Below, piece by piece: positions 1 through 64,000 of a DNA stretch of 64,000 nt. The notes below the pieces were generated by a model. The model had not been told where the DNA came from. It worked only from the letters and a program-made list of their open reading frames with translations, and did not search any database. How positions within the stretch are numbered: position 1 is the first letter of the stretch; each line of letters starts with the position of its first letter. The stretch lies in NCBI GenBank assembly GCA_016714535.1, contig JADKDR010000005.1:358966-422965 (forward strand), in the 5' to 3' direction. The position numbers were made by a program, and so were the translations under genes. Source of the DNA: Bacteroidota bacterium (GTDB lineage Bacteria; Bacteroidota; Bacteroidia; AKYH767-A; OLB10).

Positions 1-243
1 CATGCGTGGTCGCATCATGATGATTTTCATTGCCTGGCCAAGAACGAGTATCACTTTCATCAGCATGAGCACTCTTGTACACTATGTGATTATGCAGTTC
101 AAGTTATTGATAGTGCCAAGTTTGAAGAAATAAGCATACAGTCGCCTTTTGCTTTTAACCGTCACACCATATGTGCATTACCAGAAGGTTTCAGACAACA
201 TCTAAATTACACTTTTCCTGAGCGAGGTCCTCCTTTAGTTTAG
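1..243 (+). CDS. 3' end of a His/Cys-rich protein (…HHDDFHCLAKNEYHFHQHEHSCTLCDY…); possible metal-binding or metallochaperone-like protein; 5' end lies outside the window
   Basis: Open frame from position 1 to a TAG at 241-243, translated by eye. A dense His/Cys cluster sits immediately upstream of a TonB-dependent receptor. Confidence 0.4.
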   Translation, partial: HAWSHHDDFHCLAKNEYHFHQHEHSCTLCDYAVQVIDSAKFEEISIQSPFAFNRHTICALPEGFRQHLNYTFPERGPPLV

Positions 244-348
244 CGCTTTTACAATGACATCTTATCCATAAGTTTTGCCTAAATAGGGTAAAGGTTATGT
301 TGGTTATTTAGTGTTTTACTCAGGGTTTAGTAACTCTCTTATTTTATT

Positions 349-2700
349 TTGATGATTTTTAGTTTTGGCAAAATGTTAATACTGCTTGCAGTCAATACAT
401 TGAGCATTATGCTAGTGAATGCTATAGCCAATGCGCAAAGCAAGGTGCCTCCTTGTTCGCATACCTTAAGTGGTTATGTTACCGATGAGCATGACGGTAT
501 GCCTCTCGAATATGCAGCAGTATACATTGTGGAGTTAAAAATTGGAGGTGTAAGCGATAGCAGTGGTTTTTATAAGGTCAATGGTTTATGCAGTGGAACA
601 TATACCGTCAGGGTTACGCATATCGGTTGCGATACGGTTTATGAGAAATTGACATTAACCCAAAGTATGATCAGTAACTTCCAAACGGAGCACCATGTGG
701 AAGAGTTGGAACGCATTACCATTTCTGCTTCCAGGTTGAATGATGAAACTACCACGCCACGAAAGCAAGTTGCAGCGTATCGATTAAATGAAACCAAAGG
801 AGAAGTATTTGCAGCTACTTTAAGGAGTGTAACAGGTATTAACATGCTAACAACAGGTGCTACTATTTCAAAGCCGGTGTTGCATGGTATGCATAGCAAT
901 AGGTTATTGATTATAAATAATGGAGTAAGGCAAGAGGGGCAGCAATGGGGCACCGAGCATGCTCCTGAAATAGATGCTATGAATGTGGGTAATTTGCAAG
1001 TGATAAAAGGAGCAAGTAGTGTTCAGTATGGTCCCGATGCAATGGCAGGAGTTATAATTGCCGGTGCGCCCGCTATGGCCGATAGTGCCGGTGTTAGTGC
1101 CAACGTATTGCTAAGCGGATGGAGCAATGGCCGCGGAATGGCAAGTGCCGTTAATCTTAAAGGTAAGTTAGGTAAGCGTTTCCCGCTTGCATGGCAGGTG
1201 AATGGAACGCTAAAGAAAACAGGCGACATGCACACACCACATTATAATCTAAAAAACTCTTCTACGCAGGAAGTTAATTTTTCTTATGCTTTAGCTTATC
1301 GCATGCGGAAAATATCAACCGAAGTGTACTATTCGCAGTTTAACACCAAGCTTGGAATTCTATCGGCATCGCACATTGGTAATGTAACCGACCTTTTGCA
1401 GGCCTTCAATAGCGATACTCCGCAAGTAACAGGTGATTTTAGTTACGATATTGGTAAACCATTCCAGGATGTGCAGCATGAGCTTTTTAAGACTAAGACA
1501 TATATACTTACCGGTACAGCAAGCAAACTCGAGTTGCAATATGCAAGGCAGTATAACAAAAGGGCTGAGTATGACAAGCATGGCAGCAAGACCAATGACG
1601 ATTTGCCTGAGATGCAATTGGAAATTACCACCCATTCAGCAGATATGATTTGGCATCACAACCGTTTTTCTGAGATTTCGGGAATGGTTGGGGTAAGTGG
1701 ATTTTTGCAAAGCAATACGATAGAAGGTAGGTTGATTATACCAAATTATAAAACCACTAATGCAGGGGTTTTTATAATTGAAAAGTGGAAACACAATAAT
1801 TGGTTGGCAGAAGTAGGGGCAAGGTATGACTTTCGAAAAATTTCCATTTATAAGTACGATTATGTAAGTGCAGGAAATTATGTGCTAACTACACCTGAGC
1901 ATACTTTTAATAATACCTCCATTAATGCAGGTCTAAGTTATTCAGACCAAAAAGGTTGGTCGTTTAATTTGGCTTGCGGTATGGCATGGAGGCCTCCTTC
2001 GGTAAATGAGCTCTATAGCTATGGCTTGCATCACGGGGCAGCCGCCATCGAAAAAGGGGATTCGCAATTGCAGGCTGAAACGACCTATAATATTTCTCCA
2101 GAGCTGAGATATCAAAATGCAATCATAGAACTGGAATTGAATCCTTATATGCATTACATTACAGATTATGTGTACCGTCAACCTGAATCGAAACCTGTGA
2201 TTACCATACAAGGAGCTTTTCCTTCTTTTCAATATAAGCAGGCAGATGCATTATTGTATGGTAGCGACCTTACTTGCAAACTTACACCTGCATTTTCAAC
2301 ACAGTTGGTTTACACCGCTTCATTGGTGCGTGCGCAAAATCTTGAGTCAAATACATGGATAATAAACACCCCATCGGACCGGCATGCCTTGGAATTAAGA
2401 CAAAATTTAAAGGATGGTAAGCGAAGCAAAAGCGCTTATGTGGCCGTTACTGTAAGCCATACAAATAAGCAATGGCGTGTGTCGGCAAACGAAGACTTTA
2501 CACCGCCACCTCCTTCTTATGCATTGGTTGAATTGGTTGCATCAACAACGCTGCTTTATAAACAACAATCGGTAACCGTGGTTACCGGTATTAATAATCT
2601 TACAAACAACAGCTATCGCGATTACATGGATAGATTTAGATATTATGCAAACGCTCCGGGCCGCAATATTTATATTCGATTAATTTTTAACTTTCTTTAA
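349..2700 (+). CDS. TonB-dependent outer-membrane receptor with an N-terminal carboxypeptidase-regulatory-like domain
   Basis: 783 aa. Signal peptide, then a CarbopepD_reg-like segment (SGYVTDEHDGMPLEYAAVYIV…GTYTVRVTHIGCD). Plug motif NRLLIINNGVRQEGQQWGTEHAPEID. Long beta-barrel ending in an aromatic-rich C-terminus. The real start may be the internal Met at 373. Confidence 0.85.
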   Translation: MMIFSFGKMLILLAVNTLSIMLVNAIANAQSKVPPCSHTLSGYVTDEHDGMPLEYAAVYIVELKIGGVSDSSGFYKVNGLCSGTYTVRVTHIGCDTVYEKLTLTQSMISNFQTEHHVEELERITISASRLNDETTTPRKQVAAYRLNETKGEVFAATLRSVTGINMLTTGATISKPVLHGMHSNRLLIINNGVRQEGQQWGTEHAPEIDAMNVGNLQVIKGASSVQYGPDAMAGVIIAGAPAMADSAGVSANVLLSGWSNGRGMASAVNLKGKLGKRFPLAWQVNGTLKKTGDMHTPHYNLKNSSTQEVNFSYALAYRMRKISTEVYYSQFNTKLGILSASHIGNVTDLLQAFNSDTPQVTGDFSYDIGKPFQDVQHELFKTKTYILTGTASKLELQYARQYNKRAEYDKHGSKTNDDLPEMQLEITTHSADMIWHHNRFSEISGMVGVSGFLQSNTIEGRLIIPNYKTTNAGVFIIEKWKHNNWLAEVGARYDFRKISIYKYDYVSAGNYVLTTPEHTFNNTSINAGLSYSDQKGWSFNLACGMAWRPPSVNELYSYGLHHGAAAIEKGDSQLQAETTYNISPELRYQNAIIELELNPYMHYITDYVYRQPESKPVITIQGAFPSFQYKQADALLYGSDLTCKLTPAFSTQLVYTASLVRAQNLESNTWIINTPSDRHALELRQNLKDGKRSKSAYVAVTVSHTNKQWRVSANEDFTPPPPSYALVELVASTTLLYKQQSVTVVTGINNLTNNSYRDYMDRFRYYANAPGRNIYIRLIFNFL

Positions 2701-2710
2701 TTTAAAAAAT

Positions 2711-3274
2711 ATGAAAAAAACAATTTTAAATACATTATTTTTTTTGGCAATTATATCAGTAGTAACCTCTTGTAAAAAAGATAAAGATGATCCTGAAAAT
2801 CCTCCACCTACAGGCAACGAACAGGAAATTATAACTACCTTGAAATTAATTTTTAAGGATAGCGCAAATTTAGCAGATGTGCGTTCAGCCACATTTCGTG
2901 ATCCGGATGGAGATGGGGGGTTAGGCCCCAATATTTTTGATACCATTAAGCTTGATGCCAATAAAACCTGGCTAACCGAAATCGTTTTATTAAACGAAAC
3001 TGTAAATCCTGTTGACAGTATATCGAACGAAGTGCTTGAAGAGGCCAACGATCATTTGTTTTGTTACACAGCAACTGTGAATATAGTCGAAATTGTAGTA
3101 ACCGATAAGGATGGCAACTCCTTGCCTATAGGTATTCAATCAAAATGGACAACAAAAGCTGTAGGTCAGGGCACAGTTCAGGCAGTACTTAAGCATCAAC
3201 CGGGCACTAAGAATGGACAATGCAATATCGGTGAAACCGATATTGATGTTACCTTTCAAATGCAAGTGCAATAA
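2711..3274 (+). CDS. Lipoprotein (signal peptide + Cys), probable partner of the upstream TonB-dependent receptor
   Basis: 187 aa. Lipobox …VVTSC KKDKDD. Lies 10 nt downstream of the TonB-dependent receptor on the same strand. Confidence 0.6.
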   Translation: MKKTILNTLFFLAIISVVTSCKKDKDDPENPPPTGNEQEIITTLKLIFKDSANLADVRSATFRDPDGDGGLGPNIFDTIKLDANKTWLTEIVLLNETVNPVDSISNEVLEEANDHLFCYTATVNIVEIVVTDKDGNSLPIGIQSKWTTKAVGQGTVQAVLKHQPGTKNGQCNIGETDIDVTFQMQVQ

Positions 3275-3275
3275 A

Positions 3276-4964
3276 CTAACGCAGGCGGGTGAAAACCTGC
3301 CTGCTTACTTTTCCTTTTGAATTGGTTATAGCTACTACAATATTGCCTGTACTAACTTTTTCGGAAATAGTAATCTGATTTATAAAAATTGGAAGCACAT
3401 ATTTTGTGAATGACTGAAGTAGTTTTCCTGTCACATCATATATAGATACCGTTACATCCTGATTGGTGGTAGTAAAGAAACCTATTGTAAACTCATCCTT
3501 AAATGGATTTGGTCCATAGTTAATAATAAAATCTTCGTCCTTACTAACAGGAGTATCTAGTCCGCCTAATATGAAGGATGCTTGCGAGAAATTAGGAATC
3601 CCAAATCCGAGTAGTGTATCGGGGTTACTGTATTGCGAAGCACTTTGTCTAATTGCACTTGTAAGTTCTGCGCTGGTTTTTGCATTATGCGCTTGCCAAA
3701 GGCAAGCAGCAAGTCCTGCAATTACTGGTCCTGAGAACGAGGTTCCATTACCGGGCACCACTGAACCATCCCAGGGCGAAACCACATAGGTGCCTTGACC
3801 TAAAGCACATACATCAGGCTTCACACGTCCATCGGGGGTTGGGCCATTTCCACTAAATGATGCATATTGCATTAAACTATCTACAGCCCCAACAGCTAAA
3901 ATGTTGTTAGCATCGGCTGGCACACTAATATAGTTCCATGGACTATTTCCTTCGTTTCCAGCACTGTTAATTACTACAATGCCTCTGCTTGCTGCAATAT
4001 CTGCTGCAATGCTCATTGGCGCTGTATTGCCATCCAAGGAGGCATAACTGTGGTTGTGATTTGGATTGTCAAATAGCGTGTAGCCAAGTGAAGTTGAGAA
4101 TACATCTGCACCAATACTATCTGCAAATTCAGCACCTGCAGCCCAATTATACTCTTCAATTATGTTTTCAGTAGCGCCATCTTCAATTCTGCATAGTATG
4201 TATTGAACATGGGGAGCTATTCCTACCATTGTACCGGGAAGGTTAGCGGCCATTACTGATAGGCACGAAGTGCCACGTGGGTGAAAATCAAAAACTAAGT
4301 CATTATTCAAAACAAAGTCATGAGTTGCTACTATTCGGTTTTGTGCGAATAGGCTATCAAATACTGGAAGCGAATCTGTTTTCCAAAAACCAGCATCCAT
4401 TATAGCAATCATCATTCCATTGCCACTAAAGCCGGCATCGTGCAGGTTAATAGCGTTTAGCATATTAATCTGATGAAAGGCCGGGCCATAAGAAAAACTA
4501 TTTGACTTTTCTGAATTTGCCGCTTTCGGTCTTGTTAATATTTCACTGCCCTTAAATTTTCTGCTGTCTATATCTGCAGATGTGGCTACTATTATTCTGC
4601 CTACATTATTTACCGAACTCACAAATGATAAAGCTTGAACATCGGCAAGCACTTGTGAGTTGGTAGTTTGAATGGTTATGGTATTTAGCCATTTCGAATA
4701 ATTTATAATCGTTGCACCGAGATTACTGATAGTGCTTACATAAACAGGGTTTACAGGCAAGTCCATAGAATCTATGGCTATATTTTGATTCGCTCGCCTG
4801 GTTATAGATTTTTGACTTAGATACGCACCCGGATTAGAAAAACTGTAGGGTGAATTATTCTTATCTTTCAACTGCACCACATATCGGTCCTGAGCCACAG
4901 CTGTTGTCAAAGAAAAAAATAGTAAAGCAATTACAATATTGTTTTTTTTAAATAGTGAATTCAT
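3276..4964 (-). CDS. Subtilisin-like S8 serine peptidase with T9SS C-terminal sorting domain
   Basis: 562 aa. Signal peptide. Catalytic motifs AIMDAGF (Asp), HGTSCLS (His) and GTSFSGPVIAG (Ser). About 80-aa C-terminal beta-rich CTD (…VTVSIYDVTGKLL…). Confidence 0.85.
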   Translation of the reverse strand: MNSLFKKNNIVIALLFFSLTTAVAQDRYVVQLKDKNNSPYSFSNPGAYLSQKSITRRANQNIAIDSMDLPVNPVYVSTISNLGATIINYSKWLNTITIQTTNSQVLADVQALSFVSSVNNVGRIIVATSADIDSRKFKGSEILTRPKAANSEKSNSFSYGPAFHQINMLNAINLHDAGFSGNGMMIAIMDAGFWKTDSLPVFDSLFAQNRIVATHDFVLNNDLVFDFHPRGTSCLSVMAANLPGTMVGIAPHVQYILCRIEDGATENIIEEYNWAAGAEFADSIGADVFSTSLGYTLFDNPNHNHSYASLDGNTAPMSIAADIAASRGIVVINSAGNEGNSPWNYISVPADANNILAVGAVDSLMQYASFSGNGPTPDGRVKPDVCALGQGTYVVSPWDGSVVPGNGTSFSGPVIAGLAACLWQAHNAKTSAELTSAIRQSASQYSNPDTLLGFGIPNFSQASFILGGLDTPVSKDEDFIINYGPNPFKDEFTIGFFTTTNQDVTVSIYDVTGKLLQSFTKYVLPIFINQITISEKVSTGNIVVAITNSKGKVSRQVFTRLR

Positions 4965-4975
4965 AGAATAAAATG

Positions 4976-5707
4976 TTATTTCTTATAATCAATTATGTTC
5001 TCTATGTACTTTATGTATTTTACTGTATCAATAATATTGGGGTTGCCTTGCTGTGCTTGTCGTTCAATTTTGTAACTGTAACGATATACCAAGCCCACAT
5101 TGGCAGCATATTTTTCATATTCAAATTCGGGCTTCACCAAATTGGTGGTGTCATCAGTGTGCAACACAGTAGCAACTGAGTCAAGGTTAAATTTTCCAAC
5201 CTGTTCATTTACGTGCACATCAGTAAATTCATAATCCATGCGCTCAAATATGTTTTTGCTATTTCCATTCCATGTTTTACCATTCTTAATCGGAAAGCTA
5301 ACTTTAATGAAACGGTTATTGTCTTCGTTTCGCTCATACGCCATGCTGCTAATGCGCGCACTCCATACCTGATAAATTGTCCAATCTGGAAATTGACCAG
5401 AATCTTTACGAAATCGTTCGATACGATATGCAAGGTGTCCTTCATCATCAATAAACGTGTCTGCAACTACCTCTTTTATTTGATAATGGGCGTGAACATA
5501 ATTTGTAAATCCTGCCTTATAGGTTGAATCAACATCGTAAATGATCCAGTCGCCAATTTCAATGGGAGTGTAATTTATTCCGATGTAAGGAATTTCATCT
5601 TGCGAAGAATCTTTTTTACATGCGCTTATAGTAAAAATATAAAACATGTAACTAAATATTGTCAAGCAATATTTAGCCGAATTTGAAACTTGAACTTTTT
5701 TTATCAT
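4976..5707 (-). CDS. Hypothetical lipoprotein
   Basis: 243 aa. Signal peptide with Cys (…FTISACKKDSS). Confidence 0.5.
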   Translation of the reverse strand: MIKKVQVSNSAKYCLTIFSYMFYIFTISACKKDSSQDEIPYIGINYTPIEIGDWIIYDVDSTYKAGFTNYVHAHYQIKEVVADTFIDDEGHLAYRIERFRKDSGQFPDWTIYQVWSARISSMAYERNEDNNRFIKVSFPIKNGKTWNGNSKNIFERMDYEFTDVHVNEQVGKFNLDSVATVLHTDDTTNLVKPEFEYEKYAANVGLVYRYSYKIERQAQQGNPNIIDTVKYIKYIENIIDYKK

Positions 5708-5725
5708 GACCTAAATGGTTTATTT

Positions 5726-6088
5726 TTACAAAGGCATAATCATTTCCAGCGCACAAGGACTTTTTACATATACATCTTTCTGCCCATCTGGGTAGGTTAT
5801 TTCAAAATATACCGAATTTCCAAACCTCCAATTACTAATAATAACTTCTGTTCCGTCATCGCTCAATCTTGATTTTAAAGTTTCTCCGGTTTTTTGCAAA
5901 GTTCCTTTGTCAATACATTGAGCGGGTCTGCGTAGTTTAAACTTGTACTCATTAGGTGCTAGTTTTCCATTAAGCGAAGTATCCACCTGATTTATTGTTT
6001 GCGCTTTGGTATCTAGCGAAATAATTAAGGCGAAGAAGAATGCAAGTAAAAAATATCGTGCCATAGTAACAATGTTTTTAATTCGCAT
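5726..6088 (-). CDS. Hypothetical secreted protein
   Basis: 120 aa. N-terminal signal peptide (…SLDTKAQT). Lies 18 nt upstream of the previous minus-strand gene. Confidence 0.45.
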   Translation of the reverse strand: MRIKNIVTMARYFLLAFFFALIISLDTKAQTINQVDTSLNGKLAPNEYKFKLRRPAQCIDKGTLQKTGETLKSRLSDDGTEVIISNWRFGNSVYFEITYPDGQKDVYVKSPCALEMIMPL

Positions 6089-6204
6089 CTAATTTACAGA
6101 CTATTTACTAGATGCGCAAAGATAATTTTATTTGAAGCGTTTATTTTACACAAATTTGCAAATAGAAACGTTAGATTTTTTTAAACTATATAAATTAATA
6201 AAAG

Positions 6205-6975
6205 ATGGTTCACGAAATTGATTTTAACATAGTAGGTGATGATGTTCAATTGGTGGAAATTGAATTAGATCCGAAAGAGGCGGTGCGTGCCGAGGTAGGA
6301 AGCATGCTCTATATGGAAGAGGGAATAGAAATGCAAACCGGCACAGGTGGAGGTATATTCAAAGGCTTAAAGCGTATGATAACCGGAGATAGTTTTTTTA
6401 TAAGCAGTTTTATTAATCAGGGTGGTGGCAAGCGTAAAGTTGCTTTTGCAGCTCCATACCCGGGAAAAATTATTCGAATAAATCCTGCAGATCATGGAGG
6501 AGCATTTTTTTGCCAGAAGGATGGATTCCTTTGCGCTGCTCAAGGGATAGAAATAAATGTGGCTTTCACTAAAAGATTTGGTGCAGGCCTATTTGGAGGC
6601 GAAGGATTTATTCTGCAAAAATTAGAAGGAAATGGCAATACGTTTATTCATGCAGGTGGTACGATTATACGGAGAGAATTGAAGCAAGGCGAAACATTGC
6701 GCGTAGATACTGGTTGTCTGGTTGGCTTTAGCCCTACCATTGATTATGACATTAAATTTGTTGGAGGATTTAAAAATGCTTTATTCGGTGGCGAAGGTTT
6801 GTTTACAGCCCTTGTTACAGGTCCTGGTTTAGTGTTTCTGCAAAGCCTACCATTATCGAGGTTAGCTGGTCGTATATTACAAGCGGGAGGATCTTTTGGA
6901 GGTAGAGAAGAGTCGCGCGGTCTTGGTGGAATAACCGGAGGCTTGCTTGGAGGCTTAATAAGCGGCAAAGAATAA
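6205..6975 (+). CDS. TIGR00266/AIM24 (DUF124) family protein with Gly-rich C-terminal tail
   Basis: 256 aa. N-terminus MVHEIDF…VQLVEIELDP…GSMLYMEEGIEM is typical of the AIM24/TIGR00266 family. C-terminus GGSFGGREESRGLGGITGGLLGGLISGKE. Confidence 0.6.
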   Translation: MVHEIDFNIVGDDVQLVEIELDPKEAVRAEVGSMLYMEEGIEMQTGTGGGIFKGLKRMITGDSFFISSFINQGGGKRKVAFAAPYPGKIIRINPADHGGAFFCQKDGFLCAAQGIEINVAFTKRFGAGLFGGEGFILQKLEGNGNTFIHAGGTIIRRELKQGETLRVDTGCLVGFSPTIDYDIKFVGGFKNALFGGEGLFTALVTGPGLVFLQSLPLSRLAGRILQAGGSFGGREESRGLGGITGGLLGGLISGKE

Positions 6976-7167
6976 TTATTAATTTCTATATCTCTTCATG
7001 GCAAGTATTTATTTTAAGACTGAATCGTTTTATTTTCTTAAAGATATGCTCCATCCGGATATTGCTAAAGCAGGATTCTTTAGTAGTTGTAATTGCATTA
7101 ATATTAATAGGCAAGAATAAATTTTCATTTATTGGCTTACAAACTTGATTTGGATAAAAAAAAGACA

Positions 7168-7175
7168 TATATTTG
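7168..7175 (+). promoter_or_regulatory. Bacteroidetes sigma-A -7 box (TAnnTTTG) upstream of the cupredoxin gene
   Basis: Sequence tatatttg lies about 30 nt upstream of the ATG at 7205. Confidence 0.4.
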
Positions 7176-7204
7176 CTTAACTCTTAAATCAAAAAAAATC
7201 AAAA

Positions 7205-8290
7205 ATGGCAAAGAAAACTACATTATTATTTATTCTTTTAACTGCCGGAATGGCTATAAGCGATAAAACTTATGCGGCAAAGTTTACTGTTCAAGTAAGC
7301 TCGTTTCAGTTTTCGCCAAGTACTTTTAGTATGAACCTTGGTGATACTGTGATTTGGCAGTACGTAAATGGTAGTCATACCACCACCAGTACAGTTATTC
7401 CTAACGGAGCAGCACCATGGAATTCGCCTATGAGCCCCAATGTAACAACCTTCTTGTATGTGCCTGCAGTTGTTGGAACGTACAATTATCAATGCAATCC
7501 GCATTCAGGCGTAATGCAAGCTAGTTTTGTTGTTCTTTGCCCGCCTGTGCAGGTTGCAATAGCTGCAAATGGTCCAACCACTTTTTGTAAGGGCGGAAGT
7601 GTGACACTTGCAGCCACACCATCTACCGGCACATTTAAATGGCAGAAGAATGGGGTTGACATCCTTGGAGCGGTAATGTCAACTTATACAGTAAATCAAA
7701 CAGGAACTTTTAATTACAGTGTAATTCGAACTAATAATTGTGGTAATACTTCTGCATCGAATGCAATACAAGTAAAGGTAAAAGCATTGCCAGCTGCTAC
7801 CATTACGCCTAAAGATACCGTTCTAAAATGTGCAGCTCAAACCATCACCATGCTGGCAAACTCAGGTAATAACTTAACCTATCAATGGAGACGAAATGCA
7901 ACCCTATTGAATGGACAAACCAATCAAGTATATATGAGCAATCAGGCAGGTACCTATAGGGTTATCGTTACCAACACTGCTTCAGGTTGTAGCCGCACAT
8001 CGCTACCAACCTATGTTATTAATAATTGCCGCGAAGGCAATCAATTAGAAACTGATTTGGCTGTTGGGCCTAATCCATTTTCGCATGATTTTTCAATACT
8101 ACTGCCGGTTTCAGGCATGGTTTGTAAGCTCGAAATATATTCCATAAGCGGACAACGTGTTTTTGCAAAAACAATATCTGAAACCACGTCCGGCCTTGGG
8201 ACTGAGCTAGAGCCAGGAATGTATTTTATTAGAATGATAGATGCATCAACAGGAGCGATCTTAAAAATGGAGCGATTGATAAAAAATTAA
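7205..8290 (+). CDS. Cupredoxin (plastocyanin/pseudoazurin-like type-1 copper) domain protein with Ig-like repeats and T9SS C-terminal domain
   Basis: 361 aa. Signal peptide. Candidate Cu ligands are His in NGSHTTT plus YQCNPHSGVM (Cys-x2-His-x3-Met). Two roughly 90-aa repeats share a CG..S.T motif. CTD …KLEIYSISGQRVF…. Confidence 0.7.
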   Translation: MAKKTTLLFILLTAGMAISDKTYAAKFTVQVSSFQFSPSTFSMNLGDTVIWQYVNGSHTTTSTVIPNGAAPWNSPMSPNVTTFLYVPAVVGTYNYQCNPHSGVMQASFVVLCPPVQVAIAANGPTTFCKGGSVTLAATPSTGTFKWQKNGVDILGAVMSTYTVNQTGTFNYSVIRTNNCGNTSASNAIQVKVKALPAATITPKDTVLKCAAQTITMLANSGNNLTYQWRRNATLLNGQTNQVYMSNQAGTYRVIVTNTASGCSRTSLPTYVINNCREGNQLETDLAVGPNPFSHDFSILLPVSGMVCKLEIYSISGQRVFAKTISETTSGLGTELEPGMYFIRMIDASTGAILKMERLIKN

Positions 8291-8390
8291 TTAGTTGCTA
8301 CATTGATCTTCGTTAATATGGTTTCAGCCATTTTATGCACGATTATTAGAAACATTTTTAAACAAGTTATATAGCAGGATTGAAAATAGT

Positions 8391-8398
8391 TACATTTG
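8391..8398 (+). promoter_or_regulatory. -7 box TAnnTTTG upstream of M43 peptidase 1
   Basis: Sequence tacatttg lies 37 nt upstream of the ATG at 8435. Confidence 0.35.
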
Positions 8399-8434
8399 CA
8401 AAAAGATAATTAACACAATAAATTCTTTAAAATA

Positions 8435-9697
8435 ATGAAAAAAACACTACTTGTAGTATCTGCCGCATTTTTATGCATAAGCAGCATGAATGCGCAGGAT
8501 CAAAAAAGAACGCGCCAATGCGCAACACATGAACACAACGCAGAGTTAATGTCCAAAGACTCGCAGTTTAAAGCCAATTATGACAGATTAAATGCAGAAG
8601 CTGCAGAAGTTGATGCAAATCCCTCATTAAATAAAGTAACAAACATTGTGACCATTCCGGTTGTTGCGCATGTATTATGGAAAACTCAAACACAGAATAT
8701 AGTAGATGCTAAGATATTTGCTCAAATAGAGCAATTAAATCAAGACTATAGTGCTACTAATACTGACACTAACCTTGTTCCTGCTGTGTTTAAGCCACTT
8801 ATTGCCAATTCACAAATTCAGTTTTGTCTTGCAAAGCGCGACCCTCAAGGTAACCCGCATACTGGAATTAACCGTGTACAGACAACAAAAAGCTCATTTG
8901 GCTCAAGTAATGATGCAAAATTCACGAGTCAGGGTGGTGTAGACGCATGGCCTCGTGATAGTTACTTAAATCTATGGATTTGTAACTTAGGTGGTGGCTT
9001 ATTAGGTTATGCACAATTTCCTGGTGGTGCTGCCAATACCGATGGCGTAGTTGTATTGTATTCTTCGATAGGAAGCATTGCAAATCCGGGCTCATTTAGC
9101 CCATACAACCTTGGTCGTACAACAACGCACGAAGTTGGCCACTGGCTAAATCTTCGTCACATTTGGGGAGATTCAAATTGCGGAAACGATTTCGTTTCCG
9201 ATACTCCTGTGCAACAATCCTCTAATTTTGGTTGCCCATCATTTCCAAAGATCACTTGTAGTAATGGACCTAATGGCGAAATGTTTATGAACTATATGGA
9301 TTATGTTGACGATGATTGTATGAACATGTTTTCGATAGGACAAGGGGCTCGCATGAACTTGCTATTTAACCCTAACAATGGAACTCGTAAAGCATTATTA
9401 ACTTCTCTAGGCTGTGTTCCGGCAAGCATTAACGAAATTTCAGATGCTGCCGAAATCATGAGTATATTTCCTAACCCTTCAAGTGGTATTTTTAATCTAT
9501 CATTTATGGCAGGAAATATTCGTCAATTTGAAGTAGAAGTGCATAATCTTGTAGGCCAAAAGGTATTTAGTACGCAAGAAAAGGCTTTTACAAACAGTAA
9601 CTATCAACTTGATTTAAGTAGTTTGAAAAAGGGAGTATATAATATGTTATTTAGTACCGAAGGCAAGATTTATACAAAGCGAATAAGTATTCAATAA
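8435..9697 (+). CDS. M43-family (pappalysin/cytophagalysin-like) zinc metallopeptidase with T9SS C-terminal domain
   Basis: 420 aa. Signal peptide. Zinc-binding HEVGHWLNLRHIWGD and Met-turn region MNYMDY. C-terminal sorting domain. Confidence 0.8.
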   Translation: MKKTLLVVSAAFLCISSMNAQDQKRTRQCATHEHNAELMSKDSQFKANYDRLNAEAAEVDANPSLNKVTNIVTIPVVAHVLWKTQTQNIVDAKIFAQIEQLNQDYSATNTDTNLVPAVFKPLIANSQIQFCLAKRDPQGNPHTGINRVQTTKSSFGSSNDAKFTSQGGVDAWPRDSYLNLWICNLGGGLLGYAQFPGGAANTDGVVVLYSSIGSIANPGSFSPYNLGRTTTHEVGHWLNLRHIWGDSNCGNDFVSDTPVQQSSNFGCPSFPKITCSNGPNGEMFMNYMDYVDDDCMNMFSIGQGARMNLLFNPNNGTRKALLTSLGCVPASINEISDAAEIMSIFPNPSSGIFNLSFMAGNIRQFEVEVHNLVGQKVFSTQEKAFTNSNYQLDLSSLKKGVYNMLFSTEGKIYTKRISIQ

Positions 9698-9720
9698 ATT
9701 TAAATAAATAATTTTAAAAA

Positions 9721-9757
9721 AGCGCAACTAAGAAGTACTTTTGGTTGCGTTTTTTTA
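9721..9757 (+). terminator. Rho-independent terminator
   Basis: agcgcaac…gttgcgt stem followed by a T7 run, 24 nt after the stop of the first M43 gene. Confidence 0.5.
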
Positions 9758-9802
9758 TTATCAATAGTCTCTAAGAAAAGTGCGTTAAAGCACCATCACC
9801 GT

Positions 9803-11086
9803 ATGCAAAAAATAATAGTTCTCGTTCTCGCTTATTTCTTCTCACAATTAAGCCTTATTGCTCAAGATGCTATAATCAGGTGCGGAACCACCGAGTATAT
9901 GGCAGGCAAAAGTTATGGCAATACCAAAGTTTTGGAAAATGAAAACCAAAACCAAATATCCGGTGTTATTGTTATACCTGTGGTTGTTCATGTACTATAC
10001 AAAGGAGAGCCTTTGGGTGTAGGTACAAACATACCTTCAGCACAAATTGAATCACAAATAGACATTTTGAACGAAGATTTTAGAGCGAATAACAACGACT
10101 TAAGTGCAGTACCTAATGTATTTAAGCCAGCAATTGGCGATTCCAAAATTCAATTTTGTCTGGCAAGCATAAATCCGGATAGCAACCCATCAAGCGGCAT
10201 TGTGCGCAAGTTGACTACCAATTCCTTTTTTACATTGGATGATAAAATCAAGTTTGATACCGCAGGTGGCAGCAATGCGTGGCCTGCTGACAGATATTTG
10301 AATATCTGGGTTGGTGATTTAAAGGATTTCGGTGGGGGCAGTTCGTTATTAGGTTATGCCACTTTTCCGGGCGGCCCGCCTGAAAATGATGGGATAGTTA
10401 TTTTATCTTCAGCTTTTGGCAATAAAGGTACAGTTAGCCCTCCTTATAATCGTGGACGCACCGTAACCCATGAGGTTGGGCATTGGTTGGGTCTCTATCA
10501 TATTTGGGGTGATTCGCAGTGTGGAGACGACTTCTGCGCAGATACCCCACCGCAAGAGGGGCCTAACTATGGTATTAACAGCGGACAAGGGTTTCAATGT
10601 CCTCAATTTCCGAAAATTTCTGCACTATGTGGAAATGCACCCGAAGGAGATATGTATATGAACTATATGGATTACACCTATGATAAATGCCTGAATATGT
10701 TTACAAAAATTCAGTGTAAAAGAATGAATAATGCCCTTGAAAATTTCAGATCATCCTTTTTTACAAACTCCATATGCGCGCCAGCACCTGCTGAGGTCGA
10801 TACTGCCGAAGTTGATTTTGAAATCTATCCTTCTTTATTTCTTCCCGGTGATGCAACAAATGAGCTTAATGTGCTTATAGTTGGAGAACTTAGTACCGAT
10901 ATAGAAGTTAATATTTACAACGCTTTAGGTCAATTATTTTTTAACGAGATTTATCTGAAGGATGAATATGCAACGCAAACCAAATTCATAATCGACACCT
11001 CCTTAATGCCGGGTGGTGGATATTTTATAAGAATATCAGCTAACAAAAAAGATTATGTAAAACGATTTGTAAAGTCAAAACAGTAA
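9803..11086 (+). CDS. M43-family zinc metallopeptidase, tandem paralogue, with T9SS C-terminal domain
   Basis: 427 aa. HEVGHWLGLYHIWGDS and MNYMDYTYD motifs. Same architecture as the preceding gene. Confidence 0.8.
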   Translation: MQKIIVLVLAYFFSQLSLIAQDAIIRCGTTEYMAGKSYGNTKVLENENQNQISGVIVIPVVVHVLYKGEPLGVGTNIPSAQIESQIDILNEDFRANNNDLSAVPNVFKPAIGDSKIQFCLASINPDSNPSSGIVRKLTTNSFFTLDDKIKFDTAGGSNAWPADRYLNIWVGDLKDFGGGSSLLGYATFPGGPPENDGIVILSSAFGNKGTVSPPYNRGRTVTHEVGHWLGLYHIWGDSQCGDDFCADTPPQEGPNYGINSGQGFQCPQFPKISALCGNAPEGDMYMNYMDYTYDKCLNMFTKIQCKRMNNALENFRSSFFTNSICAPAPAEVDTAEVDFEIYPSLFLPGDATNELNVLIVGELSTDIEVNIYNALGQLFFNEIYLKDEYATQTKFIIDTSLMPGGGYFIRISANKKDYVKRFVKSKQ

Positions 11087-12220
11087 ATGAAAACTTCAGA
11101 CTCCCAATTGAATTTGTTAGAGGGTTCAATAAAATCGATGCCCGTGCAAACCATAGTTGAAAAAGTTAAAAATAATATTAGACTAAGTAACCAAGATGCA
11201 TTAGTGTTATATCATACAGATATCAACCTGCTCGGAGTAAGGGCTAATGTGGTCAGAGAAAGAAAGAATGCCGACCATGTATATTTTAACCGCAATTTTC
11301 ATATTGAGCCTACCAACGTTTGTATCTTTAGTTGTAATTTTTGTTCCTATTCGCGTCAGTACAAAAATCGCGAAGAAGGATGGGAGCTTAGCTATGACGA
11401 AATGCTTGATAAAGTAAAAAGCTATGATGGACATCCAATTACCGAAGTACATATTGTTGGAGGCGTACATCCCAAAATGGACATATATTATTTTGCAAGG
11501 CTATTAAAGGCTATAAAGGAACATCGTCCCGATTTGCACATTAAAGCATTTACAGCAGTAGAATTGGACTATATGATAAAAAGGGCGAAGATGACCTATA
11601 GCGAGGGTCTTGGCTACCTAAAGGAGAATGGCCTGAACTCGATACCCGGAGGAGGAGCCGAAATATTTGCCACCGAAATCAGAGCTAAGATATGTGCCGA
11701 TAAATGCACCGCTGATGAATGGCTCGAAATACATGAAACTGCTCACAGGCTGAGCATGGCAAGCAACGCCACCATGCTCTATGGGCATATTGAAACCTAT
11801 GAGCACCGTATTCAACACATGAGCCTCTTGCGCGATTTGCAAGATAAAACAGGTGGTTTTAATACTTTTATTCCTCTTAAGTTTAGGAATAAGGATAACG
11901 ATATGTCGCACATAGAGGAGGTTAGTATGATAGAAGACCTTAAGAACTATGCTGTTTCCAGGCTTTTTCTAGACAATTTTAATCATGTTAAAGCGTACTG
12001 GCCTATGATTGGTCGCCAAACAACTCAGTTAGCACTTAGCTATGGAGTAGATGATATAGATGGAACCATTGATGATAGTACTAAAATTTATAGCATGGCC
12101 GGTTCCGAGGAGCAATCGCCAGCCATGACAACTTCGCAATTGGTAGATTTAATTAAAAATGCAGGACGGGTGCCAATTGAGCGCGACACCCTTTATAATG
12201 TTGTCAAAAACTGGAATTAA
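11087..12220 (+). CDS. Radical SAM enzyme of the MqnC/MqnE/CofH family (futalosine-pathway menaquinone biosynthesis type)
   Basis: 377 aa. CIFSCNFC radical-SAM cluster motif. Family-typical IPGGGAEIF…, MLYGHIET.EHRIQHM…TGGF…FIPL and C-terminal SYGVDDIDGT. The ATG directly abuts the stop of the upstream gene. Confidence 0.6.
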   Translation: MKTSDSQLNLLEGSIKSMPVQTIVEKVKNNIRLSNQDALVLYHTDINLLGVRANVVRERKNADHVYFNRNFHIEPTNVCIFSCNFCSYSRQYKNREEGWELSYDEMLDKVKSYDGHPITEVHIVGGVHPKMDIYYFARLLKAIKEHRPDLHIKAFTAVELDYMIKRAKMTYSEGLGYLKENGLNSIPGGGAEIFATEIRAKICADKCTADEWLEIHETAHRLSMASNATMLYGHIETYEHRIQHMSLLRDLQDKTGGFNTFIPLKFRNKDNDMSHIEEVSMIEDLKNYAVSRLFLDNFNHVKAYWPMIGRQTTQLALSYGVDDIDGTIDDSTKIYSMAGSEEQSPAMTTSQLVDLIKNAGRVPIERDTLYNVVKNWN

Positions 12221-12330
12221 TTAATGAGCCTGTTAATATTTGACTGAAATAATAGGCTGTCTGTTTTTGGATAGCAATTCGTTATGGTTTTTGTAAACAA
12301 AAACGTCAACATTCTTATTGCACCTTGATT

Positions 12331-12373
12331 TCTGCCGCATTTCCTTTCCTTAAAAACCGGCAGAATTTTTTTT
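12331..12373 (+). terminator. Rho-independent terminator
   Basis: tctgccg…cggcaga hairpin followed by a T8 run. Confidence 0.5.
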
Positions 12374-12482
12374 ACACAACAACTTACCACCTTAAAACCA
12401 ATACATAAAAAATGAGCAGGCCACAGCTTCTTGTTGTTCGAAAAATAATATCTCCACAGATTTGTATTTGAAATTATTCTTC

Positions 12483-12490
12483 TATATTTG
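12483..12490 (+). promoter_or_regulatory. -7 box TAnnTTTG for the rpmB-rpmG operon
   Basis: Sequence tatatttg lies 25 nt upstream of the rpmB ATG, with a TTG about 20 nt further upstream. Confidence 0.4.
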
Positions 12491-12514
12491 CACCCTTCAA
12501 AAAAAGAACAGGTT

Positions 12515-12748
12515 ATGTCAAAAATTTGTGATTTAACGGGAAAGACTTCGATAGGAGGAAATCACGTATCATTTTCGAATAAAAAAACCAAGCGCAGGTT
12601 TAATCCCAATCTTCAAACTAAGCGTTTTTTCATTCCGGAAACCGGCCAATGGATTACGTTAAAGGTTAGTACAAGTGCATTACGCACTATTAACAAATTG
12701 GGTATAAGCGCAGCTATAGAAAAGGTTTTTCGTAAAGGCAGCCTTTAA
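12515..12748 (+). CDS. rpmB: 50S ribosomal protein L28
   Basis: MSKICDLTGK…NHVSFSNKKTKRRFNPNLQ is the L28 signature. The start is the internal ATG of the track ORF. Confidence 0.9.
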   Translation: MSKICDLTGKTSIGGNHVSFSNKKTKRRFNPNLQTKRFFIPETGQWITLKVSTSALRTINKLGISAAIEKVFRKGSL

Positions 12749-12780
12749 TATTTAGGATTAACAGAAAAAATAACTGAACA

Positions 12781-12963
12781 ATGGCAAAAAAAGGAAATCG
12801 CATTCAAGTAATTTTAGAATGCACCGAGCACAAAAATAGTGGACAACCGGGTACTTCTCGTTATATTACTACCAAGAATAAGAAGAATGACCCTGAGCGT
12901 TTGGAGTTGAAAAAGTTCAACGCAGTGCTTAAGAAAATGACAGTTCACAAGGAAATCAAGTAA
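12781..12963 (+). CDS. rpmG: 50S ribosomal protein L33
   Basis: [18 protein letters not shown]…[11 protein letters not shown] is the L33 signature. Confidence 0.9.
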
Positions 12964-12992
12964 TTAATAATCTAAATTAATACGAAAATAAA

Positions 12993-13145
12993 ATGGCAAA
13001 GAAGGTTGTTGCGACACTAAAAACAGGAAAGGGAAAAGAGTTTTCGCGCGTAATTAAAATGGTTAAAACCGCATCAGGAGGATATTCATTCAAAGAAGAG
13101 ATTGTGCATAACGATCACGTAAAAGATTTTTTGAAAGATAAGTAA
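12993..13145 (+). CDS. DUF4295-family small protein (50 aa) conserved downstream of L28/L33 in Bacteroidota
   Basis: Translated by eye as MAKKVVATLKTGKGKEFSRVIKMVKTASGGYSFKEEIVHNDHVKDFLKDK. Shorter than the 60-aa cutoff of the ORF track. Confidence 0.65.
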   Translation: MAKKVVATLKTGKGKEFSRVIKMVKTASGGYSFKEEIVHNDHVKDFLKDK

Positions 13146-13170
13146 TTATCGCAATTCATAAAATATGTAA

Positions 13171-13207
13171 ATGGCTTCTTTCGCTTGTAGAGAGAAGCCA
13201 TTTTTTA
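13171..13207 (+). terminator. Rho-independent terminator of the L28-L33-DUF4295 operon
   Basis: atggcttct…agaagccat stem plus a T6 run. Confidence 0.55.
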
Positions 13208-13242
13208 TAAAGATATATTGAGAATAAAAAATAACAGGCCGT

Positions 13243-14211
13243 ATGGGTTTTTTCAGTAAAATATTTGGCAAATCAGAAAAGGAATCGTTGGACAAGGGGT
13301 TAGAAAAAACCCGTGACAATGTATTTACCAGAATTACCAAAGCGATAGCAGGTAAGTCAGCCATAGATGATGAAATACTAGATCAGTTGGAGGAGATACT
13401 GGTTTCGTCAGATGTAGGAGTAAATACTACCTTGACTATCATTGAAAGAATTCAAGCCCGGGTTGCAAAGGATAAGTACGTGGGAGCAAACCAACTCCAT
13501 CAAATGTTAAAGGAAGAAATTACCATGTTGCTTAATGAGCAGCAAGGAGATTTAACTCCGGCTAATATATATGATTCTACTAAGAAGCCCTATGTAATAA
13601 TGGTGGTAGGTGTAAATGGCGTTGGTAAAACTACCACAATTGGCAAACTTGCCAATCATTTTAAGCAAGACGGCAAGTCGGTTTTGCTGGGAGCGGCCGA
13701 TACTTTTAGGGCAGCAGCTGTTGATCAGCTAACTATTTGGAGTAAACGTGTAGATGTGCCAATCATTAGCCAAGGAATGGGTGCCGACCCTGCTTCGGTT
13801 GCTTTTGATACCGTGCAAGCAGCCAAAGCACGTGAAGTGGATATTGCATTGATAGATACTGCCGGGCGGCTGCATAATAAGACCAGCCTGATGAATGAAT
13901 TAGGAAAAATTAAACGCGTAATGCAAAAGGTGATTCCCGATGCTCCCCACGAAATACTACTTGTACTTGATGCAAGTACCGGTCAGAATGCGATTGAACA
14001 AGCCAGGCAGTTTATTTCTGTTACCGAGGTAAATGCGTTGGCATTAACTAAACTTGATGGAACAGCCAAGGGTGGTGTTGTTATCGGCATCAGTAATGAA
14101 TTTAAAATACCGGTTAAGTACATTGGAGTAGGAGAGAAAATAGAAGACCTACAGTTGTTTAATAAAATGGAATTTGTTAACTCATTATTTAAAGAAACAA
14201 TAATGGCGTAA
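13243..14211 (+). CDS. ftsY: Signal recognition particle receptor FtsY
   Basis: 322 aa. SRP GTPase motifs GVNGVGKTTT and DTAGR. Has the NG domain but lacks a long acidic A domain. Confidence 0.9.
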   Translation: MGFFSKIFGKSEKESLDKGLEKTRDNVFTRITKAIAGKSAIDDEILDQLEEILVSSDVGVNTTLTIIERIQARVAKDKYVGANQLHQMLKEEITMLLNEQQGDLTPANIYDSTKKPYVIMVVGVNGVGKTTTIGKLANHFKQDGKSVLLGAADTFRAAAVDQLTIWSKRVDVPIISQGMGADPASVAFDTVQAAKAREVDIALIDTAGRLHNKTSLMNELGKIKRVMQKVIPDAPHEILLVLDASTGQNAIEQARQFISVTEVNALALTKLDGTAKGGVVIGISNEFKIPVKYIGVGEKIEDLQLFNKMEFVNSLFKETIMA

Positions 14212-14233
14212 CTATATCCCTATATGTTGTAGC

Positions 14234-14740
14234 ATGCAATCTATCCAAAAGAATATTTTTATTTTATTAATACTATTGGCAGTATTTCCAGTACTGGCGA
14301 ATGCTCAAGCATTATCTGGAAAACAGTTTGAGATTTTTTGGTCCGATAATCTCGGCTTTCAATTATTAAGACAAGATTACCGATTAACTGCGGATAGCCT
14401 TGTAATAGCGGGTTTGTCAGATGATGGAAAGTCTACCGTAAATTATCTGAATCGAAAACTTAGCCGCAAGGAAAGAAAAATCGTAAGAAAGTTTGTAAAC
14501 GATTATCGTTTCGATTTGCTCGATACCGTTTACTATAAAGACTTTGCAAATCTGGGTTATATTAGCTACGACCATTATCCAAGAGTTATCAAATTTAATT
14601 ACCGCAGTGCTTTTTATACGCGAAGTTGTTCTATAACCAATTGTTATGTTGACAAGGCGGGGGACTTTATCATTTTTCTTAATCAGCTTTTGCCACCCGA
14701 AGTGAGAATTTCATACAAGAAGGAAAATTTTAAAGAGTAA
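14234..14740 (+). CDS. Hypothetical secreted protein
   Basis: 168 aa with a signal peptide (…VLANAQA). Confidence 0.45.
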   Translation: MQSIQKNIFILLILLAVFPVLANAQALSGKQFEIFWSDNLGFQLLRQDYRLTADSLVIAGLSDDGKSTVNYLNRKLSRKERKIVRKFVNDYRFDLLDTVYYKDFANLGYISYDHYPRVIKFNYRSAFYTRSCSITNCYVDKAGDFIIFLNQLLPPEVRISYKKENFKE

Positions 14741-14765
14741 AAAGAACATATAATCCGCTATCGTC

Positions 14766-15344
14766 ATGTTTAAGTTAAAGCTTGCCACTGACCCACGATG
14801 GGTAAATATTGCAGAAGAAAACATAGAAGAGATATTGATAGATCATGCCTACTGCGAACAAAAGGCTGCAAGTAATGCAATTTCATTAATCATTTTATAT
14901 CCTGAATTTTCGGACTTGGTTGAGTCAATGATTGAAATTGCCCAGGAGGAAATGGCACATTTTAAAATGGTGCATCAACTGTTGTTGCAAAGAGGTATGA
15001 AGCTTGGCAAGTCAAGAAAAGATGAGTATGTAAATTTATTATTGGAGTTTATGCGCAAAGGGGCTAACCTTAATCAAATTATGGTAGACAGGCTGCTGTT
15101 TGCAGCCATGATTGAAGCGCGCAGTTGTGAGCGATTTCGTATACTTAGCGAAAAGCTTACCGATAATTTTCTTGCTGGTTTTTATCGCGATTTAATGATT
15201 AGCGAAGCTAATCATTATACAACCTTCATAAATTTTGCACGCAAATATGGTAAGGAAGATGTTGATCAGCGTTGGGAAGAAATTTTACAATACGAAGCAG
15301 AAATTATGAAGCGCTTTAGTGTGAAGGAAACGATACATGGCTAA
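14766..15344 (+). CDS. miaE: tRNA-(ms2io6A37)-hydroxylase MiaE
   Basis: 192 aa. DHAYCEQKAASNAISLII…EEMAHF matches the di-iron MiaE family signature (DHMYCEQKAA). Confidence 0.75.
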   Translation: MFKLKLATDPRWVNIAEENIEEILIDHAYCEQKAASNAISLIILYPEFSDLVESMIEIAQEEMAHFKMVHQLLLQRGMKLGKSRKDEYVNLLLEFMRKGANLNQIMVDRLLFAAMIEARSCERFRILSEKLTDNFLAGFYRDLMISEANHYTTFINFARKYGKEDVDQRWEEILQYEAEIMKRFSVKETIHG

Positions 15345-15395
15345 TTCCTTTTTGCAGTTAGCATATTTGTTCCCCGATTTTCTTTCTTTTGTCAT

Positions 15396-16688
15396 ATGAT
15401 TTTGGTCTTCAGAATTTTGTGGTTAGTGTTGTATGTAAAGATAATACGTAATAATCGATTCTTCTTTTTCCGAAGATTACATCCACTTAATTTTCAACTT
15501 GCTTTTCTTGTTAAGTTGTTTTTTGCATTCGCCATGTTTTTAATTTATACCTTTTATTACACCAATAGGCAAACTGCAGACATATTTCGATATTATGATG
15601 ATGCCCGACTAATCTTACAGCATTTGCAGATAAAGCCATTTGCAACATACGATTTTTTACAAGGCCATTTTACAAGCGAAAATTATAGTTTGCGGGTAAG
15701 TGTTAATAATTGGGAAAATGCGAAGCATTCATATTCCAGTAATCATGTAATGATAATAATGAATGCAGGCTTGATATTAGTTTCGGCTGGCGATTATCTG
15801 ATACAAATGATGTTTTTTACTTTTTTATCATTTGTAGGATTGATGGCGCTGTTCAAGGTTTTTAGTAAGTACTCGCAAACTCCACCCGGTGTATTGTTTG
15901 TGCTCCTATTTTTGCTTCCTTCTATATTATTTTGGACGTCAGGAATTTTGAAGGAAGCCCTAACCATATTTGGATTGGGCCTGATGATTTTTCATTTCTC
16001 AAAATTCATTTCTAACGCTGCTACTTACCTGGATCTTATTGGTATAATAGCTGTTATGTTGATGCTTGCATTTTTAAAATTTTACGTGGTATTAATTGTG
16101 TTGCCATGTTTGTTGATTTTAAGTATTGTACGCAAGTTAATAAAAAGGCATTCCGTAAGCATTGCATGGTGGTTTGCGGGCGTAAGTCTTTTTTATCTTT
16201 TAATGTTTTTGTTCAGTCATTATGTTGGAAGTATCAATGTATTAACAGCTCTAATTGAAAAGCGTAAGGCTTTTATTGTTCTCGCCCAACAAATGAATGC
16301 GGGCAGTTATTTTTCTACTCCCGATTTTTCAAACTATTCACAATTGATAGTGGCATTGCCTCGCGCGTTTATCAATACATTGTTGCGCCCGTTTTCTGAT
16401 TGGTCCAACCCATTTATCGTAATTTCGGCTATCGAAAATGCTGTTGTATTGTTGCTTACATTGGTTGCCATGTATAATAGAAAAAAGCAAACAGATCTTA
16501 ATTTACTTTGTGTATCGGTTGTGGTGGCCGGCTTTTCCTTACTTGGATTGATAGTGCCTGTGGAGGGTGCATTAGTTCGATATAAATCCATCTTTCTACC
16601 TTTCCTGATGATTTGGATAGCTGATAATATCGATTTGAATGCGATGGCTTCTCGATATGGCTTTATCAAAAAAATAATAAACATTTGA
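15396..16688 (+). CDS. Polytopic membrane protein (at least 10 TM segments), paralogue A; possibly a GT-C-like glycosyltransferase
   Basis: 430 aa and highly hydrophobic. A conserved ADIF(R)YYDD motif sits in the first extracytoplasmic loop. The C-terminal RYKSIFLPFL…DL segment is shared with the next gene. Confidence 0.5.
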   Translation: MILVFRILWLVLYVKIIRNNRFFFFRRLHPLNFQLAFLVKLFFAFAMFLIYTFYYTNRQTADIFRYYDDARLILQHLQIKPFATYDFLQGHFTSENYSLRVSVNNWENAKHSYSSNHVMIIMNAGLILVSAGDYLIQMMFFTFLSFVGLMALFKVFSKYSQTPPGVLFVLLFLLPSILFWTSGILKEALTIFGLGLMIFHFSKFISNAATYLDLIGIIAVMLMLAFLKFYVVLIVLPCLLILSIVRKLIKRHSVSIAWWFAGVSLFYLLMFLFSHYVGSINVLTALIEKRKAFIVLAQQMNAGSYFSTPDFSNYSQLIVALPRAFINTLLRPFSDWSNPFIVISAIENAVVLLLTLVAMYNRKKQTDLNLLCVSVVVAGFSLLGLIVPVEGALVRYKSIFLPFLMIWIADNIDLNAMASRYGFIKKIINI

Positions 16689-17986
16689 TCGAGGCAGTAT
16701 TATTTACAGTGCTTGCTTTAGGCATGCTTTATGGCATCATAAGATTGCCTTTTTTTAAATTATCCGGGGTTCCAAATAAAATCATTGCAATAATTTTTAT
16801 TCTAAAAATTGGAATCGTTCAGGTACAAGTAAATTTGGCAAAAAAGTATGATGTTAATGCCGACATCTATCATGTGTTTGAAGGCACAAGGCCCTTTGCA
16901 AAATTATTTCTCACAGATAAAACCACTGCCTTTAGTATTTTTTGGGGACAGGCTAATGATGTGCAAGTTAAACCAATTACAAGCAATTTTCCCGGTTGGA
17001 ATCACCGACTTCAAACTCACAATGATACGCGCACTTTAATAAGGCTTAATATGGTTGCCATTCCGCTTCATTGGTTTTATTTTAGTATTATGAATTTGTG
17101 GTGGGCATTTTTTTCGCTTTGTGCTTCAGTGTTTTTGTGTCGTAAAATTCCATCGTTACCTGCATTTGCAATGCTGTATAATAAATCAGCTATCCAGTTG
17201 GCGTTTTTTATTTGCACCACATCACTACCGGGATGTTTGTTTTGGTTTTCGATGGCTTTTAAGGAAACAGTAGCATGGTGTTTCTTTGCCTTGTTTATTA
17301 TAGCTCTTTCTAATGTTATAGCACGGCCGGGTTTTGTCAATATCGCGTGGTTTGTACTTTCTCTGCTCATTTTTACATCAATAAAACTCTATTTTGCAGT
17401 TGCAGTAATGGTATTCTTGCTATTTTATTTTACGGCAAACTATTTTCGAAGATTTAACCCGATAGTTGCTAGTCTGCTTATTTTTGCTTGCATTGTTTCA
17501 TCCTGGATTTTTGCAGAAGTATTTTTAAACTACCATCAGTTTTCTTTGGCAATTTATCAGCAAGCAAACAATACGGTTAATTATGCTGCCAAAGTAGATG
17601 CAAGCACACTATTGCCTTCACTACTTCAAGGTCCATCGGTGTTCGAAATTCTGCTAGCCATTCCCGAAGCAATATTTAGAATTCTTGCGATTCCATTTTT
17701 TCCCGAAACAAATAATGCTAAACTGTTGTTTCCTATTTTAGAGAATTATGTTTTATTTTCCTTGTTATTAATAGGCATGTTTCATTTCAGATATAAAAAG
17801 GAATTTGCATTAATTTCAATTGCTATGCTCTTTTTTGCATTAAGTTCCACTGCACTTATTGGTATAACTACACCCATTATAGGAACATATATTCGGTATA
17901 AGGTTCTTTTTACTCCATTTATTTTATTGGCTCTGGCATTACATATTGATTTAAGTAGTATTAAAATCTTTCGGAAATGGAGTTAA
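16685..17986 (+). CDS. Polytopic membrane protein, paralogue B of the preceding gene
   Basis: 433 aa. Overlaps the upstream stop by 4 nt. Shares the ADIYHV… loop motif and the C-terminal RYKVLFTPF…DL motif. Confidence 0.5.
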   Translation: MIEAVLFTVLALGMLYGIIRLPFFKLSGVPNKIIAIIFILKIGIVQVQVNLAKKYDVNADIYHVFEGTRPFAKLFLTDKTTAFSIFWGQANDVQVKPITSNFPGWNHRLQTHNDTRTLIRLNMVAIPLHWFYFSIMNLWWAFFSLCASVFLCRKIPSLPAFAMLYNKSAIQLAFFICTTSLPGCLFWFSMAFKETVAWCFFALFIIALSNVIARPGFVNIAWFVLSLLIFTSIKLYFAVAVMVFLLFYFTANYFRRFNPIVASLLIFACIVSSWIFAEVFLNYHQFSLAIYQQANNTVNYAAKVDASTLLPSLLQGPSVFEILLAIPEAIFRILAIPFFPETNNAKLLFPILENYVLFSLLLIGMFHFRYKKEFALISIAMLFFALSSTALIGITTPIIGTYIRYKVLFTPFILLALALHIDLSSIKIFRKWS

Positions 17987-18399
17987 AGCAATTGATTAAT
18001 ACTACCACTAAACCCATCATTTTTTTTGATGGTTATTGTAACTTGTGCAATGTTGCAATACAGCTTATTATCAAGCACGACCAACATCAACAATTTTTAT
18101 TTTCTACACTTACAGGCGAGTTTGCTTTGGCCAATAACCTATTTGGTCACATACAAATGGAGCAGGATACCATGGCATTATGGGTTAATAATCGACTATA
18201 TATACGAAGCGATGCCGTAATTGAAATAGCCAAACGCCTTGGCGGATGGTTTGTCATCATTAGTTATACTAAAATATTCCCAAAGTTTATTCGAAATGGA
18301 GTTTACAATATCATAGCAAAAAGCCGGTATAGATTGTTTGGCAAGAGGGCAAATTGTATGATTCCCGACCAGGCACTATTGGCACGATTTGTCAAATAG
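17977..18399 (+). CDS. DCC-family thiol-disulfide oxidoreductase (DUF393)
   Basis: 140 aa. FFDGYCNLCN motif near the N-terminus. Overlaps the upstream gene by 10 nt. Confidence 0.7.
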   Translation: MELKQLINTTTKPIIFFDGYCNLCNVAIQLIIKHDQHQQFLFSTLTGEFALANNLFGHIQMEQDTMALWVNNRLYIRSDAVIEIAKRLGGWFVIISYTKIFPKFIRNGVYNIIAKSRYRLFGKRANCMIPDQALLARFVK

Positions 18400-18508
18400 A
18401 ATACAAGTGGCCGGCATTCGCCTAAAATAATTACACATAAAATTTTGTTAGCATAATATTTGTTTACATTTTGCGTCATTCTTTCTACTCATTAATATTC
18501 AATTTTAA

Positions 18509-19408
18509 ATGGAAAATAATAATTCAAAAAGTGGTAACACCACAAAAGTTGTATTGGGCGTATTACTTGCAGCTTCGCTGGGAGGTAATGTTTACCAAAT
18601 GCAAAACACAAAAACCGAAGTTCAATATGTTCAAGCCAAAGCCGATTCGCTTGTAATTGAAAAAACGGATATTGAAAACGAGCTTAAAGCAACCTACGAT
18701 GAGCTGGATAAATACAAAGGCCAGAATGCCCAGCTTGATAGCCTCCTGGCCGAAGCTAATAGCCGGGTAGATGACCAGAAATTGCGAATTAATCAACTTA
18801 TTAAAACGAGTAAAAATTCGCAAGAGCTGAATTCTAAATTGCAAGCTGAGTTAGCCTCATTGCGCGAAATGCGCGACCAGTATCTGGATAAAATTGATTC
18901 GCTCATGTTGGCAAATCAACAGCTTACAGTTGATAAAGAAAATCTTACGGGCAAAGTGGATGAGTTAACCAAAGACCTCGCATCTACAGTTGACAAGGCA
19001 AGCATTGTTGGAGTAGAGTACGTAAAATTGGCAACATTTAAGAAACGTGGAAATGATAAGTACAGCGTAACTTCGTTGGCTAAGCGTACCAATAAATTTG
19101 AATCTTCGTTTACCATTATGGACAATAAAATAGCCAAGGCTGGAGAAAAGGTAGTATATTTACAAATAACCGAACCAGGTGGCAAGGTACTTGGCAACCG
19201 CAGCGAAGGCTCAAATAAATTTACTGTAAAGGGAAGCAACGAAGAACAACTTTTTACCACCTCTACAAAAATAAATTACAACAATGATAAGCAGGAAGTA
19301 ACCATGAAATATGAAGAAGAAGAGCGCAATTTTGTAGCCGGTGCGTATAAAGTAAATATCTATCTCGATAATATGCTTGTGTCGTCAACAAACATTTTTT
19401 TAAAGTAA
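18509..19408 (+). CDS. Membrane-anchored coiled-coil protein with C-terminal beta-rich domain
   Basis: 299 aa. N-terminal TM segment, about 150 aa of heptad-like Q/E/K/L-rich sequence, then a beta-strand-rich tail. Confidence 0.45.
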   Translation: MENNNSKSGNTTKVVLGVLLAASLGGNVYQMQNTKTEVQYVQAKADSLVIEKTDIENELKATYDELDKYKGQNAQLDSLLAEANSRVDDQKLRINQLIKTSKNSQELNSKLQAELASLREMRDQYLDKIDSLMLANQQLTVDKENLTGKVDELTKDLASTVDKASIVGVEYVKLATFKKRGNDKYSVTSLAKRTNKFESSFTIMDNKIAKAGEKVVYLQITEPGGKVLGNRSEGSNKFTVKGSNEEQLFTTSTKINYNNDKQEVTMKYEEEERNFVAGAYKVNIYLDNMLVSSTNIFLK

Positions 19409-19411
19409 AGC

Positions 19412-20692
19412 TTGGTGAAGATCAAGGCTTTTGCAAGAGGGGTTAAGTGCATTGCCAATCGGACGGCACTGTTTATTGGCTTATGTACCGTTTTGCTTTC
19501 AGCATGTAATCCTTCAAAAAGGACTAAAACTTCTTCGCAAATACAGTTTCCAACGGATACTGCTACAACGATTCATTCTAATAAGGACACCGTCATTGAT
19601 AATACGGAAAAGGGCGAACAAACACTTTCCATGAACTTTGTATTGCCATTTGATTTTGAAGAGAACCTGCAAACTGAAGGCGGCACTGGCAGCGAAACAA
19701 AAGTAGGCTCTGACGGCACTGAGCGATCTGCAGCAGCAATAAGTTTTTATCAGGGATTTCAAATGGCTGCTGCTGATCATGCATCCGAAAAGATAAAACT
19801 TAAAAGCCGTGCAATAGATACCGCTCAAGATTCGCTTTTATTGACAGCAAACTTGATTTTGGATGAAACATATAATGCCTCTTATATTTTTTCTCAGCTG
19901 AACCAGGTGCAGCTCGATCAATTGCAAAAACAAAATAAAATGCATCGTAAGTGGATTGTATGTCTTAATGCAATTCAGCAAGATTGTGAGCAGTGCATTC
20001 AACTCGTTCCCAACAATGCGCTTTTAATAAAGATGGCATCGCAGTATATATTCAAGAACTATGCGGCTGAACAAATTACTTGTTTATATCGCCCTTCGAA
20101 TAATAAAGAAAAAAACCTGGCATTTAGTTTTATTAACCAATTGAGAGGGATGGGCGATAGCTCAACTGTAATTCCATTTGAGTACGGTATAACCAAGGAT
20201 TCGCTCGTATTAAAGAGCAGCAAAACAAAACGGTTGATTATTATTGCAAGCAATGATGAATCGTATGTGTCGGCAGTTTTTAATTGGTTAAAGTATTATG
20301 CAGATAGCGAAAACCTTACGGTTTTCGGAATGCCAACCTGGGAGAATTTCGAATCCATCGATTTTAATCAGTTCCTTAAATTCAATACTACCATTTTTAA
20401 TTCTAACTATGTAAATTACAATAGTCCTGAATTTACGGAGTTCAAGAAAGTATATACCAACCGTTACCACGCGGCACCCACACAGGCAGCTTATCTTGCG
20501 TACTTTTTTACCAAAGGGCTTATTGATATTGGCAACAGCGGTAAGTTAGTAGAATCGGGATTTAGTGAAGAAGATGCTGCCCTGTTTAACAACGATTTGT
20601 TTAATATAAAAGGAACAGGAAAAAATAGATATAGCAACTTAAAAGTACATATACTTAAATTTAAGGATTACAAACTGGTGCCGGTAGAGTAA
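19412..20692 (+). CDS. Hypothetical lipoprotein (possible periplasmic ligand-binding fold)
   Basis: 426 aa. Lipobox LLSAC. Non-ATG start (TTG/GTG) 4 nt after the upstream stop. Confidence 0.45.
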   Translation: MVKIKAFARGVKCIANRTALFIGLCTVLLSACNPSKRTKTSSQIQFPTDTATTIHSNKDTVIDNTEKGEQTLSMNFVLPFDFEENLQTEGGTGSETKVGSDGTERSAAAISFYQGFQMAAADHASEKIKLKSRAIDTAQDSLLLTANLILDETYNASYIFSQLNQVQLDQLQKQNKMHRKWIVCLNAIQQDCEQCIQLVPNNALLIKMASQYIFKNYAAEQITCLYRPSNNKEKNLAFSFINQLRGMGDSSTVIPFEYGITKDSLVLKSSKTKRLIIIASNDESYVSAVFNWLKYYADSENLTVFGMPTWENFESIDFNQFLKFNTTIFNSNYVNYNSPEFTEFKKVYTNRYHAAPTQAAYLAYFFTKGLIDIGNSGKLVESGFSEEDAALFNNDLFNIKGTGKNRYSNLKVHILKFKDYKLVPVE

Positions 20693-20884
20693 GGATAGGC
20701 ACTTTACTAATAGCAATATTGCTCAAGAAGGATATAATTTGACTAATACGGTTTTAAAAAAAACGTAGCTGAAGTTTCATACTTTACATATTGCAAATAT
20801 TAAGTTTAGCCTTTATTAATAATTTAATAATCTTTAGTTTACTTTGTACTAACCTAATTGGTGTCACTTTGCAAAAAGCAATTT

Positions 20885-21559
20885 ATGCACGAAAAGATAT
20901 TGTTGGTAGATGATGATCCGGATATACTTGAGTTTGTAAGTTACAATTTAAGGAAGTCAGATTATGATGTATCTCTAGCCACCAATGGCAAAGAAGCCAT
21001 TGAAGTGGCGCTCAAAGAGCGTCCTGACCTTATCATTCTGGATATCATGATGCCTGTTATGGATGGCATAGAAGCATGCAGACAAATACGAGAAATTCCG
21101 GAACTTAAACATACCCTCATTACCTTTTTAACTGCCCGTACAGAAGAGTATTCGCAAATAGCAGGACTGGATAATGGAGCAGATGATTACATAACCAAGC
21201 CAATTAAACCACGCTTACTTATTAGTAGAGTAAATGCGTTGTTGCGTAGAGTAAACCGCAGTAGCGATGAAACATTGCCACTTCACTTTGGCGACTTACT
21301 CATTAATCGCGAAAAGTATCATGTAATGCTAAAGGGAACCCAAATAAGCCTACCCCGCAAAGAATTTGAATTGTTGAGTTTACTTGCTACCAAACCGGGC
21401 AAAGTGTTTACCCGCGAAGATATTTTGAGTAGAGTATGGGGCGATGACATTGTAGTTGGTGATCGTACGATTGATGTGCATATTCGAAAAATTCGTGAAA
21501 AGTTGGGAGATGACTATATTCGTACCATAAAAGGTATTGGATATAAGTTTGACTTGTAA
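20885..21559 (+). CDS. OmpR-family two-component response regulator
   Basis: Receiver domain (LLVDDDPD…DVSLATNGKEA…DIMMP) plus a winged-helix DNA-binding C-terminus (…TRED…DRTIDVHIRKIREKL). Confidence 0.85.
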   Translation: MHEKILLVDDDPDILEFVSYNLRKSDYDVSLATNGKEAIEVALKERPDLIILDIMMPVMDGIEACRQIREIPELKHTLITFLTARTEEYSQIAGLDNGADDYITKPIKPRLLISRVNALLRRVNRSSDETLPLHFGDLLINREKYHVMLKGTQISLPRKEFELLSLLATKPGKVFTREDILSRVWGDDIVVGDRTIDVHIRKIREKLGDDYIRTIKGIGYKFDL

Positions 21560-21562
21560 GAC

Positions 21563-22498
21563 GTGATTCATTTAGTTTATTCTGCTATAATCTTAATAGT
21601 TGTCGCCATTTGGATGGCCGATAAATATAGACAACGCATTCACCTGAAACGTTTCAGAGATAAACTTTTACAACTTTCCAAATCGTTAGTGCCAGAACAG
21701 CAAACAAACTTTTCAAGCAGTTCGATGCTTAGGTTAATTGAATTGAACATTGAGAAAATTGAAGAAGCGCGCGAAATAGAAATGAATAAACTGCGCAATG
21801 TGGATTCGTACCGAAAGGAGTTTTTATCAAATGTTTCGCATGAATTAAGAACACCCATATTTAATATCGAGGGGTACATACACACCTTGCTTGATGGGGC
21901 TCTTGAAGATAAAAACATTAGCACTTCTTATTTGCGTAAAGCAGCCGAAAACCTTGAGCGTATCACCTCACTCATAGATGACCTTGATGCGATATCGCAA
22001 TTGGAACCCGGCAGGTTTGCACTTGAAATTCGAGAGTTCGATATTGTAAAACTGATTTACGATGTGGCCGAGGATCTTAGGCGCAAAGCCATTCAGAATA
22101 ACTGCTATTTGATTATTAGCACGCATATTGATTCATGTGCAGTATTGGCAGATCGCGAACGTATACGGCAAGTGTTAATCAATTTAGTAAATAACAGCAT
22201 TACTTATGGCAAGCAGGGAGGCACTACTACGCTTTCCTTATCAACTGATGATTCGTATTGTTTTGTCGAAGTAAAAGATGATGGCATAGGCATAAGCGAG
22301 GAGCACCTCCCTCGTATTTTTGAGCGTTTTTACAGGGTTGATAAGGACCGCTCCAGGGTTAAAGGTGGAAGCGGTTTGGGCTTGTCTATTGTAAAGCATA
22401 TTATCGAAGCGCATCAATCAGTTATTCAGGTTGAAAGTAAAAGCAATGCAGGAACCCGATTTACCTTTCGAATTGATAGAAAAACGAATGAGAACTAA
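21563..22498 (+). CDS. Sensor histidine kinase
   Basis: 311 aa. N-terminal TM segment. HisKA H-box SHELRTPI. HATPase N-, G1- and G2-boxes (NLVNNSITY, DDGIGI, GGSGLGLSIV). Begins 4 nt after the response regulator. Confidence 0.85.
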   Translation: MIHLVYSAIILIVVAIWMADKYRQRIHLKRFRDKLLQLSKSLVPEQQTNFSSSSMLRLIELNIEKIEEAREIEMNKLRNVDSYRKEFLSNVSHELRTPIFNIEGYIHTLLDGALEDKNISTSYLRKAAENLERITSLIDDLDAISQLEPGRFALEIREFDIVKLIYDVAEDLRRKAIQNNCYLIISTHIDSCAVLADRERIRQVLINLVNNSITYGKQGGTTTLSLSTDDSYCFVEVKDDGIGISEEHLPRIFERFYRVDKDRSRVKGGSGLGLSIVKHIIEAHQSVIQVESKSNAGTRFTFRIDRKTNEN

Positions 22499-22600
22499 TT
22501 TTTTCGATTGAAGTGGTGATGGAGTGCCTAACAGAAATATTTGATAATGCAATGTGTCATCATCATCATCCTAATCATCTTTAGTAAAGTTAACTTTCAG

Positions 22601-22969
22601 TTATTTACATCCTGCAATATTACATAGCCTTGTCCATTGCAATCCGCTTCGGCCTCTTACACAATTGTATGCCTTATCTATCACCCATTTTGTAGGCATC
22701 TCATTATTCTTAACACTTGTACTAAGTAAAATTTCATTTTTTTCTCGTTTCCAACTTCCTTCTATTAATTCCTTTTCGAAAAATGAGTTTAGATAATAAT
22801 ATTGAAAGCTATTATCATCATGCAGATTTAGTTGTGGCAACGATTGCTCTCCACCACAGTTGGCAAAAGTTCCGATACTGAATTTATCCTCTCTTGTAGC
22901 TACTTTAAACGAAATTAACATTACAAAGGCAACAAGGAAAAAAATAGAATAGCTGATATAGTTTTTCAT
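22601..22969 (-). CDS. Hypothetical secreted protein
   Basis: 122 aa with a signal peptide. Confidence 0.4.
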   Translation of the reverse strand: MKNYISYSIFFLVAFVMLISFKVATREDKFSIGTFANCGGEQSLPQLNLHDDNSFQYYYLNSFFEKELIEGSWKREKNEILLSTSVKNNEMPTKWVIDKAYNCVRGRSGLQWTRLCNIAGCK

Positions 22970-23142
22970 TTAGGTGTATCAGAGTTTAAAGAGCTGACTC
23001 CGCTCTTCTATGTTTTTTTTAAAATAAAGTTGGAACTATTAACAATAATACAACGCAGCAGCTTATAATGTTACAGGTTTTAAAAAATAAGTTTAATTAT
23101 ACCCGGTATGCACGTTCTTCAATAGGTGCCGCAGGGTACTTC

Positions 23143-23275
23143 GGTGTTCGACAAGCCATACAGAGCATTTCGAAGAGCGAGTTGTACAATAACTTGAGAC
23201 ATTGTTTTACAAAACTATCAAGTATCTGCATTGCAAATGCACATGAGTGTGGGACATCCGCATTGCAAATGCGGA
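23143..23275. repeat. Repeat module M1 (~130 bp), copy 1: …caagccataCRGARcatttcg…tacaataacttgaRacatYgttttacaaaac…gcattgcaaatgcRgacgagc
   Basis: About 80% identical by eye to 23425-23535 and 26228-26335. Contains two copies of the near-palindrome gcattgcaaatgc. Confidence 0.7.
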
Positions 23276-23535
23276 CTAATGGGGGAGACTTAACTGTAAC
23301 TATATACGTTGCTTTAACTTTTTACATTGCGTAAGAGTCAACAGACTACATGCATTATTAAGATTTGTGCGAGGTTGCAAGTATTGTATTCTCCCCTCTC
23401 CTGAAGGAGAGGGGCAGGGGGTGAGGTTTTTCAACAAGCCATACGGAACATTTCGAGGCATGAGTTTTACAATAACTTGAAACATCGTTTTACAAAACAA
23501 TCATGAATCCGCATTGCAAATGCAAACGAGCAGTG
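23275..23535. repeat. Composite repeat unit (module M2 + module M1), full copy A
   Basis: About 90% identical over roughly 260 bp to 26055-26335. Starts …ttaactgtaactatatacgttgc and ends …gcattgcaaatgcaaacgagc. Confidence 0.8.
23393..23414. other. GC-rich perfect hairpin inside repeat copy A (cccctctcc-tgaa-ggagagggg), followed by cagggggtgagg
   Basis: 9-bp perfect inverted repeat with a 4-nt loop. The identical sequence recurs at 26171-26192. Confidence 0.7.
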
Positions 23536-23559
23536 GATCCTGATACATTACAATTTTGA

Positions 23560-23630
23560 TTTTTAAACAACTTGAAGCATTGCATTAGAAAACTATCTGG
23601 TATCAGCATCGGATATGCGGACGAGCAAAA
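23560..23630. repeat. Partial M1-variant copy (…aaaactatctggtatcagcatcggatatgcggacgagc)
   Basis: Shares …tacaaaactatctggtatcag.atc..atatgcggacgagc with 24575-24632. Confidence 0.6.
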
Positions 23631-23701
23631 GGATTTTTTTGTTTTTGGAAATCTTTTAAACTAACTTTGTACAAAAACAATGCAGTTAAATAAATTTAAA
23701 A

Positions 23702-23911
23702 ATGCACACAGTACATCCACACTACATCACTGACAATACAGGAAAAAAAATATCCGTGGTGCTACCAATGCAAGAGTTTAAAGCTATAATGGAAGAATTG
23801 GAAGAGTTAGCAGATATTAAACTTTATGATGAAGCCAAAGAATCCAACGAGCCTTCTATTCCTATTGACGATGCTTTCAATATAATTGAAGCAAAACGCA
23901 AAGCGAAGTAA
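23702..23911 (+). CDS. Type II antitoxin, Phd/YefM-like
   Basis: 69 aa. KKISVVLPMQEFKAIMEELEELADI resembles the Phd/YefM core. Its stop overlaps the ATG of the downstream RelE/ParE gene (taATG). Confidence 0.6.
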   Translation: MHTVHPHYITDNTGKKISVVLPMQEFKAIMEELEELADIKLYDEAKESNEPSIPIDDAFNIIEAKRKAK

Positions 23912-24165
23912 TGGTTTACAATGTTACTTTAAAGAAACGAGCCATTAAAGCTCTTCTACAAATTAATGAGCCATATTATTCCGAGATCAAGAAGGCTATT
24001 TATAGCCTTGCCAATATTCCGCGCCCTATTGGATATAAAAAACTAAAAGGCAGAGATGGGTAGCGTATCCGTGTGTCAGATTGCCGCATTATTTACGAAA
24101 TTTTTGACGATGTCCTTATTGTTGATGTTATTGACCTCGGGCACAGAAAAGATATTTACGAATAA
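23911..24165 (+). pseudogene. RelE/ParE-family toxin gene interrupted by an in-frame TAG at 24061-24063
   Basis: Reads MVYNVTLKKRAIKALLQINEPYYSEIKKAIYSLANIPRPIGYKKLKGRDG-(TAG)-RIRVSDCRIIYEIFDDVLIVDVIDLGHRKDIYE. The amber replaces the conserved aromatic of the G(Y)xxRVGDYRIIY motif. Confidence 0.7.
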
Positions 24166-24373
24166 AAGCGAAAAACTCTTTTACATGGGTTTTAATTTTA
24201 ATTACTATCCCACACTCTTCAACCTGTTCCACATAGTATGTCGAGTTTCTATGAAAAGTCATTTTTGACGCGTCATCAAAGGGAGGCAAGCTCAAGTCAG
24301 CATTTTGTAACTTCATAATAATCTCCAGCACCGCTTCAAGTAAAGTCTTCTTACTTTTTAAAAATCTCAGCAC
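24128..24373 (-). CDS. Questionable 81-aa ORF antisense to the 3' end of the toxin pseudogene
   Basis: From the ORF track only. No recognisable motif. Overlaps the toxin gene by about 38 nt. Confidence 0.15.
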   Translation of the reverse strand: MLRFLKSKKTLLEAVLEIIMKLQNADLSLPPFDDASKMTFHRNSTYYVEQVEECGIVIKIKTHVKEFFAFIRKYLFCARGQ

Positions 24374-24555
24374 TAGCTGGATTTGAATGTATATTATTTT
24401 TCTTTATTTCACAAACTTGTTAGTGGGAATTTCTTTTTCTTAATTGCCTTCTTCCCAATTCCAAATTTCATCTTTCTTAATAGTAACAGTAGTAACGAAC
24501 TTGTTCTGCCACTGGTTTTGTAAAGGCTTGCGAGAAATTCTCCTACATTAAAATA

Positions 24556-24720
24556 TGTTTTTACAACGACTGGAGAAATTGGTTTACAAAACTATCTGGT
24601 ATCAGTATCACATATGCGGACGAGCGGGCGTGTAGCGCTAAGAATATACGTTGCTTGTGCTTTTAAACTTGTGCACGAGTCACTCTCTGATTGCCTTGGC
24701 TGTGACTCGCCCGAGGCTAA
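24556..24720. repeat. Partial repeat copy (M1-variant end joined to M2-like start …aatatacgttgcttgtgctttt…)
   Basis: Shares gcggacgagcgg and atatacgttgc segments with the full copies. Confidence 0.55.
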
Positions 24721-24724
24721 ATGA

Positions 24725-25519
24725 TTAGTGTTTAATAACAATTTTGTAAGTTTTTATTTGTTCTCCTTGAGTAAGTGAGACAAAATAAATTCCATTATTG
24801 ATTTTTGAAACATCAAGCGATATTGAGGCACTAACTCCTGCAAATATTTTATCAAGTATTTTTTCACCAAGAGAATTGTATAATTGAACTGTCATGTTTC
24901 GCAAGTCAAATGGATGGTTGATAAATAATTCATTGTTTGCGGGGATAGGAAATATAGAATAATTTGGAATTTGAGTTTCTATTAAATCTAAAGCGCAACT
25001 GCCATAAGTGCAATTGCCAAAAACTGAAGAAATGCTGTCTGTAAAACAACTTAAGGCGCAATTTCCTGTGTTTACATAATTGGCATATACTATAAAGCCA
25101 TAATCTAATACAAATCCATAAGTTAAATCTCCAATACCTTGAACCCATTGAATAGGGTCTTGGTACATTTGATAGAAGGGTATACGGGTAAATTTGATTC
25201 TCTTACGTGGAACTCCGCCCAAAATAAGCGTATCAACTGAATCAACGGCAAGAGCATAAGTGTTGGGAAAGGGTGTGTTTGTAACAGCATTAAATGTAAA
25301 CGAATCTCCTACATTCAAGGTAAAATCATATAATAAATTTAGTGAATTGGGATCTGTACCAGCAAAAACTTTATTCGAATCAGTATGAATATAAATCCAA
25401 GGTTTAAGACACAGGGAATCAAAAATTTCTGATTTTGACGAATCAACTTTTTGCAAGAACTTATTATTGACTATAGTATCTCCAGTAATTTGAGTTTGCT
25501 GATAGGTACAGACACACAA
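24725..25519 (-). pseudogene. N-terminally truncated fragment of a T9SS C-terminal-domain (secreted) protein gene
   Basis: 264-aa ORF with a typical CTD (…MTVQLYNSLGEKIL…GIYFVSLTQGEQIKTYKIVIKH). No signal peptide and no ATG. The in-frame upstream sequence hits a stop after about 25 codons. No other minus-strand ORF between 25.5 and 26.1 kb. Confidence 0.6.
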
Positions 25520-25956
25520 AGGTGGCTGACCACTTCCAGGACTATACCAAAATGTTGCAAATTGTGACCAATGTGAATGATTAGGTGCAAACTCTATTCC
25601 TGTCTGAGCAAAAGACTTTTAAAAATAAAAATGTGAATAAAAATTAAAGTGATTGTGGTAATGCTCAGATGTTAATTTTATAAAACGTATACGGTTGGCG
25701 ATGTACATCATTTATAATTAATCCTTAATATACAACAAAGATATGAAAAAAAACAATACTAGCAAACATGGTTGAGCCCTTGCTTCCCCATGAGTTATCG
25801 CTGGTGGCTCTTAGCAATACTATTCAACTTTTTTAATAGTTTTATAGACTAAAATTCAATGCTTTTGCATAGTATTGAAATTTTCAAAATCCCAGTATGC
25901 AAATTTTTTCGATTTAGTTTGGGATTGTTATATTTTTAAGTTGATAGAAGAATTAA

Positions 25957-26040
25957 CCTTAACTATATACGTTGTGTTAGGAATTTATGAGCCAATGGCA
26001 AGGGCGCTTGGGTGAGCAAGGAAGATTTGAAATATTTTTC
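25957..26040. repeat. Partial M2-like repeat copy (ttaaccttaactatatacgttg…)
   Basis: A 22-bp match to the M2 start, then diverged. Confidence 0.4.
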
Positions 26041-26054
26041 GGGTATGTTTTATT

Positions 26055-26335
26055 TTGGTTGTGGACTTTAGGGAGGCTTAACTGTAACTATATACGTTGC
26101 TGCAGCTTTTTACATTACGATTGATTCAACAGTCTGCATGCATTGTTAAGACTTGCACGAGGCTGCGTGTATTGTATTCTCCCCTCTCCTGAAGGAGAGG
26201 GGCCGGGGGTGAGGTTTAAATCGCTGTTCAACAAGCCATACGGAACATTTCGCAGCATGAATTTTACAATAACTTGAAACATCGTTTTACAAAACAATCA
26301 TGAATCCGCATTGCAAATGCGGACGAGCGGGGGGG
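26055..26335. repeat. Composite repeat unit (M2 + M1), full copy B, in direct orientation relative to copy A
   Basis: …ggcttaactgtaactatatacgttgc…ctcccctctcctgaaggagaggggccgggggtgagg…caacaagccatacggaacatttcg…gcattgcaaatgcggacgagcggggggg. Confidence 0.8.
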
Positions 26336-26668
26336 ATTTCATTATTCGTGGGACGGGTTTCCTTTAAAAGGTAGCCACCTAAAACATCAAATTGGGGGTT
26401 TGAAACAGCTTTTACGCAGTTTAAAACGCATTTTGCCTAGCAAGCTGAAAGCTCATTCTTAAGTTTTATTAATTTTTGACACTGTTGGCGAACATAGATT
26501 TAAAAATAATCTACTTGATAATCAGTAATATAAAAAATATTTTAGTACTTGGTGTAACAAGGTACTGTTTTTTGCATTTATATTTGCATAACATTTTACT
26601 AGGTAAGGCATTGTACAGGCTTATACCCAGTATTATAAAAATCAAACTCAGTAAAACACAAATAAGCA

Positions 26669-27010
26669 ATGAGTAATTTAGAGAACACACAGGCTCAAAT
26701 GCGCAAAGGGGTTTTAGAGTTTTGCATATTAAGCATCATTTCCCAAGGCGAAATTTATCCAAGCGATATAATCAGCAAAATGAAGGATGCCAAACTGTTA
26801 GTAGTTGAAGGAACATTGTATCCACTGCTTACGAGATTAAAAAATGCAGGACTTTTAAATTACCGTTGGGTAGAGAGTAACAGCGGGCCACCGCGCAAGT
26901 ATTATTCGCTGACACCAATTGGCGAAAATTTTTTAAATGAATTAAAACAAACCTGGTCTGAATTGGTGCAGGCCGTAAACGAAACCACAAATAAAACCAT
27001 CATACAATGA
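26669..27010 (+). CDS. PadR-family transcriptional regulator
   Basis: 113 aa. Winged helix (LEFCILSIISQGEIYPSDI…EGTLYPLLTRLKNAGLL…KYYSLT). Confidence 0.85.
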   Translation: MSNLENTQAQMRKGVLEFCILSIISQGEIYPSDIISKMKDAKLLVVEGTLYPLLTRLKNAGLLNYRWVESNSGPPRKYYSLTPIGENFLNELKQTWSELVQAVNETTNKTIIQ

Positions 27011-28707
27011 ACAAGACCGTAACAGTAAATATAGGAGGCATGGTGTTTCATATAGAAGAAAGTGCCTATGAATCGCTTGGAAAATATCTGAATGCAATAC
27101 GCGGCCACTTCACCAGCAGCGATGGGCGCGAAGAAATAATGCAGGATATAGAAAGTCGCATAGCTGAGATGCTGCAGCAGCGCATTGGTACCACTCGCCA
27201 AGTGGTTGAATTACATGATGTAGAAGAAGTAATAACCGTGATGGGTAAGCCTGAAATGTTTGAAGGCACTACCGACAGCGATATCAAGAAAGAAGACACT
27301 GCATACGATATGCCACTAAATGGTGCTCGTAAAATGTATCGCGATGAAGACGAAAAAGTAATTGCAGGTGTATGTGCCGGATTATCGTACAGGCTAGGAA
27401 TAGATCCTGCATGGCTTCGCGTAGCATTCGTATTATTATTTTTATTTGGTACCGGAGGTTTTTGGATCTACTTAATCCTTTGGATTGTATTACCAAAAGC
27501 AGTAACAACTGCACAAAAGCTTGAAATGCGAGGTAAGCCTGTAAATGTGGAGTCGATAAAAAAAAATTTTAATTCGTACCAAACTGAGCAAACCGGAATT
27601 CAACGTTTCTTCGAAACCCTTGGCGAAATTATTAAAATAGGGTTTAAGATTTTCGCTTACATAGCAGCAGTGTTCTTTGGTATAATTGGAGTAATCGTAT
27701 TAATAGCTCTGGTAGTTGGACTTTTCGGAATATTAGGTGTTACCGGCATAAGTATGCCGGTGTTTATGACCAATATGTTCATCAGTCAGTCGCAGCAGTT
27801 TTGGGTTATTGCAGCTACGCTGCTTCTTATAGGTGTGCCTGTTTTATATATTCTTTACAAAATTTTCAAATGGATATTTAAAGTAAAGACATCGTACCCA
27901 TGGGTTCGTGCAAGCGCTCTTTTTCTAATGCTTATGGGAGTTGCAATTGCCTTTTATTGCGCATTCGATATCGGACAGGAAATGGCCTACGAAGGAGGTA
28001 ATCGCACTTCGGTAAACATTGCACAACCTATGCGCGATACGGTAGGTATAGCATTGTTACCTCAAGATGAAAGTATGAATATGATTCGAAATAATTTTTC
28101 GGTTGGCTTTAATAGCAAAAGGTGGAGTGTACGTAATGGCGACAAGATTTTTAATCTTGAAGACAATGTGCAGCTTAATATTGAAAGGTCGATGGACGAT
28201 AAGTTTGAATTAGTTCAAGTATCAAAAGCAAAGGGCAGGAGCGAAGAGGATGCTATGCAGAATGCTAATGCAATCATATACAGAATGGAGCAGCGCGACA
28301 ATAAGTTTTTCTTTGGTAGTCGTTTACAAATAGATCAAAAACGTAAGTTCCGTTTTCAGCGAGTACGTTTGGTATTGCGTGTACCTGTTGGTAAAGTTAT
28401 TTATCTGGAGCCCGGAAGCGAAGATGTATTTTATGATTTGAAAAATGTAACTAATACGTGGGATAATGATATGGTAGGGCATTACTGGCTTATGACCGAT
28501 AAGGGTTTAAAATGTCTTGATTATGATTTTAAAAAAGAAGGATCAGAATCTGAATCATACAATGAAAATGACGATTGGAATAGTGACACCACCAGAAGCA
28601 CCTTGAATATTAATGGAAAAGATGCCAAAGTTGAGATTAATAAAAATGGAGTTACCATTACTACAGATAATGATACTATCAGTATAAATTCTAATAGTTC
28701 AAAATAG
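27007..28707 (+). CDS. PspC-domain membrane protein with a large C-terminal domain
   Basis: 566 aa. PspC motif VIAGVCAGLSYRLGIDPAWLRVAFVLL. Several TM segments. Overlaps the PadR stop by 4 nt. Confidence 0.8.
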   Translation: MNKTVTVNIGGMVFHIEESAYESLGKYLNAIRGHFTSSDGREEIMQDIESRIAEMLQQRIGTTRQVVELHDVEEVITVMGKPEMFEGTTDSDIKKEDTAYDMPLNGARKMYRDEDEKVIAGVCAGLSYRLGIDPAWLRVAFVLLFLFGTGGFWIYLILWIVLPKAVTTAQKLEMRGKPVNVESIKKNFNSYQTEQTGIQRFFETLGEIIKIGFKIFAYIAAVFFGIIGVIVLIALVVGLFGILGVTGISMPVFMTNMFISQSQQFWVIAATLLLIGVPVLYILYKIFKWIFKVKTSYPWVRASALFLMLMGVAIAFYCAFDIGQEMAYEGGNRTSVNIAQPMRDTVGIALLPQDESMNMIRNNFSVGFNSKRWSVRNGDKIFNLEDNVQLNIERSMDDKFELVQVSKAKGRSEEDAMQNANAIIYRMEQRDNKFFFGSRLQIDQKRKFRFQRVRLVLRVPVGKVIYLEPGSEDVFYDLKNVTNTWDNDMVGHYWLMTDKGLKCLDYDFKKEGSESESYNENDDWNSDTTRSTLNINGKDAKVEINKNGVTITTDNDTISINSNSSK

Positions 28708-28780
28708 TAAATTAACGAAATCGTCTTGTGATTATCTCTCAATAATTCTAAATCAAAATACTTAATTAAAAAGATAGAAA

Positions 28781-28951
28781 ATGGAAACTTTAATGCTTGT
28801 TCAATATTTTCTGGTATTTGTAGTAGTGGTAGCTGCATTACCAGGTACTAGTTTGCTTTACCAGCATTTGTTCGATGAGGAAACAGAAGTTAGTGAAGGG
28901 AAACAAAATTTTCAACCGGCACTTCAAAATAGTCTTTCTATGAGTATTTAA
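28781..28951 (+). CDS. Possible small membrane protein (56 aa)
   Basis: Translated by eye as METLMLVQYFLVFVVVVAALPG…. One TM segment. Below the ORF-track size cutoff. Confidence 0.25.
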   Translation: METLMLVQYFLVFVVVVAALPGTSLLYQHLFDEETEVSEGKQNFQPALQNSLSMSI

Positions 28952-28981
28952 GAAATGTTTGGTAGTTTATAGTAATTAAAA

Positions 28982-29017
28982 AAGCCCGTTAATCATTTTA
29001 ACGGGCTTAATTTTTTT
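28982..29017. terminator. Bidirectional rho-independent terminator between convergent genes
   Basis: aagcccgttaa…ttaacgggctt stem followed by a T7 run. Confidence 0.6.
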
Positions 29018-29033
29018 AACGCCTATCAGAATA

Positions 29034-29673
29034 TTAATTCCTTAAATCAATTACCTCATCTTTAGGATAAGAAGTTTTATTAAATGTAAAAATAGAATCT
29101 TCTAAGGTTACATTTGGTGCAAAGCTATCAACCTTGTAGGTAAGATTGGTTCCGCTTTTTTCAAATATTACTGCTTGCGCTATATACTTTTCTGCTTTAT
29201 TAATGGTTAATTGAATTTTTATAAAATTTCGTTTTGCATCTTCAGGAACCAATTCAATTATTTGAAAATTTTTACCAGCTACAATTTTTTCTTCAATAAA
29301 TCTTGACTTAAATCCTTTTTCATAAATGGTAAAAATATTTTGAGGAGTAATACTGTTTTCATCCGTTTTTTGATCATTGATCTGCACCTCATTTGCTTCT
29401 TTCAAATAATTCCAAACTACTTTGCCATCGCTTATTATTTCCTGATCGCCAAGCAACACAAGATATTTGGTGCCTTTTAATTTGATACTACCTGTTTGAT
29501 TTTGTACAGTCTTATTGGCTTTATCACTTACTTTAACAGTAAACTTTGCAGCAAATGCTTTTAAACGAACGGTATTTGGTACTTACCGATTTCAAAATAT
29601 CTTGTGCTTTCTTATCCGTTTGTGCATTTACAACACTCGTTGCAAGCATCAGAATTATTAATATCCTCAACAT
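29034..29673 (-). CDS. LolA-like outer-membrane lipoprotein carrier protein, frameshifted at a T4/A4 homopolymer (~29559-29562); probably a sequencing artefact
   Basis: N-terminal part MLRILIILMLATSVVNAQTDKKAQDILKSVSTKYRSFK (ATG at 29673) continues in a different frame as AFAAKFTVKV…LLGDQEIISDG…, which is the 141-aa track ORF. Confidence 0.55.
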
Positions 29674-29802
29674 GTTAATCATTAACTTCGTATTTTGATT
29701 GGAATTCAAACAATTGGTTTATTTGGAAGCAAAAGTATTAATAAATGTGCCAAACTTGTAAAGATAAGCTGCAGTGCTTGCACGTTCATTATTCCTTCAA
29801 TA

Positions 29803-32631
29803 TTACTTATGCACTTCAATTTTACAAAAGTTGGTTTTGCCTCTAGCTGCAACCCGCGCTATGTATAGTCCATTAACCACTTCTTGCCCCGAATTATCTT
29901 TTAAATTCCACGTAGCAAAACCAACATTACTTTTATTGTCAGTAGGTAAGGTATTTATCAAGCGACCGTTTAAGTCGTAAATCATTATTTCAGAATTATT
30001 ACCTCCGGTAGAATTAAAGTACATAAGTGTTACCTCTGAGCTTGCAGGGTTAGGGAAGCAAGTCAAATAAGCAGGGTTTGGCAAAATAAATGATTCCTCT
30101 ACAAAAACGGGGGTAAATGCAGGTAATTTGCTATCGGTATATAAACGGTATTCGCCCTCAGTCAACCCAATGGCATCCTGCACATGGGAAACAGTTACAC
30201 TATCACCGGTAAAATATTCATACCACCAACCTGTATGTTGAAAATAAGGGACTATGGATAATGGATATATATCAAAATTGCCAAGTACCACAGCATTCAT
30301 TTGTGAATCATTCAATCGTATTGATTTTCCGCCACCATTTAAAGACATATTGAAACTGTTCGTTTTAAATACCTGAAAATCTTTTTTTAATTTCATCAGG
30401 TTTCCAGTTACATCATATAAATGCTTGCGTGCCGGTTGGTAATAATAAAACCACTTTAGTGGTTTTGGGGCTGTGTTGCCACCACCAAAAAGCAAGCTAA
30501 CATCATAGCCTAATTCTCCAAACTGCCATAGCATTTTAGGACCCGGTACAGTATAAAAAAATGCTGAAGCTAGTTCCATTCGCGCAAGTGCGTTTATCGT
30601 ATCCTTCAAATTATAGTTTGGATTGGTGCTGTTGCCAAAGGTAATATTCTTAAACATCAACCGTTGCTCATCGTGACTTTCCATATAACCTACAAGGTGA
30701 GGAGAATTATATCCTCTGTTTTGATAAGATACACCACTAAAGTTGCTATTGCTTAACCAACCCATTGTTGCTTCATTGTAATTATGAGTCATATTACCCC
30801 AAAGCATCATACCATAATCGGCCAGCTCTTTTTCTTCTTGATTGTCGGCAAACATTTCAAGTATTACATAGCTGGTAGGATCTATATTCCACATCACATC
30901 AGCTATACGTTTCAGATTATCAATGCGTGCACCATCATATGCATTCCAAGCTGTAATATTGCCAAGGGTGTTCTTTTGAGTAAATCCTTTTGCCAAATCG
31001 AAGCGATATCCATCTACTTTAAATTCATTAATCCAAAATTCAACCACGCGATCAACAAAATATTCGGTGGCAGGTGCATCGTGATTCATATCGTAACAAA
31101 CATTAAAATCATGTTTAGGTTGTTGATTAAACCATGGGCTGTTTGCTGCAGGCTGACTATTGCCGGCATCCCAGTATAGTTGCACCATGGGGCTTTGCCC
31201 GCATGAGTGGTTAAGCACAATATCAGAAATTACCGCAATGCCACGAGCGTGGCACGTATCAATAAATTCTTTAAGCTTATCTTTAGTTCCATAATATTTG
31301 TCCACTGCAAAGTAGTACGATGGATTATAACCCCAACTATTGTTGCCTTCAAATTCGTTAACAGGCATGAGCTCAATGGCATTAATTCCGAGCACTTGTA
31401 AATACTCAAGTGTGTCGAGCAAAGTTTGAAAATTTCGTGGACCCACAAAATCGCGAATACACAATTCATAAATTATCAAATCAGTTTTTGCCGGCTTGGT
31501 AAAATTTGTAACGGTCCATGTATACGGAGTTTGTGCAGTTTGCAAAACTGAAACGATACCTTGCGTTTTTCCGGTAGGGTAGGGTGTGGGGTTAGGATAG
31601 GTGGCAAGCGATATTCCTGCATCATTATTTGGGTCAACAATTTTATGGCAATAAGGATCGCCAATTCGCAACTCACCATCAACAAAGTATTGATAGGTAT
31701 ATTCCTCACCAGGTAGTAAATTATTTAACTGAACCCAATAACGGTCGCCTGCCGGAGTGCGATGCATAAAATACAAACTATCGGTAGTCCACGAATTAAA
31801 ACTGCCAAGCACATAAACGAAATTTTTGCTGGGAGCATACAGATTGAGTATCACTGCGCTGTCATTTAAATAGGTAATACCATCGAGGGTATTTGTTGGC
31901 AATGGTGCTATTACCTGTTGTGGGTTTACAACAATTATTATGGTATCGTAAGAAGTAGTAATACCATCATTGGCTTCGAATACTACTTGATTATTTCCTG
32001 ATTGATTAAAGGTGATATTGGTTGCAAGCGTATCGCTTGCACTTTGGTTTGCTTGTAATACACCGTTTACAAGAAAGCTTAAATCTGCATTCGCGTTGCA
32101 TATACCTGTAACATTAAGATTGCTTCCTTGTGCAACAATCAATGGTTGATTGAATGATAGAGCCGGATCAGTAATTTTTACATTAAGGCCTGCTGTATAA
32201 ACAGGGATAAACATATCACTGCCATCGGCATTGCGTCCAACAACACTTCCGGTGGTATTACGAAATACAAATGCAAGACTAAGTATTGTTTCGTTTGCAG
32301 GCACATTGTAATAACTGCGTATGTGATATTTAATTCTATAAAGATTATTTCCAAGCGAGGTCATGAGTACATTAGTATCGGCCACTCCCCATTGGCTCTT
32401 TACATATTTCCAATCGCTAGGACCAGAACTTAAATTGGTAATAACTCCGGTATGAGCATAGATTGGGGGTGGAGTTTGAGCCAGTGCACCATTTCCTTTA
32501 GTTGCATCGTATATGATTGTAATAGTATCTGTATCTGTACAAAAATAGGGTGACCATGTAAGTGGATTGTTTTGAGCAGAGGCCAACAGGTAAAAACTTA
32601 AAACCAATGATAACAAAGTTATTTTTTTCAT
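29803..32631 (-). CDS. GH13-family alpha-amylase/pullulanase-like glycoside hydrolase with Ig-like domains and T9SS C-terminal domain
   Basis: 942 aa. Signal peptide. GH13 catalytic region (…DGYRFDLAKGF…, …MESHDE…). CTD …EIMIYDLNGRLINTL…. Confidence 0.8.
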   Translation of the reverse strand: MKKITLLSLVLSFYLLASAQNNPLTWSPYFCTDTDTITIIYDATKGNGALAQTPPPIYAHTGVITNLSSGPSDWKYVKSQWGVADTNVLMTSLGNNLYRIKYHIRSYYNVPANETILSLAFVFRNTTGSVVGRNADGSDMFIPVYTAGLNVKITDPALSFNQPLIVAQGSNLNVTGICNANADLSFLVNGVLQANQSASDTLATNITFNQSGNNQVVFEANDGITTSYDTIIIVVNPQQVIAPLPTNTLDGITYLNDSAVILNLYAPSKNFVYVLGSFNSWTTDSLYFMHRTPAGDRYWVQLNNLLPGEEYTYQYFVDGELRIGDPYCHKIVDPNNDAGISLATYPNPTPYPTGKTQGIVSVLQTAQTPYTWTVTNFTKPAKTDLIIYELCIRDFVGPRNFQTLLDTLEYLQVLGINAIELMPVNEFEGNNSWGYNPSYYFAVDKYYGTKDKLKEFIDTCHARGIAVISDIVLNHSCGQSPMVQLYWDAGNSQPAANSPWFNQQPKHDFNVCYDMNHDAPATEYFVDRVVEFWINEFKVDGYRFDLAKGFTQKNTLGNITAWNAYDGARIDNLKRIADVMWNIDPTSYVILEMFADNQEEKELADYGMMLWGNMTHNYNEATMGWLSNSNFSGVSYQNRGYNSPHLVGYMESHDEQRLMFKNITFGNSTNPNYNLKDTINALARMELASAFFYTVPGPKMLWQFGELGYDVSLLFGGGNTAPKPLKWFYYYQPARKHLYDVTGNLMKLKKDFQVFKTNSFNMSLNGGGKSIRLNDSQMNAVVLGNFDIYPLSIVPYFQHTGWWYEYFTGDSVTVSHVQDAIGLTEGEYRLYTDSKLPAFTPVFVEESFILPNPAYLTCFPNPASSEVTLMYFNSTGGNNSEIMIYDLNGRLINTLPTDNKSNVGFATWNLKDNSGQEVVNGLYIARVAARGKTNFCKIEVHK

Positions 32632-32793
32632 TTTTAAATTAGTTGAGGTGATAGATTAACAATTGAATAAAAAAAGGGTTAACATTAATTATTAACCCTT
32701 CGTATTACTTGGAATTATTAGTTTTTTGCTTCTAAATAAAAAGCGGTAAAGGAAAACTTACCTTCACCGCGGATGAAAAGCATGAAAACTATC

Positions 32794-33567
32794 TTAACGA
32801 TTTACGTTTACTTTTTGAGTTGACACGATACTTCCGTTTGCTTCTAAACGTAAGAAGTAGATGCCATTTGCTACTGAACCACCTGCATTATTATCTGCAT
32901 TCCAATCGTACACATATGCTTTACGACCAATTTGAGCTTCGTTATCAACAATAGTCTTAACTAAGTTTCCTACCAAATCGTAAAGTTTCAAAGATACGCT
33001 ATTGTTATTATTTACCAAAGAATAACCTAACTTAGCATATGTTGATACCGGGTTTGGATTACAGGCAAGAAAAACTAGTTGCGAAGTTGGAGCATCCAAA
33101 GACTGAGGTGTAGCTAATGGTACAATAATATCGGTACAAGCACCAGTTGAATCAAATCCTTTGCCTTCGTTGGTCCAAGTGCTCATATCACTTTGCTCAC
33201 AAAATACCATATCCAAATGGTATGCAATGTTTGGCGCAGTAACACTGTAGTAAGTAGCTGGAATAAGAGAGATGCTAAATGATCCGGCACCATTCCCGAA
33301 CATAATAGCTGCAGGGTTATCTTTTTGAACAACATTTTGCCACTTGCTAATATTGGGATCTGGGTCGAAGCCAACTCCTGAGTGCATATAAGCATTAGCA
33401 GCAGCAGGATCAATCGCTGCTCCTGGCGCGCAAGCTTGACTTACATCAAGGGTTAGGGTAATTTGGGTATTCATGTCGGCATTGGCAGGCGACATTACAA
33501 CTACTTGTGCGTTGGAATTTAATGCTGCCCCAGCGCAAACAGCTACGAAGAGTAATTTTTTAATCAT
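32794..33567 (-). CDS. Hypothetical T9SS C-terminal-domain protein immediately upstream of the GH13 gene
   Basis: 257 aa. Signal peptide. CTD …VSLKLYDLVGNLVKTI…GIYFLRLEANG…. Confidence 0.55.
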   Translation of the reverse strand: MIKKLLFVAVCAGAALNSNAQVVVMSPANADMNTQITLTLDVSQACAPGAAIDPAAANAYMHSGVGFDPDPNISKWQNVVQKDNPAAIMFGNGAGSFSISLIPATYYSVTAPNIAYHLDMVFCEQSDMSTWTNEGKGFDSTGACTDIIVPLATPQSLDAPTSQLVFLACNPNPVSTYAKLGYSLVNNNNSVSLKLYDLVGNLVKTIVDNEAQIGRKAYVYDWNADNNAGGSVANGIYFLRLEANGSIVSTQKVNVNR

Positions 33568-33947
33568 CTTTTTTTATTTTTTTTTGTTAGACTTAAATAT
33601 TATCAAAGTGTAAAAGTAACACTAAGTTGTTACGTATCAAACAAATTAACGAAAAGTTTTCAATACATAATTGGTGATTTAAAGGATGTTTTAGTATAGG
33701 TATGAACTTGAACTTATAGATTAAACAATGAGTACTTAAAACTGACCGAATCTTTTTGAATAAAAATAAGATGGTTGTTTTTACTTAATCAGGTAGTTTG
33801 CAATTTATCAGGCTATCCGATTTGTAGCTAGAAGATTTTTGTTTGTCATCCACACCCTTATTTGCATACCTATGAGTATTCAAAAAAGATTAATTTGTAA
33901 CGGAAAATCTTCAAAAAAAATCCCATCAATTCTGACGGGATTCTGTT

Positions 33948-36020
33948 TTACTTAAAAATTCTCTTACCAGATTTTTGCTCTTTCTTTTTCTTTCTAAACA
34001 TTTTATCTCCAGGCTTAATACCAAATGCTTCGTAAAATGGAGGGAAGTTCATTAACGGAGCATTGCAACGATAAACACCAGGCGAATGAGGATCAGTCAT
34101 AATGCGCTGTGCCATTGCGGCATCACGAATATTATTTCTCCAAACTTGCGCCCAACCGATAAAGAAACGCTGTTGTGGTGTAAACCCGTCAATTAATGTT
34201 GGGGAAGGGCGACCACGTTGCGTTTGCATAAATGCATCGTAGGATATTGTTATTCCTCCAAGATCTGCTATGTTTTCGCCTAACGTAAGTTCACCATTTA
34301 CATGCACCGTATCTAATACCATAAAGCTATTAAATTGCTCTACCAACATTGCAGTTTTCGCAGCAAACTTTGCTGAATCATCAGTAGTCCACCAGTTTTT
34401 CAAATTACCTTCAGCATCAAAGTTACGTCCTTCATCATCAAAACCATGTGTCATCTCATGACCTATAACTGCTCCAATACCTCCGTAATTTATGGCATCA
34501 TCTGCATCGGCATTAAAAAATGGAGGCTGTAAGATTCCTGCAGGAAAAACAATTTCATTATACGAAGGATTATAATAGGCATTAACCGTTGGTGGCGACA
34601 TCATCCATTCGGTGCGGTCTACAGGCTTGCCTATTTTGCTAACCATGTAATCAAATTCAAATACACTTGCACGTTTTATGTTGGCATAGTAGGAGTCCTC
34701 TTTAATAGTTAGTTTGTCAAAATCTTTCCACTTATCAGGATATCCAATTTTCTTTATAAAGGTTGATAATTTTTGTAAGGCTTTTTGTTTGGTAGATTCT
34801 TCCATCCAGTCGAGAGCAGTAATGCGTTTTTCAAAAGTTTGTCCAATGTTAGTAACCATTCTAAGACAACGCTCTTTGGTTTCAGGTGTAAATGTGCGAT
34901 TGCAATATTCTTGTCCAAGCAATTCGCCAAGGTTACCATCCACAGTATTCAAAACACGCTTCCAACGTGGTTTCATTTCTTTAGTTCCCTGCATGGTTTG
35001 CGAGTAAAATTTGAAGCTTTCGTTTACCATGGCATGATTCAGATAGCCTTGCGCATTGCGTATGGCATTCCATTCCAGATAAGTTTTCCAATCTTCAATG
35101 GGCATATCACGCATTAGGGTATTTACCTCGCTAAAAAATGCAGGATTATCCATTATAAAGTATTCTGCTGCAGGAGCCTGAATTAGCTGGAAAAAATTTT
35201 TCCAACCAAACAATGGCATTTTTGTATCAAGGTCGGCAAACGAGATTTTATTATATGTTTTTTCGTTATCTCTACGTTCAACGCGTGTAAGCGATACTTT
35301 AGCAAGGCGCGTTTCAATTTCCATAATTTTGTCGGCAACTAATGCAGTGCGATCACTTTTTCCAAATGCGACTTCAAAACTACTTGTAATGTATTCTTTA
35401 TAACTTGCACGTATGTTTACAGTACGTGGATCATCTTTGAAATAGTAATCACGATCAGGCATACCAAGGCCACCTTGTCCTATTTGCGGCACTACCAGGG
35501 TGCTATTTTTGGCATCGGCAAATGCATAGAAATTAAAGAAAGGCGCCCCAACCCCTCGAAACATATTATAAACCAATTTTACTCCTTCTTCTTTGGTCTT
35601 AATGGCTGCAATAGCTTTTAGGTCTTCCATAATAGGGGTAATGCCATCGGCCTCAAGCTTCATGCTGTCCATACCTAACTTATAAAGTGTACCAATTTTT
35701 TGGGTTGAACTGCCGGGTGCTGCGGTGGCACTTTGCTGTGCACATTCTTGTAAAAGTGTTTTAAGCACTGCGTAATTGTACTCCTGCACTTCGCTAAATG
35801 CTCCCCAACGGCTTTCACTTGCCGGAATCGGATTGTTTTTCAACCATCCGCCATTCACATACTGATAGAAGTTTTCAGTTGGCTTTGTTGAATTATCAAA
35901 ATTTGAAAGCTCTACCGGTTTGTTTTTTGGTAGCGATCCTGTTTTTGATGGCTTGGCCTGCCCAAAGCATACAGCCGTAATGCTTACAGCAAGCAGAGTA
36001 AAAGTAATTTTTTTAGTCAT
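33948..36020 (-). CDS. M13-family (neprilysin/PepO-like) zinc metallopeptidase
   Basis: 690 aa. Signal peptide. HEXXH as VIGHEMTHGF. NAYY and GENIADLGG motifs. Confidence 0.85.
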   Translation of the reverse strand: MTKKITFTLLAVSITAVCFGQAKPSKTGSLPKNKPVELSNFDNSTKPTENFYQYVNGGWLKNNPIPASESRWGAFSEVQEYNYAVLKTLLQECAQQSATAAPGSSTQKIGTLYKLGMDSMKLEADGITPIMEDLKAIAAIKTKEEGVKLVYNMFRGVGAPFFNFYAFADAKNSTLVVPQIGQGGLGMPDRDYYFKDDPRTVNIRASYKEYITSSFEVAFGKSDRTALVADKIMEIETRLAKVSLTRVERRDNEKTYNKISFADLDTKMPLFGWKNFFQLIQAPAAEYFIMDNPAFFSEVNTLMRDMPIEDWKTYLEWNAIRNAQGYLNHAMVNESFKFYSQTMQGTKEMKPRWKRVLNTVDGNLGELLGQEYCNRTFTPETKERCLRMVTNIGQTFEKRITALDWMEESTKQKALQKLSTFIKKIGYPDKWKDFDKLTIKEDSYYANIKRASVFEFDYMVSKIGKPVDRTEWMMSPPTVNAYYNPSYNEIVFPAGILQPPFFNADADDAINYGGIGAVIGHEMTHGFDDEGRNFDAEGNLKNWWTTDDSAKFAAKTAMLVEQFNSFMVLDTVHVNGELTLGENIADLGGITISYDAFMQTQRGRPSPTLIDGFTPQQRFFIGWAQVWRNNIRDAAMAQRIMTDPHSPGVYRCNAPLMNFPPFYEAFGIKPGDKMFRKKKKEQKSGKRIFK

Positions 36021-36234
36021 TTTTAATAAGTTATTCTTTGAATTATTTTATACATTTTTCACAAACTTCTTTAGCAGGTTGCAATGCTTTAAATATTTTT
36101 TTTCCCAGAAAGTATATAGCCGCAGTTACTATTCCAGTTACACATATAATTTGCCAGTCAACCAGGTTATTATTCATTGCTTTAGTTTGAGGTGTCAAAC
36201 TTAATTATTTATTCAATAAGAAATATTTGTATTC

Positions 36235-37302
36235 TTGTTCAATGGAAATATCCACGGCATTTTTATTAAATATTTAACCAAATACCCCATGAAGGCACAT
36301 TATCAGCTCGTTATTAATTTGGCCTTGGTTGCTTTGTTGTTGGTATATGCCATCCCAATGTTATATGCTGTTCCTACTGCCGATGATTATTGCTCAGGTG
36401 TATATCAACATTTAGGTTTTGTAGAATTTATTTTATACTATGCTAAGCTTTACACCGGCCGATTGGGTGCCGTGGCACTCATGTATTTTACTCCCCTTGC
36501 CGGATCGCCTGTTTCTTATAGCTTTGGATTACTTGCTTGTTGGGCGTTTTTAATTTTTTCTATTTTTCTGTTTTCGTATAAACTTTTTTCAAAACCTGAA
36601 ATAAGTACAACGTTTGCTTTGCTTTTTAGTTGTTGCTATATGGCATGCCTCATTAACCCGAGCGAAACCTTATATTGGTTTACCGGTGTGGCAACGTATA
36701 CTGTAGCGGTGTCATTTGTATTTTGTTTGTTGGGTTTTATGCAATTTAAAACAAATGTGCTAATTGCATTAATGTGCATGGTGCTAGGATTTATTATTCC
36801 TTTATTCAGTGAGTTGTTTATTATTCCGCTCTTATTTTTACTGTGCTATATAAATATTAAAAAGGCTGTTTTTTCGTTACATCTTCGTGTCAATGCGCGA
36901 TATGCTTTAGTTGGTCTTGTTACTGGCACTGCTTTATTTGCATGCATGCCTGGCAACTGGGTTCGGCTAGATCAATATCACAACAATCTGAATCTGTTTT
37001 CAGCTGCTGGTACCGCACTTTTTTATTCAATCATTTTTATTTTTAGAATATCATTTCATCCCGTTATGATTATTAGTTTATTCTTAATTGCAATTTATAT
37101 AGATGAGATAAAACAACACACCAAATTGCGCGAAATAAAGGGACAATTACCTTATAATGGGGCAATGTTTTTAATTTTTATGGCATGTTTCATACCTGCT
37201 TTTTTTACAGGAATATTAGGACAGCACCGCACCATAGATGCAGTTATTCCGTTTGTGATTTTTTTGTTTTGGTATTGGGTTTTTTTGCTTAGCTGGGACT
37301 GA
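36235..37302 (+). CDS. Hypothetical polytopic membrane protein
   Basis: 355 aa with roughly 9 hydrophobic segments. The start may be the internal Met at 36289. Confidence 0.45.
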   Translation: MFNGNIHGIFIKYLTKYPMKAHYQLVINLALVALLLVYAIPMLYAVPTADDYCSGVYQHLGFVEFILYYAKLYTGRLGAVALMYFTPLAGSPVSYSFGLLACWAFLIFSIFLFSYKLFSKPEISTTFALLFSCCYMACLINPSETLYWFTGVATYTVAVSFVFCLLGFMQFKTNVLIALMCMVLGFIIPLFSELFIIPLLFLLCYINIKKAVFSLHLRVNARYALVGLVTGTALFACMPGNWVRLDQYHNNLNLFSAAGTALFYSIIFIFRISFHPVMIISLFLIAIYIDEIKQHTKLREIKGQLPYNGAMFLIFMACFIPAFFTGILGQHRTIDAVIPFVIFLFWYWVFLLSWD

Positions 37303-37710
37303 TGCATTTATTCATGTAAAAACATTTTTACAAATACGAATTATTCGGATTATCGCTGTTGTTTTAGTAATCGCCATAGTTTCATTTGATGTTATTCTAA
37401 TATTAAACGAATGGATAAGTGGCGAATTATCCAACTATAAGCAAGAGCAAGAAGGTCGTATAATAAAAATTAGTAAAGCCAATGATGCTCATTTGTATGC
37501 AGTTGATAGTTTGAAACATACCAATACGATACTTTATAAATACGATATAAAACCTGGCGACAGCACTTTTTATATTAACTATTGTATGTGGGAATACCTA
37601 CAACAGAGTAAGTAGAGTTTATAGTAAATGTGCTTTCCCAAATTTGGTAATCAGTTGCAAAAAGTGGCTTATTGAATTTATCATGAATATTATCGTGTTG
37701 CGAAATAATT

Positions 37711-37718
37711 TACCTTTG
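37711..37718 (+). promoter_or_regulatory. -7 box TAnnTTTG
   Basis: Sequence tacctttg lies 39 nt upstream of the ATG at 37757. Confidence 0.35.
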
Positions 37719-37756
37719 CCTACGTAATAAAGGAAGTAATCTTAAAACCAAATCGA

Positions 37757-38689
37757 ATGAATAAATTAAAAATCAGCATGCTTGCTTTGTGCTTTGCAGC
37801 AACATTTACAGCATGCAAGAAAGAAAAAGATGATGAACTGCAACTTGATGCACAAACCGAACAGCACAATAAAGATGCGAATTATTACCGTGGCGAAGCC
37901 GATCAGGCAGATAATGATATTAATAACACGCTGCGCGATATCCCAGCATTTGGAAAGACTGCCGGCTTACAATCCGATCCATTATGTGGATGTACGGTAG
38001 ACTCAAGTCAATTAAGCCAAAAAACCTTGTTTTTTAATTTTGATGGAGTTACCCCATGCTTTAGCCCTTCGCGCACACGTAGCGGGCAAATAAAGGTACA
38101 ATTGATTAGCGGGAATTTTTGGAGTGATGTAAATGCAGTAATTTCTATTCAGTTTATTAATTACAAAGTTACAAGGCTAAGTGATAATAAGTCGGTAAAG
38201 TTTAATGCATTTAAGACATTGCAAAATGTAAATGGTAATGATTGGTTAGGTTTTTTATTAGGAAGCAAAGCCCTTAAATATCGTGAGCGTGCATTTAATA
38301 TAAACGTTGATTTTGATAACGGCCAAACAGCCATATGGAACAGTGCTCGCACTACCGAGTGGACTTATTCTGCTGCTACACAACGAATTTCTTTTAAAGC
38401 AAATGGCGATACAATTGTTAATGGACACTCCAATACAGATAGCTGGGGTAGCAATAGATTTGGAACCGGTTTTGTGATAAACTATAATTCGCCATGGAGC
38501 AGTAATACATATTGCGGACTATGGAGGCCGGTAAGCGGTGAAGCCGTTAATCATATTAATAATAATCAGTATAAGCTTACCTTAGGTGTTGACCAACAGG
38601 GTAACCCAAGTACTCTTAACTGTGCGTATGGATACAAGATATCCTGGGTGGTGGATGGCAAAACAGGTAGCAAGGTGATTAGTTACTAA
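37757..38689 (+). CDS. Hypothetical lipoprotein
   Basis: 310 aa. Lipobox FTACKKEKDD. Confidence 0.5.
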   Translation: MNKLKISMLALCFAATFTACKKEKDDELQLDAQTEQHNKDANYYRGEADQADNDINNTLRDIPAFGKTAGLQSDPLCGCTVDSSQLSQKTLFFNFDGVTPCFSPSRTRSGQIKVQLISGNFWSDVNAVISIQFINYKVTRLSDNKSVKFNAFKTLQNVNGNDWLGFLLGSKALKYRERAFNINVDFDNGQTAIWNSARTTEWTYSAATQRISFKANGDTIVNGHSNTDSWGSNRFGTGFVINYNSPWSSNTYCGLWRPVSGEAVNHINNNQYKLTLGVDQQGNPSTLNCAYGYKISWVVDGKTGSKVISY

Positions 38690-38829
38690 AAATAAAAGTA
38701 TAACATAGCGTGTGCCACCTAATTAGGTGGCATTTTGCTTTAAAAGAAATTAATAATTGCTTATTCATAACATTTTGTATTGTTGCATTATTAAGAGCGG
38801 CACATCTATATATTTACAACATTATTTAA

Positions 38830-39552
38830 ATGAAGATTATCAAGATGAGAAAAATAATATTTTGGATATGCATTCCACTTATAGGAATAATGCAGAGTTG
38901 TTCGGATACGGTTGTAGGCGAAGGCGATGTAATTACGAACAAACGTAAAGTGAGTACCTTTAAGCGCATTAAAGTTGAGGCTACAGCTGATATTTACGTT
39001 AATATAAGTACAATAAATGAGCTGACGGTAACAGCGCAAAAAAATATTGAAGAACTAATTCACACTAAAGTGATTGATGAAACACTTATAATATACAGCG
39101 ACAAAGTATACAGTACTGATGAAGGAGTAGTTATTCAATTAAATTCTAATGACCTATCCTATATAAAGGCAAGTGGCGCAGGCAATGTATTTTGCAAAGC
39201 ACCTTTAACAACACAAGACCTTGATCTAGAGCTGTCGGGTGCTGGCACTATGGAACTTAATGTAGCAGCAATAACAGTGAGCGCTGACTTGTCGGGAGCA
39301 GGACTAATAAAATTAAAAGGTAATTGCAACGAAGCAAAATATAAGGTGTCGGGTGCCGGTAAACTTGACGCGTTTGAATTGGTAGCAGATGAATGTAAGG
39401 TAGACTTAAGTGGAATAGGGGTAGCAGAAGTAAATGCTAGTGAAGAACTAAATGCATCGGTAAGTGGTGCTGGCAATGTATATTATACCGGAGCAGCTAC
39501 TAACTTAAAAACTAATATTTCGGGTTTAGGAAAAGTTGAACGTAAAAATTAA
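38830..39552 (+). CDS. DUF2807 ('head GIN' / putative auto-transporter adhesin head) domain lipoprotein
   Basis: 240 aa. Lipobox MQSC. Repeated S(G)AG…(Y/L) beta-helix-like units (SGAGTMELN, SGAGLIKLKG, SGAGKLDAF, SGAGNVYY). Confidence 0.6.
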   Translation: MKIIKMRKIIFWICIPLIGIMQSCSDTVVGEGDVITNKRKVSTFKRIKVEATADIYVNISTINELTVTAQKNIEELIHTKVIDETLIIYSDKVYSTDEGVVIQLNSNDLSYIKASGAGNVFCKAPLTTQDLDLELSGAGTMELNVAAITVSADLSGAGLIKLKGNCNEAKYKVSGAGKLDAFELVADECKVDLSGIGVAEVNASEELNASVSGAGNVYYTGAATNLKTNISGLGKVERKN

Positions 39553-39557
39553 ATTAA

Positions 39558-40385
39558 GTGCGCATAAACTATCCCGAAAAGTTTTACGACAATCGTCCAT
39601 CCATGATTTTTATTCATGGACTGTGTTGTAATCAAACAGCTTGGCAATACTCCATAGCATACTTAAAAGATTGGTTTAATTGCATCACCATCGATTTGTA
39701 TGAAAGTATAGGTGAGCCAAATCATTCAAATTTTGAAGTTGCCAATCTTACCACACTAATTTGCGAGGCAATTAAATCGCATCAACTTTCTAACCTGACT
39801 ATTTGCGGCCATTCATTTGGTGGGCAATTGGCTATCAATATCTGTAACGAAGCTCCTGAATTATTTGAGCAAGCTGTACTTATTGCACCTGCAGGGATTG
39901 AAAATTACTCCCATTTTGAGCAGCTGATGATTAATCAGGGAGCGCGTAATTTACCAACCAAGCTGTTTACAAAAATCGAAGAGTATCTGCATTTATCCTT
40001 TTATCATTATGATAAACATTATCGCGATTTAGCCATTAGCTTATTTTCAAGTTTTAACAAACTTGATAGCGAGAGCCAGAAAAAATTCTTTTCGACACAG
40101 TTAAGCGAAGTTTTGGCCGCTAATGTAAATTTCAAGAATAAATTTAATAAACCCGTGTTGGTAATTTTTGGTAATATGGACAGTCTTGTTCCTAACATCG
40201 TATTGCATCCATACCTTACCAGCAGGATGATGGCCGCACACACTGCTCGCTTATTCACTCATGCTTCCTACAGGTTAATAAATGATGCCGGTCATTTTCC
40301 GATGCTCGAACAACCCGAAGATGTAAATCAACTAATAAAAAAGTTTGCGTATACAGGCACCGTTACTCAACCCAGTCAGCTATAA
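39558..40385 (+). CDS. Alpha/beta-fold hydrolase
   Basis: 275 aa. Nucleophile elbow GHSFGG. HG motif near the N-terminus. Confidence 0.7.
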   Translation: MRINYPEKFYDNRPSMIFIHGLCCNQTAWQYSIAYLKDWFNCITIDLYESIGEPNHSNFEVANLTTLICEAIKSHQLSNLTICGHSFGGQLAINICNEAPELFEQAVLIAPAGIENYSHFEQLMINQGARNLPTKLFTKIEEYLHLSFYHYDKHYRDLAISLFSSFNKLDSESQKKFFSTQLSEVLAANVNFKNKFNKPVLVIFGNMDSLVPNIVLHPYLTSRMMAAHTARLFTHASYRLINDAGHFPMLEQPEDVNQLIKKFAYTGTVTQPSQL

Positions 40386-41445
40386 ACAGGTTGGTTTCGG
40401 TGGTGCCATTGTTGTTTCGGTTACTGCTGAAAATTAGTTTTCTTCCATCATTCGAAAACATGGGGAAGGAGTCAAACATGGTGTCATATGTTATTTGCTC
40501 AAGGCCTGTGCCATCCAACTTTATCATGTATAAATTGAAAGGCAAGCCACGCTTGGATTTATAATTGCTTGCAAAAATTACTTTTTCGCCCGAAGGATGA
40601 AAAAAGGGAGCCCAACTGGCATTGGCTAAATCTGTTATTTTGCGCAAACCACTTCCATCGGCATTACACATATACAAGCTCATTTGCGTAGGCATAACCA
40701 GGTTTTCTTTAGCAAGCGAGTTATAAATTTCTTTCTCTTCGTCAGTTGATGGGCGCGAAGCTCTAAATATTAATTTACTCCCATCAGGGCTAAAGAAGGC
40801 ACCGCCATCATAACCTAACTGATCGGTTATTTGCTTGGCATTATTGCCATCAATGTCCATTGCCCACAATTCCAAATCGCCCGAACGAGTGCTTGTAAAT
40901 ACAATCTTATCGCCTTTGGGCGATACGGTTGCTTCGGCATCATAGCCTGGTGTATCGGTCATACGTTTAATAAGATTCCCTTTTAAGTCGCTTACATAAA
41001 TATCATAATCCGCATAAATTGGCCACACATACTTATGGTCGCTGCGCTTGGCTGGTACCGCTGGACATCCATGCTGTCCGCTATGCGTACTTGCAAATAT
41101 AATACTTGTATCGCCAGGCATAAAATAGGAGCAAGTAGTTCGGCCGGTATTATTGCTTATCATTTGAGGCAGGTTTTCTTTAAGATTTGCTGTTCGCCAA
41201 TTGAAGTAAAAAATTTGGTCGCAATCCAATTTCCAGTTTTTGTTGGTTACCTGAAAGGTGAGCAAGCTATCGTTAAAACTAAAATATGCCTCTGCATTGT
41301 CACCACCAAAGGTTAATTGCTTTATGTTGGTCAGATGCTTTTCTTCTTTAAATCGCAATTCTGAAGCAATCCAGTTGGTATCATTTTGTGCTATGCAACT
41401 TGCACTTATGGAAAAAAGACCAATACTTAAAAATATGTTTTTCAT
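40363..41445 (-). CDS. TolB-like / PD40 WD40-like beta-propeller repeat protein
   Basis: 360 aa. Signal peptide. Repeated …SP(D/K)G.K(I/L)(I/V)F.S.R… PD40 units. Confidence 0.65.
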   Translation of the reverse strand: MKNIFLSIGLFSISASCIAQNDTNWIASELRFKEEKHLTNIKQLTFGGDNAEAYFSFNDSLLTFQVTNKNWKLDCDQIFYFNWRTANLKENLPQMISNNTGRTTCSYFMPGDTSIIFASTHSGQHGCPAVPAKRSDHKYVWPIYADYDIYVSDLKGNLIKRMTDTPGYDAEATVSPKGDKIVFTSTRSGDLELWAMDIDGNNAKQITDQLGYDGGAFFSPDGSKLIFRASRPSTDEEKEIYNSLAKENLVMPTQMSLYMCNADGSGLRKITDLANASWAPFFHPSGEKVIFASNYKSKRGLPFNLYMIKLDGTGLEQITYDTMFDSFPMFSNDGRKLIFSSNRNNNGTTETNLFIADWVE

Positions 41446-41600
41446 TTCAACCTAAAAATTTTTTACAAAAGTAGTTTTCAAAATACCTTGCGCAAACATG
41501 CCGTACAATATTTATCATTACATCATTAATATTAATACAAAAAAAACAGCAACCATTTTAAATGATTGCTGCTTAATTATCAAATCAAGAAATAAAAATA

Positions 41601-42305
41601 TTAATGCTTGTGATCGCCTCCACGCTCATGCTCTTCAGGATCAGGCAAGTCGCGCGTCTTCTTTCCTTTCGTATTAATAAAAAAGAATTCTTTGTCTATA
41701 CGCACTAGGGCTTCGCCATTATTAAATGGTTGAGCGTCTTTAAATTTAGCATCAATCATCATTTTGCCTTCTTTGTTGATAAAGCCCCATTTATCATTAT
41801 CAAGCAAAACAGGAGCAAGGTCATTGCCAAAATTAAATGCATTTTTATAAACTAGAGCAATAACAGGTTTGCCGGTAATGTCAATAAATCCCCATTTTCC
41901 ATCTTTACTCACACGTGCAATGCCATTTTTAAAATCATCAGCAAAATCATAAACAAAGTCAATGACAACTTCATTCTTAAGATTGATGTATCCGTTCTTA
42001 TTTCCTTTCATAACACGGGCAACACCCTCAAAGAAAATACTTGCATCATCATACATAAAAGGAATAATCACATCTCCTTTATCATTTATAAAGCCACGCT
42101 TGCGGCCTTCGAGCACCAATGCATAGCCATCCATAAATTCGCTGCCGGCAATATATTTTGCTGGCACCACAATTTCGTTTGTGGCCTTACTTCTATATCC
42201 AACTTTCGAATTTTCATAAAAACGTAATAGTTGGGCCGATGCTGTTTGCATAGCAGCTATTCCAATAAAAGATAATATAGTAAAGATTTTTAATTTCGTA
42301 TTCAT
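41601..42305 (-). CDS. WG-repeat (KWG) containing secreted protein
   Basis: 234 aa. Signal peptide. Repeated (K)WGFI(D/N)..G units. Confidence 0.6.
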   Translation of the reverse strand: MNTKLKIFTILSFIGIAAMQTASAQLLRFYENSKVGYRSKATNEIVVPAKYIAGSEFMDGYALVLEGRKRGFINDKGDVIIPFMYDDASIFFEGVARVMKGNKNGYINLKNEVVIDFVYDFADDFKNGIARVSKDGKWGFIDITGKPVIALVYKNAFNFGNDLAPVLLDNDKWGFINKEGKMMIDAKFKDAQPFNNGEALVRIDKEFFFINTKGKKTRDLPDPEEHERGGDHKH

Positions 42306-42403
42306 TGCTATTTAGGTTTTTTATAATCGTGTCAAATATAATAATCATTTAATTAAAGGAGAAAATATTTTCTTCAAAGTGGTAGAGGAGTAATCTGTTC
42401 GCT

Positions 42404-42411
42404 TATATTTG
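42404..42411 (+). promoter_or_regulatory. -7 box TAnnTTTG
   Basis: Sequence tatatttg lies 25 nt upstream of the ATG at 42436. Confidence 0.4.
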
Positions 42412-42435
42412 CTTAACTAACCAAAAAATGTTTTT

Positions 42436-43170
42436 GTGCCTGAATCAACTTTTAATTTTAAGCAATTTATCATCAATCAAGATAAAAGCGCTATGAAGGT
42501 AAGTACCGATAGTGTTCTACTAGGAGCATGGGCAAAAGCAGATAATACGGTGCAACGAGTACTAGATATTGGCAGCGGTACAGGTATACTTAGCCTGATG
42601 CTTGCACAGAAGACAGATGCAGAAATTACTGCGCTCGAGATTGATATACCATCGTACTTACAGTCGCTTGAAAATTTTGCCATTAGTAAATGGAAAGACC
42701 GACTGCATGCCATAAATAAGTCATTGCAAGAGTTTGCACTTAGCACTTCACAAACTTTTGATATAATAATTAGCAACCCACCTTTTTTTGCCGATGCATC
42801 GCCAGCGCCTGATGAGGCACGCAATATTGCCCGACACCTTGACGAGACATTATCACTTGCCGACCTTGCCAATGGCGTAAAAAAACTACTCGCACCCAAT
42901 GGGAAGTTTTATGTAATTTTTCCATATCGTGAGGCGATTAAGTTTTATGAAACTGCTTTACGAAAAGATCTATTTTGCAATTGCGTAACTCGTATAAAAA
43001 CAAGACCTCAAAAGTTAGAAAAAAGGATATTAATGCAGTTTAGCCATATTCTAACTCCTATTAACGAAAGTCAGCTTACCCTGGCAAGTGCAGATAATGT
43101 TATGACTGAAGATTACAAGCAGCTAACCATAGATTACTATCTTGACAGTCCGGATAGCGCCAATGTATAG
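42436..43170 (+). CDS. tRNA (adenine37-N6)-methyltransferase-like small-domain methyltransferase (YfiC/TrmN6 family)
   Basis: 244 aa. SAM motif VLDIGSGTG. Catalytic IISNPPFF motif. Confidence 0.65.
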   Translation: MPESTFNFKQFIINQDKSAMKVSTDSVLLGAWAKADNTVQRVLDIGSGTGILSLMLAQKTDAEITALEIDIPSYLQSLENFAISKWKDRLHAINKSLQEFALSTSQTFDIIISNPPFFADASPAPDEARNIARHLDETLSLADLANGVKKLLAPNGKFYVIFPYREAIKFYETALRKDLFCNCVTRIKTRPQKLEKRILMQFSHILTPINESQLTLASADNVMTEDYKQLTIDYYLDSPDSANV

Positions 43171-43252
43171 TTTTAAGATCTTAAATTTACATTGGTGTGA
43201 CTGAGTTTACCTATATTTTTACTTTATTTGTAAAGAATTAATTATATCCACC

Positions 43253-44722
43253 ATGTACAAAAAAATTATTTCCATGTTAATGTTAGCCGGGATGCTAACG
43301 TTTGCAAATGCTAAGCAAATAGCTGCAAGTTTAAATTTTGCCAAGTTTTATTCACCAACCGATGGACCATATTTGGAAGCATATCTTGCCGTTGATGGCA
43401 ACAGTGTCTATTTTGTAAAAAATGAAAATGGAAAATTTCAAGCGACCATTACGGTAGGTGTTGTAATTAGCGATGAAGCAGGAGTAATTAAACATATAGA
43501 TAAATATAACCTGCTAAGCCCCGAAATAGATGATACGACAAAACTTGCATTTAATTTTTTGGACAGGCAACGTATAGCACTCGACCGCGGAACGTATACC
43601 TATAAGCTTACAATTAAGGATAAAAATTCGCCTGATGCTGAATTAGAATCAAGTTCAAAGGTTAATGTAGATTATGATAAAAACATCATGAGTTTTTCTG
43701 ATGTGCTGTTACTTGAAAACTTTGAACCTACAACAGAGACTACAGGTCTTTCCAAAAATGGGTACAACATGACTCCACTTATGGACAATTACTATCCCAA
43801 AACGATGGAGAAGCTAAGCTTTTATGCAGAGTTATATAACACTGCCACTTTGCTTCAGAGCGAATCATTTTTGCTTTCTTATTTTATTGAAGATGTTGAA
43901 TTAAAGACGGTAGTAGAAGGTATGAGTAGCTTCAGAAAGGAAACCCCTTCCGAAATAAAAGTGGTTTTGGCAACCTTTGATATTAGCAAATTACAATCGG
44001 GCAATTACAAAGTTGTATTAGAAGCCCGCAGTAAGAAAAATGATTTGCTTGCATTTAAAGAGATGTTCTTTCAACGAAATAATGGAAAGCGCGAAGTAGC
44101 CGAAGCCAATTATAGCGATGCACAAGTAAGCAATACATTTGTTGATGGATTTAATAATAAAGATTCACTAGTCGAAAAAATTGCCTGTCTGCGAGCTATA
44201 AGCAATGCCAGTGAAATCATATGGCAGGACAATCAATTAAAAGCTGCTGATACCGACATGATGAAGCGATTTTTGTTAGGTTTCTGGATGCGCAGAAATG
44301 CGCAAAATCCTGAGGTTGCCTATGCTGCTTATATGGAGCAGGTGGCCATCGTTAATAAGCGATACAAGAATCCTCCAATAAAGGGATATGCTACTGACCG
44401 TGGCCGTGTGTATTTGCAATATGGAGCTCCTGATAATTTTAATTTTGCAGAGCACGAAAACGAATCGTATCCTTATGAAATATGGCATTATTATAAAATT
44501 GGTAACCTCACTAACCGTAAATTTATATTTTATAACCCAACCTTGGTTGGCAACGATTATGTTTTATTGCATAGCGACATGCGTGGCGAACCCAACAATC
44601 CACGTTGGCAAATGATGCTGTATCGTAGAAATTCGCAATCGCTAAACCTTGATAATCAGGATCCCGGCAAGGGAAGTAATTTTGGAAATAACGCTAGCGA
44701 GTTTTTTAATCGACCTAAATAA
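43253..44722 (+). CDS. Hypothetical secreted protein (possibly GWxTD-domain family)
   Basis: 489 aa with a signal peptide. Family assignment is from recall only, so confidence is low. Confidence 0.35.
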   Translation: MYKKIISMLMLAGMLTFANAKQIAASLNFAKFYSPTDGPYLEAYLAVDGNSVYFVKNENGKFQATITVGVVISDEAGVIKHIDKYNLLSPEIDDTTKLAFNFLDRQRIALDRGTYTYKLTIKDKNSPDAELESSSKVNVDYDKNIMSFSDVLLLENFEPTTETTGLSKNGYNMTPLMDNYYPKTMEKLSFYAELYNTATLLQSESFLLSYFIEDVELKTVVEGMSSFRKETPSEIKVVLATFDISKLQSGNYKVVLEARSKKNDLLAFKEMFFQRNNGKREVAEANYSDAQVSNTFVDGFNNKDSLVEKIACLRAISNASEIIWQDNQLKAADTDMMKRFLLGFWMRRNAQNPEVAYAAYMEQVAIVNKRYKNPPIKGYATDRGRVYLQYGAPDNFNFAEHENESYPYEIWHYYKIGNLTNRKFIFYNPTLVGNDYVLLHSDMRGEPNNPRWQMMLYRRNSQSLNLDNQDPGKGSNFGNNASEFFNRPK

Positions 44723-44752
44723 TACTTTTGATGCCTTAATTATTTTGAGTTT

Positions 44753-45769
44753 TTGAAGACTGCAATTGTTATTCTTAATTATAATACCGTTGATTATTTT
44801 GATAAATTCTTACCTCGGGTTATACAAACTTGTGAGGGCATAGCCGATGTTATTGTTGCTGACAATGCTAGTAGCGACAACAGTGTTTCTCATGTGAAAT
44901 CGCATTATCCGCAAGTAAAAGTTCTGTGCAGCAATCAGAATTATGGATTTGCAGGAGGGTATAATTTCTTTCTCAAGGGATTAGAATATGAATACATTGT
45001 TTTGCTGAACACCGATGTAGAAGTCACCGACAACTGGTTGCAACCTATGCTTCAATTAATAGAACAAAATAAACAAGTTGCAGCAGTACAGCCTAAAATT
45101 CTTTCGCATAATAACAAGTCAGATTTTGAATTTGCAGGTGCTGCCGGAGGCTTTATTGATAAATATGGATTTCCATTTTGCTGTGGTCGCATATTTGAAA
45201 CCGTTGAAACCGACCATGGTCAGTATGATAAAAATCGGGAAATTTTTTGGGCTACAGGGGCATGTATGCTGATTCGCAAAAAATTGTTTGATCAACTGGG
45301 TGGGTTCGATCAAGATTTTTTTGCCCACATGGAAGAAATTGATTTGTGCTGGCGAATGCAAAATGCCGGATATCAAATTTATTATTGCAGTGCAAGCACC
45401 GTTTATCATGTTGGAGGTGGCACACTTGCGGTAGGTACTCCTCATAAAACGTATTTAAATTTTCGCAATAATTTGCTGATGTTGCATAAAAATTTACCTG
45501 CCAATAAGTTGGTGACAACACTGCTAATCAAAATGATTTTTGATGGGATAGCTGCAATCATGTTTTTAGTTAGAAACGGGCCCACACACTTTGCAGCAGT
45601 TTTTAATGCTCATATCTATTTTTACAAGCATTGCAATCGCAGAAAGGGTATAAGAGCAGAAGCCCAAAGGTTGATAAAAACCAATAATACAAAAAATATT
45701 TTTCCTGGTTCAGTTGTATTTCATTATTATTTAAAAAAGCAAAGAGTTTTTAATGCACTTAAATGGTAG
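44753..45769 (+). CDS. Family 2 glycosyltransferase
   Basis: 338 aa. IVILNYNTVDYF…VADNASSDNS (GT2 N-terminus). D.D-like NTDVEV. Apparent TTG start. Confidence 0.75.
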   Translation: MKTAIVILNYNTVDYFDKFLPRVIQTCEGIADVIVADNASSDNSVSHVKSHYPQVKVLCSNQNYGFAGGYNFFLKGLEYEYIVLLNTDVEVTDNWLQPMLQLIEQNKQVAAVQPKILSHNNKSDFEFAGAAGGFIDKYGFPFCCGRIFETVETDHGQYDKNREIFWATGACMLIRKKLFDQLGGFDQDFFAHMEEIDLCWRMQNAGYQIYYCSASTVYHVGGGTLAVGTPHKTYLNFRNNLLMLHKNLPANKLVTTLLIKMIFDGIAAIMFLVRNGPTHFAAVFNAHIYFYKHCNRRKGIRAEAQRLIKTNNTKNIFPGSVVFHYYLKKQRVFNALKW

Positions 45770-46499
45770 CTTGATTTTGAGTGCCTTTTTTAACCATCGA
45801 TTTAGTAATTCGGGTAATCGACATTATTAAGACCGCACCGCAAAAAGCCATAAACATATCTTTTTGTGCGTCCCAAATATCGCCTTGTGTGCCTAAGTAA
45901 GCATCGCCTTGTTCAGGAAAAAATACATCAGCCACGGCCCACTCAATCAATTCGTAAAGACAGCTAAATGAAAGCGTAATTTCTACAGGCAACACCCAGC
46001 CAACCCAATTTGGGAATTTCATTTTATTCAAAAAATAATCGCGCATAGGATAAGCAAGCATAAACCCAAAACAAAAATGTACTATCCGGTCATAGTGATT
46101 GCGTTCAAAATGAAAAGAGTCTTTTAGCCAATACCCAAATGGGTTTTCTGCATACGTATATTTAGCTCCATATACGTGTAAAGATAGATAAATAATGATG
46201 AACAAATAACTGGCATCGCTAAATTTGAATTGCTTATAAGTCAATATCAGAAACAATAAGAACAAAATCGTCAAGGTGTTTTCAAGCATCCAGTTATTCA
46301 GGTCGTTGGTGCCAATTAGTGTGCTTGCCCAAAATATTATAAATGCCAAACCACCAAATTTTATTAGATGGTTCTCTTTAAACGAAAGTCTGGTTAAATT
46401 GCGGGCAGTAGTATATTTCATAAAATTAAAATTTGTCGAATGTATTAAAACGCCTTTGTATTCGTCAACAATACGATACATTTTGAAAGCAGTGTCCAT
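45759..46499 (-). CDS. Hypothetical membrane protein (DUF2238/YjdF-like?)
   Basis: 246 aa with about 6 TM segments. Overlaps the GT2 gene 3' end by 11 nt, convergently. Confidence 0.4.
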   Translation of the reverse strand: MDTAFKMYRIVDEYKGVLIHSTNFNFMKYTTARNLTRLSFKENHLIKFGGLAFIIFWASTLIGTNDLNNWMLENTLTILFLLFLILTYKQFKFSDASYLFIIIYLSLHVYGAKYTYAENPFGYWLKDSFHFERNHYDRIVHFCFGFMLAYPMRDYFLNKMKFPNWVGWVLPVEITLSFSCLYELIEWAVADVFFPEQGDAYLGTQGDIWDAQKDMFMAFCGAVLIMSITRITKSMVKKGTQNQATI

Positions 46500-46619
46500 T
46501 CAAGTTTAATTTGATTTTATCTGTGGTTTTTCTAAATCGTTTTTTCTGCATATTTTTGCGCCCTGTCTTCCACATAAAAGTAATTTCGTTAATAAACTAA
46601 AAACTCTAAATTAATCAAG

Positions 46620-47650
46620 ATGAGAATTCTTAAGATAATTGGCTTCCTATTATTAGTAGTAGTTGCCATTGTTGCATTTTTAGGTTGGCGCGCTGCCGGC
46701 CCTTATTCAGTTACCGAATCTGCAAACATTAAAGGAAACACAGATGTGGTATGGAAGAATATCGCAGACCTTAAATCGTTTTCCGACTGGAATCCCTGGG
46801 CTAAAGAAGACCCCAATATTAAAGTCACCTTTAATGGTGATCCAATGGCAGTAGGTAGTTCCTATTCGTGGGGGGAAATAAAAATGTAGGTGTAGGTTCA
46901 ATGACAACCACCGAACTTGTTGTAAAAAGTAAAGCTGTAAGCAAACTCAACTTTAAAGAGCCAATGGAAGATGAAGCAACCACCGTTATGACCATGGAGC
47001 CAAATGCGGATGGTACCACCAAGGTATCATGGACCATGCAAGGTGAAAATAAATTTCCAGCCAGCATTTTTGCAGCTGTTTTCAATATGGATAAAATGTT
47101 GAGAACCTCATTCCAAAAGGGCTTTACGCTTTTGCAGGAGAAAGTTACTGTTGAATCAGCTTCAGCTCCTCAGGATGCGGGCGGCAATTTTAAAATTGAA
47201 GAAAAACAATTTGCCGGAGGTACATTTGTTACTGTACGCAAGGAAGTTGCATTTGCCGACATTCCTAAATTTTACCAAGAAAATTTTGGAAAAATGTTTG
47301 AATTGTGTGGCAAAACCAAGGTTAAAATGGCTGGACCACCCTGTGGCATTTATTATAAATATGATATGGAAAAACAGGTAGCTGACCTTGCCGCAGCTAT
47401 ACCGGTGGCAGCGGGTTCAAAGGTTGAAGGGTATTCAGTAATTGATGTAGCAGAAGCACCTTATTATCATTTGGATTATTACGGTGCTTACGAGAAAATG
47501 GAACCAGCTTACAATGCTTTGGATGCATTTGCAAAAGGTAAGGGAAAAGAACCTAATCCATATATGGTTATTGAGCAATATGTAAGCGACCCAATGACTG
47601 AGAAAGACACAACCAAATGGCTAACACAAATACACTATTTCCTGAAATAA
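46620..47650 (+). CDS. SRPBCC (START/Bet v1-like) domain fused to a GyrI-like small-molecule-binding domain; frameshifted in a G6 run (46870-46875), probably a sequencing artefact
   Basis: ORF 46620-46889 (…AVGSSYSWGEIKM*) and ORF 46868-47650 (GGNKNVGVGSM…) join as …SYSWGGNKNVGVG… if one G is added. The C-terminal half matches the GyrI-like effector-binding fold (…YYGAYEKM…). Confidence 0.55.
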
Positions 47651-47676
47651 CATTTGTTTAATTCAAATTAATAAAG

Positions 47677-47703
47677 AAGGCAGCAATATTTTGCTGCCTT
47701 TTT
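47677..47703 (+). terminator. Rho-independent terminator
   Basis: aaggcagcaa-tatt-ttgctgcctt stem followed by a T run. Confidence 0.6.
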
Positions 47704-47898
47704 AGTGCAATGGGTAGATGAAAACTTCAGGCATATTATGTAGAATGTGGCTATAACAAACATTTATGCCCAATGTTAGCAGCATTCTGTATCAGCCAAG
47801 ATTGGCATAAAATATAGGTAATGTCAACGTTCAACTTAAGTAGGAGGAAGTGTCTAAAAAAAAATTATACACACGCTTGTGCAAATCAAAAAAGACCT

Positions 47899-47906
47899 TA
47901 CCTTTG
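47899..47906 (+). promoter_or_regulatory. -7 box TAnnTTTG upstream of rpsL (str operon promoter)
   Basis: Sequence tacctttg lies 53 nt upstream of the rpsL ATG. Confidence 0.4.
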
Positions 47907-47958
47907 CACCTCCCAAAAAATGGGGTATTGTAAACATTAAAAATTGGAAAAATAAATA

Positions 47959-48366
47959 ATGCCAACTATTTCTCAATTAGTACGTAAAGGAAGAACTGCA
48001 CTGGTAGACAAATCTAAGTCTCCTGCGCTTGCCTCGTGTCCACAGCGCAGGGGTGTTTGTACCCGTGTATACACCACAACGCCAAAGAAACCAAATTCAG
48101 CCATGCGTAAGGTAGCTCGTGTGCGCCTGACCAACAAATTTGAAGTGACAGCTTATATTCCGGGCGAAGGTCACAATTTGCAAGAGCACTCTATTGTATT
48201 AATTCGTGGAGGCAGGGTGAAAGATCTTCCGGGTGTACGATATCACATTGTGCGTGGTACCTTGGATACAAGTGGCGTAGATGGCCGTAGACAAAGGCGT
48301 TCTAAATATGGAGCAAAGCGTCCTAAACCAGGAGCAGCACCTGCAGCCGCTGGAAAGAAAAAATAG
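47959..48366 (+). CDS. rpsL: 30S ribosomal protein S12
   Basis: [12 protein letters not shown]…PKKPNSA(M)RKV… S12 signature. Carries a short Ala/Lys-rich C-terminal extension. Confidence 0.95.
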
Positions 48367-48488
48367 TCAGGTCTTTTAATTAGTTAACAATCAATAAATA
48401 AGTTTAACATTCAAATTTTAACCTTAGGCCTTCTCAAGAATAAGTTGATACAAGGCAAAATGGTAGAAAAATTCAATAATTTCATAAA

Positions 48489-48956
48489 ATGCGTAAGTCG
48501 AAACCAAAGAAAAGATATTTGCTACCGGACCCAAAGTTTAATGATACTTTGGTAACCCGTTTCGTAAACAACCTGATGCTAGGTGGTAAAAAAAGTACTG
48601 CCTACAATATTTTTTATGATGCAGTAACCAAGGTGGCAGATCGTACCAAAGAAGATGGATTGGCTCAATTTAAACAAGCACTTAACAATGTTATGCCTCA
48701 GGTAGAGGTAAAAAGTCGTAGGGTTGGTGGGGCAACATTCCAAATTCCATCTGAAGTTCGCCCTGATCGCAAAATATCAGTAGGTATTAAATGGATGATA
48801 TTATATGCGCGCAAGCGTAATGAAAAAACAATGGCCGATCGTCTTGCAGGTGAAATTATTGCCGCAGCAAAAGGTGAAGGTGCATCTGTTAAAAAGAAAG
48901 ACGATACACACAGAATGGCCGAAGCAAACAAGGCATTTTCGCATTTTAAGGTTTAA
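48489..48956 (+). CDS. rpsG: 30S ribosomal protein S7
   Basis: 155 aa. Matches the S7 family (…KFVNNLMLGGKKS…). Confidence 0.95.
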   Translation: MRKSKPKKRYLLPDPKFNDTLVTRFVNNLMLGGKKSTAYNIFYDAVTKVADRTKEDGLAQFKQALNNVMPQVEVKSRRVGGATFQIPSEVRPDRKISVGIKWMILYARKRNEKTMADRLAGEIIAAAKGEGASVKKKDDTHRMAEANKAFSHFKV

Positions 48957-48988
48957 TAATATTGGAAATAGATAAATAATCAATTCAC

Positions 48989-51127
48989 ATGGCTACGGAT
49001 TTAAGGTTTACAAGAAATATTGGTATCTCAGCACATATTGATGCTGGTAAAACAACTACAACTGAGCGTATATTATATTATACAGGCAAAAACCATAAAA
49101 TAGGTGAGGTGCATGATGGTGCCGCCACTATGGATTGGATGGTACAGGAGCAGGAAAGAGGTATCACCATTACTTCGGCTGCTACAACAACGTTTTGGAA
49201 TTATCCTACCGATAATGGCAAGAATACAGCTGCTACCAAGACCTATAAAATGAACATCATTGATACACCAGGCCACGTAGATTTCACGGTAGAGGTTGAA
49301 CGTTCATTGCGTGTATTGGATGGTGCTGTAGCTTTGTTTTGCGCTGTTGGTGGTGTTGAGCCACAATCTGAAACCGTTTGGCGTCAGATGAATAAATATA
49401 ATGTGCCTCGTATTGGTTTTGTTAATAAAATGGACCGTGCAGGAGCTGATTTCTTTAGTGTAGTAAGTCAAGTAAAAGAAAGACTTGCCGGCAATCCTAT
49501 TCCATTGCAAGTTCCAATAGGAGCTGAAGAAACTTTTAAAGGAGTAGTAGATTTAATTAGCAATAAGGCAATTGTATGGGATGAAGCTGGTCAAGGTGCT
49601 ACCTTTACAGAAATTCCAATTCCGGATGATTTGAAAGAAGATGTTACATTATGGCGTGGAAAATTGGTTGAGTCAGTTGCAGAGTTTGATGATCATTTAA
49701 TGGAGAAGTTCTTCGACAATCCAGATTCAATCACTGTAGAGGAAATGATGGGAGCAATACGTAAAGCCGTTATCGCAATGAAGATAACACCTATGATGTG
49801 TGGTTCTTCATTTAAAAATAAGGGTGTTCAAACGATGTTGGATGCTGTAATGGCATATCTGCCAAGCCCAATGGATATTGCAGCGGTAGAAGGCATAAAC
49901 CCCGATACTGGCGAAACAGTGCTGCGCAATCCGACCGTTACTGATAAATTTTCAGCTTTAGCATTTAAAATTGCTACTGACCCGTTTGTGGGTCGTTTAG
50001 CGTTTATCCGTGCATATAGCGGAAAACTTGATTCAGGTTCATACGTGCTTAATACCCGTAGTGGTAACAAAGAGCGTATTTCTCGGCTTTTTCAAATGCA
50101 TGCTAACAAACAGAATCAAATACCAGAATTAGAAGCGGGTGACATAGGTGCAGCAGTTGGGTTTAAAGATATCCGTACCGGAGATACTTTATGTGCGGAA
50201 GATGCACCAGTAATATTAGAAGCTATGTCTTTCCCGGAGCCAGTTATTGGACTAGCAATTGAGCCTAAGACTCAAACCGATATGGATAAATTAGGAATGT
50301 CGCTTGCTAAGCTTGCTGAGGAAGATCCTACATTCCGTGTTCATACCGACCACGAAACAGGACAAACCGTAATTAGTGGAATGGGAGAGTTACACTTAGA
50401 AATTATTGTTGATCGTCTTAAGCGTGAATTTAAAGTTGAGTGCAATCAAGGAGCTCCACAAGTGGCATACAAAGAGGCATTAACAGGAAGTTCTACTCAC
50501 CGTGAGGTTTATAAAAAACAAACTGGTGGTCGTGGTAAGTTTGCCGATATACAGTTTGAAATCGGTCCGGCCGAAGAAGGCAAACCAGGTTTAACCTTTG
50601 TTAACGAAGTAACAGGTGGTAATATTCCTCGTGAATTTATTCCTGCCGTTCAAAAGGGATTTGATGCATCAATGGTAAACGGTGCACTTGCCGGATATCC
50701 TTTAGATAGCATGAAAGTTCGTTTGTTTGATGGCTCTTATCATAACGTTGACTCCGATTCACTATCTTTCGAAATATGTGCCAAAGTAGCATTTCGCGAA
50801 GTTTATTCCAAGGCAAGACCAGTATTAATGGAGCCTATCATGAAAATAGAAGTTGTTACACCTGAAGAAAATATGGGGGATGTAATTGGTGACTTAAATA
50901 AGAGAAGAGGTCAATTAGAAGGCATGGATACACGTGCCGGTGCGCAAGTAATAAGGGCTAAAGTTCCATTATCAGAAATGTTTGGTTACGTAACCTCATT
51001 AAGGACTTTATCGTCAGGAAGAGCGTCTTCAACTATGGAGTTCTCTCATTATGCTGAAGCGCCTCGTAATGTTGCCGAAGAGGTAATTTCAAAGGCAAAG
51101 GGCAAGAAATTAGCTAGCGTTGATTAA
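48989..51127 (+). CDS. fusA: Elongation factor G
   Basis: 712 aa. G1 [17 protein letters not shown]. Domain IV/V motifs. Confidence 0.95.
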
Positions 51128-51163
51128 TCAAAAATATAAAATCGTTCTTTAAATATAAAAAAA

Positions 51164-51469
51164 ATGAGTCAAAAGATTCGCATTAAACTTAAGTCATACG
51201 ACTATAATCTAGTTGATAAATCGGCTGAGAAAATCGTAAAAACTGTAAAAAGTACCGGTGCAATGGTAAGCGGACCAATTCCGCTCCCTACCGAGAAGAA
51301 AATTTATACAGTACTACGTTCACCACACGTAAATAAAAAGGCCCGTGAACAATTCCAATTGTGCTCTTATAAGCGATTATTGGATATTCATAGTTCAACT
51401 GCAAAGACAGTTGATGCGTTGATGAAACTAGAATTGCCAAGCGGAGTGGAAGTAGAGATTAAGGTTTGA
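51164..51469 (+). CDS. rpsJ: 30S ribosomal protein S10
   Basis: 101 aa. [13 protein letters not shown]…. Confidence 0.95.
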
Positions 51470-51603
51470 TGATTGATCTATTGCTTTAATTGTTTAGTAA
51501 TAAAATATTAAAAGGCAATAGATTAACTCTAATTAAATAAAAATAAAATTCGTTCTTATTTAGTGTTGGTTTTAATAATCAACCTCCTAAAAAAATTAAT
51601 ATC

Positions 51604-52221
51604 ATGTCAGGAATAATTGGAAAAAAAGTAGGGATGACCAGCTTTTTTAATGCTGAGGGAAAAAACATCCCATGCACGGTAATAGAAGCCGGGCCATGTG
51701 TAGTAACACAAATTAAAACAGTAGAAAAGGACGGCTATGCAGCAGTGCAAATCGCGTTTGATGAAAAGCGCGAAAAGTCGACTACTGAGTCTATGAAGGG
51801 GCACTTTAAAAAAGCAAGCACCACACCGAAACGCAAGTTAGCAGAGTTTAAGGGCTTCGAAACAAGCTTTAATCTTGGAGATGTAATTAAATGCGATCTA
51901 TTTGCAGATGGTGAATTTTGTGATTGTATTGGTACCTCTAAAGGAAAAGGATTTCAGGGAGTTGTAAAACGCCACGGGTTTAAAGGAGTAGGAATGCAAA
52001 CACACGGACAGCATAATCGATTGCGTGCTCCGGGTTCGTTAGGAGCTTCTTCCTGGCCTTCACGAGTTATGCCTGGTATGCGAATGGCAGGACGTATGGG
52101 CGGAGACCGTGTTAAGTTGCAAAACTTACAAATAGCCAAGGTTTTGGCTGAGCAAAATTTAATTCTAATCAAAGGAGCTATTCCCGGACATAATGGTAGC
52201 TACGTATTAATCGAAAAATAA
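51604..52221 (+). CDS. rplC: 50S ribosomal protein L3
   Basis: 205 aa. …[10 protein letters not shown]…. Confidence 0.95.
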
Positions 52222-52223
52222 TC

Positions 52224-52850
52224 ATGCAAGTATCAGTATTAAATATAGCAGGAAGCGATACAGGTCGCACAGTAACATTAAACGATAGTATCTTTAATGT
52301 TGAGCCAAGTGAACATGCAATTTGGCTAGATGTTAAGCAATTTTTAGCAAACCAGCGTCAGGGAACTCATAAGACCAAAGAACGAGCAGAAATTGCCCGT
52401 ACTACCAAGAAATTGAAGCGTCAAAAGGGAACTGGTGGTGCGCGTGCCGGTAGCATGAAATCTCCTCTTTTTAGAGGTGGAGGCCGTGTATTTGGACCGC
52501 AGCCACGCGATTATAGTTTCAAATTAAACAAGAAATTAAAGCAGCTTGCACGCGTTTCTGCTCTAAGCGCAAAAGCAAAGGCCGGAGCGATTACCATAAT
52601 TGAGGATTTTGAATTGAATAATCCTAAGACTAAAGAGTTTACGAATATCATTGCAAAATTAGCCCTTGCAGAAAAAAAATCTTTAGTTGTGTTGGCAGAA
52701 CACAATAAAAATATATATTTGTCCTCCCGAAATTTACAGCGCCACAAAGTCGTAACTGCTTCATCATTAAACACTTACGATATTGTAAACGCTCAAAATT
52801 TGGTAATGAGTGAGAAGAGTTTGCCCCTGTTAGAGCAAATATTGGCTTAA
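52224..52850 (+). CDS. rplD: 50S ribosomal protein L4
   Basis: 208 aa. Position and family similarity. Confidence 0.9.
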
Positions 52851-52977
52851 AAAAGTTATCAACAGTCGAATTTTAATATAGGTTCGAGCTGTTTCAAATA
52901 GATAAATCAGTCATAGTAATATGATTTTGATTTACAAGTTTTAAAATTTAATAAATATAGGATAATAAAATAAAGAG

Positions 52978-53268
52978 ATGAGTATCCTGATAAAACCAGT
53001 TATCACTGAAAAGTGGACAAAGATTGCTGAAAAGCAACCCCGTTATGCCTTTCTTGTAAATCCTGATGCTAATAAGATCATGATTGCACAGGCAGTAAAA
53101 GAGTTATATGGCGTTACGGTTGAATCCGTTAACACATTTATCCAACGAGGTAAAATGAAGTCACGGTATACCAAGACCGGCTTTTTATCAGGTAAAAGAA
53201 AAAATGTGAAAAAGGCAGTTATTATCCTTAAGAAAGGGGAAAGCATTGATTTCTTCAGTAACATTTAG
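52978..53268 (+). CDS. rplW: 50S ribosomal protein L23
   Basis: 96 aa. …LIKPVITEK…. Confidence 0.9.
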   Translation: MSILIKPVITEKWTKIAEKQPRYAFLVNPDANKIMIAQAVKELYGVTVESVNTFIQRGKMKSRYTKTGFLSGKRKNVKKAVIILKKGESIDFFSNI

Positions 53269-53308
53269 TCTCAACTCTTCATTTAATTAATAAAGACTTT
53301 ATTTTAAG

Positions 53309-54131
53309 ATGGGAATAAGAAAATTGCGTCCGCTCACACCCGGACAGCGCTTTAAGTTGCAGAATGATTATGCTGAAATAACGACCGACAAACCGGAAAA
53401 AGTTTGTTGAGTCATTAAAGCGTAGCGGTGGTAGAAATAATACTGGGAAAATGACAATGCGTTACATTGGTGGTGGACACCGTAAAATGTACCGTATTAT
53501 TGATTTTAAGCGTGATAAATTTGGGATCAGTGGAATAGTAAAGACAGTGGAGTATGATCCAAACCGCAGTTCTTTTATCTCTTTAGTTCATTACAGTGAT
53601 GGAGATAAGAGATATATCATCGCACCTGAAGGGCTTGCAGTTGGTCAAACTGTTGTGTCAGGAGAAAATGCAGCACCTGAAGTTGGTAATTGCCTCCCTT
53701 TGAAAAGCATTCCTTTGGGATCTATGGTTCATAACATTGAATTGCGCCCAGGGCAAGGAGCCAAAATGGCTCGCAGCGCAGGTACTTACGCGCAGTTACT
53801 AGCACGTGACAGAAAGTACGCTGTTTTGAAAATGCCGAGTGGAGAAACAAGATTGGTATTAGCAGCATGCATGGCTTCTATAGGCAAAACTTCAAATCCT
53901 GATCATAATCAGGAAAGCTATGGTAAAGCTGGAAAGACTCGTTGGTATGGACGTAGACCACGTACTCGTGGAGTTGCAATGAACCCTGTTGATCATCCAA
54001 TGGGTGGTGGAGAAGGTCGTGCTTCAGGAGGTCATCCACGTTCACGCAAAGGCTTATTGGCTAAAGGCAAAAAGACAAGAAAGGTAAATCATGTTACCAA
54101 TAAGTTTATCATCGAAAGAAGAAAGAAATAA
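53309..54131 (+). CDS. rplB: 50S ribosomal protein L2, interrupted by an A5 homopolymer frameshift at 53397-53401 (almost certainly an assembly error)
   Basis: N-terminus [31 protein letters not shown] (ATG 53309) runs into a stop. The +1 frame continues …[33 protein letters not shown]… as the 226-aa track ORF. Deleting one A restores a canonical L2. Confidence 0.9.
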
Positions 54132-54156
54132 TAACACGATAAAGAAATAAAAACAA

Positions 54157-54438
54157 ATGAGTCGTTCGTTAAAGAAAGGTCCTTTTATAGATGTGAAGCT
54201 TGAAAAGCGCATCCTAGCCTTAAATGAAAAGGGAAAAAAATCACCCTTGAAAACTTGGGCACGCAGAAGCATGATATCACCGGACTTTGTAGGTCATACC
54301 ATAAATGTGCATGCCGGAAAAACATTTTGGCCTGTTTATGTAACTGAAAATATGGTTGGTCATAAATTAGGAGAGTTTTCACCTACCCGCGTGTTTCGTG
54401 GACATGCAGGTAATAAAGATAAAGGAGGAAAGAAATAA
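54157..54438 (+). CDS. rpsS: 30S ribosomal protein S19
   Basis: [12 protein letters not shown]… S19 signature. Confidence 0.95.
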
Positions 54439-54860
54439 TGGGAGCAAGAAAAAGAATAGCAGCCGAAGCTCGTAAGGAGGCTTTAAAAGAAATTAGTTTT
54501 GCACGTTTGACCAGTTGTCCAACATCGCCTCGTAAAATGCGATTAATGGCAGACCTAATTCGTGGTAAAAAGACTGCAGAAGCTTTAAGCATTTTACGTT
54601 TCAGTACTAAGCATGCATCTGAAAGACTAGAAAAAGTACTTGTTTCAGCCATTGCCAACTTCGAGGCTAAAAATCCAGGGCAAAAGGCAGACGATACTTT
54701 TGTAAAGGAAGTATATATTGATAGTGCACGCATTTTAAAACGGATGCGCCCGGCACCTCAGGGACGTGGTTATAAGATACGTAAGCGCTCAAATCATATC
54801 ACGTTAATCATTGATTCAACATCTAAAAATACTGAAACTGCAGAAGTGTCTGCAAACTAA
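54438..54860 (+). CDS. rplV: 50S ribosomal protein L22
   Basis: 140 aa. Position between S19 and S3, and family similarity. Confidence 0.9.
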
Positions 54861-54870
54861 TAAATAAAGA

Positions 54871-55647
54871 ATGGGACAAAAAGCCAATCCGATAGGAAAC
54901 AGATTAGGAATCATACGTGGATGGGACTCCAACTGGTATGGAGGTAATAACTATGCCGATAAATTGGTTGAAGACGAAAAAATTCGTAGCTATCTTAATA
55001 CCCGTTTATCTAAAGGTGGAATTTCGAAAATTGTAATTGAGCGTACCCTGAAATTAATAACCGTAACCATACATACAGCAAAGCCTGGCATGGTGATAGG
55101 TAAAGGTGGAGCAGAAGTAGATAAGTTAAAGGAGGAATTGAAAAAACTAACCAAGAAGGAAGTTCAAATAAATATATTTGAAATTAAGCGACCAGAGTTG
55201 GATGCAAAGTTAGTTGGTGAGTCGGTTGCTAAACAGTTAGAAGGACGTATAAGTTTCCGCAGGGCAGTAAAGGCAGCTATTAGCAGTACCATGCGTGTTG
55301 GAGCCGAAGGAATTAAAATTATGTGTGCAGGCCGTTTAGGCGGAGCCGAAATGGCACGTACCGAGCAGTATAAAGAAGGACGTACTCCATTACATACTTT
55401 TCGTGCAGATATCGATTACGCTGTAAGTGAAGCACAAACATCGTACGGGAAAATCGGAGTTAAGGTTTGGATTTGCAGAGGAGAAGTATATGGTAAGCGT
55501 GATTTGTCACCAAATATTGGAATGACCAATTTGAAAACAAGAGATTCCGGAGAGCGCAATGATCGCAATGATCGTGGAGGCGACCGCAGAGATCGCGGAG
55601 GCGACCGTGGTGGTAGAGGTGGAAGAAGAAAACCGGATAATAATTAA
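54871..55647 (+). CDS. rpsC: 30S ribosomal protein S3 with Arg/Gly/Asp-rich C-terminal tail
   Basis: 258 aa. KH/S3-C motifs. Tail [26 protein letters not shown]. Confidence 0.95.
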
Positions 55648-55690
55648 TAAGAATAAAGAATCAGAAGTTTAGAATAAAAAAGAGAGTAAA

Positions 55691-56110
55691 ATGCTTCAGC
55701 CTAAAAAGACAAAATTTAGAAAAACCCATAAGATGAAGTCTAAGGGGAATGCCACTCGAGGTGCTGAAATAGCCTTCGGTTCATTTGCCTTAAAATCAAC
55801 AGAGCGAGCCTGGGTTACAGCACGACAGTTGGAAGCAGCCCGTGTTGCGGTTACCAGGTATATGAAGCGCGAAGGTCAGATTTGGATTCGTGTATTTCCT
55901 GATAAACCAATTACTAAAAAACCTGCCGAGGTTCGTATGGGAAAAGGAAAAGGAGCCCCAGAATATTGGGTTGCCGTAGTTAAGCCCGGAGCTATATTGT
56001 TTGAAGCAGAAGGAGTACCATTAGCAACAGCAAAAGAAGCTTTACGTTTGGCTGCACAAAAACTTCCTGTGATTACAAGATTTATAACAAGGCGTGATTT
56101 TGCTGAGTAG
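55691..56110 (+). CDS. rplP: 50S ribosomal protein L16
   Basis: 139 aa. [11 protein letters not shown]…. Confidence 0.95.
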
Positions 56111-56153
56111 GTTTTGAAAGAATTATTAATGATTGAAAAAAAGAAATCAAGAA

Positions 56154-56351
56154 ATGAAACAAACTATTGTAAATGACTTATCTAACGAAGAGTTAAAGGA
56201 TAAAATCGCTGAAGAGAAAGTTGCTTTGACAAAGCTTAAATTTAGTCACGCAATTTCTCCAATAGAGAATCCAATGAAGATTCAGGCCGCACGTAAAGTT
56301 ATCGCACGCCTGATTACAGAATCAAGAAAAAGACAGTTATCAAATAAATAA
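56154..56351 (+). CDS. rpmC: 50S ribosomal protein L29
   Basis: The start is placed at an internal ATG of the 72-aa track ORF. …[14 protein letters not shown]… is the L29 family. Confidence 0.85.
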
Positions 56352-56363
56352 TTAAAAGAGGTA

Positions 56364-56627
56364 ATGGAAGAACTTAAGCGATCATTACGCAAAGAAAAGG
56401 TTGGAGTGGTAACCAGTAACAAAATGGAAAAAACCATTGTTGTTGCTGTTGAACGTAAGGTGAAACATCCCAAGTATGGAAAATTTATCAAGACCACCAA
56501 TAAATTTAAAGCGCATGATGAAAAAAACACTGCAGGGATAGGGGATATAGTGCGCATTATGGAAACCAGACCATTAAGCAAGACTAAAAACTGGAGATTA
56601 GTTGAAATACTGGAAAAAGCTAAATAA
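56364..56627 (+). CDS. rpsQ: 30S ribosomal protein S17
   Basis: 87 aa. …[19 protein letters not shown]…. Confidence 0.95.
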
Positions 56628-56652
56628 TTAAATAGTAAAATAGCAATATAAT

Positions 56653-57021
56653 ATGATACAGCAGGAGTCGAGATTAACTGTAGCCGATAACAGCGGAGCC
56701 AAAGAGGTACTATGTATTCGTGTATTGGGTGGCACAAGAAAGAGATACGCCCGCCTTGGAGACAAGATTGTTGTTACGGTAAAGCATGCCATACCTTCAG
56801 GAAATGTGAAAAAGGGAACCGTTTCAAAAGCAGTAGTAGTGCGTGTAAAGAAAGAAGTGAGAAGAAACGATGGCTCATACATTCGATTTGATGATAACGC
56901 TGTGGTTTTATTAACTGCAAATGACGAATTGCGTGGTACGCGTATTTTCGGACCCGTAGCCCGCGAATTACGCGAAAAACTATACATGAAAATAGTTTCA
57001 TTAGCTCCTGAGGTTCTTTAA
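56653..57021 (+). CDS. rplN: 50S ribosomal protein L14
   Basis: 122 aa. [17 protein letters not shown]…. Confidence 0.95.
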
Positions 57022-57042
57022 TATCAAAATGAATAAGTAAAG

Positions 57043-57390
57043 ATGAATACACAAAATAGACATAAACCTAAATTGAAGCTTCGCAAAGGAGATACGGTTG
57101 TAGTTATTTCAGGCGAATCAAAAGGCCGTCAGGGTAAGATTACGCAAGTTATAGTTGAAAAAAACCGTTGCCTTGTTGAAGGGGTTAACTTAGTGTCGAA
57201 GCATACTAAGCCTAACGCAAAAAATACGCAAGGGGGAATTGTTAAACAAGAGGCAACAATTCATATAAGTAACTTAATGCTTGTGGATAGTAAGTCTGGC
57301 AAAGGAACTCGCGTAGGTCGCAGAATAGAGAACGATAGCATTGTTCGTTTCAATAAAAAATCAGGTGAAACAATAAAAGATTCTAAGTAA
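57043..57390 (+). CDS. rplX: 50S ribosomal protein L24
   Basis: 115 aa. KOW motif …[17 protein letters not shown]…. Confidence 0.9.
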
Positions 57391-57392
57391 AA

Positions 57393-57940
57393 ATGGCAAC
57401 GTCTCCAAGATTAAAAGATAAATACAAAAGGAAATTGCTGCTTCCTTAATGAAGAAGTTTAACTACAAAAGCAGCATGCAAGTGCCTAGGTTGGTAAAAA
57501 TTTGCTTAAACCAAGGTGTAGGTGATGCTGTTGGTGATAAAAAATTAATGGATGCAGCGCTTAACGAAATGACCATCATTGCTGGACAAAAGGCAGTACC
57601 TACTAAATCCAAGAAGGACATTTCGAATTTTAAGCTTCGTATAGGTGTAAATATTGGCGCCAGAGTCACTTTAAGGGATAATAATATGTATGAATTCCTT
57701 GATAGGCTGATTGCTGTATCCTTGCCACGGATTCGCGATTTTCGCGGGATAAGTGATAAAGGGTTTGATGGAAGAGGTAATTACACGTTAGGAGTTACTG
57801 AACAAATCATTTTTCCGGAAATTGATATTGATAAAGTAAACAAAATTTCTGGTATGGATATCACCTTTGTTACCACTGCCAATACAGATAATGAAGCCCG
57901 TGAATTATTAACAGAGTTTGGATTCCCATTTAAAAAATAA
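57393..57940 (+). CDS. rplE: 50S ribosomal protein L5, interrupted by a homopolymer frameshift (A4 run 57426-57429; one A appears to be missing)
   Basis: N-terminus [14 protein letters not shown] (ATG 57393) hits a stop. The -1 frame gives …[24 protein letters not shown]…, matching the L5 N-terminus, and continues as the 163-aa track ORF. Confidence 0.9.
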
Positions 57941-57958
57941 CAAAAGGAATAAGCAGAA

Positions 57959-58228
57959 ATGGCAAAAGAATCGATGAAGGCCCGCGAGGTCAAAAGACAA
58001 AAGATGGTAGCAAAATATGCTGCAAAACGTGCAGCTTTAAAAGAAGCGGGTGATTATGCAGCACTAAGTTTACTACCTAAAAATTCTTCAGCAGTGAGAT
58101 TGCACAATCGTTGCAAACTTACAGGACGTCCGAGGGGTTACATGCGTCAGTTTGGAATATCCAGAGTATTGTTCCGTCAAATGGCACTTGATGGTAAAAT
58201 TGCTGGTGTAGTAAAGGCATCTTGGTAA
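57959..58228 (+). CDS. rpsN: 30S ribosomal protein S14
   Basis: 89 aa. [15 protein letters not shown]…. Confidence 0.9.
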
Positions 58229-58259
58229 TTTAATAAGCAAAAGAAAAATATTATTTAAA

Positions 58260-58658
58260 ATGACAGATCCGATTTCAGATTATTTAACCAGGTTACGCAA
58301 TGCGATTAAAGCAAATCATCGTATTGTAGAGGTACCTGCTTCAAATATCAAAAAAGAAATAACAAAAATATTGATGGAGAAGGGCTATATTTCAAACTAT
58401 CGTTTTGAAGATACTGCCAACCATCAGGGAGTTATTAAGGTTGCTTTAAAATACCATCCGGTTACAAAGTTACCTGCCATCCAACACCTTCGCAGGATAA
58501 GCCGTCCAGGCCTTCGCCAATATGCCGGACATGGAAGCGTTCCCCGCGTTCTCAATGGATTAGGCATAGCCATAATGAGCACCTCAAAAGGGGTTATGAC
58601 TGATAAAGAAGCAAAAGCTCAAAAGATAGGTGGCGAAGTACTTTGTTTTGTATATTAA
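58260..58658 (+). CDS. rpsH: 30S ribosomal protein S8
   Basis: 132 aa. MTDPISDYLTRLRNA…. Confidence 0.95.
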   Translation: MTDPISDYLTRLRNAIKANHRIVEVPASNIKKEITKILMEKGYISNYRFEDTANHQGVIKVALKYHPVTKLPAIQHLRRISRPGLRQYAGHGSVPRVLNGLGIAIMSTSKGVMTDKEAKAQKIGGEVLCFVY

Positions 58659-58676
58659 TAATTAAAGAAAATTAAA

Positions 58677-59231
58677 ATGTCACGCGTAGGAAAATTACCC
58701 ATATCAGTACCCACAGGTGTAACCGTTACAGTAAACGGAGATAATGTAGTCGTTAAAGGTCCTAAAGGAACTTCAACACAACAATTAACAGATGGAATAG
58801 GTGCAACGATAAATGATGGCACTCTTGAAGTAACAAGGCCAACCGAGCAAAAGCGCCACAAAGCTTTACACGGTTTGTACAGGGCTTTAATCAATAACAT
58901 GATTAAAGGATGTAACGAGGGCTTTAAAGTTGAGCAAGAACTTGTCGGAGTCGGTTATCGTGCAACTAATACTGGAAATCTTTTGGATTTAGTATTGGGA
59001 TATTCGCATCATGTTATTTTTGATTTGCCTTCGGAAATCAAGGTTTCAACCAGACAAGATCGTGGTGCAAATCCTATCATAACTCTTGAAAGTCATGATA
59101 AACAACTATTAGGAGCGGTTTGTGCAAAAATCCGTTCGCTGCGTACCCCTGAACCTTATAAAGGAAAAGGTATTAAGTTTGTGGGAGAAGCATTACGCAG
59201 AAAAGCAGGTAAATCAGCAGCTAAAAAATAA
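58677..59231 (+). CDS. rplF: 50S ribosomal protein L6
   Basis: 184 aa. MSRVGKLPI…. Confidence 0.95.
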
Positions 59232-59242
59232 TTTTAAATCAC

Positions 59243-59590
59243 ATGCCAACTAAAAAAGTATTAAGAAGAAATAGCATTCGCAAGCGTGTTCGCAAAGTGA
59301 TAATAGGAACTTCACAAACTCCGAGATTATCCGTATTTCGAAGCAATCGCGATATATACGCTCAATTGATAGATGACGCAACTGGAACAACCATTTTGGC
59401 AGCATCTTCAAAAAAAATGAGTGAAAAAACAAATAAAACTGAAAAAGCTTCCAAAGTAGGAACAGAGATAGCATCAAAGGCTGTAGCTGCAGGAATTAAA
59501 ACTGTGGTGTTTGACCGCGGTGGATATTTATATCATGGACGTGTAAAGGCTTTGGCTGATGGTGCACGAATTGGAGGCCTAATTTTCTAA
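59243..59590 (+). CDS. rplR: 50S ribosomal protein L18
   Basis: 115 aa. …[19 protein letters not shown]…. Confidence 0.95.
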
Positions 59591-59600
59591 AATCGAAACA

Positions 59601-60116
59601 ATGGCAATAAACATAAGAAGAGTAAAATCTAGTGAGATAGAACTAAAGGACCGTCTGGTTGGTGTTAATCGTGTTACCAAAGTTACCAAGGGAGGTAGAG
59701 CTTTTTCCTTTGCAGCAATTATCGTTGTTGGCGATGAAAAAGGGGTAGTAGGTCATGGCCTTGGAAAAGCAAAAGAAGTATCCGATGCGGTAACTAAAGG
59801 TGTAGATGATGCTAAAAAAAATCTAGTGCGTGTAACGGTAAATAAGGGAACGGTTCCTCATGAGCAAGAAGGAAAATTTGGAGGAGCTCGAGTATTCCTT
59901 AAACCTGCCGCCCCCGGAACCGGAGTAATTGCCGGAGGTGCTATGCGTGCAGTTTTAGAGAGTGTAGGAATTACCGATGTATTGGCCAAATCAAAAGGTT
60001 CTTCTAACCCTCACAATGTGGTTAAGGCCACAATTAATGCCTTGGCTCAAATGCGAGATGCGGCTACAGTTGCAAACAATCGTGGCATTGAACTAACCAA
60101 GGTTTTTAACGGTTAA
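59601..60116 (+). CDS. rpsE: 30S ribosomal protein S5
   Basis: 171 aa. …[12 protein letters not shown]…. Confidence 0.95.
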
Positions 60117-60141
60117 TCCAAATAATAAAAAGAAAGTCGAA

Positions 60142-60321
60142 ATGGCAAGAGTAAAAATAACACAAGTAAAAAGCGGAATTGACCGCCCTGAGCGTCAGAA
60201 AAGAAATCTGAAGGCGTTAGGTTTTACTAAAATTGGTCAGTCAATAGAAAAGGAACTTAATGATCAGGTTCAAGGAATGATACGTAAAGTTTCTCATTTA
60301 GTTAGAGTAGAAAACATTTAA
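60142..60321 (+). CDS. rpmD: 50S ribosomal protein L30
   Basis: 59 aa, translated by eye as MARVKITQVKSGIDRPERQKRNLKALGF…. Below the ORF-track cutoff. Confidence 0.85.
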   Translation: MARVKITQVKSGIDRPERQKRNLKALGFTKIGQSIEKELNDQVQGMIRKVSHLVRVENI

Positions 60322-60335
60322 TAATCGAACAATCA

Positions 60336-60794
60336 ATGAATCTGCATAATCTGGCTCCGGCAAAAGGAGCTACCAAAACAAACCGAAGAAATGGACGTGG
60401 TCAGGGATCTGGCGGTGGAGGAACAGCTCGTAGAGGTCACAAAGGGGCACAATCGCGTTCGGGTTACTCTCAAAAAATTGGTTTTGAAGGTGGGCAAATG
60501 CCGCTTCAACGCAGGGTTCCTAAATTTGGCTTCAAAAATATCAACCGTGTTGAATACAAAGCAATCAACCTGGACGCAATACAAGCTTTGGTAGAAAAGA
60601 CTGGCGCTACTGACATAACTCCTCAATTGCTTTTTGAAAGAGGACTAGTTGCTAAGAGAGATTTGGTAAAAATATTGGGTAGGGGCGAAATTAAAGGAGC
60701 TATTAATATAACGGCCCACGCCTTTAGCGCAACTGCAAAAAACGCTATTGAGGCTAAAGGTGGTACCACCGCTTCAATACAAAAAAATAATTAA
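60336..60794 (+). CDS. rplO: 50S ribosomal protein L15
   Basis: 152 aa. MNLHNLAPAKGATK…RRG.GQG. Confidence 0.95.
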   Translation: MNLHNLAPAKGATKTNRRNGRGQGSGGGGTARRGHKGAQSRSGYSQKIGFEGGQMPLQRRVPKFGFKNINRVEYKAINLDAIQALVEKTGATDITPQLLFERGLVAKRDLVKILGRGEIKGAINITAHAFSATAKNAIEAKGGTTASIQKNN

Positions 60795-60835
60795 TCGGAA
60801 ATAGTAAGAGCTATAGCCAACTATCTTAAATAAAT

Positions 60836-62176
60836 ATGAAGAGATTTTTAACTACTATTCAAAACATCTTCCGAATCGAGGATTTGAAGTCAAAGCTTTT
60901 TATCACTTTGATTTGTATTCTTGTATATAGGCTTGGTGCTCATATTGTATTACCAGGTATAGATCCCCAAGCATTAGAGTCTTTAAAATCACAGGCTCAA
61001 GGGGGTTGTTTGGCTTGTTAGATATGTTTGCTGGTGGAGCATTTTCTCAAGCATCCATATTTGCAATTGGAATTATGCCATATATAAGCGCTAGTATTGT
61101 AATTCAGTTGTTATCAATGGCTATGCCATCCTTTCAAAAGCTTCAGAAAGAAGGAGAAAGCGGACGTAAGAAGTTGACACAATGGACTCGTTTACTAACA
61201 GTAGGGGTATGCTTATTACAAGCACCCGGATACTTAGTAAATTTGCAAGCACAAGCGCCAGGTGCAATTCTTGAGAATTCATTCATGTTTACCTTCACAT
61301 CAGTAATTATATTAACTGCTGGAACATTATTCGTAATGTGGCTGGGAGAAAAAATTCAGGATCGTGGAATTGGTAATGGTACTTCACTTATTATCATGGT
61401 TGGTATTATCGCCCGCTTACCACAGGCTATTGGAGGGGAGTTTACCAGAACCATGACTACCGGCAGCGGTGGTATACTAATGTTTTTAGTAGAAATTATT
61501 TTCTGGTTAAGTGTAATAGCTGCGGTTATATTGTTGGTGCAAGGAACCCGTAAAAATTCCTGTTCAATTTGCAAAAACAATTGTTGGTAATCGCCAATAT
61601 GGTGGTGTTCGTCAGTATATACCTTTAAAAGTAAATACAGCAGGTGTTATGCCGATTATTTTTGCTCAAGCCATTATGTTTATTCCATTGACAATAGCTC
61701 AGTTTTTTCCGAGCGAATCAATGCAGGGATTTTTAGCAGCATTTACTCGCAGCGAATCCTTCTGGTATAATTTCGTATTTGCATTATTGATAGTTGTTTT
61801 TACATATTTCTATACGGCTATTGCGGTTAATCCTAACCAAATGGCTGATGATATGAAGAAGAATAATGGGTTTGTTCCTGGTATAAAACCAGGAAGAAAG
61901 ACCGCTGAATTTATTGATGAAGTTATGTCGCGAATTACCCTGCCAGGTGCCTTGTTTCTTGCCTTGGTAGCAATCTTGCCTGCCATTGCACAATTAATCG
62001 GTATCAATCAAAATTTTGCACAATTTTTTGGAGGTACCAGTTTGTTGATTATGGTTGGTGTAATATTAGATACCCTTCAGCAGATTGAAAGTCAATTATT
62101 AATGCGTAAGTACGATGGATTGATGAAGTCGGGAAGGATTAAAGGACGCACAACGATGAGTGCGGTACCACAATAA
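60836..62176 (+). CDS. secY: Preprotein translocase subunit SecY, split into three ORFs by two homopolymer frameshifts (G5 at 61001-61005 with one G missing; A5 at 61552-61556 with one extra A)
   Basis: The three track ORFs (60836-61021, 61006-61590, 61649-62176) together read as a canonical SecY. A single-base repair at each site gives …KSQAQGGLFGLLDMFAGG… and …TRKIPVQFAKTIVGNRQYGG…. Confidence 0.9.
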
Positions 62177-62202
62177 AATTTCTTAAATTATAGAATTTTA
62201 GA

Positions 62203-63027
62203 GTGGCGGTAAATTTAAAATCGAAAGAAGAAATAGAGTTAATAAAGATTAGTTCTTTACTTGTTGGGGAGACTTTGGCAATGCTAGCCTCCGAATTGAA
62301 GCCTGGGATTTCGACCTTGAAATTAGACACAATGGCCAATGACTTTATAAGGTCGCATGGGGCAGTGCCTACTTTCATGGGATATCATGGTTATAAGTAC
62401 AATACATGTATATCAGTTAATGAAGAGGTGGTTCATGGACTTCCATCTAATCGCGAAGTTAAGGATGGCGACTTGGTATCAATTGATATTGGTGTTACCA
62501 AGAATGGGTGGATAGGAGACTCAGCCTATTCCTTTGGAATAGGCGAAGTTAGTGCCGAAAAGCTAAAGCTAATGGAAGTGACTTACCAGTGCTTATACCT
62601 CGGAATTGCGCAGGCACTGATAGGAAAGCGGGTTGGTGATATTAGTTCAGCTGTGCAGGTATTTGCCGAAAAAAATGGATATGGAGTTGTTCGTGAATTA
62701 GTAGGGCATGGAGTAGGCAAGATGTTGCATGAGAAACCTGAAGTTCCAAATTATGGAACCAGAGGGAATGGGCCGCTGCTTAAGGAAGGAATGGTAATAG
62801 CAATAGAGCCAATGATAAATGCCGGTAAAAGGCAAGTGTCGCAGTTAAATGATAAGTGGACCATTGTTACAGCCGACCGAAAGCCTTCGGCACATTATGA
62901 GCATACGGTAGCAATAGTAGATAAAAATCAACCTTTGATTTTATCATCCTTTGAATTGATTGAAGGGGCAATAGCAAATAATCGCGAGTTAACACACTTC
63001 AAACAAGTAATAGAAAAGATTGGATAA
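62203..63027 (+). CDS. map: Type I methionine aminopeptidase
   Basis: 274 aa. Metal ligands D…D…H…E…E. Apparent GTG start. Confidence 0.9.
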   Translation: MAVNLKSKEEIELIKISSLLVGETLAMLASELKPGISTLKLDTMANDFIRSHGAVPTFMGYHGYKYNTCISVNEEVVHGLPSNREVKDGDLVSIDIGVTKNGWIGDSAYSFGIGEVSAEKLKLMEVTYQCLYLGIAQALIGKRVGDISSAVQVFAEKNGYGVVRELVGHGVGKMLHEKPEVPNYGTRGNGPLLKEGMVIAIEPMINAGKRQVSQLNDKWTIVTADRKPSAHYEHTVAIVDKNQPLILSSFELIEGAIANNRELTHFKQVIEKIG

Positions 63028-63034
63028 GTAAAAA

Positions 63035-63253
63035 ATGTCAAAACAAACATCGATAGAGCAGGACGGTACCATCACGGAAGCATTGAGCAATGCCATGTTT
63101 AGAGTTGAACTCGAAAATGGTCATCAATTAATCGCACATATTTCCGGTAAAATGCGTATGCACTACATAAAGATTTTGACAGGAGATAAGGTAAAAGTTG
63201 AAATATCGCCTTATGACTTATCAAAGGGAAGAATAACCTTCCGATACAAATAA
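63035..63253 (+). CDS. infA: Translation initiation factor IF-1
   Basis: 72 aa. S1-like …[20 protein letters not shown]…. Confidence 0.95.
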
Positions 63254-63312
63254 AGAAGAATTGAAAATTGAATTCCGTAAGGAAATTATAAAAGAGCAAA
63301 CACAGAATAGCG

Positions 63313-63429
63313 ATGAAAGTAAAACCATCATTAAAGAAACGTAGTGCCGAATGCAAAATAGTTCGCAGAAAGGGCAAACTGTACGTGATTAACAAAAAGA
63401 ATCCTCGTTTTAAACAACGTCAGGGATAA
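63313..63429 (+). CDS. rpmJ: 50S ribosomal protein L36
   Basis: 38 aa, translated by eye as [38 protein letters not shown]. Confidence 0.9.
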
Positions 63430-63471
63430 TCCATCATTTTAAAAATAATTAACTAGAAAAAAGACTAATTC

Positions 63472-63846
63472 ATGGCTCGTATAGCAGGAATTGATTTACC
63501 AAAAAATAAAAGAGGAGAAATAGGATTGACCTATATCTTCGGAATAGGCCGACCTACCGCGCAGCGTATTCTGGCCGAATGTGGCATTGACTTTAACAAA
63601 AAGGTTAATGAGTGGAATGATGATGAATTGAATGCAATTCGCTCACTTATAAACGAATTTAAAGTTGAAGGTGCATTACGCTCAGAAGTACAGTTAAACA
63701 TCAAGCGATTGATGGATATTAACTGTTATCGTGGTGTGCGTCATCGTAAAGGACTGCCCGTAAGAGGTCAGCGCACTAAAAACAATTGCCGTACACGGAA
63801 GGGTAAGAGAAAGACAGTTGCTAACAAGAAGAAGGTAACTAAGTAA
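63472..63846 (+). CDS. rpsM: 30S ribosomal protein S13
   Basis: 124 aa. [14 protein letters not shown]…. Confidence 0.95.
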
Positions 63847-63873
63847 TAACTAATTAAACACGCAAAAAAATAG

Positions 63874-64000
63874 ATGGCTACACAAAAAACCGCGGCAACA
63901 AAAACCGTAAAAAAGAAAGTAGTAAAAGTAGAAGCCAATGGCGAAGCACATATTAGCGCTACCTTCAATAATATTATCATTAGCTTAACAAATTTAAATG
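63874..64000 (+). CDS. rpsK: 30S ribosomal protein S11 (5' part; continues beyond the window)
   Basis: MATQKTAATKTVKKKVVKVEANGEAHISATFNNIIISLTN… is the S11 N-terminus. Confidence 0.9.
   Translation, partial: MATQKTAATKTVKKKVVKVEANGEAHISATFNNIIISLTNLN

Follow-up and report, generated by a model that had tools for sequence, protein, structure and literature searches.

An array of short non-coding repeats in a variable intergenic spacer of a Bacteroidota genome: possibly a decaying substrate and scar of recombination

The neisserial intergenic mosaic elements, the BIMEs of Escherichia coli and the pneumococcal BOX elements occur as dispersed families, with tens to hundreds of copies in each genome, and as a rule include inverted-repeat parts. 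The IS200/IS605-derived PATEs and the IS91-type ends lack terminal inverted repeats and carry a small hairpin close to one end. The G/C-rich triplex motifs of the BoxC/PIT/TM kind are widespread and have been linked to elevated local rearrangement in E. coli, which is a correlation (PMC4666352). The consensus of one of them, TM(ECO), is CCCTCNCCC-N3-6-GGGNGAGGG-N3-GGGNGAGGG, and formation of its triplex in vivo was not detected by the authors (PMC4666352).

The locus described here lies in a metagenome-assembled genome (MAG) of a Bacteroidota bacterium (assembly GCA_016714535.1), in a stretch of 64 kb that we analysed as a whole (the window). Its repeats look like neither an integron, nor a mobile element, nor an RNA gene family, and we read them as a lineage-restricted, non-coding family that has no machine of its own. 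In our best explanation, for which we judge the chances to be about even, they form a decaying local array that is both the substrate and the scar of homologous and illegitimate recombination. The features of the locus are as follows.

22499..26512, no strand: variable spacer ("island"), from blastn and alignments against the loci L060, L061 and L062 of the nearest relative.
22601..22969, minus strand: intact ORF of 122 aa with a signal-peptide-like N-terminus, left of the repeats and within the spacer.
23141..23255, plus strand: M1a, complete type-I M1 (blastn, 81-84% to M1b and M1e; nhmmer, E 3e-33).
23256..23291, plus strand: M1 tail fragment, 3' hairpin and G-rich tail (nhmmer model positions 84-119).
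23283..23429, plus strand: M2a, with the conserved start TTAACTGTAACTATATACGTTGC and the triplex motif (87% identity to M2b).
23393..23426, plus strand: putative class-II G/C-rich intrastrand triplex motif inside M2a, CCCCTCTCC-TGAA-GGAGAGGGG-CA-GGGGGTGAGG (kind described in PMC4666352).
23430..23541, plus strand: M1b, complete type-I M1 (91% to M1e over the core).
23544..23636, plus strand: M1c, type-II M1 (76-79% to M1d; 66-72% to type I).
23654..24178, plus strand: predicted XRE-RelB-ParE module fragment of 525 bp (80% nucleotide identity to the toxin-antitoxin loci L064-L070 over exactly this interval).
24179..24517, no strand: 339-bp segment, whose sole ORF (81 aa) is on the minus strand.
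24518..24636, plus strand: type-I M1 tail remnant (24518-24544), then M1d, type II (24545-24636) (blastn, nhmmer).
24639..24718, plus strand: M2d, diverged 5' part of M2 (68%).
24725..25743, minus strand: T9SS-cargo gene with its own predicted promoter (Pfam/TIGR, promoter motif scan).
25918..26070, plus strand: degenerate short unit in which a tail-like stretch precedes an M2 start (25949-25979), and a degenerate middle leads to an M1-tail remnant (26041-26070).
26071..26217, plus strand: M2b, with the triplex motif at 26181-26214.
26221..26339, plus strand: M1e, complete type-I M1, the final unit of the array.

The nearest relative is collinear with the window over positions 15000-31839 (>16 kb) at about 81% nucleotide identity. 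Homology ends at the stop codon of a histidine-kinase gene (22496-22498), which forms the left border of the spacer, and picks up again at about 26513, next to the conserved PadR promoter/operator block that forms the right border; this PadR gene belongs to a PadR-PspC operon. Both flanks of the spacer are collinear with the relative, in which the 4014 bp found here are replaced by about 280 unrelated bp (blastn, alignments), entirely without M1 or M2 sequence. The whole spacer is an indel with respect to this relative, the one close relative compared, and reflects either gain here or loss there.

The repeats comprise two modules, M1 (five copies of about 95-118 bp plus tail fragments, with a full length of about 115 bp) and M2 (four copies of 31-150 bp, with a full length of about 150 bp), and every copy is on the plus strand within 23141-26340. 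Type-II M1 corresponds to type I minus its first ~25 nt. At its 3' end, M1 has a short hairpin and, behind it, a conserved GACGAGC tail, beyond which the sequence differs between copies. The identity between copies ranges from 66 to 91%, and nested duplications are present. A 37-nt degenerate M1 pattern has five matches in the window versus none in 100 shuffles. The tail fragment behind M1a joins straight onto M2a, the core alignment of M1b and M1e includes an identical tract of 59 nt, and the layout of the tail remnant and M1d parallels that of the M1b tail and M1c (23514-23626 versus 24518-24625; 73% over 113 nt in blastn). M2d breaks off about 15 nt short of the expected start of the triplex motif and 7 nt from the stop codon of the T9SS-cargo gene. 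The degenerate unit contains GGGTGAG in its middle, and the combination of tail and M2 start is found twice (25918-25974 versus 26038-26099, 71%).

In three places an M2 comes directly after an M1, and in two an M1 comes directly after an M2, with a period of 283 at 23147/23430; therefore, the modules read as a broken head-to-tail array rather than as a unit of ~260 bp with defined ends. An earlier note on this DNA had proposed a composite unit of this length. Two direct composite copies are indeed present (23270-23536 and 26060-26333; 85.5% over 276 columns, E 9e-77), but their identity falls short of the ~90% given before (84% globally). These outer copies are mosaic, with 21/109 mismatches in the 5' part of M2 versus 8/156 in the triplex motif and M1 (p = 5e-4), and they share identical tracts of 59, 35, 26 and 25 nt. 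The interval 24556-24720, previously assigned to M1 as a whole, holds M1 (24545-24636) followed by a shortened M2 (24639-24718), and the supposed M1 at 25957-26040 is instead the M2 start and degenerate sequence of the short unit, ahead of its M1-tail remnant. The start sequence of M2 and its GC-rich hairpin are as originally described, and so is the lack of inverted ends, all copies being direct. A MITE with terminal inverted repeats was rejected, as there are no inverted matches among the modules and no copies beyond the cluster in the window.

As judged from its sequence, the GC-rich hairpin of M2 is a motif of the BoxC/PIT/TM kind (class-II intrastrand triplex). The ITxF criteria are a pyrimidine block, a loop, a purine block, a second loop and a reverse-Hoogsteen block, with a minimum stem length of 8 nt and loops of 1-6 nt (PMC4666352); the M2 motif has this block order, with stems and loops of such lengths, on one strand. 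In the comparison of GGAGAGGGG with the reversed GGGGGTGAGG (antiparallel third block), 9/9 triads are allowed (G*G, A*A, T*A). The motif resembles BoxC/PIT/TM(ECO) in its 9-nt C-rich block, loop, 9-nt purine block, short loop and G-rich reverse-Hoogsteen block, in its nine allowed triads (C-G*G, T-A*A, T-A*T), and in its intergenic position and very broad distribution with unrelated flanks, the kind being tied to variable loci. In contrast to TM(ECO), with its blocks CCCTCNCCC/GGGNGAGGG/GGGNGAGGG, the M2 blocks CCCCTCTCC/GGAGAGGGG/GGGGGTGAGG are in a different register, the second loop is 2 nt instead of 3 nt, the host is a Bacteroidota MAG, and the motif sits inside a larger lineage-specific repeat. 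Exact identity with TM(ECO) was rejected because of the block register and the second-loop length, and the M2 motif can be designated as a sequence variant of the kind. Only two copies occur in the 64 kb (the second loop reads C[A/C] across both), and 57 IMG/VR stretches contain the motif between unrelated flanks. An earlier comparison to REP/BIME-like elements was only partly right: the hairpin belongs to a classical kind of small intergenic repeat.

The array holds two inserts, a truncated piece of a promiscuous toxin-antitoxin (TA) module and a self-contained T9SS-cargo gene, each flanked by like repeat pieces. Sequence similarity identifies the former as a fragment of a common Bacteroidota three-gene XRE-RelB-ParE module. 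It consists of the last ~39 nt of the XRE gene, a RelB-like antitoxin gene (23702-23911; PF18506, E 1e-7) and a ParE/RelE toxin gene (23911-24165; PF05016, E 6e-9), and the adjacent antitoxin and toxin genes with matching Pfam domains correspond to a type II TA pair. Hundreds of homologues from Chitinophagaceae and Saprospiraceae MAGs share 80-88% identity with the antitoxin, and the DNA is 80% identical over 525 bp. Unlike the complete module, the fragment has lost the rest of the XRE gene, and its toxin gene has an in-frame TAG (24061-24063) that replaces TAC (Tyr) in a codon comparison, in agreement with the amber codon reported before. The break is located inside the XRE gene, 18 nt from the end of M1c.

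The T9SS-cargo gene on the opposite strand was confirmed by its sorting domain (PF18962/TIGR04183). It had been considered N-terminally truncated, but it retains a promoter (a Bacteroidetes-type -7 box, TATCTTTG, at 25743-25736, with TTG at a spacing of 19), an ATG at 25711 and a signal-peptide core. Its reading frame is interrupted by a TAA at 25619-25621, and the hydrophobic core can be read solely in another frame; the breaks occur only at A/T homopolymers. The same assembly also has frameshifts in rplB and, at an A5 run, in secY, and therefore the breaks in the T9SS-cargo gene may be sequencing errors. As a practical warning, apparent pseudogenes in GCA_016714535.1 that are based on frameshifts should not be trusted. 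Neither the 122-aa ORF nor the 81-aa ORF has a family match, and the former has no exact copy on record.

In the 64-kb window and the public collections searched, no further unit was found, an outcome that the earlier note had named as speaking against its reading. HMMs of the copies gave no match outside 23142-26339 in the window. The conserved-position pattern of M1 was absent from the GTDB species genomes, those of M1 and M2 were absent from the JGI metagenomes, and those of the repeats were absent from IMG/VR, while blastn of the repeats against plasmids and phages found no copies. No ORF spanning the unit was found among 1.84 billion protein representatives, and the coding test failed.

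The earlier suggestion of a recombination hot-spot is supported by the spacer sizes (about 280 versus 4014 bp), by the truncated TA insert abutting a repeat end and by the mosaic copies. In the proposed decaying array, direct copies would have undergone unequal crossing-over, slippage and gene conversion with one another, so that units multiplied and eroded, and foreign DNA would have been joined at or beside repeat ends by illegitimate or one-sided-homology recombination. The non-B DNA motif in M2 may increase the local rate of breaks and rearrangements, and the identical tracts of 59, 35, 26 and 25 nt would permit RecA-dependent loss or duplication of the bracketed 2.8 kb. Some considerations weigh against this explanation. 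The repeats are possibly part of a dispersed family, as copies in this genome were counted within the 64-kb window. The still-recognizable copies (66-80%) could mean selective constraint rather than neutral decay, and the lower divergence of the triplex motif and M1 could reflect function rather than gene conversion. The putative link between the triplex motif and instability is drawn from a correlation in E. coli.

Alternatively, M2-M1 may be mobile, as a non-autonomous element that lacks inverted ends (IS200/IS605-PATE-like or IS91-like) and inserts beside or into its own copies, at times with cargo, so that the window would contain a nest of insertions. We consider this unlikely. The ends are not inverted, the hairpin and GACGAGC tail of M1 are followed by copy-specific sequence, and the stretch 25918-26070 resembles an internally deleted unit that keeps the M2 start and the M1 tail. 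PATEs and IS91-type ends likewise combine a lack of terminal inverted repeats with a small near-end hairpin and head-to-tail abutment, as seen between the units here. However, no transposase, TnpB or integrase is encoded in the 64 kb, and the copies are confined to 3.2 kb of the window in a single orientation instead of being dispersed. They have no common sharp boundaries, no target duplications and no counterparts in the public collections searched. In the test for an IS200/IS605 PATE or omega-RNA, a hairpin was observed at the 3' end of M1 only, not at both ends; neither module outfolds shuffles as single-stranded DNA, and there was no Rfam match (gathering thresholds in the window; E<=5 in 22900-26700).

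It is quite improbable, in our judgement, that the array is an integrase-free "landing pad", in which a lineage-specific repeat, destabilised by its triplex motif, would time and again capture and shed short gene segments by homology-anchored illegitimate recombination. Such an array could do the work of an integron while needing neither attC sites nor IntI; in a variant of this proposal, M1 could be the site of an unknown recombinase encoded elsewhere.

We give little credence to the notion that M1, and perhaps M2, represents the genes or leaders of a new small or cis-acting RNA family that was tandemly duplicated. Every M1 copy retains the short 3' hairpin, whose pairs show a single C-G to T-A double change and a single G-U; M1 is better conserved than the 5' part of M2 between the outer copies, and both M1c and M1e lie upstream of plus-strand genes. 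Nevertheless, there were no Rfam hits even at E<=5, and the RNAalifold consensus reached only -3.8 (plus strand) and -7.9 (minus strand) kcal/mol. Most stem pairs are invariant or broken without compensation, and covariation is limited to one compensatory pair among the five M1 copies, a sample of low power. The z-scores of the folds lie between -1.3 and -2.9 when whole units are folded, and near 0 for M1c. The copies have neither a promoter (Bacteroidetes-type or sigma-70-type) nor a terminator at a conserved position, and the sequence is wholly absent from the close relative. The small structured RNA genes considered in the earlier note are thus not borne out.

Scarcely probable is site-specific recombination at the repeats, in an integron-like array or by tandem accretion of integrative elements at an att site, with the recombinase encoded elsewhere or lost. 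As in integron arrays and CALIN (attC-site clusters lacking an integrase), same-orientation repeats of ~100 bp alternate with short gene segments and no integrase is nearby; one segment is a TA module, a typical cargo of such arrays, M1 (95-118 bp) falls in the size range of attC sites, and RYYYAAC opens M2a, M2b and M1e. An attC site, however, requires an inverted pair of R'' (RYYYAAC) and R' (GTTRRRY) 57-141 bp apart, and no complementary pair at 50-150 nt with at most one core mismatch was found within 22484-26501 on either strand. GTTRRRY shows no enrichment (0.75 versus 0.98 per kb), and none of its three plus-strand occurrences in this interval is at a repeat end. In single-strand DNA folds, M1e, M1c, M2b and M2d had z-scores of -1.65 to +0.88 versus shuffles, and the sole folding part was the triplex-motif stem. 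No tyrosine or serine recombinase, integrase or transposase was found in the 64-kb window: the direct scan covered 39 of the 48 ORFs with a length of 150 aa or more, and most of the others fall within 15-22.5 kb, a part syntenic with L060, among whose called genes there is no recombinase family. An IntI tyrosine recombinase with attI beside the array is expected of an integron, though not of a CALIN. In addition, both the length and the divergence of the repeats are too great for att duplications, and the repeats are absent from the indel boundaries and also abut without cassettes between them; the cassettes bring promoters of their own, one cassette runs in reverse, and the TA insert is broken inside a gene rather than at a repeat core. 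The integron-like reading of the earlier note does not hold up.

We see hardly any chance that assembly artefacts account for part of the arrangement, through collapse or chimeric joining of repeats in an error-prone MAG: repeats are classic mis-join sites and the essential genes secY (at the A5 run) and rplB carry indel errors, but the copies differ by 7-35% substitutions, far beyond error rates, and are therefore distinct loci rather than one collapsed sequence. Over 26473-27284, which takes in the final 40 bp of the spacer, an independent ENA assembly matches at 100% identity, and the flanks on both sides are collinear with the relative.

If the decaying-array explanation holds, the locus is another case, from a poorly sampled Bacteroidota lineage, of accessory DNA accumulating around short intergenic repeats. 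It would place a BoxC/TM-type motif in such a spot outside Proteobacteria and Cyanobacteria, where these motifs were studied, and would lend modest support to the proposed link between the motif and local instability, with no new mechanism. In contrast to the neisserial intergenic mosaic elements and minimal mobile elements, the BIMEs of E. coli and the pneumococcal BOX A-B-C elements, the present repeats form one visible cluster, are all direct and have no relative in the collections searched. Like them, they are modular short non-coding units of varying order and completeness, located between conserved genes, with intervening content that varies among relatives.

The M1/M2 repeat family is real and lies far above chance. 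The outer composite copies (23270-23536 and 26060-26333) align with 85.5% identity over 276 columns (E 9e-77), and a 37-nt degenerate pattern built from the positions common to all M1 copies matched five times in the window and not once in 100 shuffles. A whole-window repeat scan identified M1/M2 as the sole non-coding repeat family in the window, and Tandem Repeats Finder reported nothing above chance. All copies lie on the + strand:

23141-23255, +, M1a, type I
23256-23291, +, M1 tail fragment
23283-23429, +, full copy of M2 (87% identical to the other full copy)
23430-23541, +, M1b, type I
23544-23636, +, M1c, type II
24518-24544, +, M1 tail fragment
24545-24636, +, M1d, type II
24639-24718, +, 5' part of M2 (M2d), 68% identity
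25949-25979, +, start of M2, then degenerate sequence
26041-26070, +, M1 tail fragment
26071-26217, +, full copy of M2
26221-26339, +, M1e, type I

Type-I copies of M1 are mutually 79-91% identical across their common core. The two type-II copies, without the initial ~25 nt of type I, share 76% identity, and their identity to type I is 66-72%. Modules are joined directly in both orders, three times as M1 followed by M2 and twice as M2 followed by M1, with a start-to-start spacing of 283 nt between M1a and M1b. The arrangement is therefore a broken head-to-tail array, and not the ~260-bp unit with defined ends described in the earlier note. The labels that it gave to two segments are also corrected here: 24556-24720 consists of M1d and M2d, and 25957-26040 of an M2 start, degenerate sequence, and an M1 tail. 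Its statement that the ends are not inverted copies of each other holds, as no inverted matches were found among the modules. Two higher-order duplications are visible: the M1b tail plus M1c resembles a remnant plus M1d (73% over 113 nt), and a tail plus M2 start at 25918 has a counterpart at 26038. M2 is best conserved at an imperfect palindrome, GTAAC-TATATAC-GTTGC (23297-23311, 25960-25974, and 26085-26099; variant at 24639-24653), which has the look of a putative site for a dimeric DNA-binding protein; our data point to no such protein.

The annotated ORF across the second full M2 copy (M2b) and M1e differs from its paralogue by 4 synonymous and 10 non-synonymous changes, and we therefore regard the M2/M1 ORF as not coding. 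An exact-protein look-up of this annotated ORF found nothing on record. The minus-strand M2/M1 ORF matched itself alone in a word-indexed protein search, and its two-copy profile found no homologue among 1.84 billion representatives; the profile matched only the ORF itself, one protein of low complexity, and peptides that triplex motifs encode.

The surrounding spacer was compared with that of the nearest relative, a Logan assembly whose PspC protein is 86% identical to that of the window. Contigs L060-L062 of this relative align collinearly with window positions 15000-31839 at ~81% nucleotide identity. The homology breaks off precisely at the stop codon of the histidine kinase (22496-22498) and restarts at ~26513, inside the block upstream of PadR, leaving a spacer of 4014 bp in the window versus ~280 bp in the relative. 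The variable segment thus extends beyond the island first noted, and its edges do not coincide with repeats. It also contains an intact 122-aa secreted-looking ORF (22601-22969), for which an exact-protein look-up found no copy on record. Local alignment of the relative's spacer with every module, judged against shuffles, gave nothing significant. Neither the source itself nor a close relative turned up in the GTDB species genomes, which were also searched with the PspC protein. The block upstream of PadR, TTGATAATCAG...TTTAGTACT..GTGTAACAAGGTAC followed by a -7 box TATATTTG at 26579, is probably a promoter with a palindromic PadR operator. It occupies 26513-26600 in the window, 7810-7900 in L060, and ~9480-9560 in contig L063, and is conserved even in a relative of 51% identity.

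The earlier note had suggested counting copies in other genomes, and none were found in any collection scanned. Searches with M1 and M2 HMMs (nhmmer) yielded no further copies, either in the remainder of the 64-kb window or in a set of 70 other loci. A degenerate M1 pattern, with 24 fixed bases common to all five copies, had no matches in GTDB species genomes, JGI metagenome contigs, or IMG/VR viral contigs; the same was true of an M2 pattern in the metagenome and viral contigs and of two additional M1 patterns in the viral contigs. A 20-nt match to the M2 start in a giant-virus contig was rejected as a chance match. When the island was compared with plasmids and phages (blastn), the triplex motif of M2 was the sole part that matched. 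No relatives of M1 and M2 were found in the collections searched; they represent a new sequence family.

The explanation that we favor, with roughly even confidence, is that a lineage-restricted non-coding repeat forms a local array in decay, which would serve as the substrate of recombination in a hypervariable spacer and also be its scar. The single orientation, single location, and nested duplications of the copies argue for it. Mismatches between the outer copies are unevenly distributed (21/109 in the 5' part of M2 versus 8/156 in the triplex motif and M1; p = 5e-4), and there are identical tracts of 59, 35, 26, and 25 nt; such mosaic identity would fit gene conversion. The outer copies would also permit RecA-dependent loss or duplication of the 2.8 kb that they bracket. 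M2d ends just before the position of the triplex motif, the toxin-antitoxin fragment is cut next to a repeat end in a way that looks illegitimate, and a role of this motif in local instability may be considered from a published association in E. coli. The change in the spacer may have been a gain here or a loss in the relative, and the repeats themselves are presumably neutral.

Two cassettes lie between the repeats. In the first, the stretch homologous at the DNA level to toxin-antitoxin loci (80%) is exactly 23654-24178. Its start falls within the last ~39 nt of a missing XRE gene, 18 nt past the end of M1c. The toxin has TAG in place of TAC (Tyr), and PADLOC found no match to defence systems among the island proteins. 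The antitoxin family is very common in Bacteroidota, with hundreds of homologues of 80-88% identity, and in other genomes its gene occupies the central position of an XRE-RelB-ParE trio in varied contexts. Such identity across hundreds of clusters suggests frequent horizontal transfer. The conserved three-gene XRE(HTH_31)-RelB-ParE module was seen in unrelated neighbourhoods at loci L064-L070 (for example, L067 5621-6464), from Chitinophagaceae and Saprospiraceae MAGs and from JGI and ENA contigs.

The minus-strand T9SS-cargo gene (24725-25743) has a promoter with a Bacteroidetes-type -7 box TATCTTTG preceded by TTG at a spacing of 19 nt, and its start codon is the ATG at 25711. A hydrophobic signal-peptide core, with KSFAQ after it, is readable in another frame, and the reading frame of the gene is interrupted by a TAA at 25619-25621. 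Because promoter, ATG, and core are all present, we regard the gene as complete in length, with its breaks at A/T runs, rather than as the N-terminally truncated fragment previously proposed. In the ribosomal-protein operon, two essential genes are also frameshifted: secY (61006-62176) is broken into two ORFs, 61006-61590 and 61649-62176, its frame changing at an A5 run, while in rplB (~53300-54131) the L2 N-terminus lies in another frame. These frameshifts point to homopolymer indel errors in the assembly, and the frameshift 'pseudogenes' of the island may therefore be sequencing errors. The locus-tag series of the source (IPO27) is presumably that of long-read activated-sludge MAGs. T9SS-cargo genes are abundant in the window (3276-4964, 7205-8290, and 29803-32631), and two tandem paralogues at 8435-11086 encode M43-peptidase T9SS cargo with a 75-nt stretch of 73% identity (9257, 10628). 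A 35-nt inverted repeat (7265-7299 / 29527-29561; 86% complementary, 22 kb apart) has its first arm in the N-terminal part of the + strand ORF starting at 7205 and its second in or just upstream of a minus-strand gene's start.

A non-autonomous element without inverted ends is unlikely, though it is the strongest rival; it is compatible with the missing inverted ends, but neither target duplications nor dispersed copies were found in 64 kb. An integrase-free, repeat-anchored capture array is doubtful. The integron-like array of the earlier note found no support: complementary RYYYAAC/GTTRRRY pairs 50-150 nt apart were absent from both strands, GTTRRRY is not enriched in the island, M1 and M2 single-stranded DNA folds no better than shuffles (z -1.65 to +0.88), and no recombinase or transposase occurs in 39 directly scanned ORFs of at least 150 aa. 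A structured-RNA family, also proposed there, is improbable. Across the window at gathering thresholds and across the island at E<=5, the sole Rfam match was a spurious one to tmRNA, and ARAGORN detected neither tRNA nor tmRNA. Folding the five M1 copies to a consensus gives -3.8 (+) and -7.9 (-) kcal/mol, with one compensatory change and several pairs broken without compensation. A sigma-70/terminator scan gave nothing above chance, and the copies share no promoter or terminator at a conserved position. Slightly less probable again are sites of a recombinase encoded by no ORF scanned; the remaining ORFs of at least 150 aa are mostly in the L060-syntenic stretch, and the called genes of L060 include no recombinase family. 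That the array is an assembly artefact is very improbable, even with the indel errors described. A small share of the probability is assigned to none of these readings.

The GC hairpin of M2 is a triplex motif, CCCCTCTCC-N4-GGAGAGGGG-N2-GGGGGTGAGG, which was found in 57 IMG/VR contig stretches (at loci L005, L034, L041, and L058, among others) whose flanks are in every case unrelated. Some of these contigs carry 3-4 copies on the same strand, spaced 0.2-0.6 kb apart, and additional GGTGAGG half-sites border some of the copies. The window has only two copies, and about 88 kb of related Bacteroidota loci has none. G/C-rich class-II intrastrand triplex motifs, first BoxC and later PIT elements, are widespread, fold as single strands into stable triplexes in vitro, and showed no promoter or terminator activity, and E. 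coli loci with them are more rearranged than control spacers (PMC4666352, Holder et al. 2015); our literature search on the motif found nothing later. The M2 motif has the class-II block order with 9/9 triads allowed. It differs from the TM(ECO) consensus in block sequence and second loop, and is therefore a variant of the BoxC/PIT/TM kind. No new mechanism is demonstrated here, and the island is of a kind already known, namely modular intergenic repeats at a variable locus that contain a BoxC/TM-type motif.

Follow-up and report, generated by a model that had tools for sequence, protein, structure and literature searches.

In the insect endosymbionts Buchnera and Blochmannia, frameshifts in essential genes at homopolymers are rescued by transcriptional slippage on poly(A) tracts. 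The tracts involved are ~9-10 A or more, are conserved within lineages and lie in reduced, AT-rich genomes. Slippage is known to be efficient on A/T runs from about 8-9 nt upwards. In programmed frameshifting, as for prfB (+1) and dnaX (-1), one gene is likewise read in two frames, at sites that are conserved across phyla and carry slippery motifs and stimulators. Residual homopolymer indels in Nanopore R9.4.1 assemblies (a cause of the fragmented gene calls that the IDEEL test measures) are a third, technical case: ±1-nt changes, mostly deletions, that split ORFs irrespective of gene function.

We analysed a 64,000-nt stretch of DNA from a Bacteroidota bacterium (the window), in which rplB, rplE and secY are all split at homopolymers. 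Unlike the Buchnera and Blochmannia tracts, the runs are just 4-5 nt, they are not conserved in relatives, and the organism has a large T9SS secretome. None of the hallmarks of the prfB and dnaX sites is present. The lesions do share the size, the prevailing direction and the blindness to function of Nanopore R9.4.1 residual indels, although here they are locally dense and strike short runs (A4, A5, G5, GG) despite an expected Illumina polishing round. The high local density and short affected runs therefore suggest locally unpolished or low-coverage stretches. We conclude with high confidence that the splits in rplB, rplE and secY stem from consensus errors of the deposited assembly and do not reflect the organism itself.

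Split genes in the ribosomal protein cluster

An earlier note on this DNA had located splits in these three genes, and the ORFs are broken as it described. The comparison used here is a congeneric, short-read assembled close relative (Logan SRR14932589-92, contigs L161-L167). The genes and lesions of the cluster are:

53309..54131, + strand: rplB (ribosomal protein L2), split into ORFs 53309-53410 and 53451-54131
53397..53401, + strand: rplB lesion 1, A5 versus A6 in the close relative, 1-nt deletion (DNA alignment with Logan contig L165)
53409, + strand: rplB lesion 2, single G versus GG in the relative (TTGTTGAG versus TTGTTGGAG; TTGGAG to TTGAG), 1-nt deletion
57393..57940, + strand: rplE (ribosomal protein L5), true start at 57393, stop at 57447, main ORF 57449-57940
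57426..57429, + strand: rplE lesion, A4 versus A5 in the relative, 1-nt deletion (DNA alignment)
60781..60787, + strand: 3' end of rplO (L15), probable lesion, A7 versus A8 in the relative (...IQKK-stop to ...IQKNN-stop)
60836..62176, + strand: secY, in three pieces (60836-61021, 61006-61590 and 61649-62176) in frames 2, 1 and 2
61001..61005, + strand: secY lesion 1, 1-nt deletion that leaves GGGGG before TTG in place of the 6 nt of two Gly codons
61552..61556, + strand: secY lesion 2, A5 versus A4 in the relative, 1-nt insertion

All four homopolymer breaks are where they had been placed (A5 at 53397-53401, A4 at 57426-57429, G5 at 61001-61005 and A5 at 61552-61556; GAAAAAG, CAAAAGG, AAGGGGGTT and GTAAAAATT, with runs of 4-5 nt). 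The count of four lesions in three genes does not hold, as the DNA of the relative reveals a fifth, the GG to G change at 53409. The probable event in rplO would be a sixth. Pairwise DNA alignment with the close relative places 1-nt gaps at 53397, 53409, 57430, 61003 and 61552.

The earlier note had also proposed that a one-base change is enough to bring back a canonical protein in each gene. This is true of rplE and of each secY site, while rplB needs two changes, only 12 nt apart. A single-base rplB repair was compared at a site spanned by 94 relatives, some of them shown, and was rejected: the product is one residue short and reads FV where SLL is conserved, and the relatives shown read PEKSLL or PEKSLV, ungapped. 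The intermediate frame between the two lesions encodes SLL, the same as in homologues, and mending both lesions yields PEKSLLESLKR, gap-free against relatives. Repaired L2 matches TIGR01171 over 1-275 of 275 positions with 390 bits, compared to only 48-275 for the unrepaired fragment (NCBIfam).

Repair of rplE recovers KDKYKKEIA, in agreement with relatives, and gives an L5 of 182 aa that matches NF000585 over 3-180 of 181 positions (287 bits; NCBIfam) and is 99.5% identical to the 182-aa L5 of the close relative. For secY, a tblastn search with the SecY of a relative matched the window in three HSPs that are colinear and lie in frames 2, 1 and 2, and the three pieces are colinear on TIGR00967, covering positions 1-37, 40-230 and 257-414 of 414 (NCBIfam). 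No single piece reaches the cut-off of that model. The repaired 446-aa SecY matches it over 1-414 of 414 (398 bits), and the SecY of the close relative is also 446 aa. All three repaired proteins score above the curated cut-offs of these NCBIfam equivalog models. At the first secY site the relative has GGAGGA and repair yields QAQGGLFGLLDMFAGGAF, as in at least 152 relatives. At the second, where a coding-potential HMM switches frame at 61553/61557, repair yields QGTRKIPVQFAK, in exact agreement with relatives. The A-run at the 3' end of rplO is probably a further lesion, but relatives differ in the C-terminus of L15, which leaves this case ambiguous.

Intact relatives and purifying selection

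The earlier note had suggested asking whether the same positions are intact in close relatives, and they are. The close relative, at 85.5% nucleotide identity and 97-99.5% amino acid identity for L2, L5 and SecY, has an intact L5 and SecY and an unbroken L2 N-terminus. No frame change was seen at any of the four junctions among the at least 97-156 related Bacteroidota loci listed, and at least 97 related loci read across the rplB junction in one frame. The panels of intact orthologues came from an L5 scan of genome contigs (best match listed 88%) and a repaired-SecY scan of metagenome contigs (best listed 69%). We found no same-species genome for comparison, the best relative being only 85% identical in DNA.

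Against the close relative, the repaired genes have dN/dS values of 0.021 (L2), 0.003 (L5) and 0.014 (SecY), with dS above 1. The three SecY segments give 0.026, 0.009 and 0.016, the out-of-frame middle segment comprising 183 codons. For intact neighbouring genes the values run from about 0 to 0.058, and the repaired frames contain no in-frame stops. Since dN/dS is as low as in the intact neighbours, the lesions have no evolutionary age and the genes are not decaying pseudogenes. The relaxed selection and further lesions of a genuine pseudogene were not found, dN/dS being at most 0.026 in every segment. No tRNA genes were detected in the window, and no Rfam families in the whole window or in its repeat-rich stretch.

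Lesions in non-essential genes and their distribution

Two genes outside the cluster carry the same type of lesion:

46870..46875, + strand: gene for an SRPBCC and GyrI-like protein, G6 (true G7), split into 46620-46889 and 46868-47650, with an HMM frame switch
37280..37286, + strand: gene for a DUF6056-like membrane protein, T7 with one T too many, split into 36235-37302 and a continuation to 37615

In the first gene, the Polyketide_cyc2 match (3-141 of 142) spans the junction only after repair. The repaired protein is covered over 86-100% by 45 homologues of 323-366 aa, 38 of which cover at least 96%, and a W-x-G-N motif is invariant in all six aligned homologues. The repaired 459-aa membrane protein aligns over the junction with a Logan homologue of 426 aa (56% identity), and it matches DUF6056 over 61-431 of 442 positions (E=1.5e-4). 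A second T7 in this gene, at 37259-65, is an alternative lesion site. Homopolymer ±1-nt lesions thus fall in genes irrespective of essentiality. The earlier note had argued that any other isolated frameshift in the window loses weight.

Two other candidates were dropped. Downstream of the AIM24 gene, a possible frameshift at 6906-7145 was dismissed because the AIM24 domain is complete. Same-frame adjacent ORF pairs in 1-23 kb were dismissed too: every Pfam domain there is complete, and by locus-tag and accession arithmetic no pseudogene lies between 4976 and 18509.

Seven of the eight coding indels of the window lie in runs of 4 nt or longer, which make up 10% of window bases and are touched by ~20% of 6-nt windows. 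The association of indels with homopolymers exceeds chance. Six of the eight are deletions and two are insertions. Together with the intact relatives, purifying selection and lesions in non-essential genes, this direction agrees with the homopolymer-length assembly error that the earlier note had proposed. The distribution is patchy: all eight fall in 37-62 kb (~8 in 27 kb), whereas none was detected in the first 36 kb, although the two parts resemble each other in homopolymer content (P about 0.003, post hoc). Such patchiness is not expected if errors strike every homopolymer at a uniform rate, so patchy coverage or polishing must be assumed.

Probable origin of the errors

Proteins of the window exactly match NCBI MAG proteins MBK8846737-59 (435-kb contig). 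These accessions are bracketed by MBK8002123, MBK8278324 and MBK9947797, which are cited as MAG proteins of Singleton et al. 2021. The accession bracket, rather than the record itself, points to a Nanopore R9.4.1 activated-sludge MAG of that study as the probable source. In the published pipeline, Nanopore reads passed through CANU, Racon, two medaka rounds (model r941_flip213) and a single Racon round with Illumina data, the last run with --include-unpolished (PMC8012365). The data are therefore probably hybrid-polished, and not long-read-only as had been supposed. Leftover homopolymer indels that break gene calls are documented for such assemblies, especially in low-coverage bins, among them activated-sludge MAGs of the same laboratory (PMC9262707). 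Judging from skipped accession numbers, rplB and secY are apparently without a protein record and treated as pseudogenes, while L5, the GyrI-like protein and the membrane protein are deposited in truncated form.

In the proposed mechanism, Nanopore R9.4.1 reads would miscount homopolymer bases, and some ±1-nt errors would survive long-read polishing and one short-read round along parts of the contig. Any such error within a gene would shift the frame, leading gene callers to report two or three ORFs or a pseudogene. From the lesions, their context, the intact orthologues and the selection on the repaired frames, we infer that the reads would contradict the consensus.

Very short runs, as in the GG to G change at 53409 and the A4 to A5 insertion, are usually correct in polished Nanopore consensus, and this counts against the proposed mechanism. 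An origin in consensus building or polishing, in which reads from co-occurring related strains or species cross-map to the conserved ribosomal-protein cluster and Racon or medaka writes a mixed consensus whose run lengths are wrong, would accommodate the patchiness, the close spacing of the two rplB lesions, the single Racon short-read round with --include-unpolished and the position of 5 or 6 of the 8 indels within the most conserved 8 kb of the window. We nevertheless consider it unlikely, as two lesions lie in poorly conserved genes (best homologues 56-59% identical) where cross-mapping is not expected, and every lesion but one falls in a homopolymer of 4 nt or more, which is what raw-signal miscounting predicts. 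Less probable again is that the mutations are real and very recent, arising for example in a sub-lineage that is hypermutable or dying, or as a minority variant that became fixed in the consensus, with rplB, rplE and secY as true pseudogenes. Homopolymers are natural hotspots of replication slippage too, and the annotation, going by its accession numbering, appears to call rplB and secY pseudogenes. However, a population abundant enough to assemble into a 435-kb contig is not compatible with five inactivating lesions that hit three essential, single-copy genes in the space of 8 kb, repaired-frame dN/dS values of 0.003-0.021 show that selection is not relaxed, and no second copy of these genes was seen within the window.

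It is hardly credible that the indels are real and are bypassed by transcriptional slippage or programmed ribosomal frameshifting, with full-length L2, L5 and SecY being made. The lesions are located on homopolymers, and +1 re-pairing of tRNA-Lys is formally possible at the second secY site (AAA AAT). Yet the runs are just 4-5 nt, or a single G, and no site has an in-frame X XXY YYZ heptamer or a stop or rare-codon +1 context. Moreover, rplB would need two shifts, both shift directions would be required across sites, the shifts are conserved in no related locus listed, and the non-essential genes bear the same lesions. The earlier note had likewise regarded slippage rescue as unlikely, and the short runs, the lack of a slippery motif or a conserved shift, and a rich T9SS secretome, not that of a reduced endosymbiont, all support that judgement. 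If true, recoding at these A4-A5 and G5 runs would be a form unknown to work at such short sites.

Consensus error thus remains the preferred reading. It leaves essential genes of this MAG mis-annotated, and any isolated frameshift or short ORF in the same assembly is suspect before any biological reading. As the errors are patchy, a genome-wide mean error rate would understate the local risk. The splits are an ordinary artefact that bears on trust in the rest of the assembly and have no biological significance of their own; in the living cell, rplB, rplE and secY would each be one intact ORF, with 274, 182 and 446 codons respectively.

Split genes in the ribosomal protein cluster

The S10-spc-alpha ribosomal protein cluster (EF-G, S10, L3, L4, L23, L2 ... 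L15, SecY, Map, IF-1, L36, S13) lies in the 3' third of the window, and by exact-sequence match the window proteins are NCBI records MBK8846737 (EF-G) to MBK8846759 (IF-1). Three genes are in pieces as deposited:

rplB: 53309-53410 and 53451-54131, two ORFs
rplE: start 57393, stop 57447; resumed ORF 57449-57940
secY: 60836-61021, 61006-61590 and 61649-62176, three pieces in frames 2, 1 and 2

The homopolymers at which the earlier note placed the breaks (A5 at 53397-53401, A4 at 57426-57429, G5 at 61001-61005, A5 at 61552-61556) match the window sequence exactly. Searching by tblastn with SecY of the best GTDB relative among the matches listed gave three colinear HSPs in frames 2, 1 and 2. The SecY pieces cover positions 1-37, 40-230 and 257-414 of TIGR00967 (NCBIfam), and none singly reaches its cut-off; repaired SecY (446 aa, with the 1-nt indels undone) matches 1-414/414 at 398 bits. 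Repaired L2 matches TIGR01171 (1-275/275) and repaired L5 matches NF000585 (3-180/181; both NCBIfam). The MBK88467 accession series skips rplB (L23 is ..41, S19 is ..42) and secY (L15 is ..57, Map is ..58), suggesting that the annotation pipeline marked both as pseudogenes.

For rplB, a single-base repair (A5 to A4) opens the frame, but the product is one residue short compared to relatives. The relatives shown, of 94 across this junction, read PEKSLL or PEKSLV without a gap, and the intermediate frame of the window encodes SLL there. At the junction, the DNA of the Logan relative (contigs of a close congeneric organism) is CCGGAAAAAAGTTTGTTGGAGTC and that of the window is CCGGAAAAAGTTTGTTGAGTC. 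Therefore, the window lacks one A (A6 to A5) and one G (GG to G, 53409), 12 nt apart, the latter outside any run of at least 4 nt. Repairing both deletions gives PEKSLLESLKR. The earlier description of the split genes was thus essentially correct, although it counted one base in rplB where there are two deletions.

Comparison with relatives and selection on the repaired genes

The Logan relative is represented by protein matches of at least 90% identity in the short-read assemblies of SRR14932589-92; its contigs L161-L167 share 85.5% DNA identity with the window. As the earlier note had proposed, the same positions were checked in these contigs and are intact: they encode a 182-aa L5, a 446-aa SecY and an L2 unbroken from its start.

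All coding-region gaps not a multiple of three in the alignment of the window with the Logan relative
53397 (rplB): window A5, relative A6; 1-nt deletion in window
53409 (rplB): window G, relative GG; 1-nt deletion in window
57430 (rplE): window A4, relative A5; 1-nt deletion in window
60779-87 (rplO; A7 run 60781-60787): window A7, relative A8; probable 1-nt deletion in window
61003 (secY): window GGGGG, relative GGAGGA; 1-nt deletion in window
61552 (secY): window A5, relative A4; 1-nt insertion in window

The rplO product ends in QKNN* in the window and QKK* in the Logan relative. Another homopolymer deletion is the probable cause; however, the L15 C-terminus is variable. In a panel of 160 loci among the matches listed, from GTDB genomes and metagenomes, no frameshift at the rplB, rplE or secY junctions is conserved. 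A single frame crosses the junction in 97 loci for rplB, 117 for rplE, and 156 and 154 for secY. All but one of the exceptions are cut by a contig end; the three rplE exceptions have one frame across the junction and were flagged solely for a match start at residue 7.

Repaired L2, L5 and SecY are 97.1%, 99.5% and 97.5% identical to the proteins of the Logan relative (dS >1), with dN/dS of 0.021, 0.003 and 0.014. Taken separately, the three segments of SecY, which include 183 codons out of frame as deposited, give 0.026, 0.009 and 0.016; in intact neighbours the values lie between about 0 and 0.058. The lesions are therefore without evolutionary depth: they must be artefacts or else have arisen practically at sampling.

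Lesions in other genes and their distribution

Lesions are not restricted to essential genes, as two further genes in the window are affected:

46620-47650: SRPBCC + GyrI-like gene, split at a G6 run (46870-46875) by a 1-nt deletion (true G7)
36235-37615: DUF6056-like membrane protein gene, one T too many in T7 at 37280-37286 or its twin at 37259-37265

A codon-model HMM trained on long ORFs of the window flagged direct frame switches at 61553/61557 and 46873. Repair of the SRPBCC + GyrI-like protein (343 aa; deposited as a 249-aa truncation, P0026) gains Polyketide_cyc2 (3-141/142) across the junction, and its 45 homologues (323-366 aa) align at 86-100% coverage (38 at 96% or more). W-x-G-N is invariant in six aligned homologues and needs TGG GGG GGA AAT, hence G7 at 46870-46875. 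In the DUF6056-like gene, deposited as a 337-aa truncation (IPO27_09365), the C-terminal 107 codons run on in the +1 frame. Once repaired (459 aa), the protein aligns through the junction to a 426-aa homologue from Logan, as far as the conserved C-terminal stretch YDIKPGDSTFYINYCMWEYL.

At 23702-24165, a RelB-like antitoxin gene precedes a ParE-family toxin gene in which an in-frame TAG (24061-24063) stands at an expected Tyr (GRDG*RIRV); when the stop is read as Y, the product matches ParE_toxin 2-89/89. Unlike the homopolymer indels, this is a base substitution; the toxin may be genuinely inactivated, or the base may have been miscalled.

Including rplO, the window has eight coding indels (six deletions, two insertions). 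Seven lie inside runs of at least 4 nt, which make up 10% of the window; G-runs of at least 5 number only 15 in 64 kb, yet hold two of the eight. All eight fall within 37.2-61.6 kb. None was seen in the 1-36 kb part, where Pfam domains are all complete (TonB receptor, S8 and M43 peptidases, MqnE, FtsY, MiaE, a two-component pair, PspC, 942-aa amylase, M13 peptidase). By locus-tag and accession arithmetic, there is no room for a pseudogene between 4976 and 18509. Because homopolymer content is alike in both parts (792 runs of at least 4 nt against 623), such clustering would be improbable if the process were uniform (post hoc P about 0.003); coverage or polishing that is patchy along the contig may account for it.

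C-terminal T9SS sorting domains (Por_Secre_tail) occur in at least seven genes (3276-11086, 24725-25519, 29803-33567), including S8 and M43 peptidases and the amylase, consistent with a secretome-rich, free-living Bacteroidota. A direct-repeat family (75-250 nt, 3-5 copies, 65-93% identical; 23147-23626, 24551-24682, 26071-26333) sits in a 4-kb gene-poor stretch, where it creates ORFs that are spurious ('FCKTMFQVIVK...PSPSGEGRIQY'). Searches there for Rfam families, tRNAs and inverted repeats found none.

Sequencing platform and alternative explanations

MBK8002123.1 is cited as a protein from the Singleton et al. 2021 activated-sludge metagenomes, and MBK8278324.1 and MBK9947797.1 are in GCA_016722055.1 and GCA_016712165.1, MAGs of that study. 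MBK8846737 falls numerically between MBK8002123/MBK8278324 and MBK9947797, and partly from this bracket the window is very likely part of the same submission. That pipeline used Nanopore reads, CANU v1.8, Racon and medaka v0.6.5 twice (r941_flip213), with one last Illumina Racon round (--include-unpolished) (PMC8012365). The same laboratory later reported that homopolymer indels persist in such consensus and introduce frameshifts into the gene calls, and that bins of low coverage are reliant on short-read polishing (PMC9262707).

Recoding at the frameshift sites is disfavoured. The runs are 4-5 nt or a single G, no site has a canonical slippery heptamer or +1 context in frame, rplB needs two shifts, both directions are needed among the sites, and no site is conserved in any relative. 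The organism is no reduced symbiont and has genes for many secreted proteins sorted by the T9SS, in agreement with the earlier view that slippage rescue is unlikely in such a free-living organism. True pseudogenisation, requiring five lesions in three essential single-copy genes, is contradicted by the dN/dS of the repaired genes and is hard to square with a population abundant enough for assembly of a 435-kb contig. For the conserved cluster, a mixed-strain consensus or mis-polishing by cross-mapped reads is a possible variant of the artefact, but this variant leaves the lesions in the two poorly conserved genes unexplained.

Intact relatives, low dN/dS and lesions in non-essential genes all support the assembly error originally proposed. 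The rplB, rplE and secY splits are almost certainly an assembly artefact of a well-known kind and nothing novel, and their sole value is as a warning when frameshifts or truncated ORFs are met elsewhere in this assembly.
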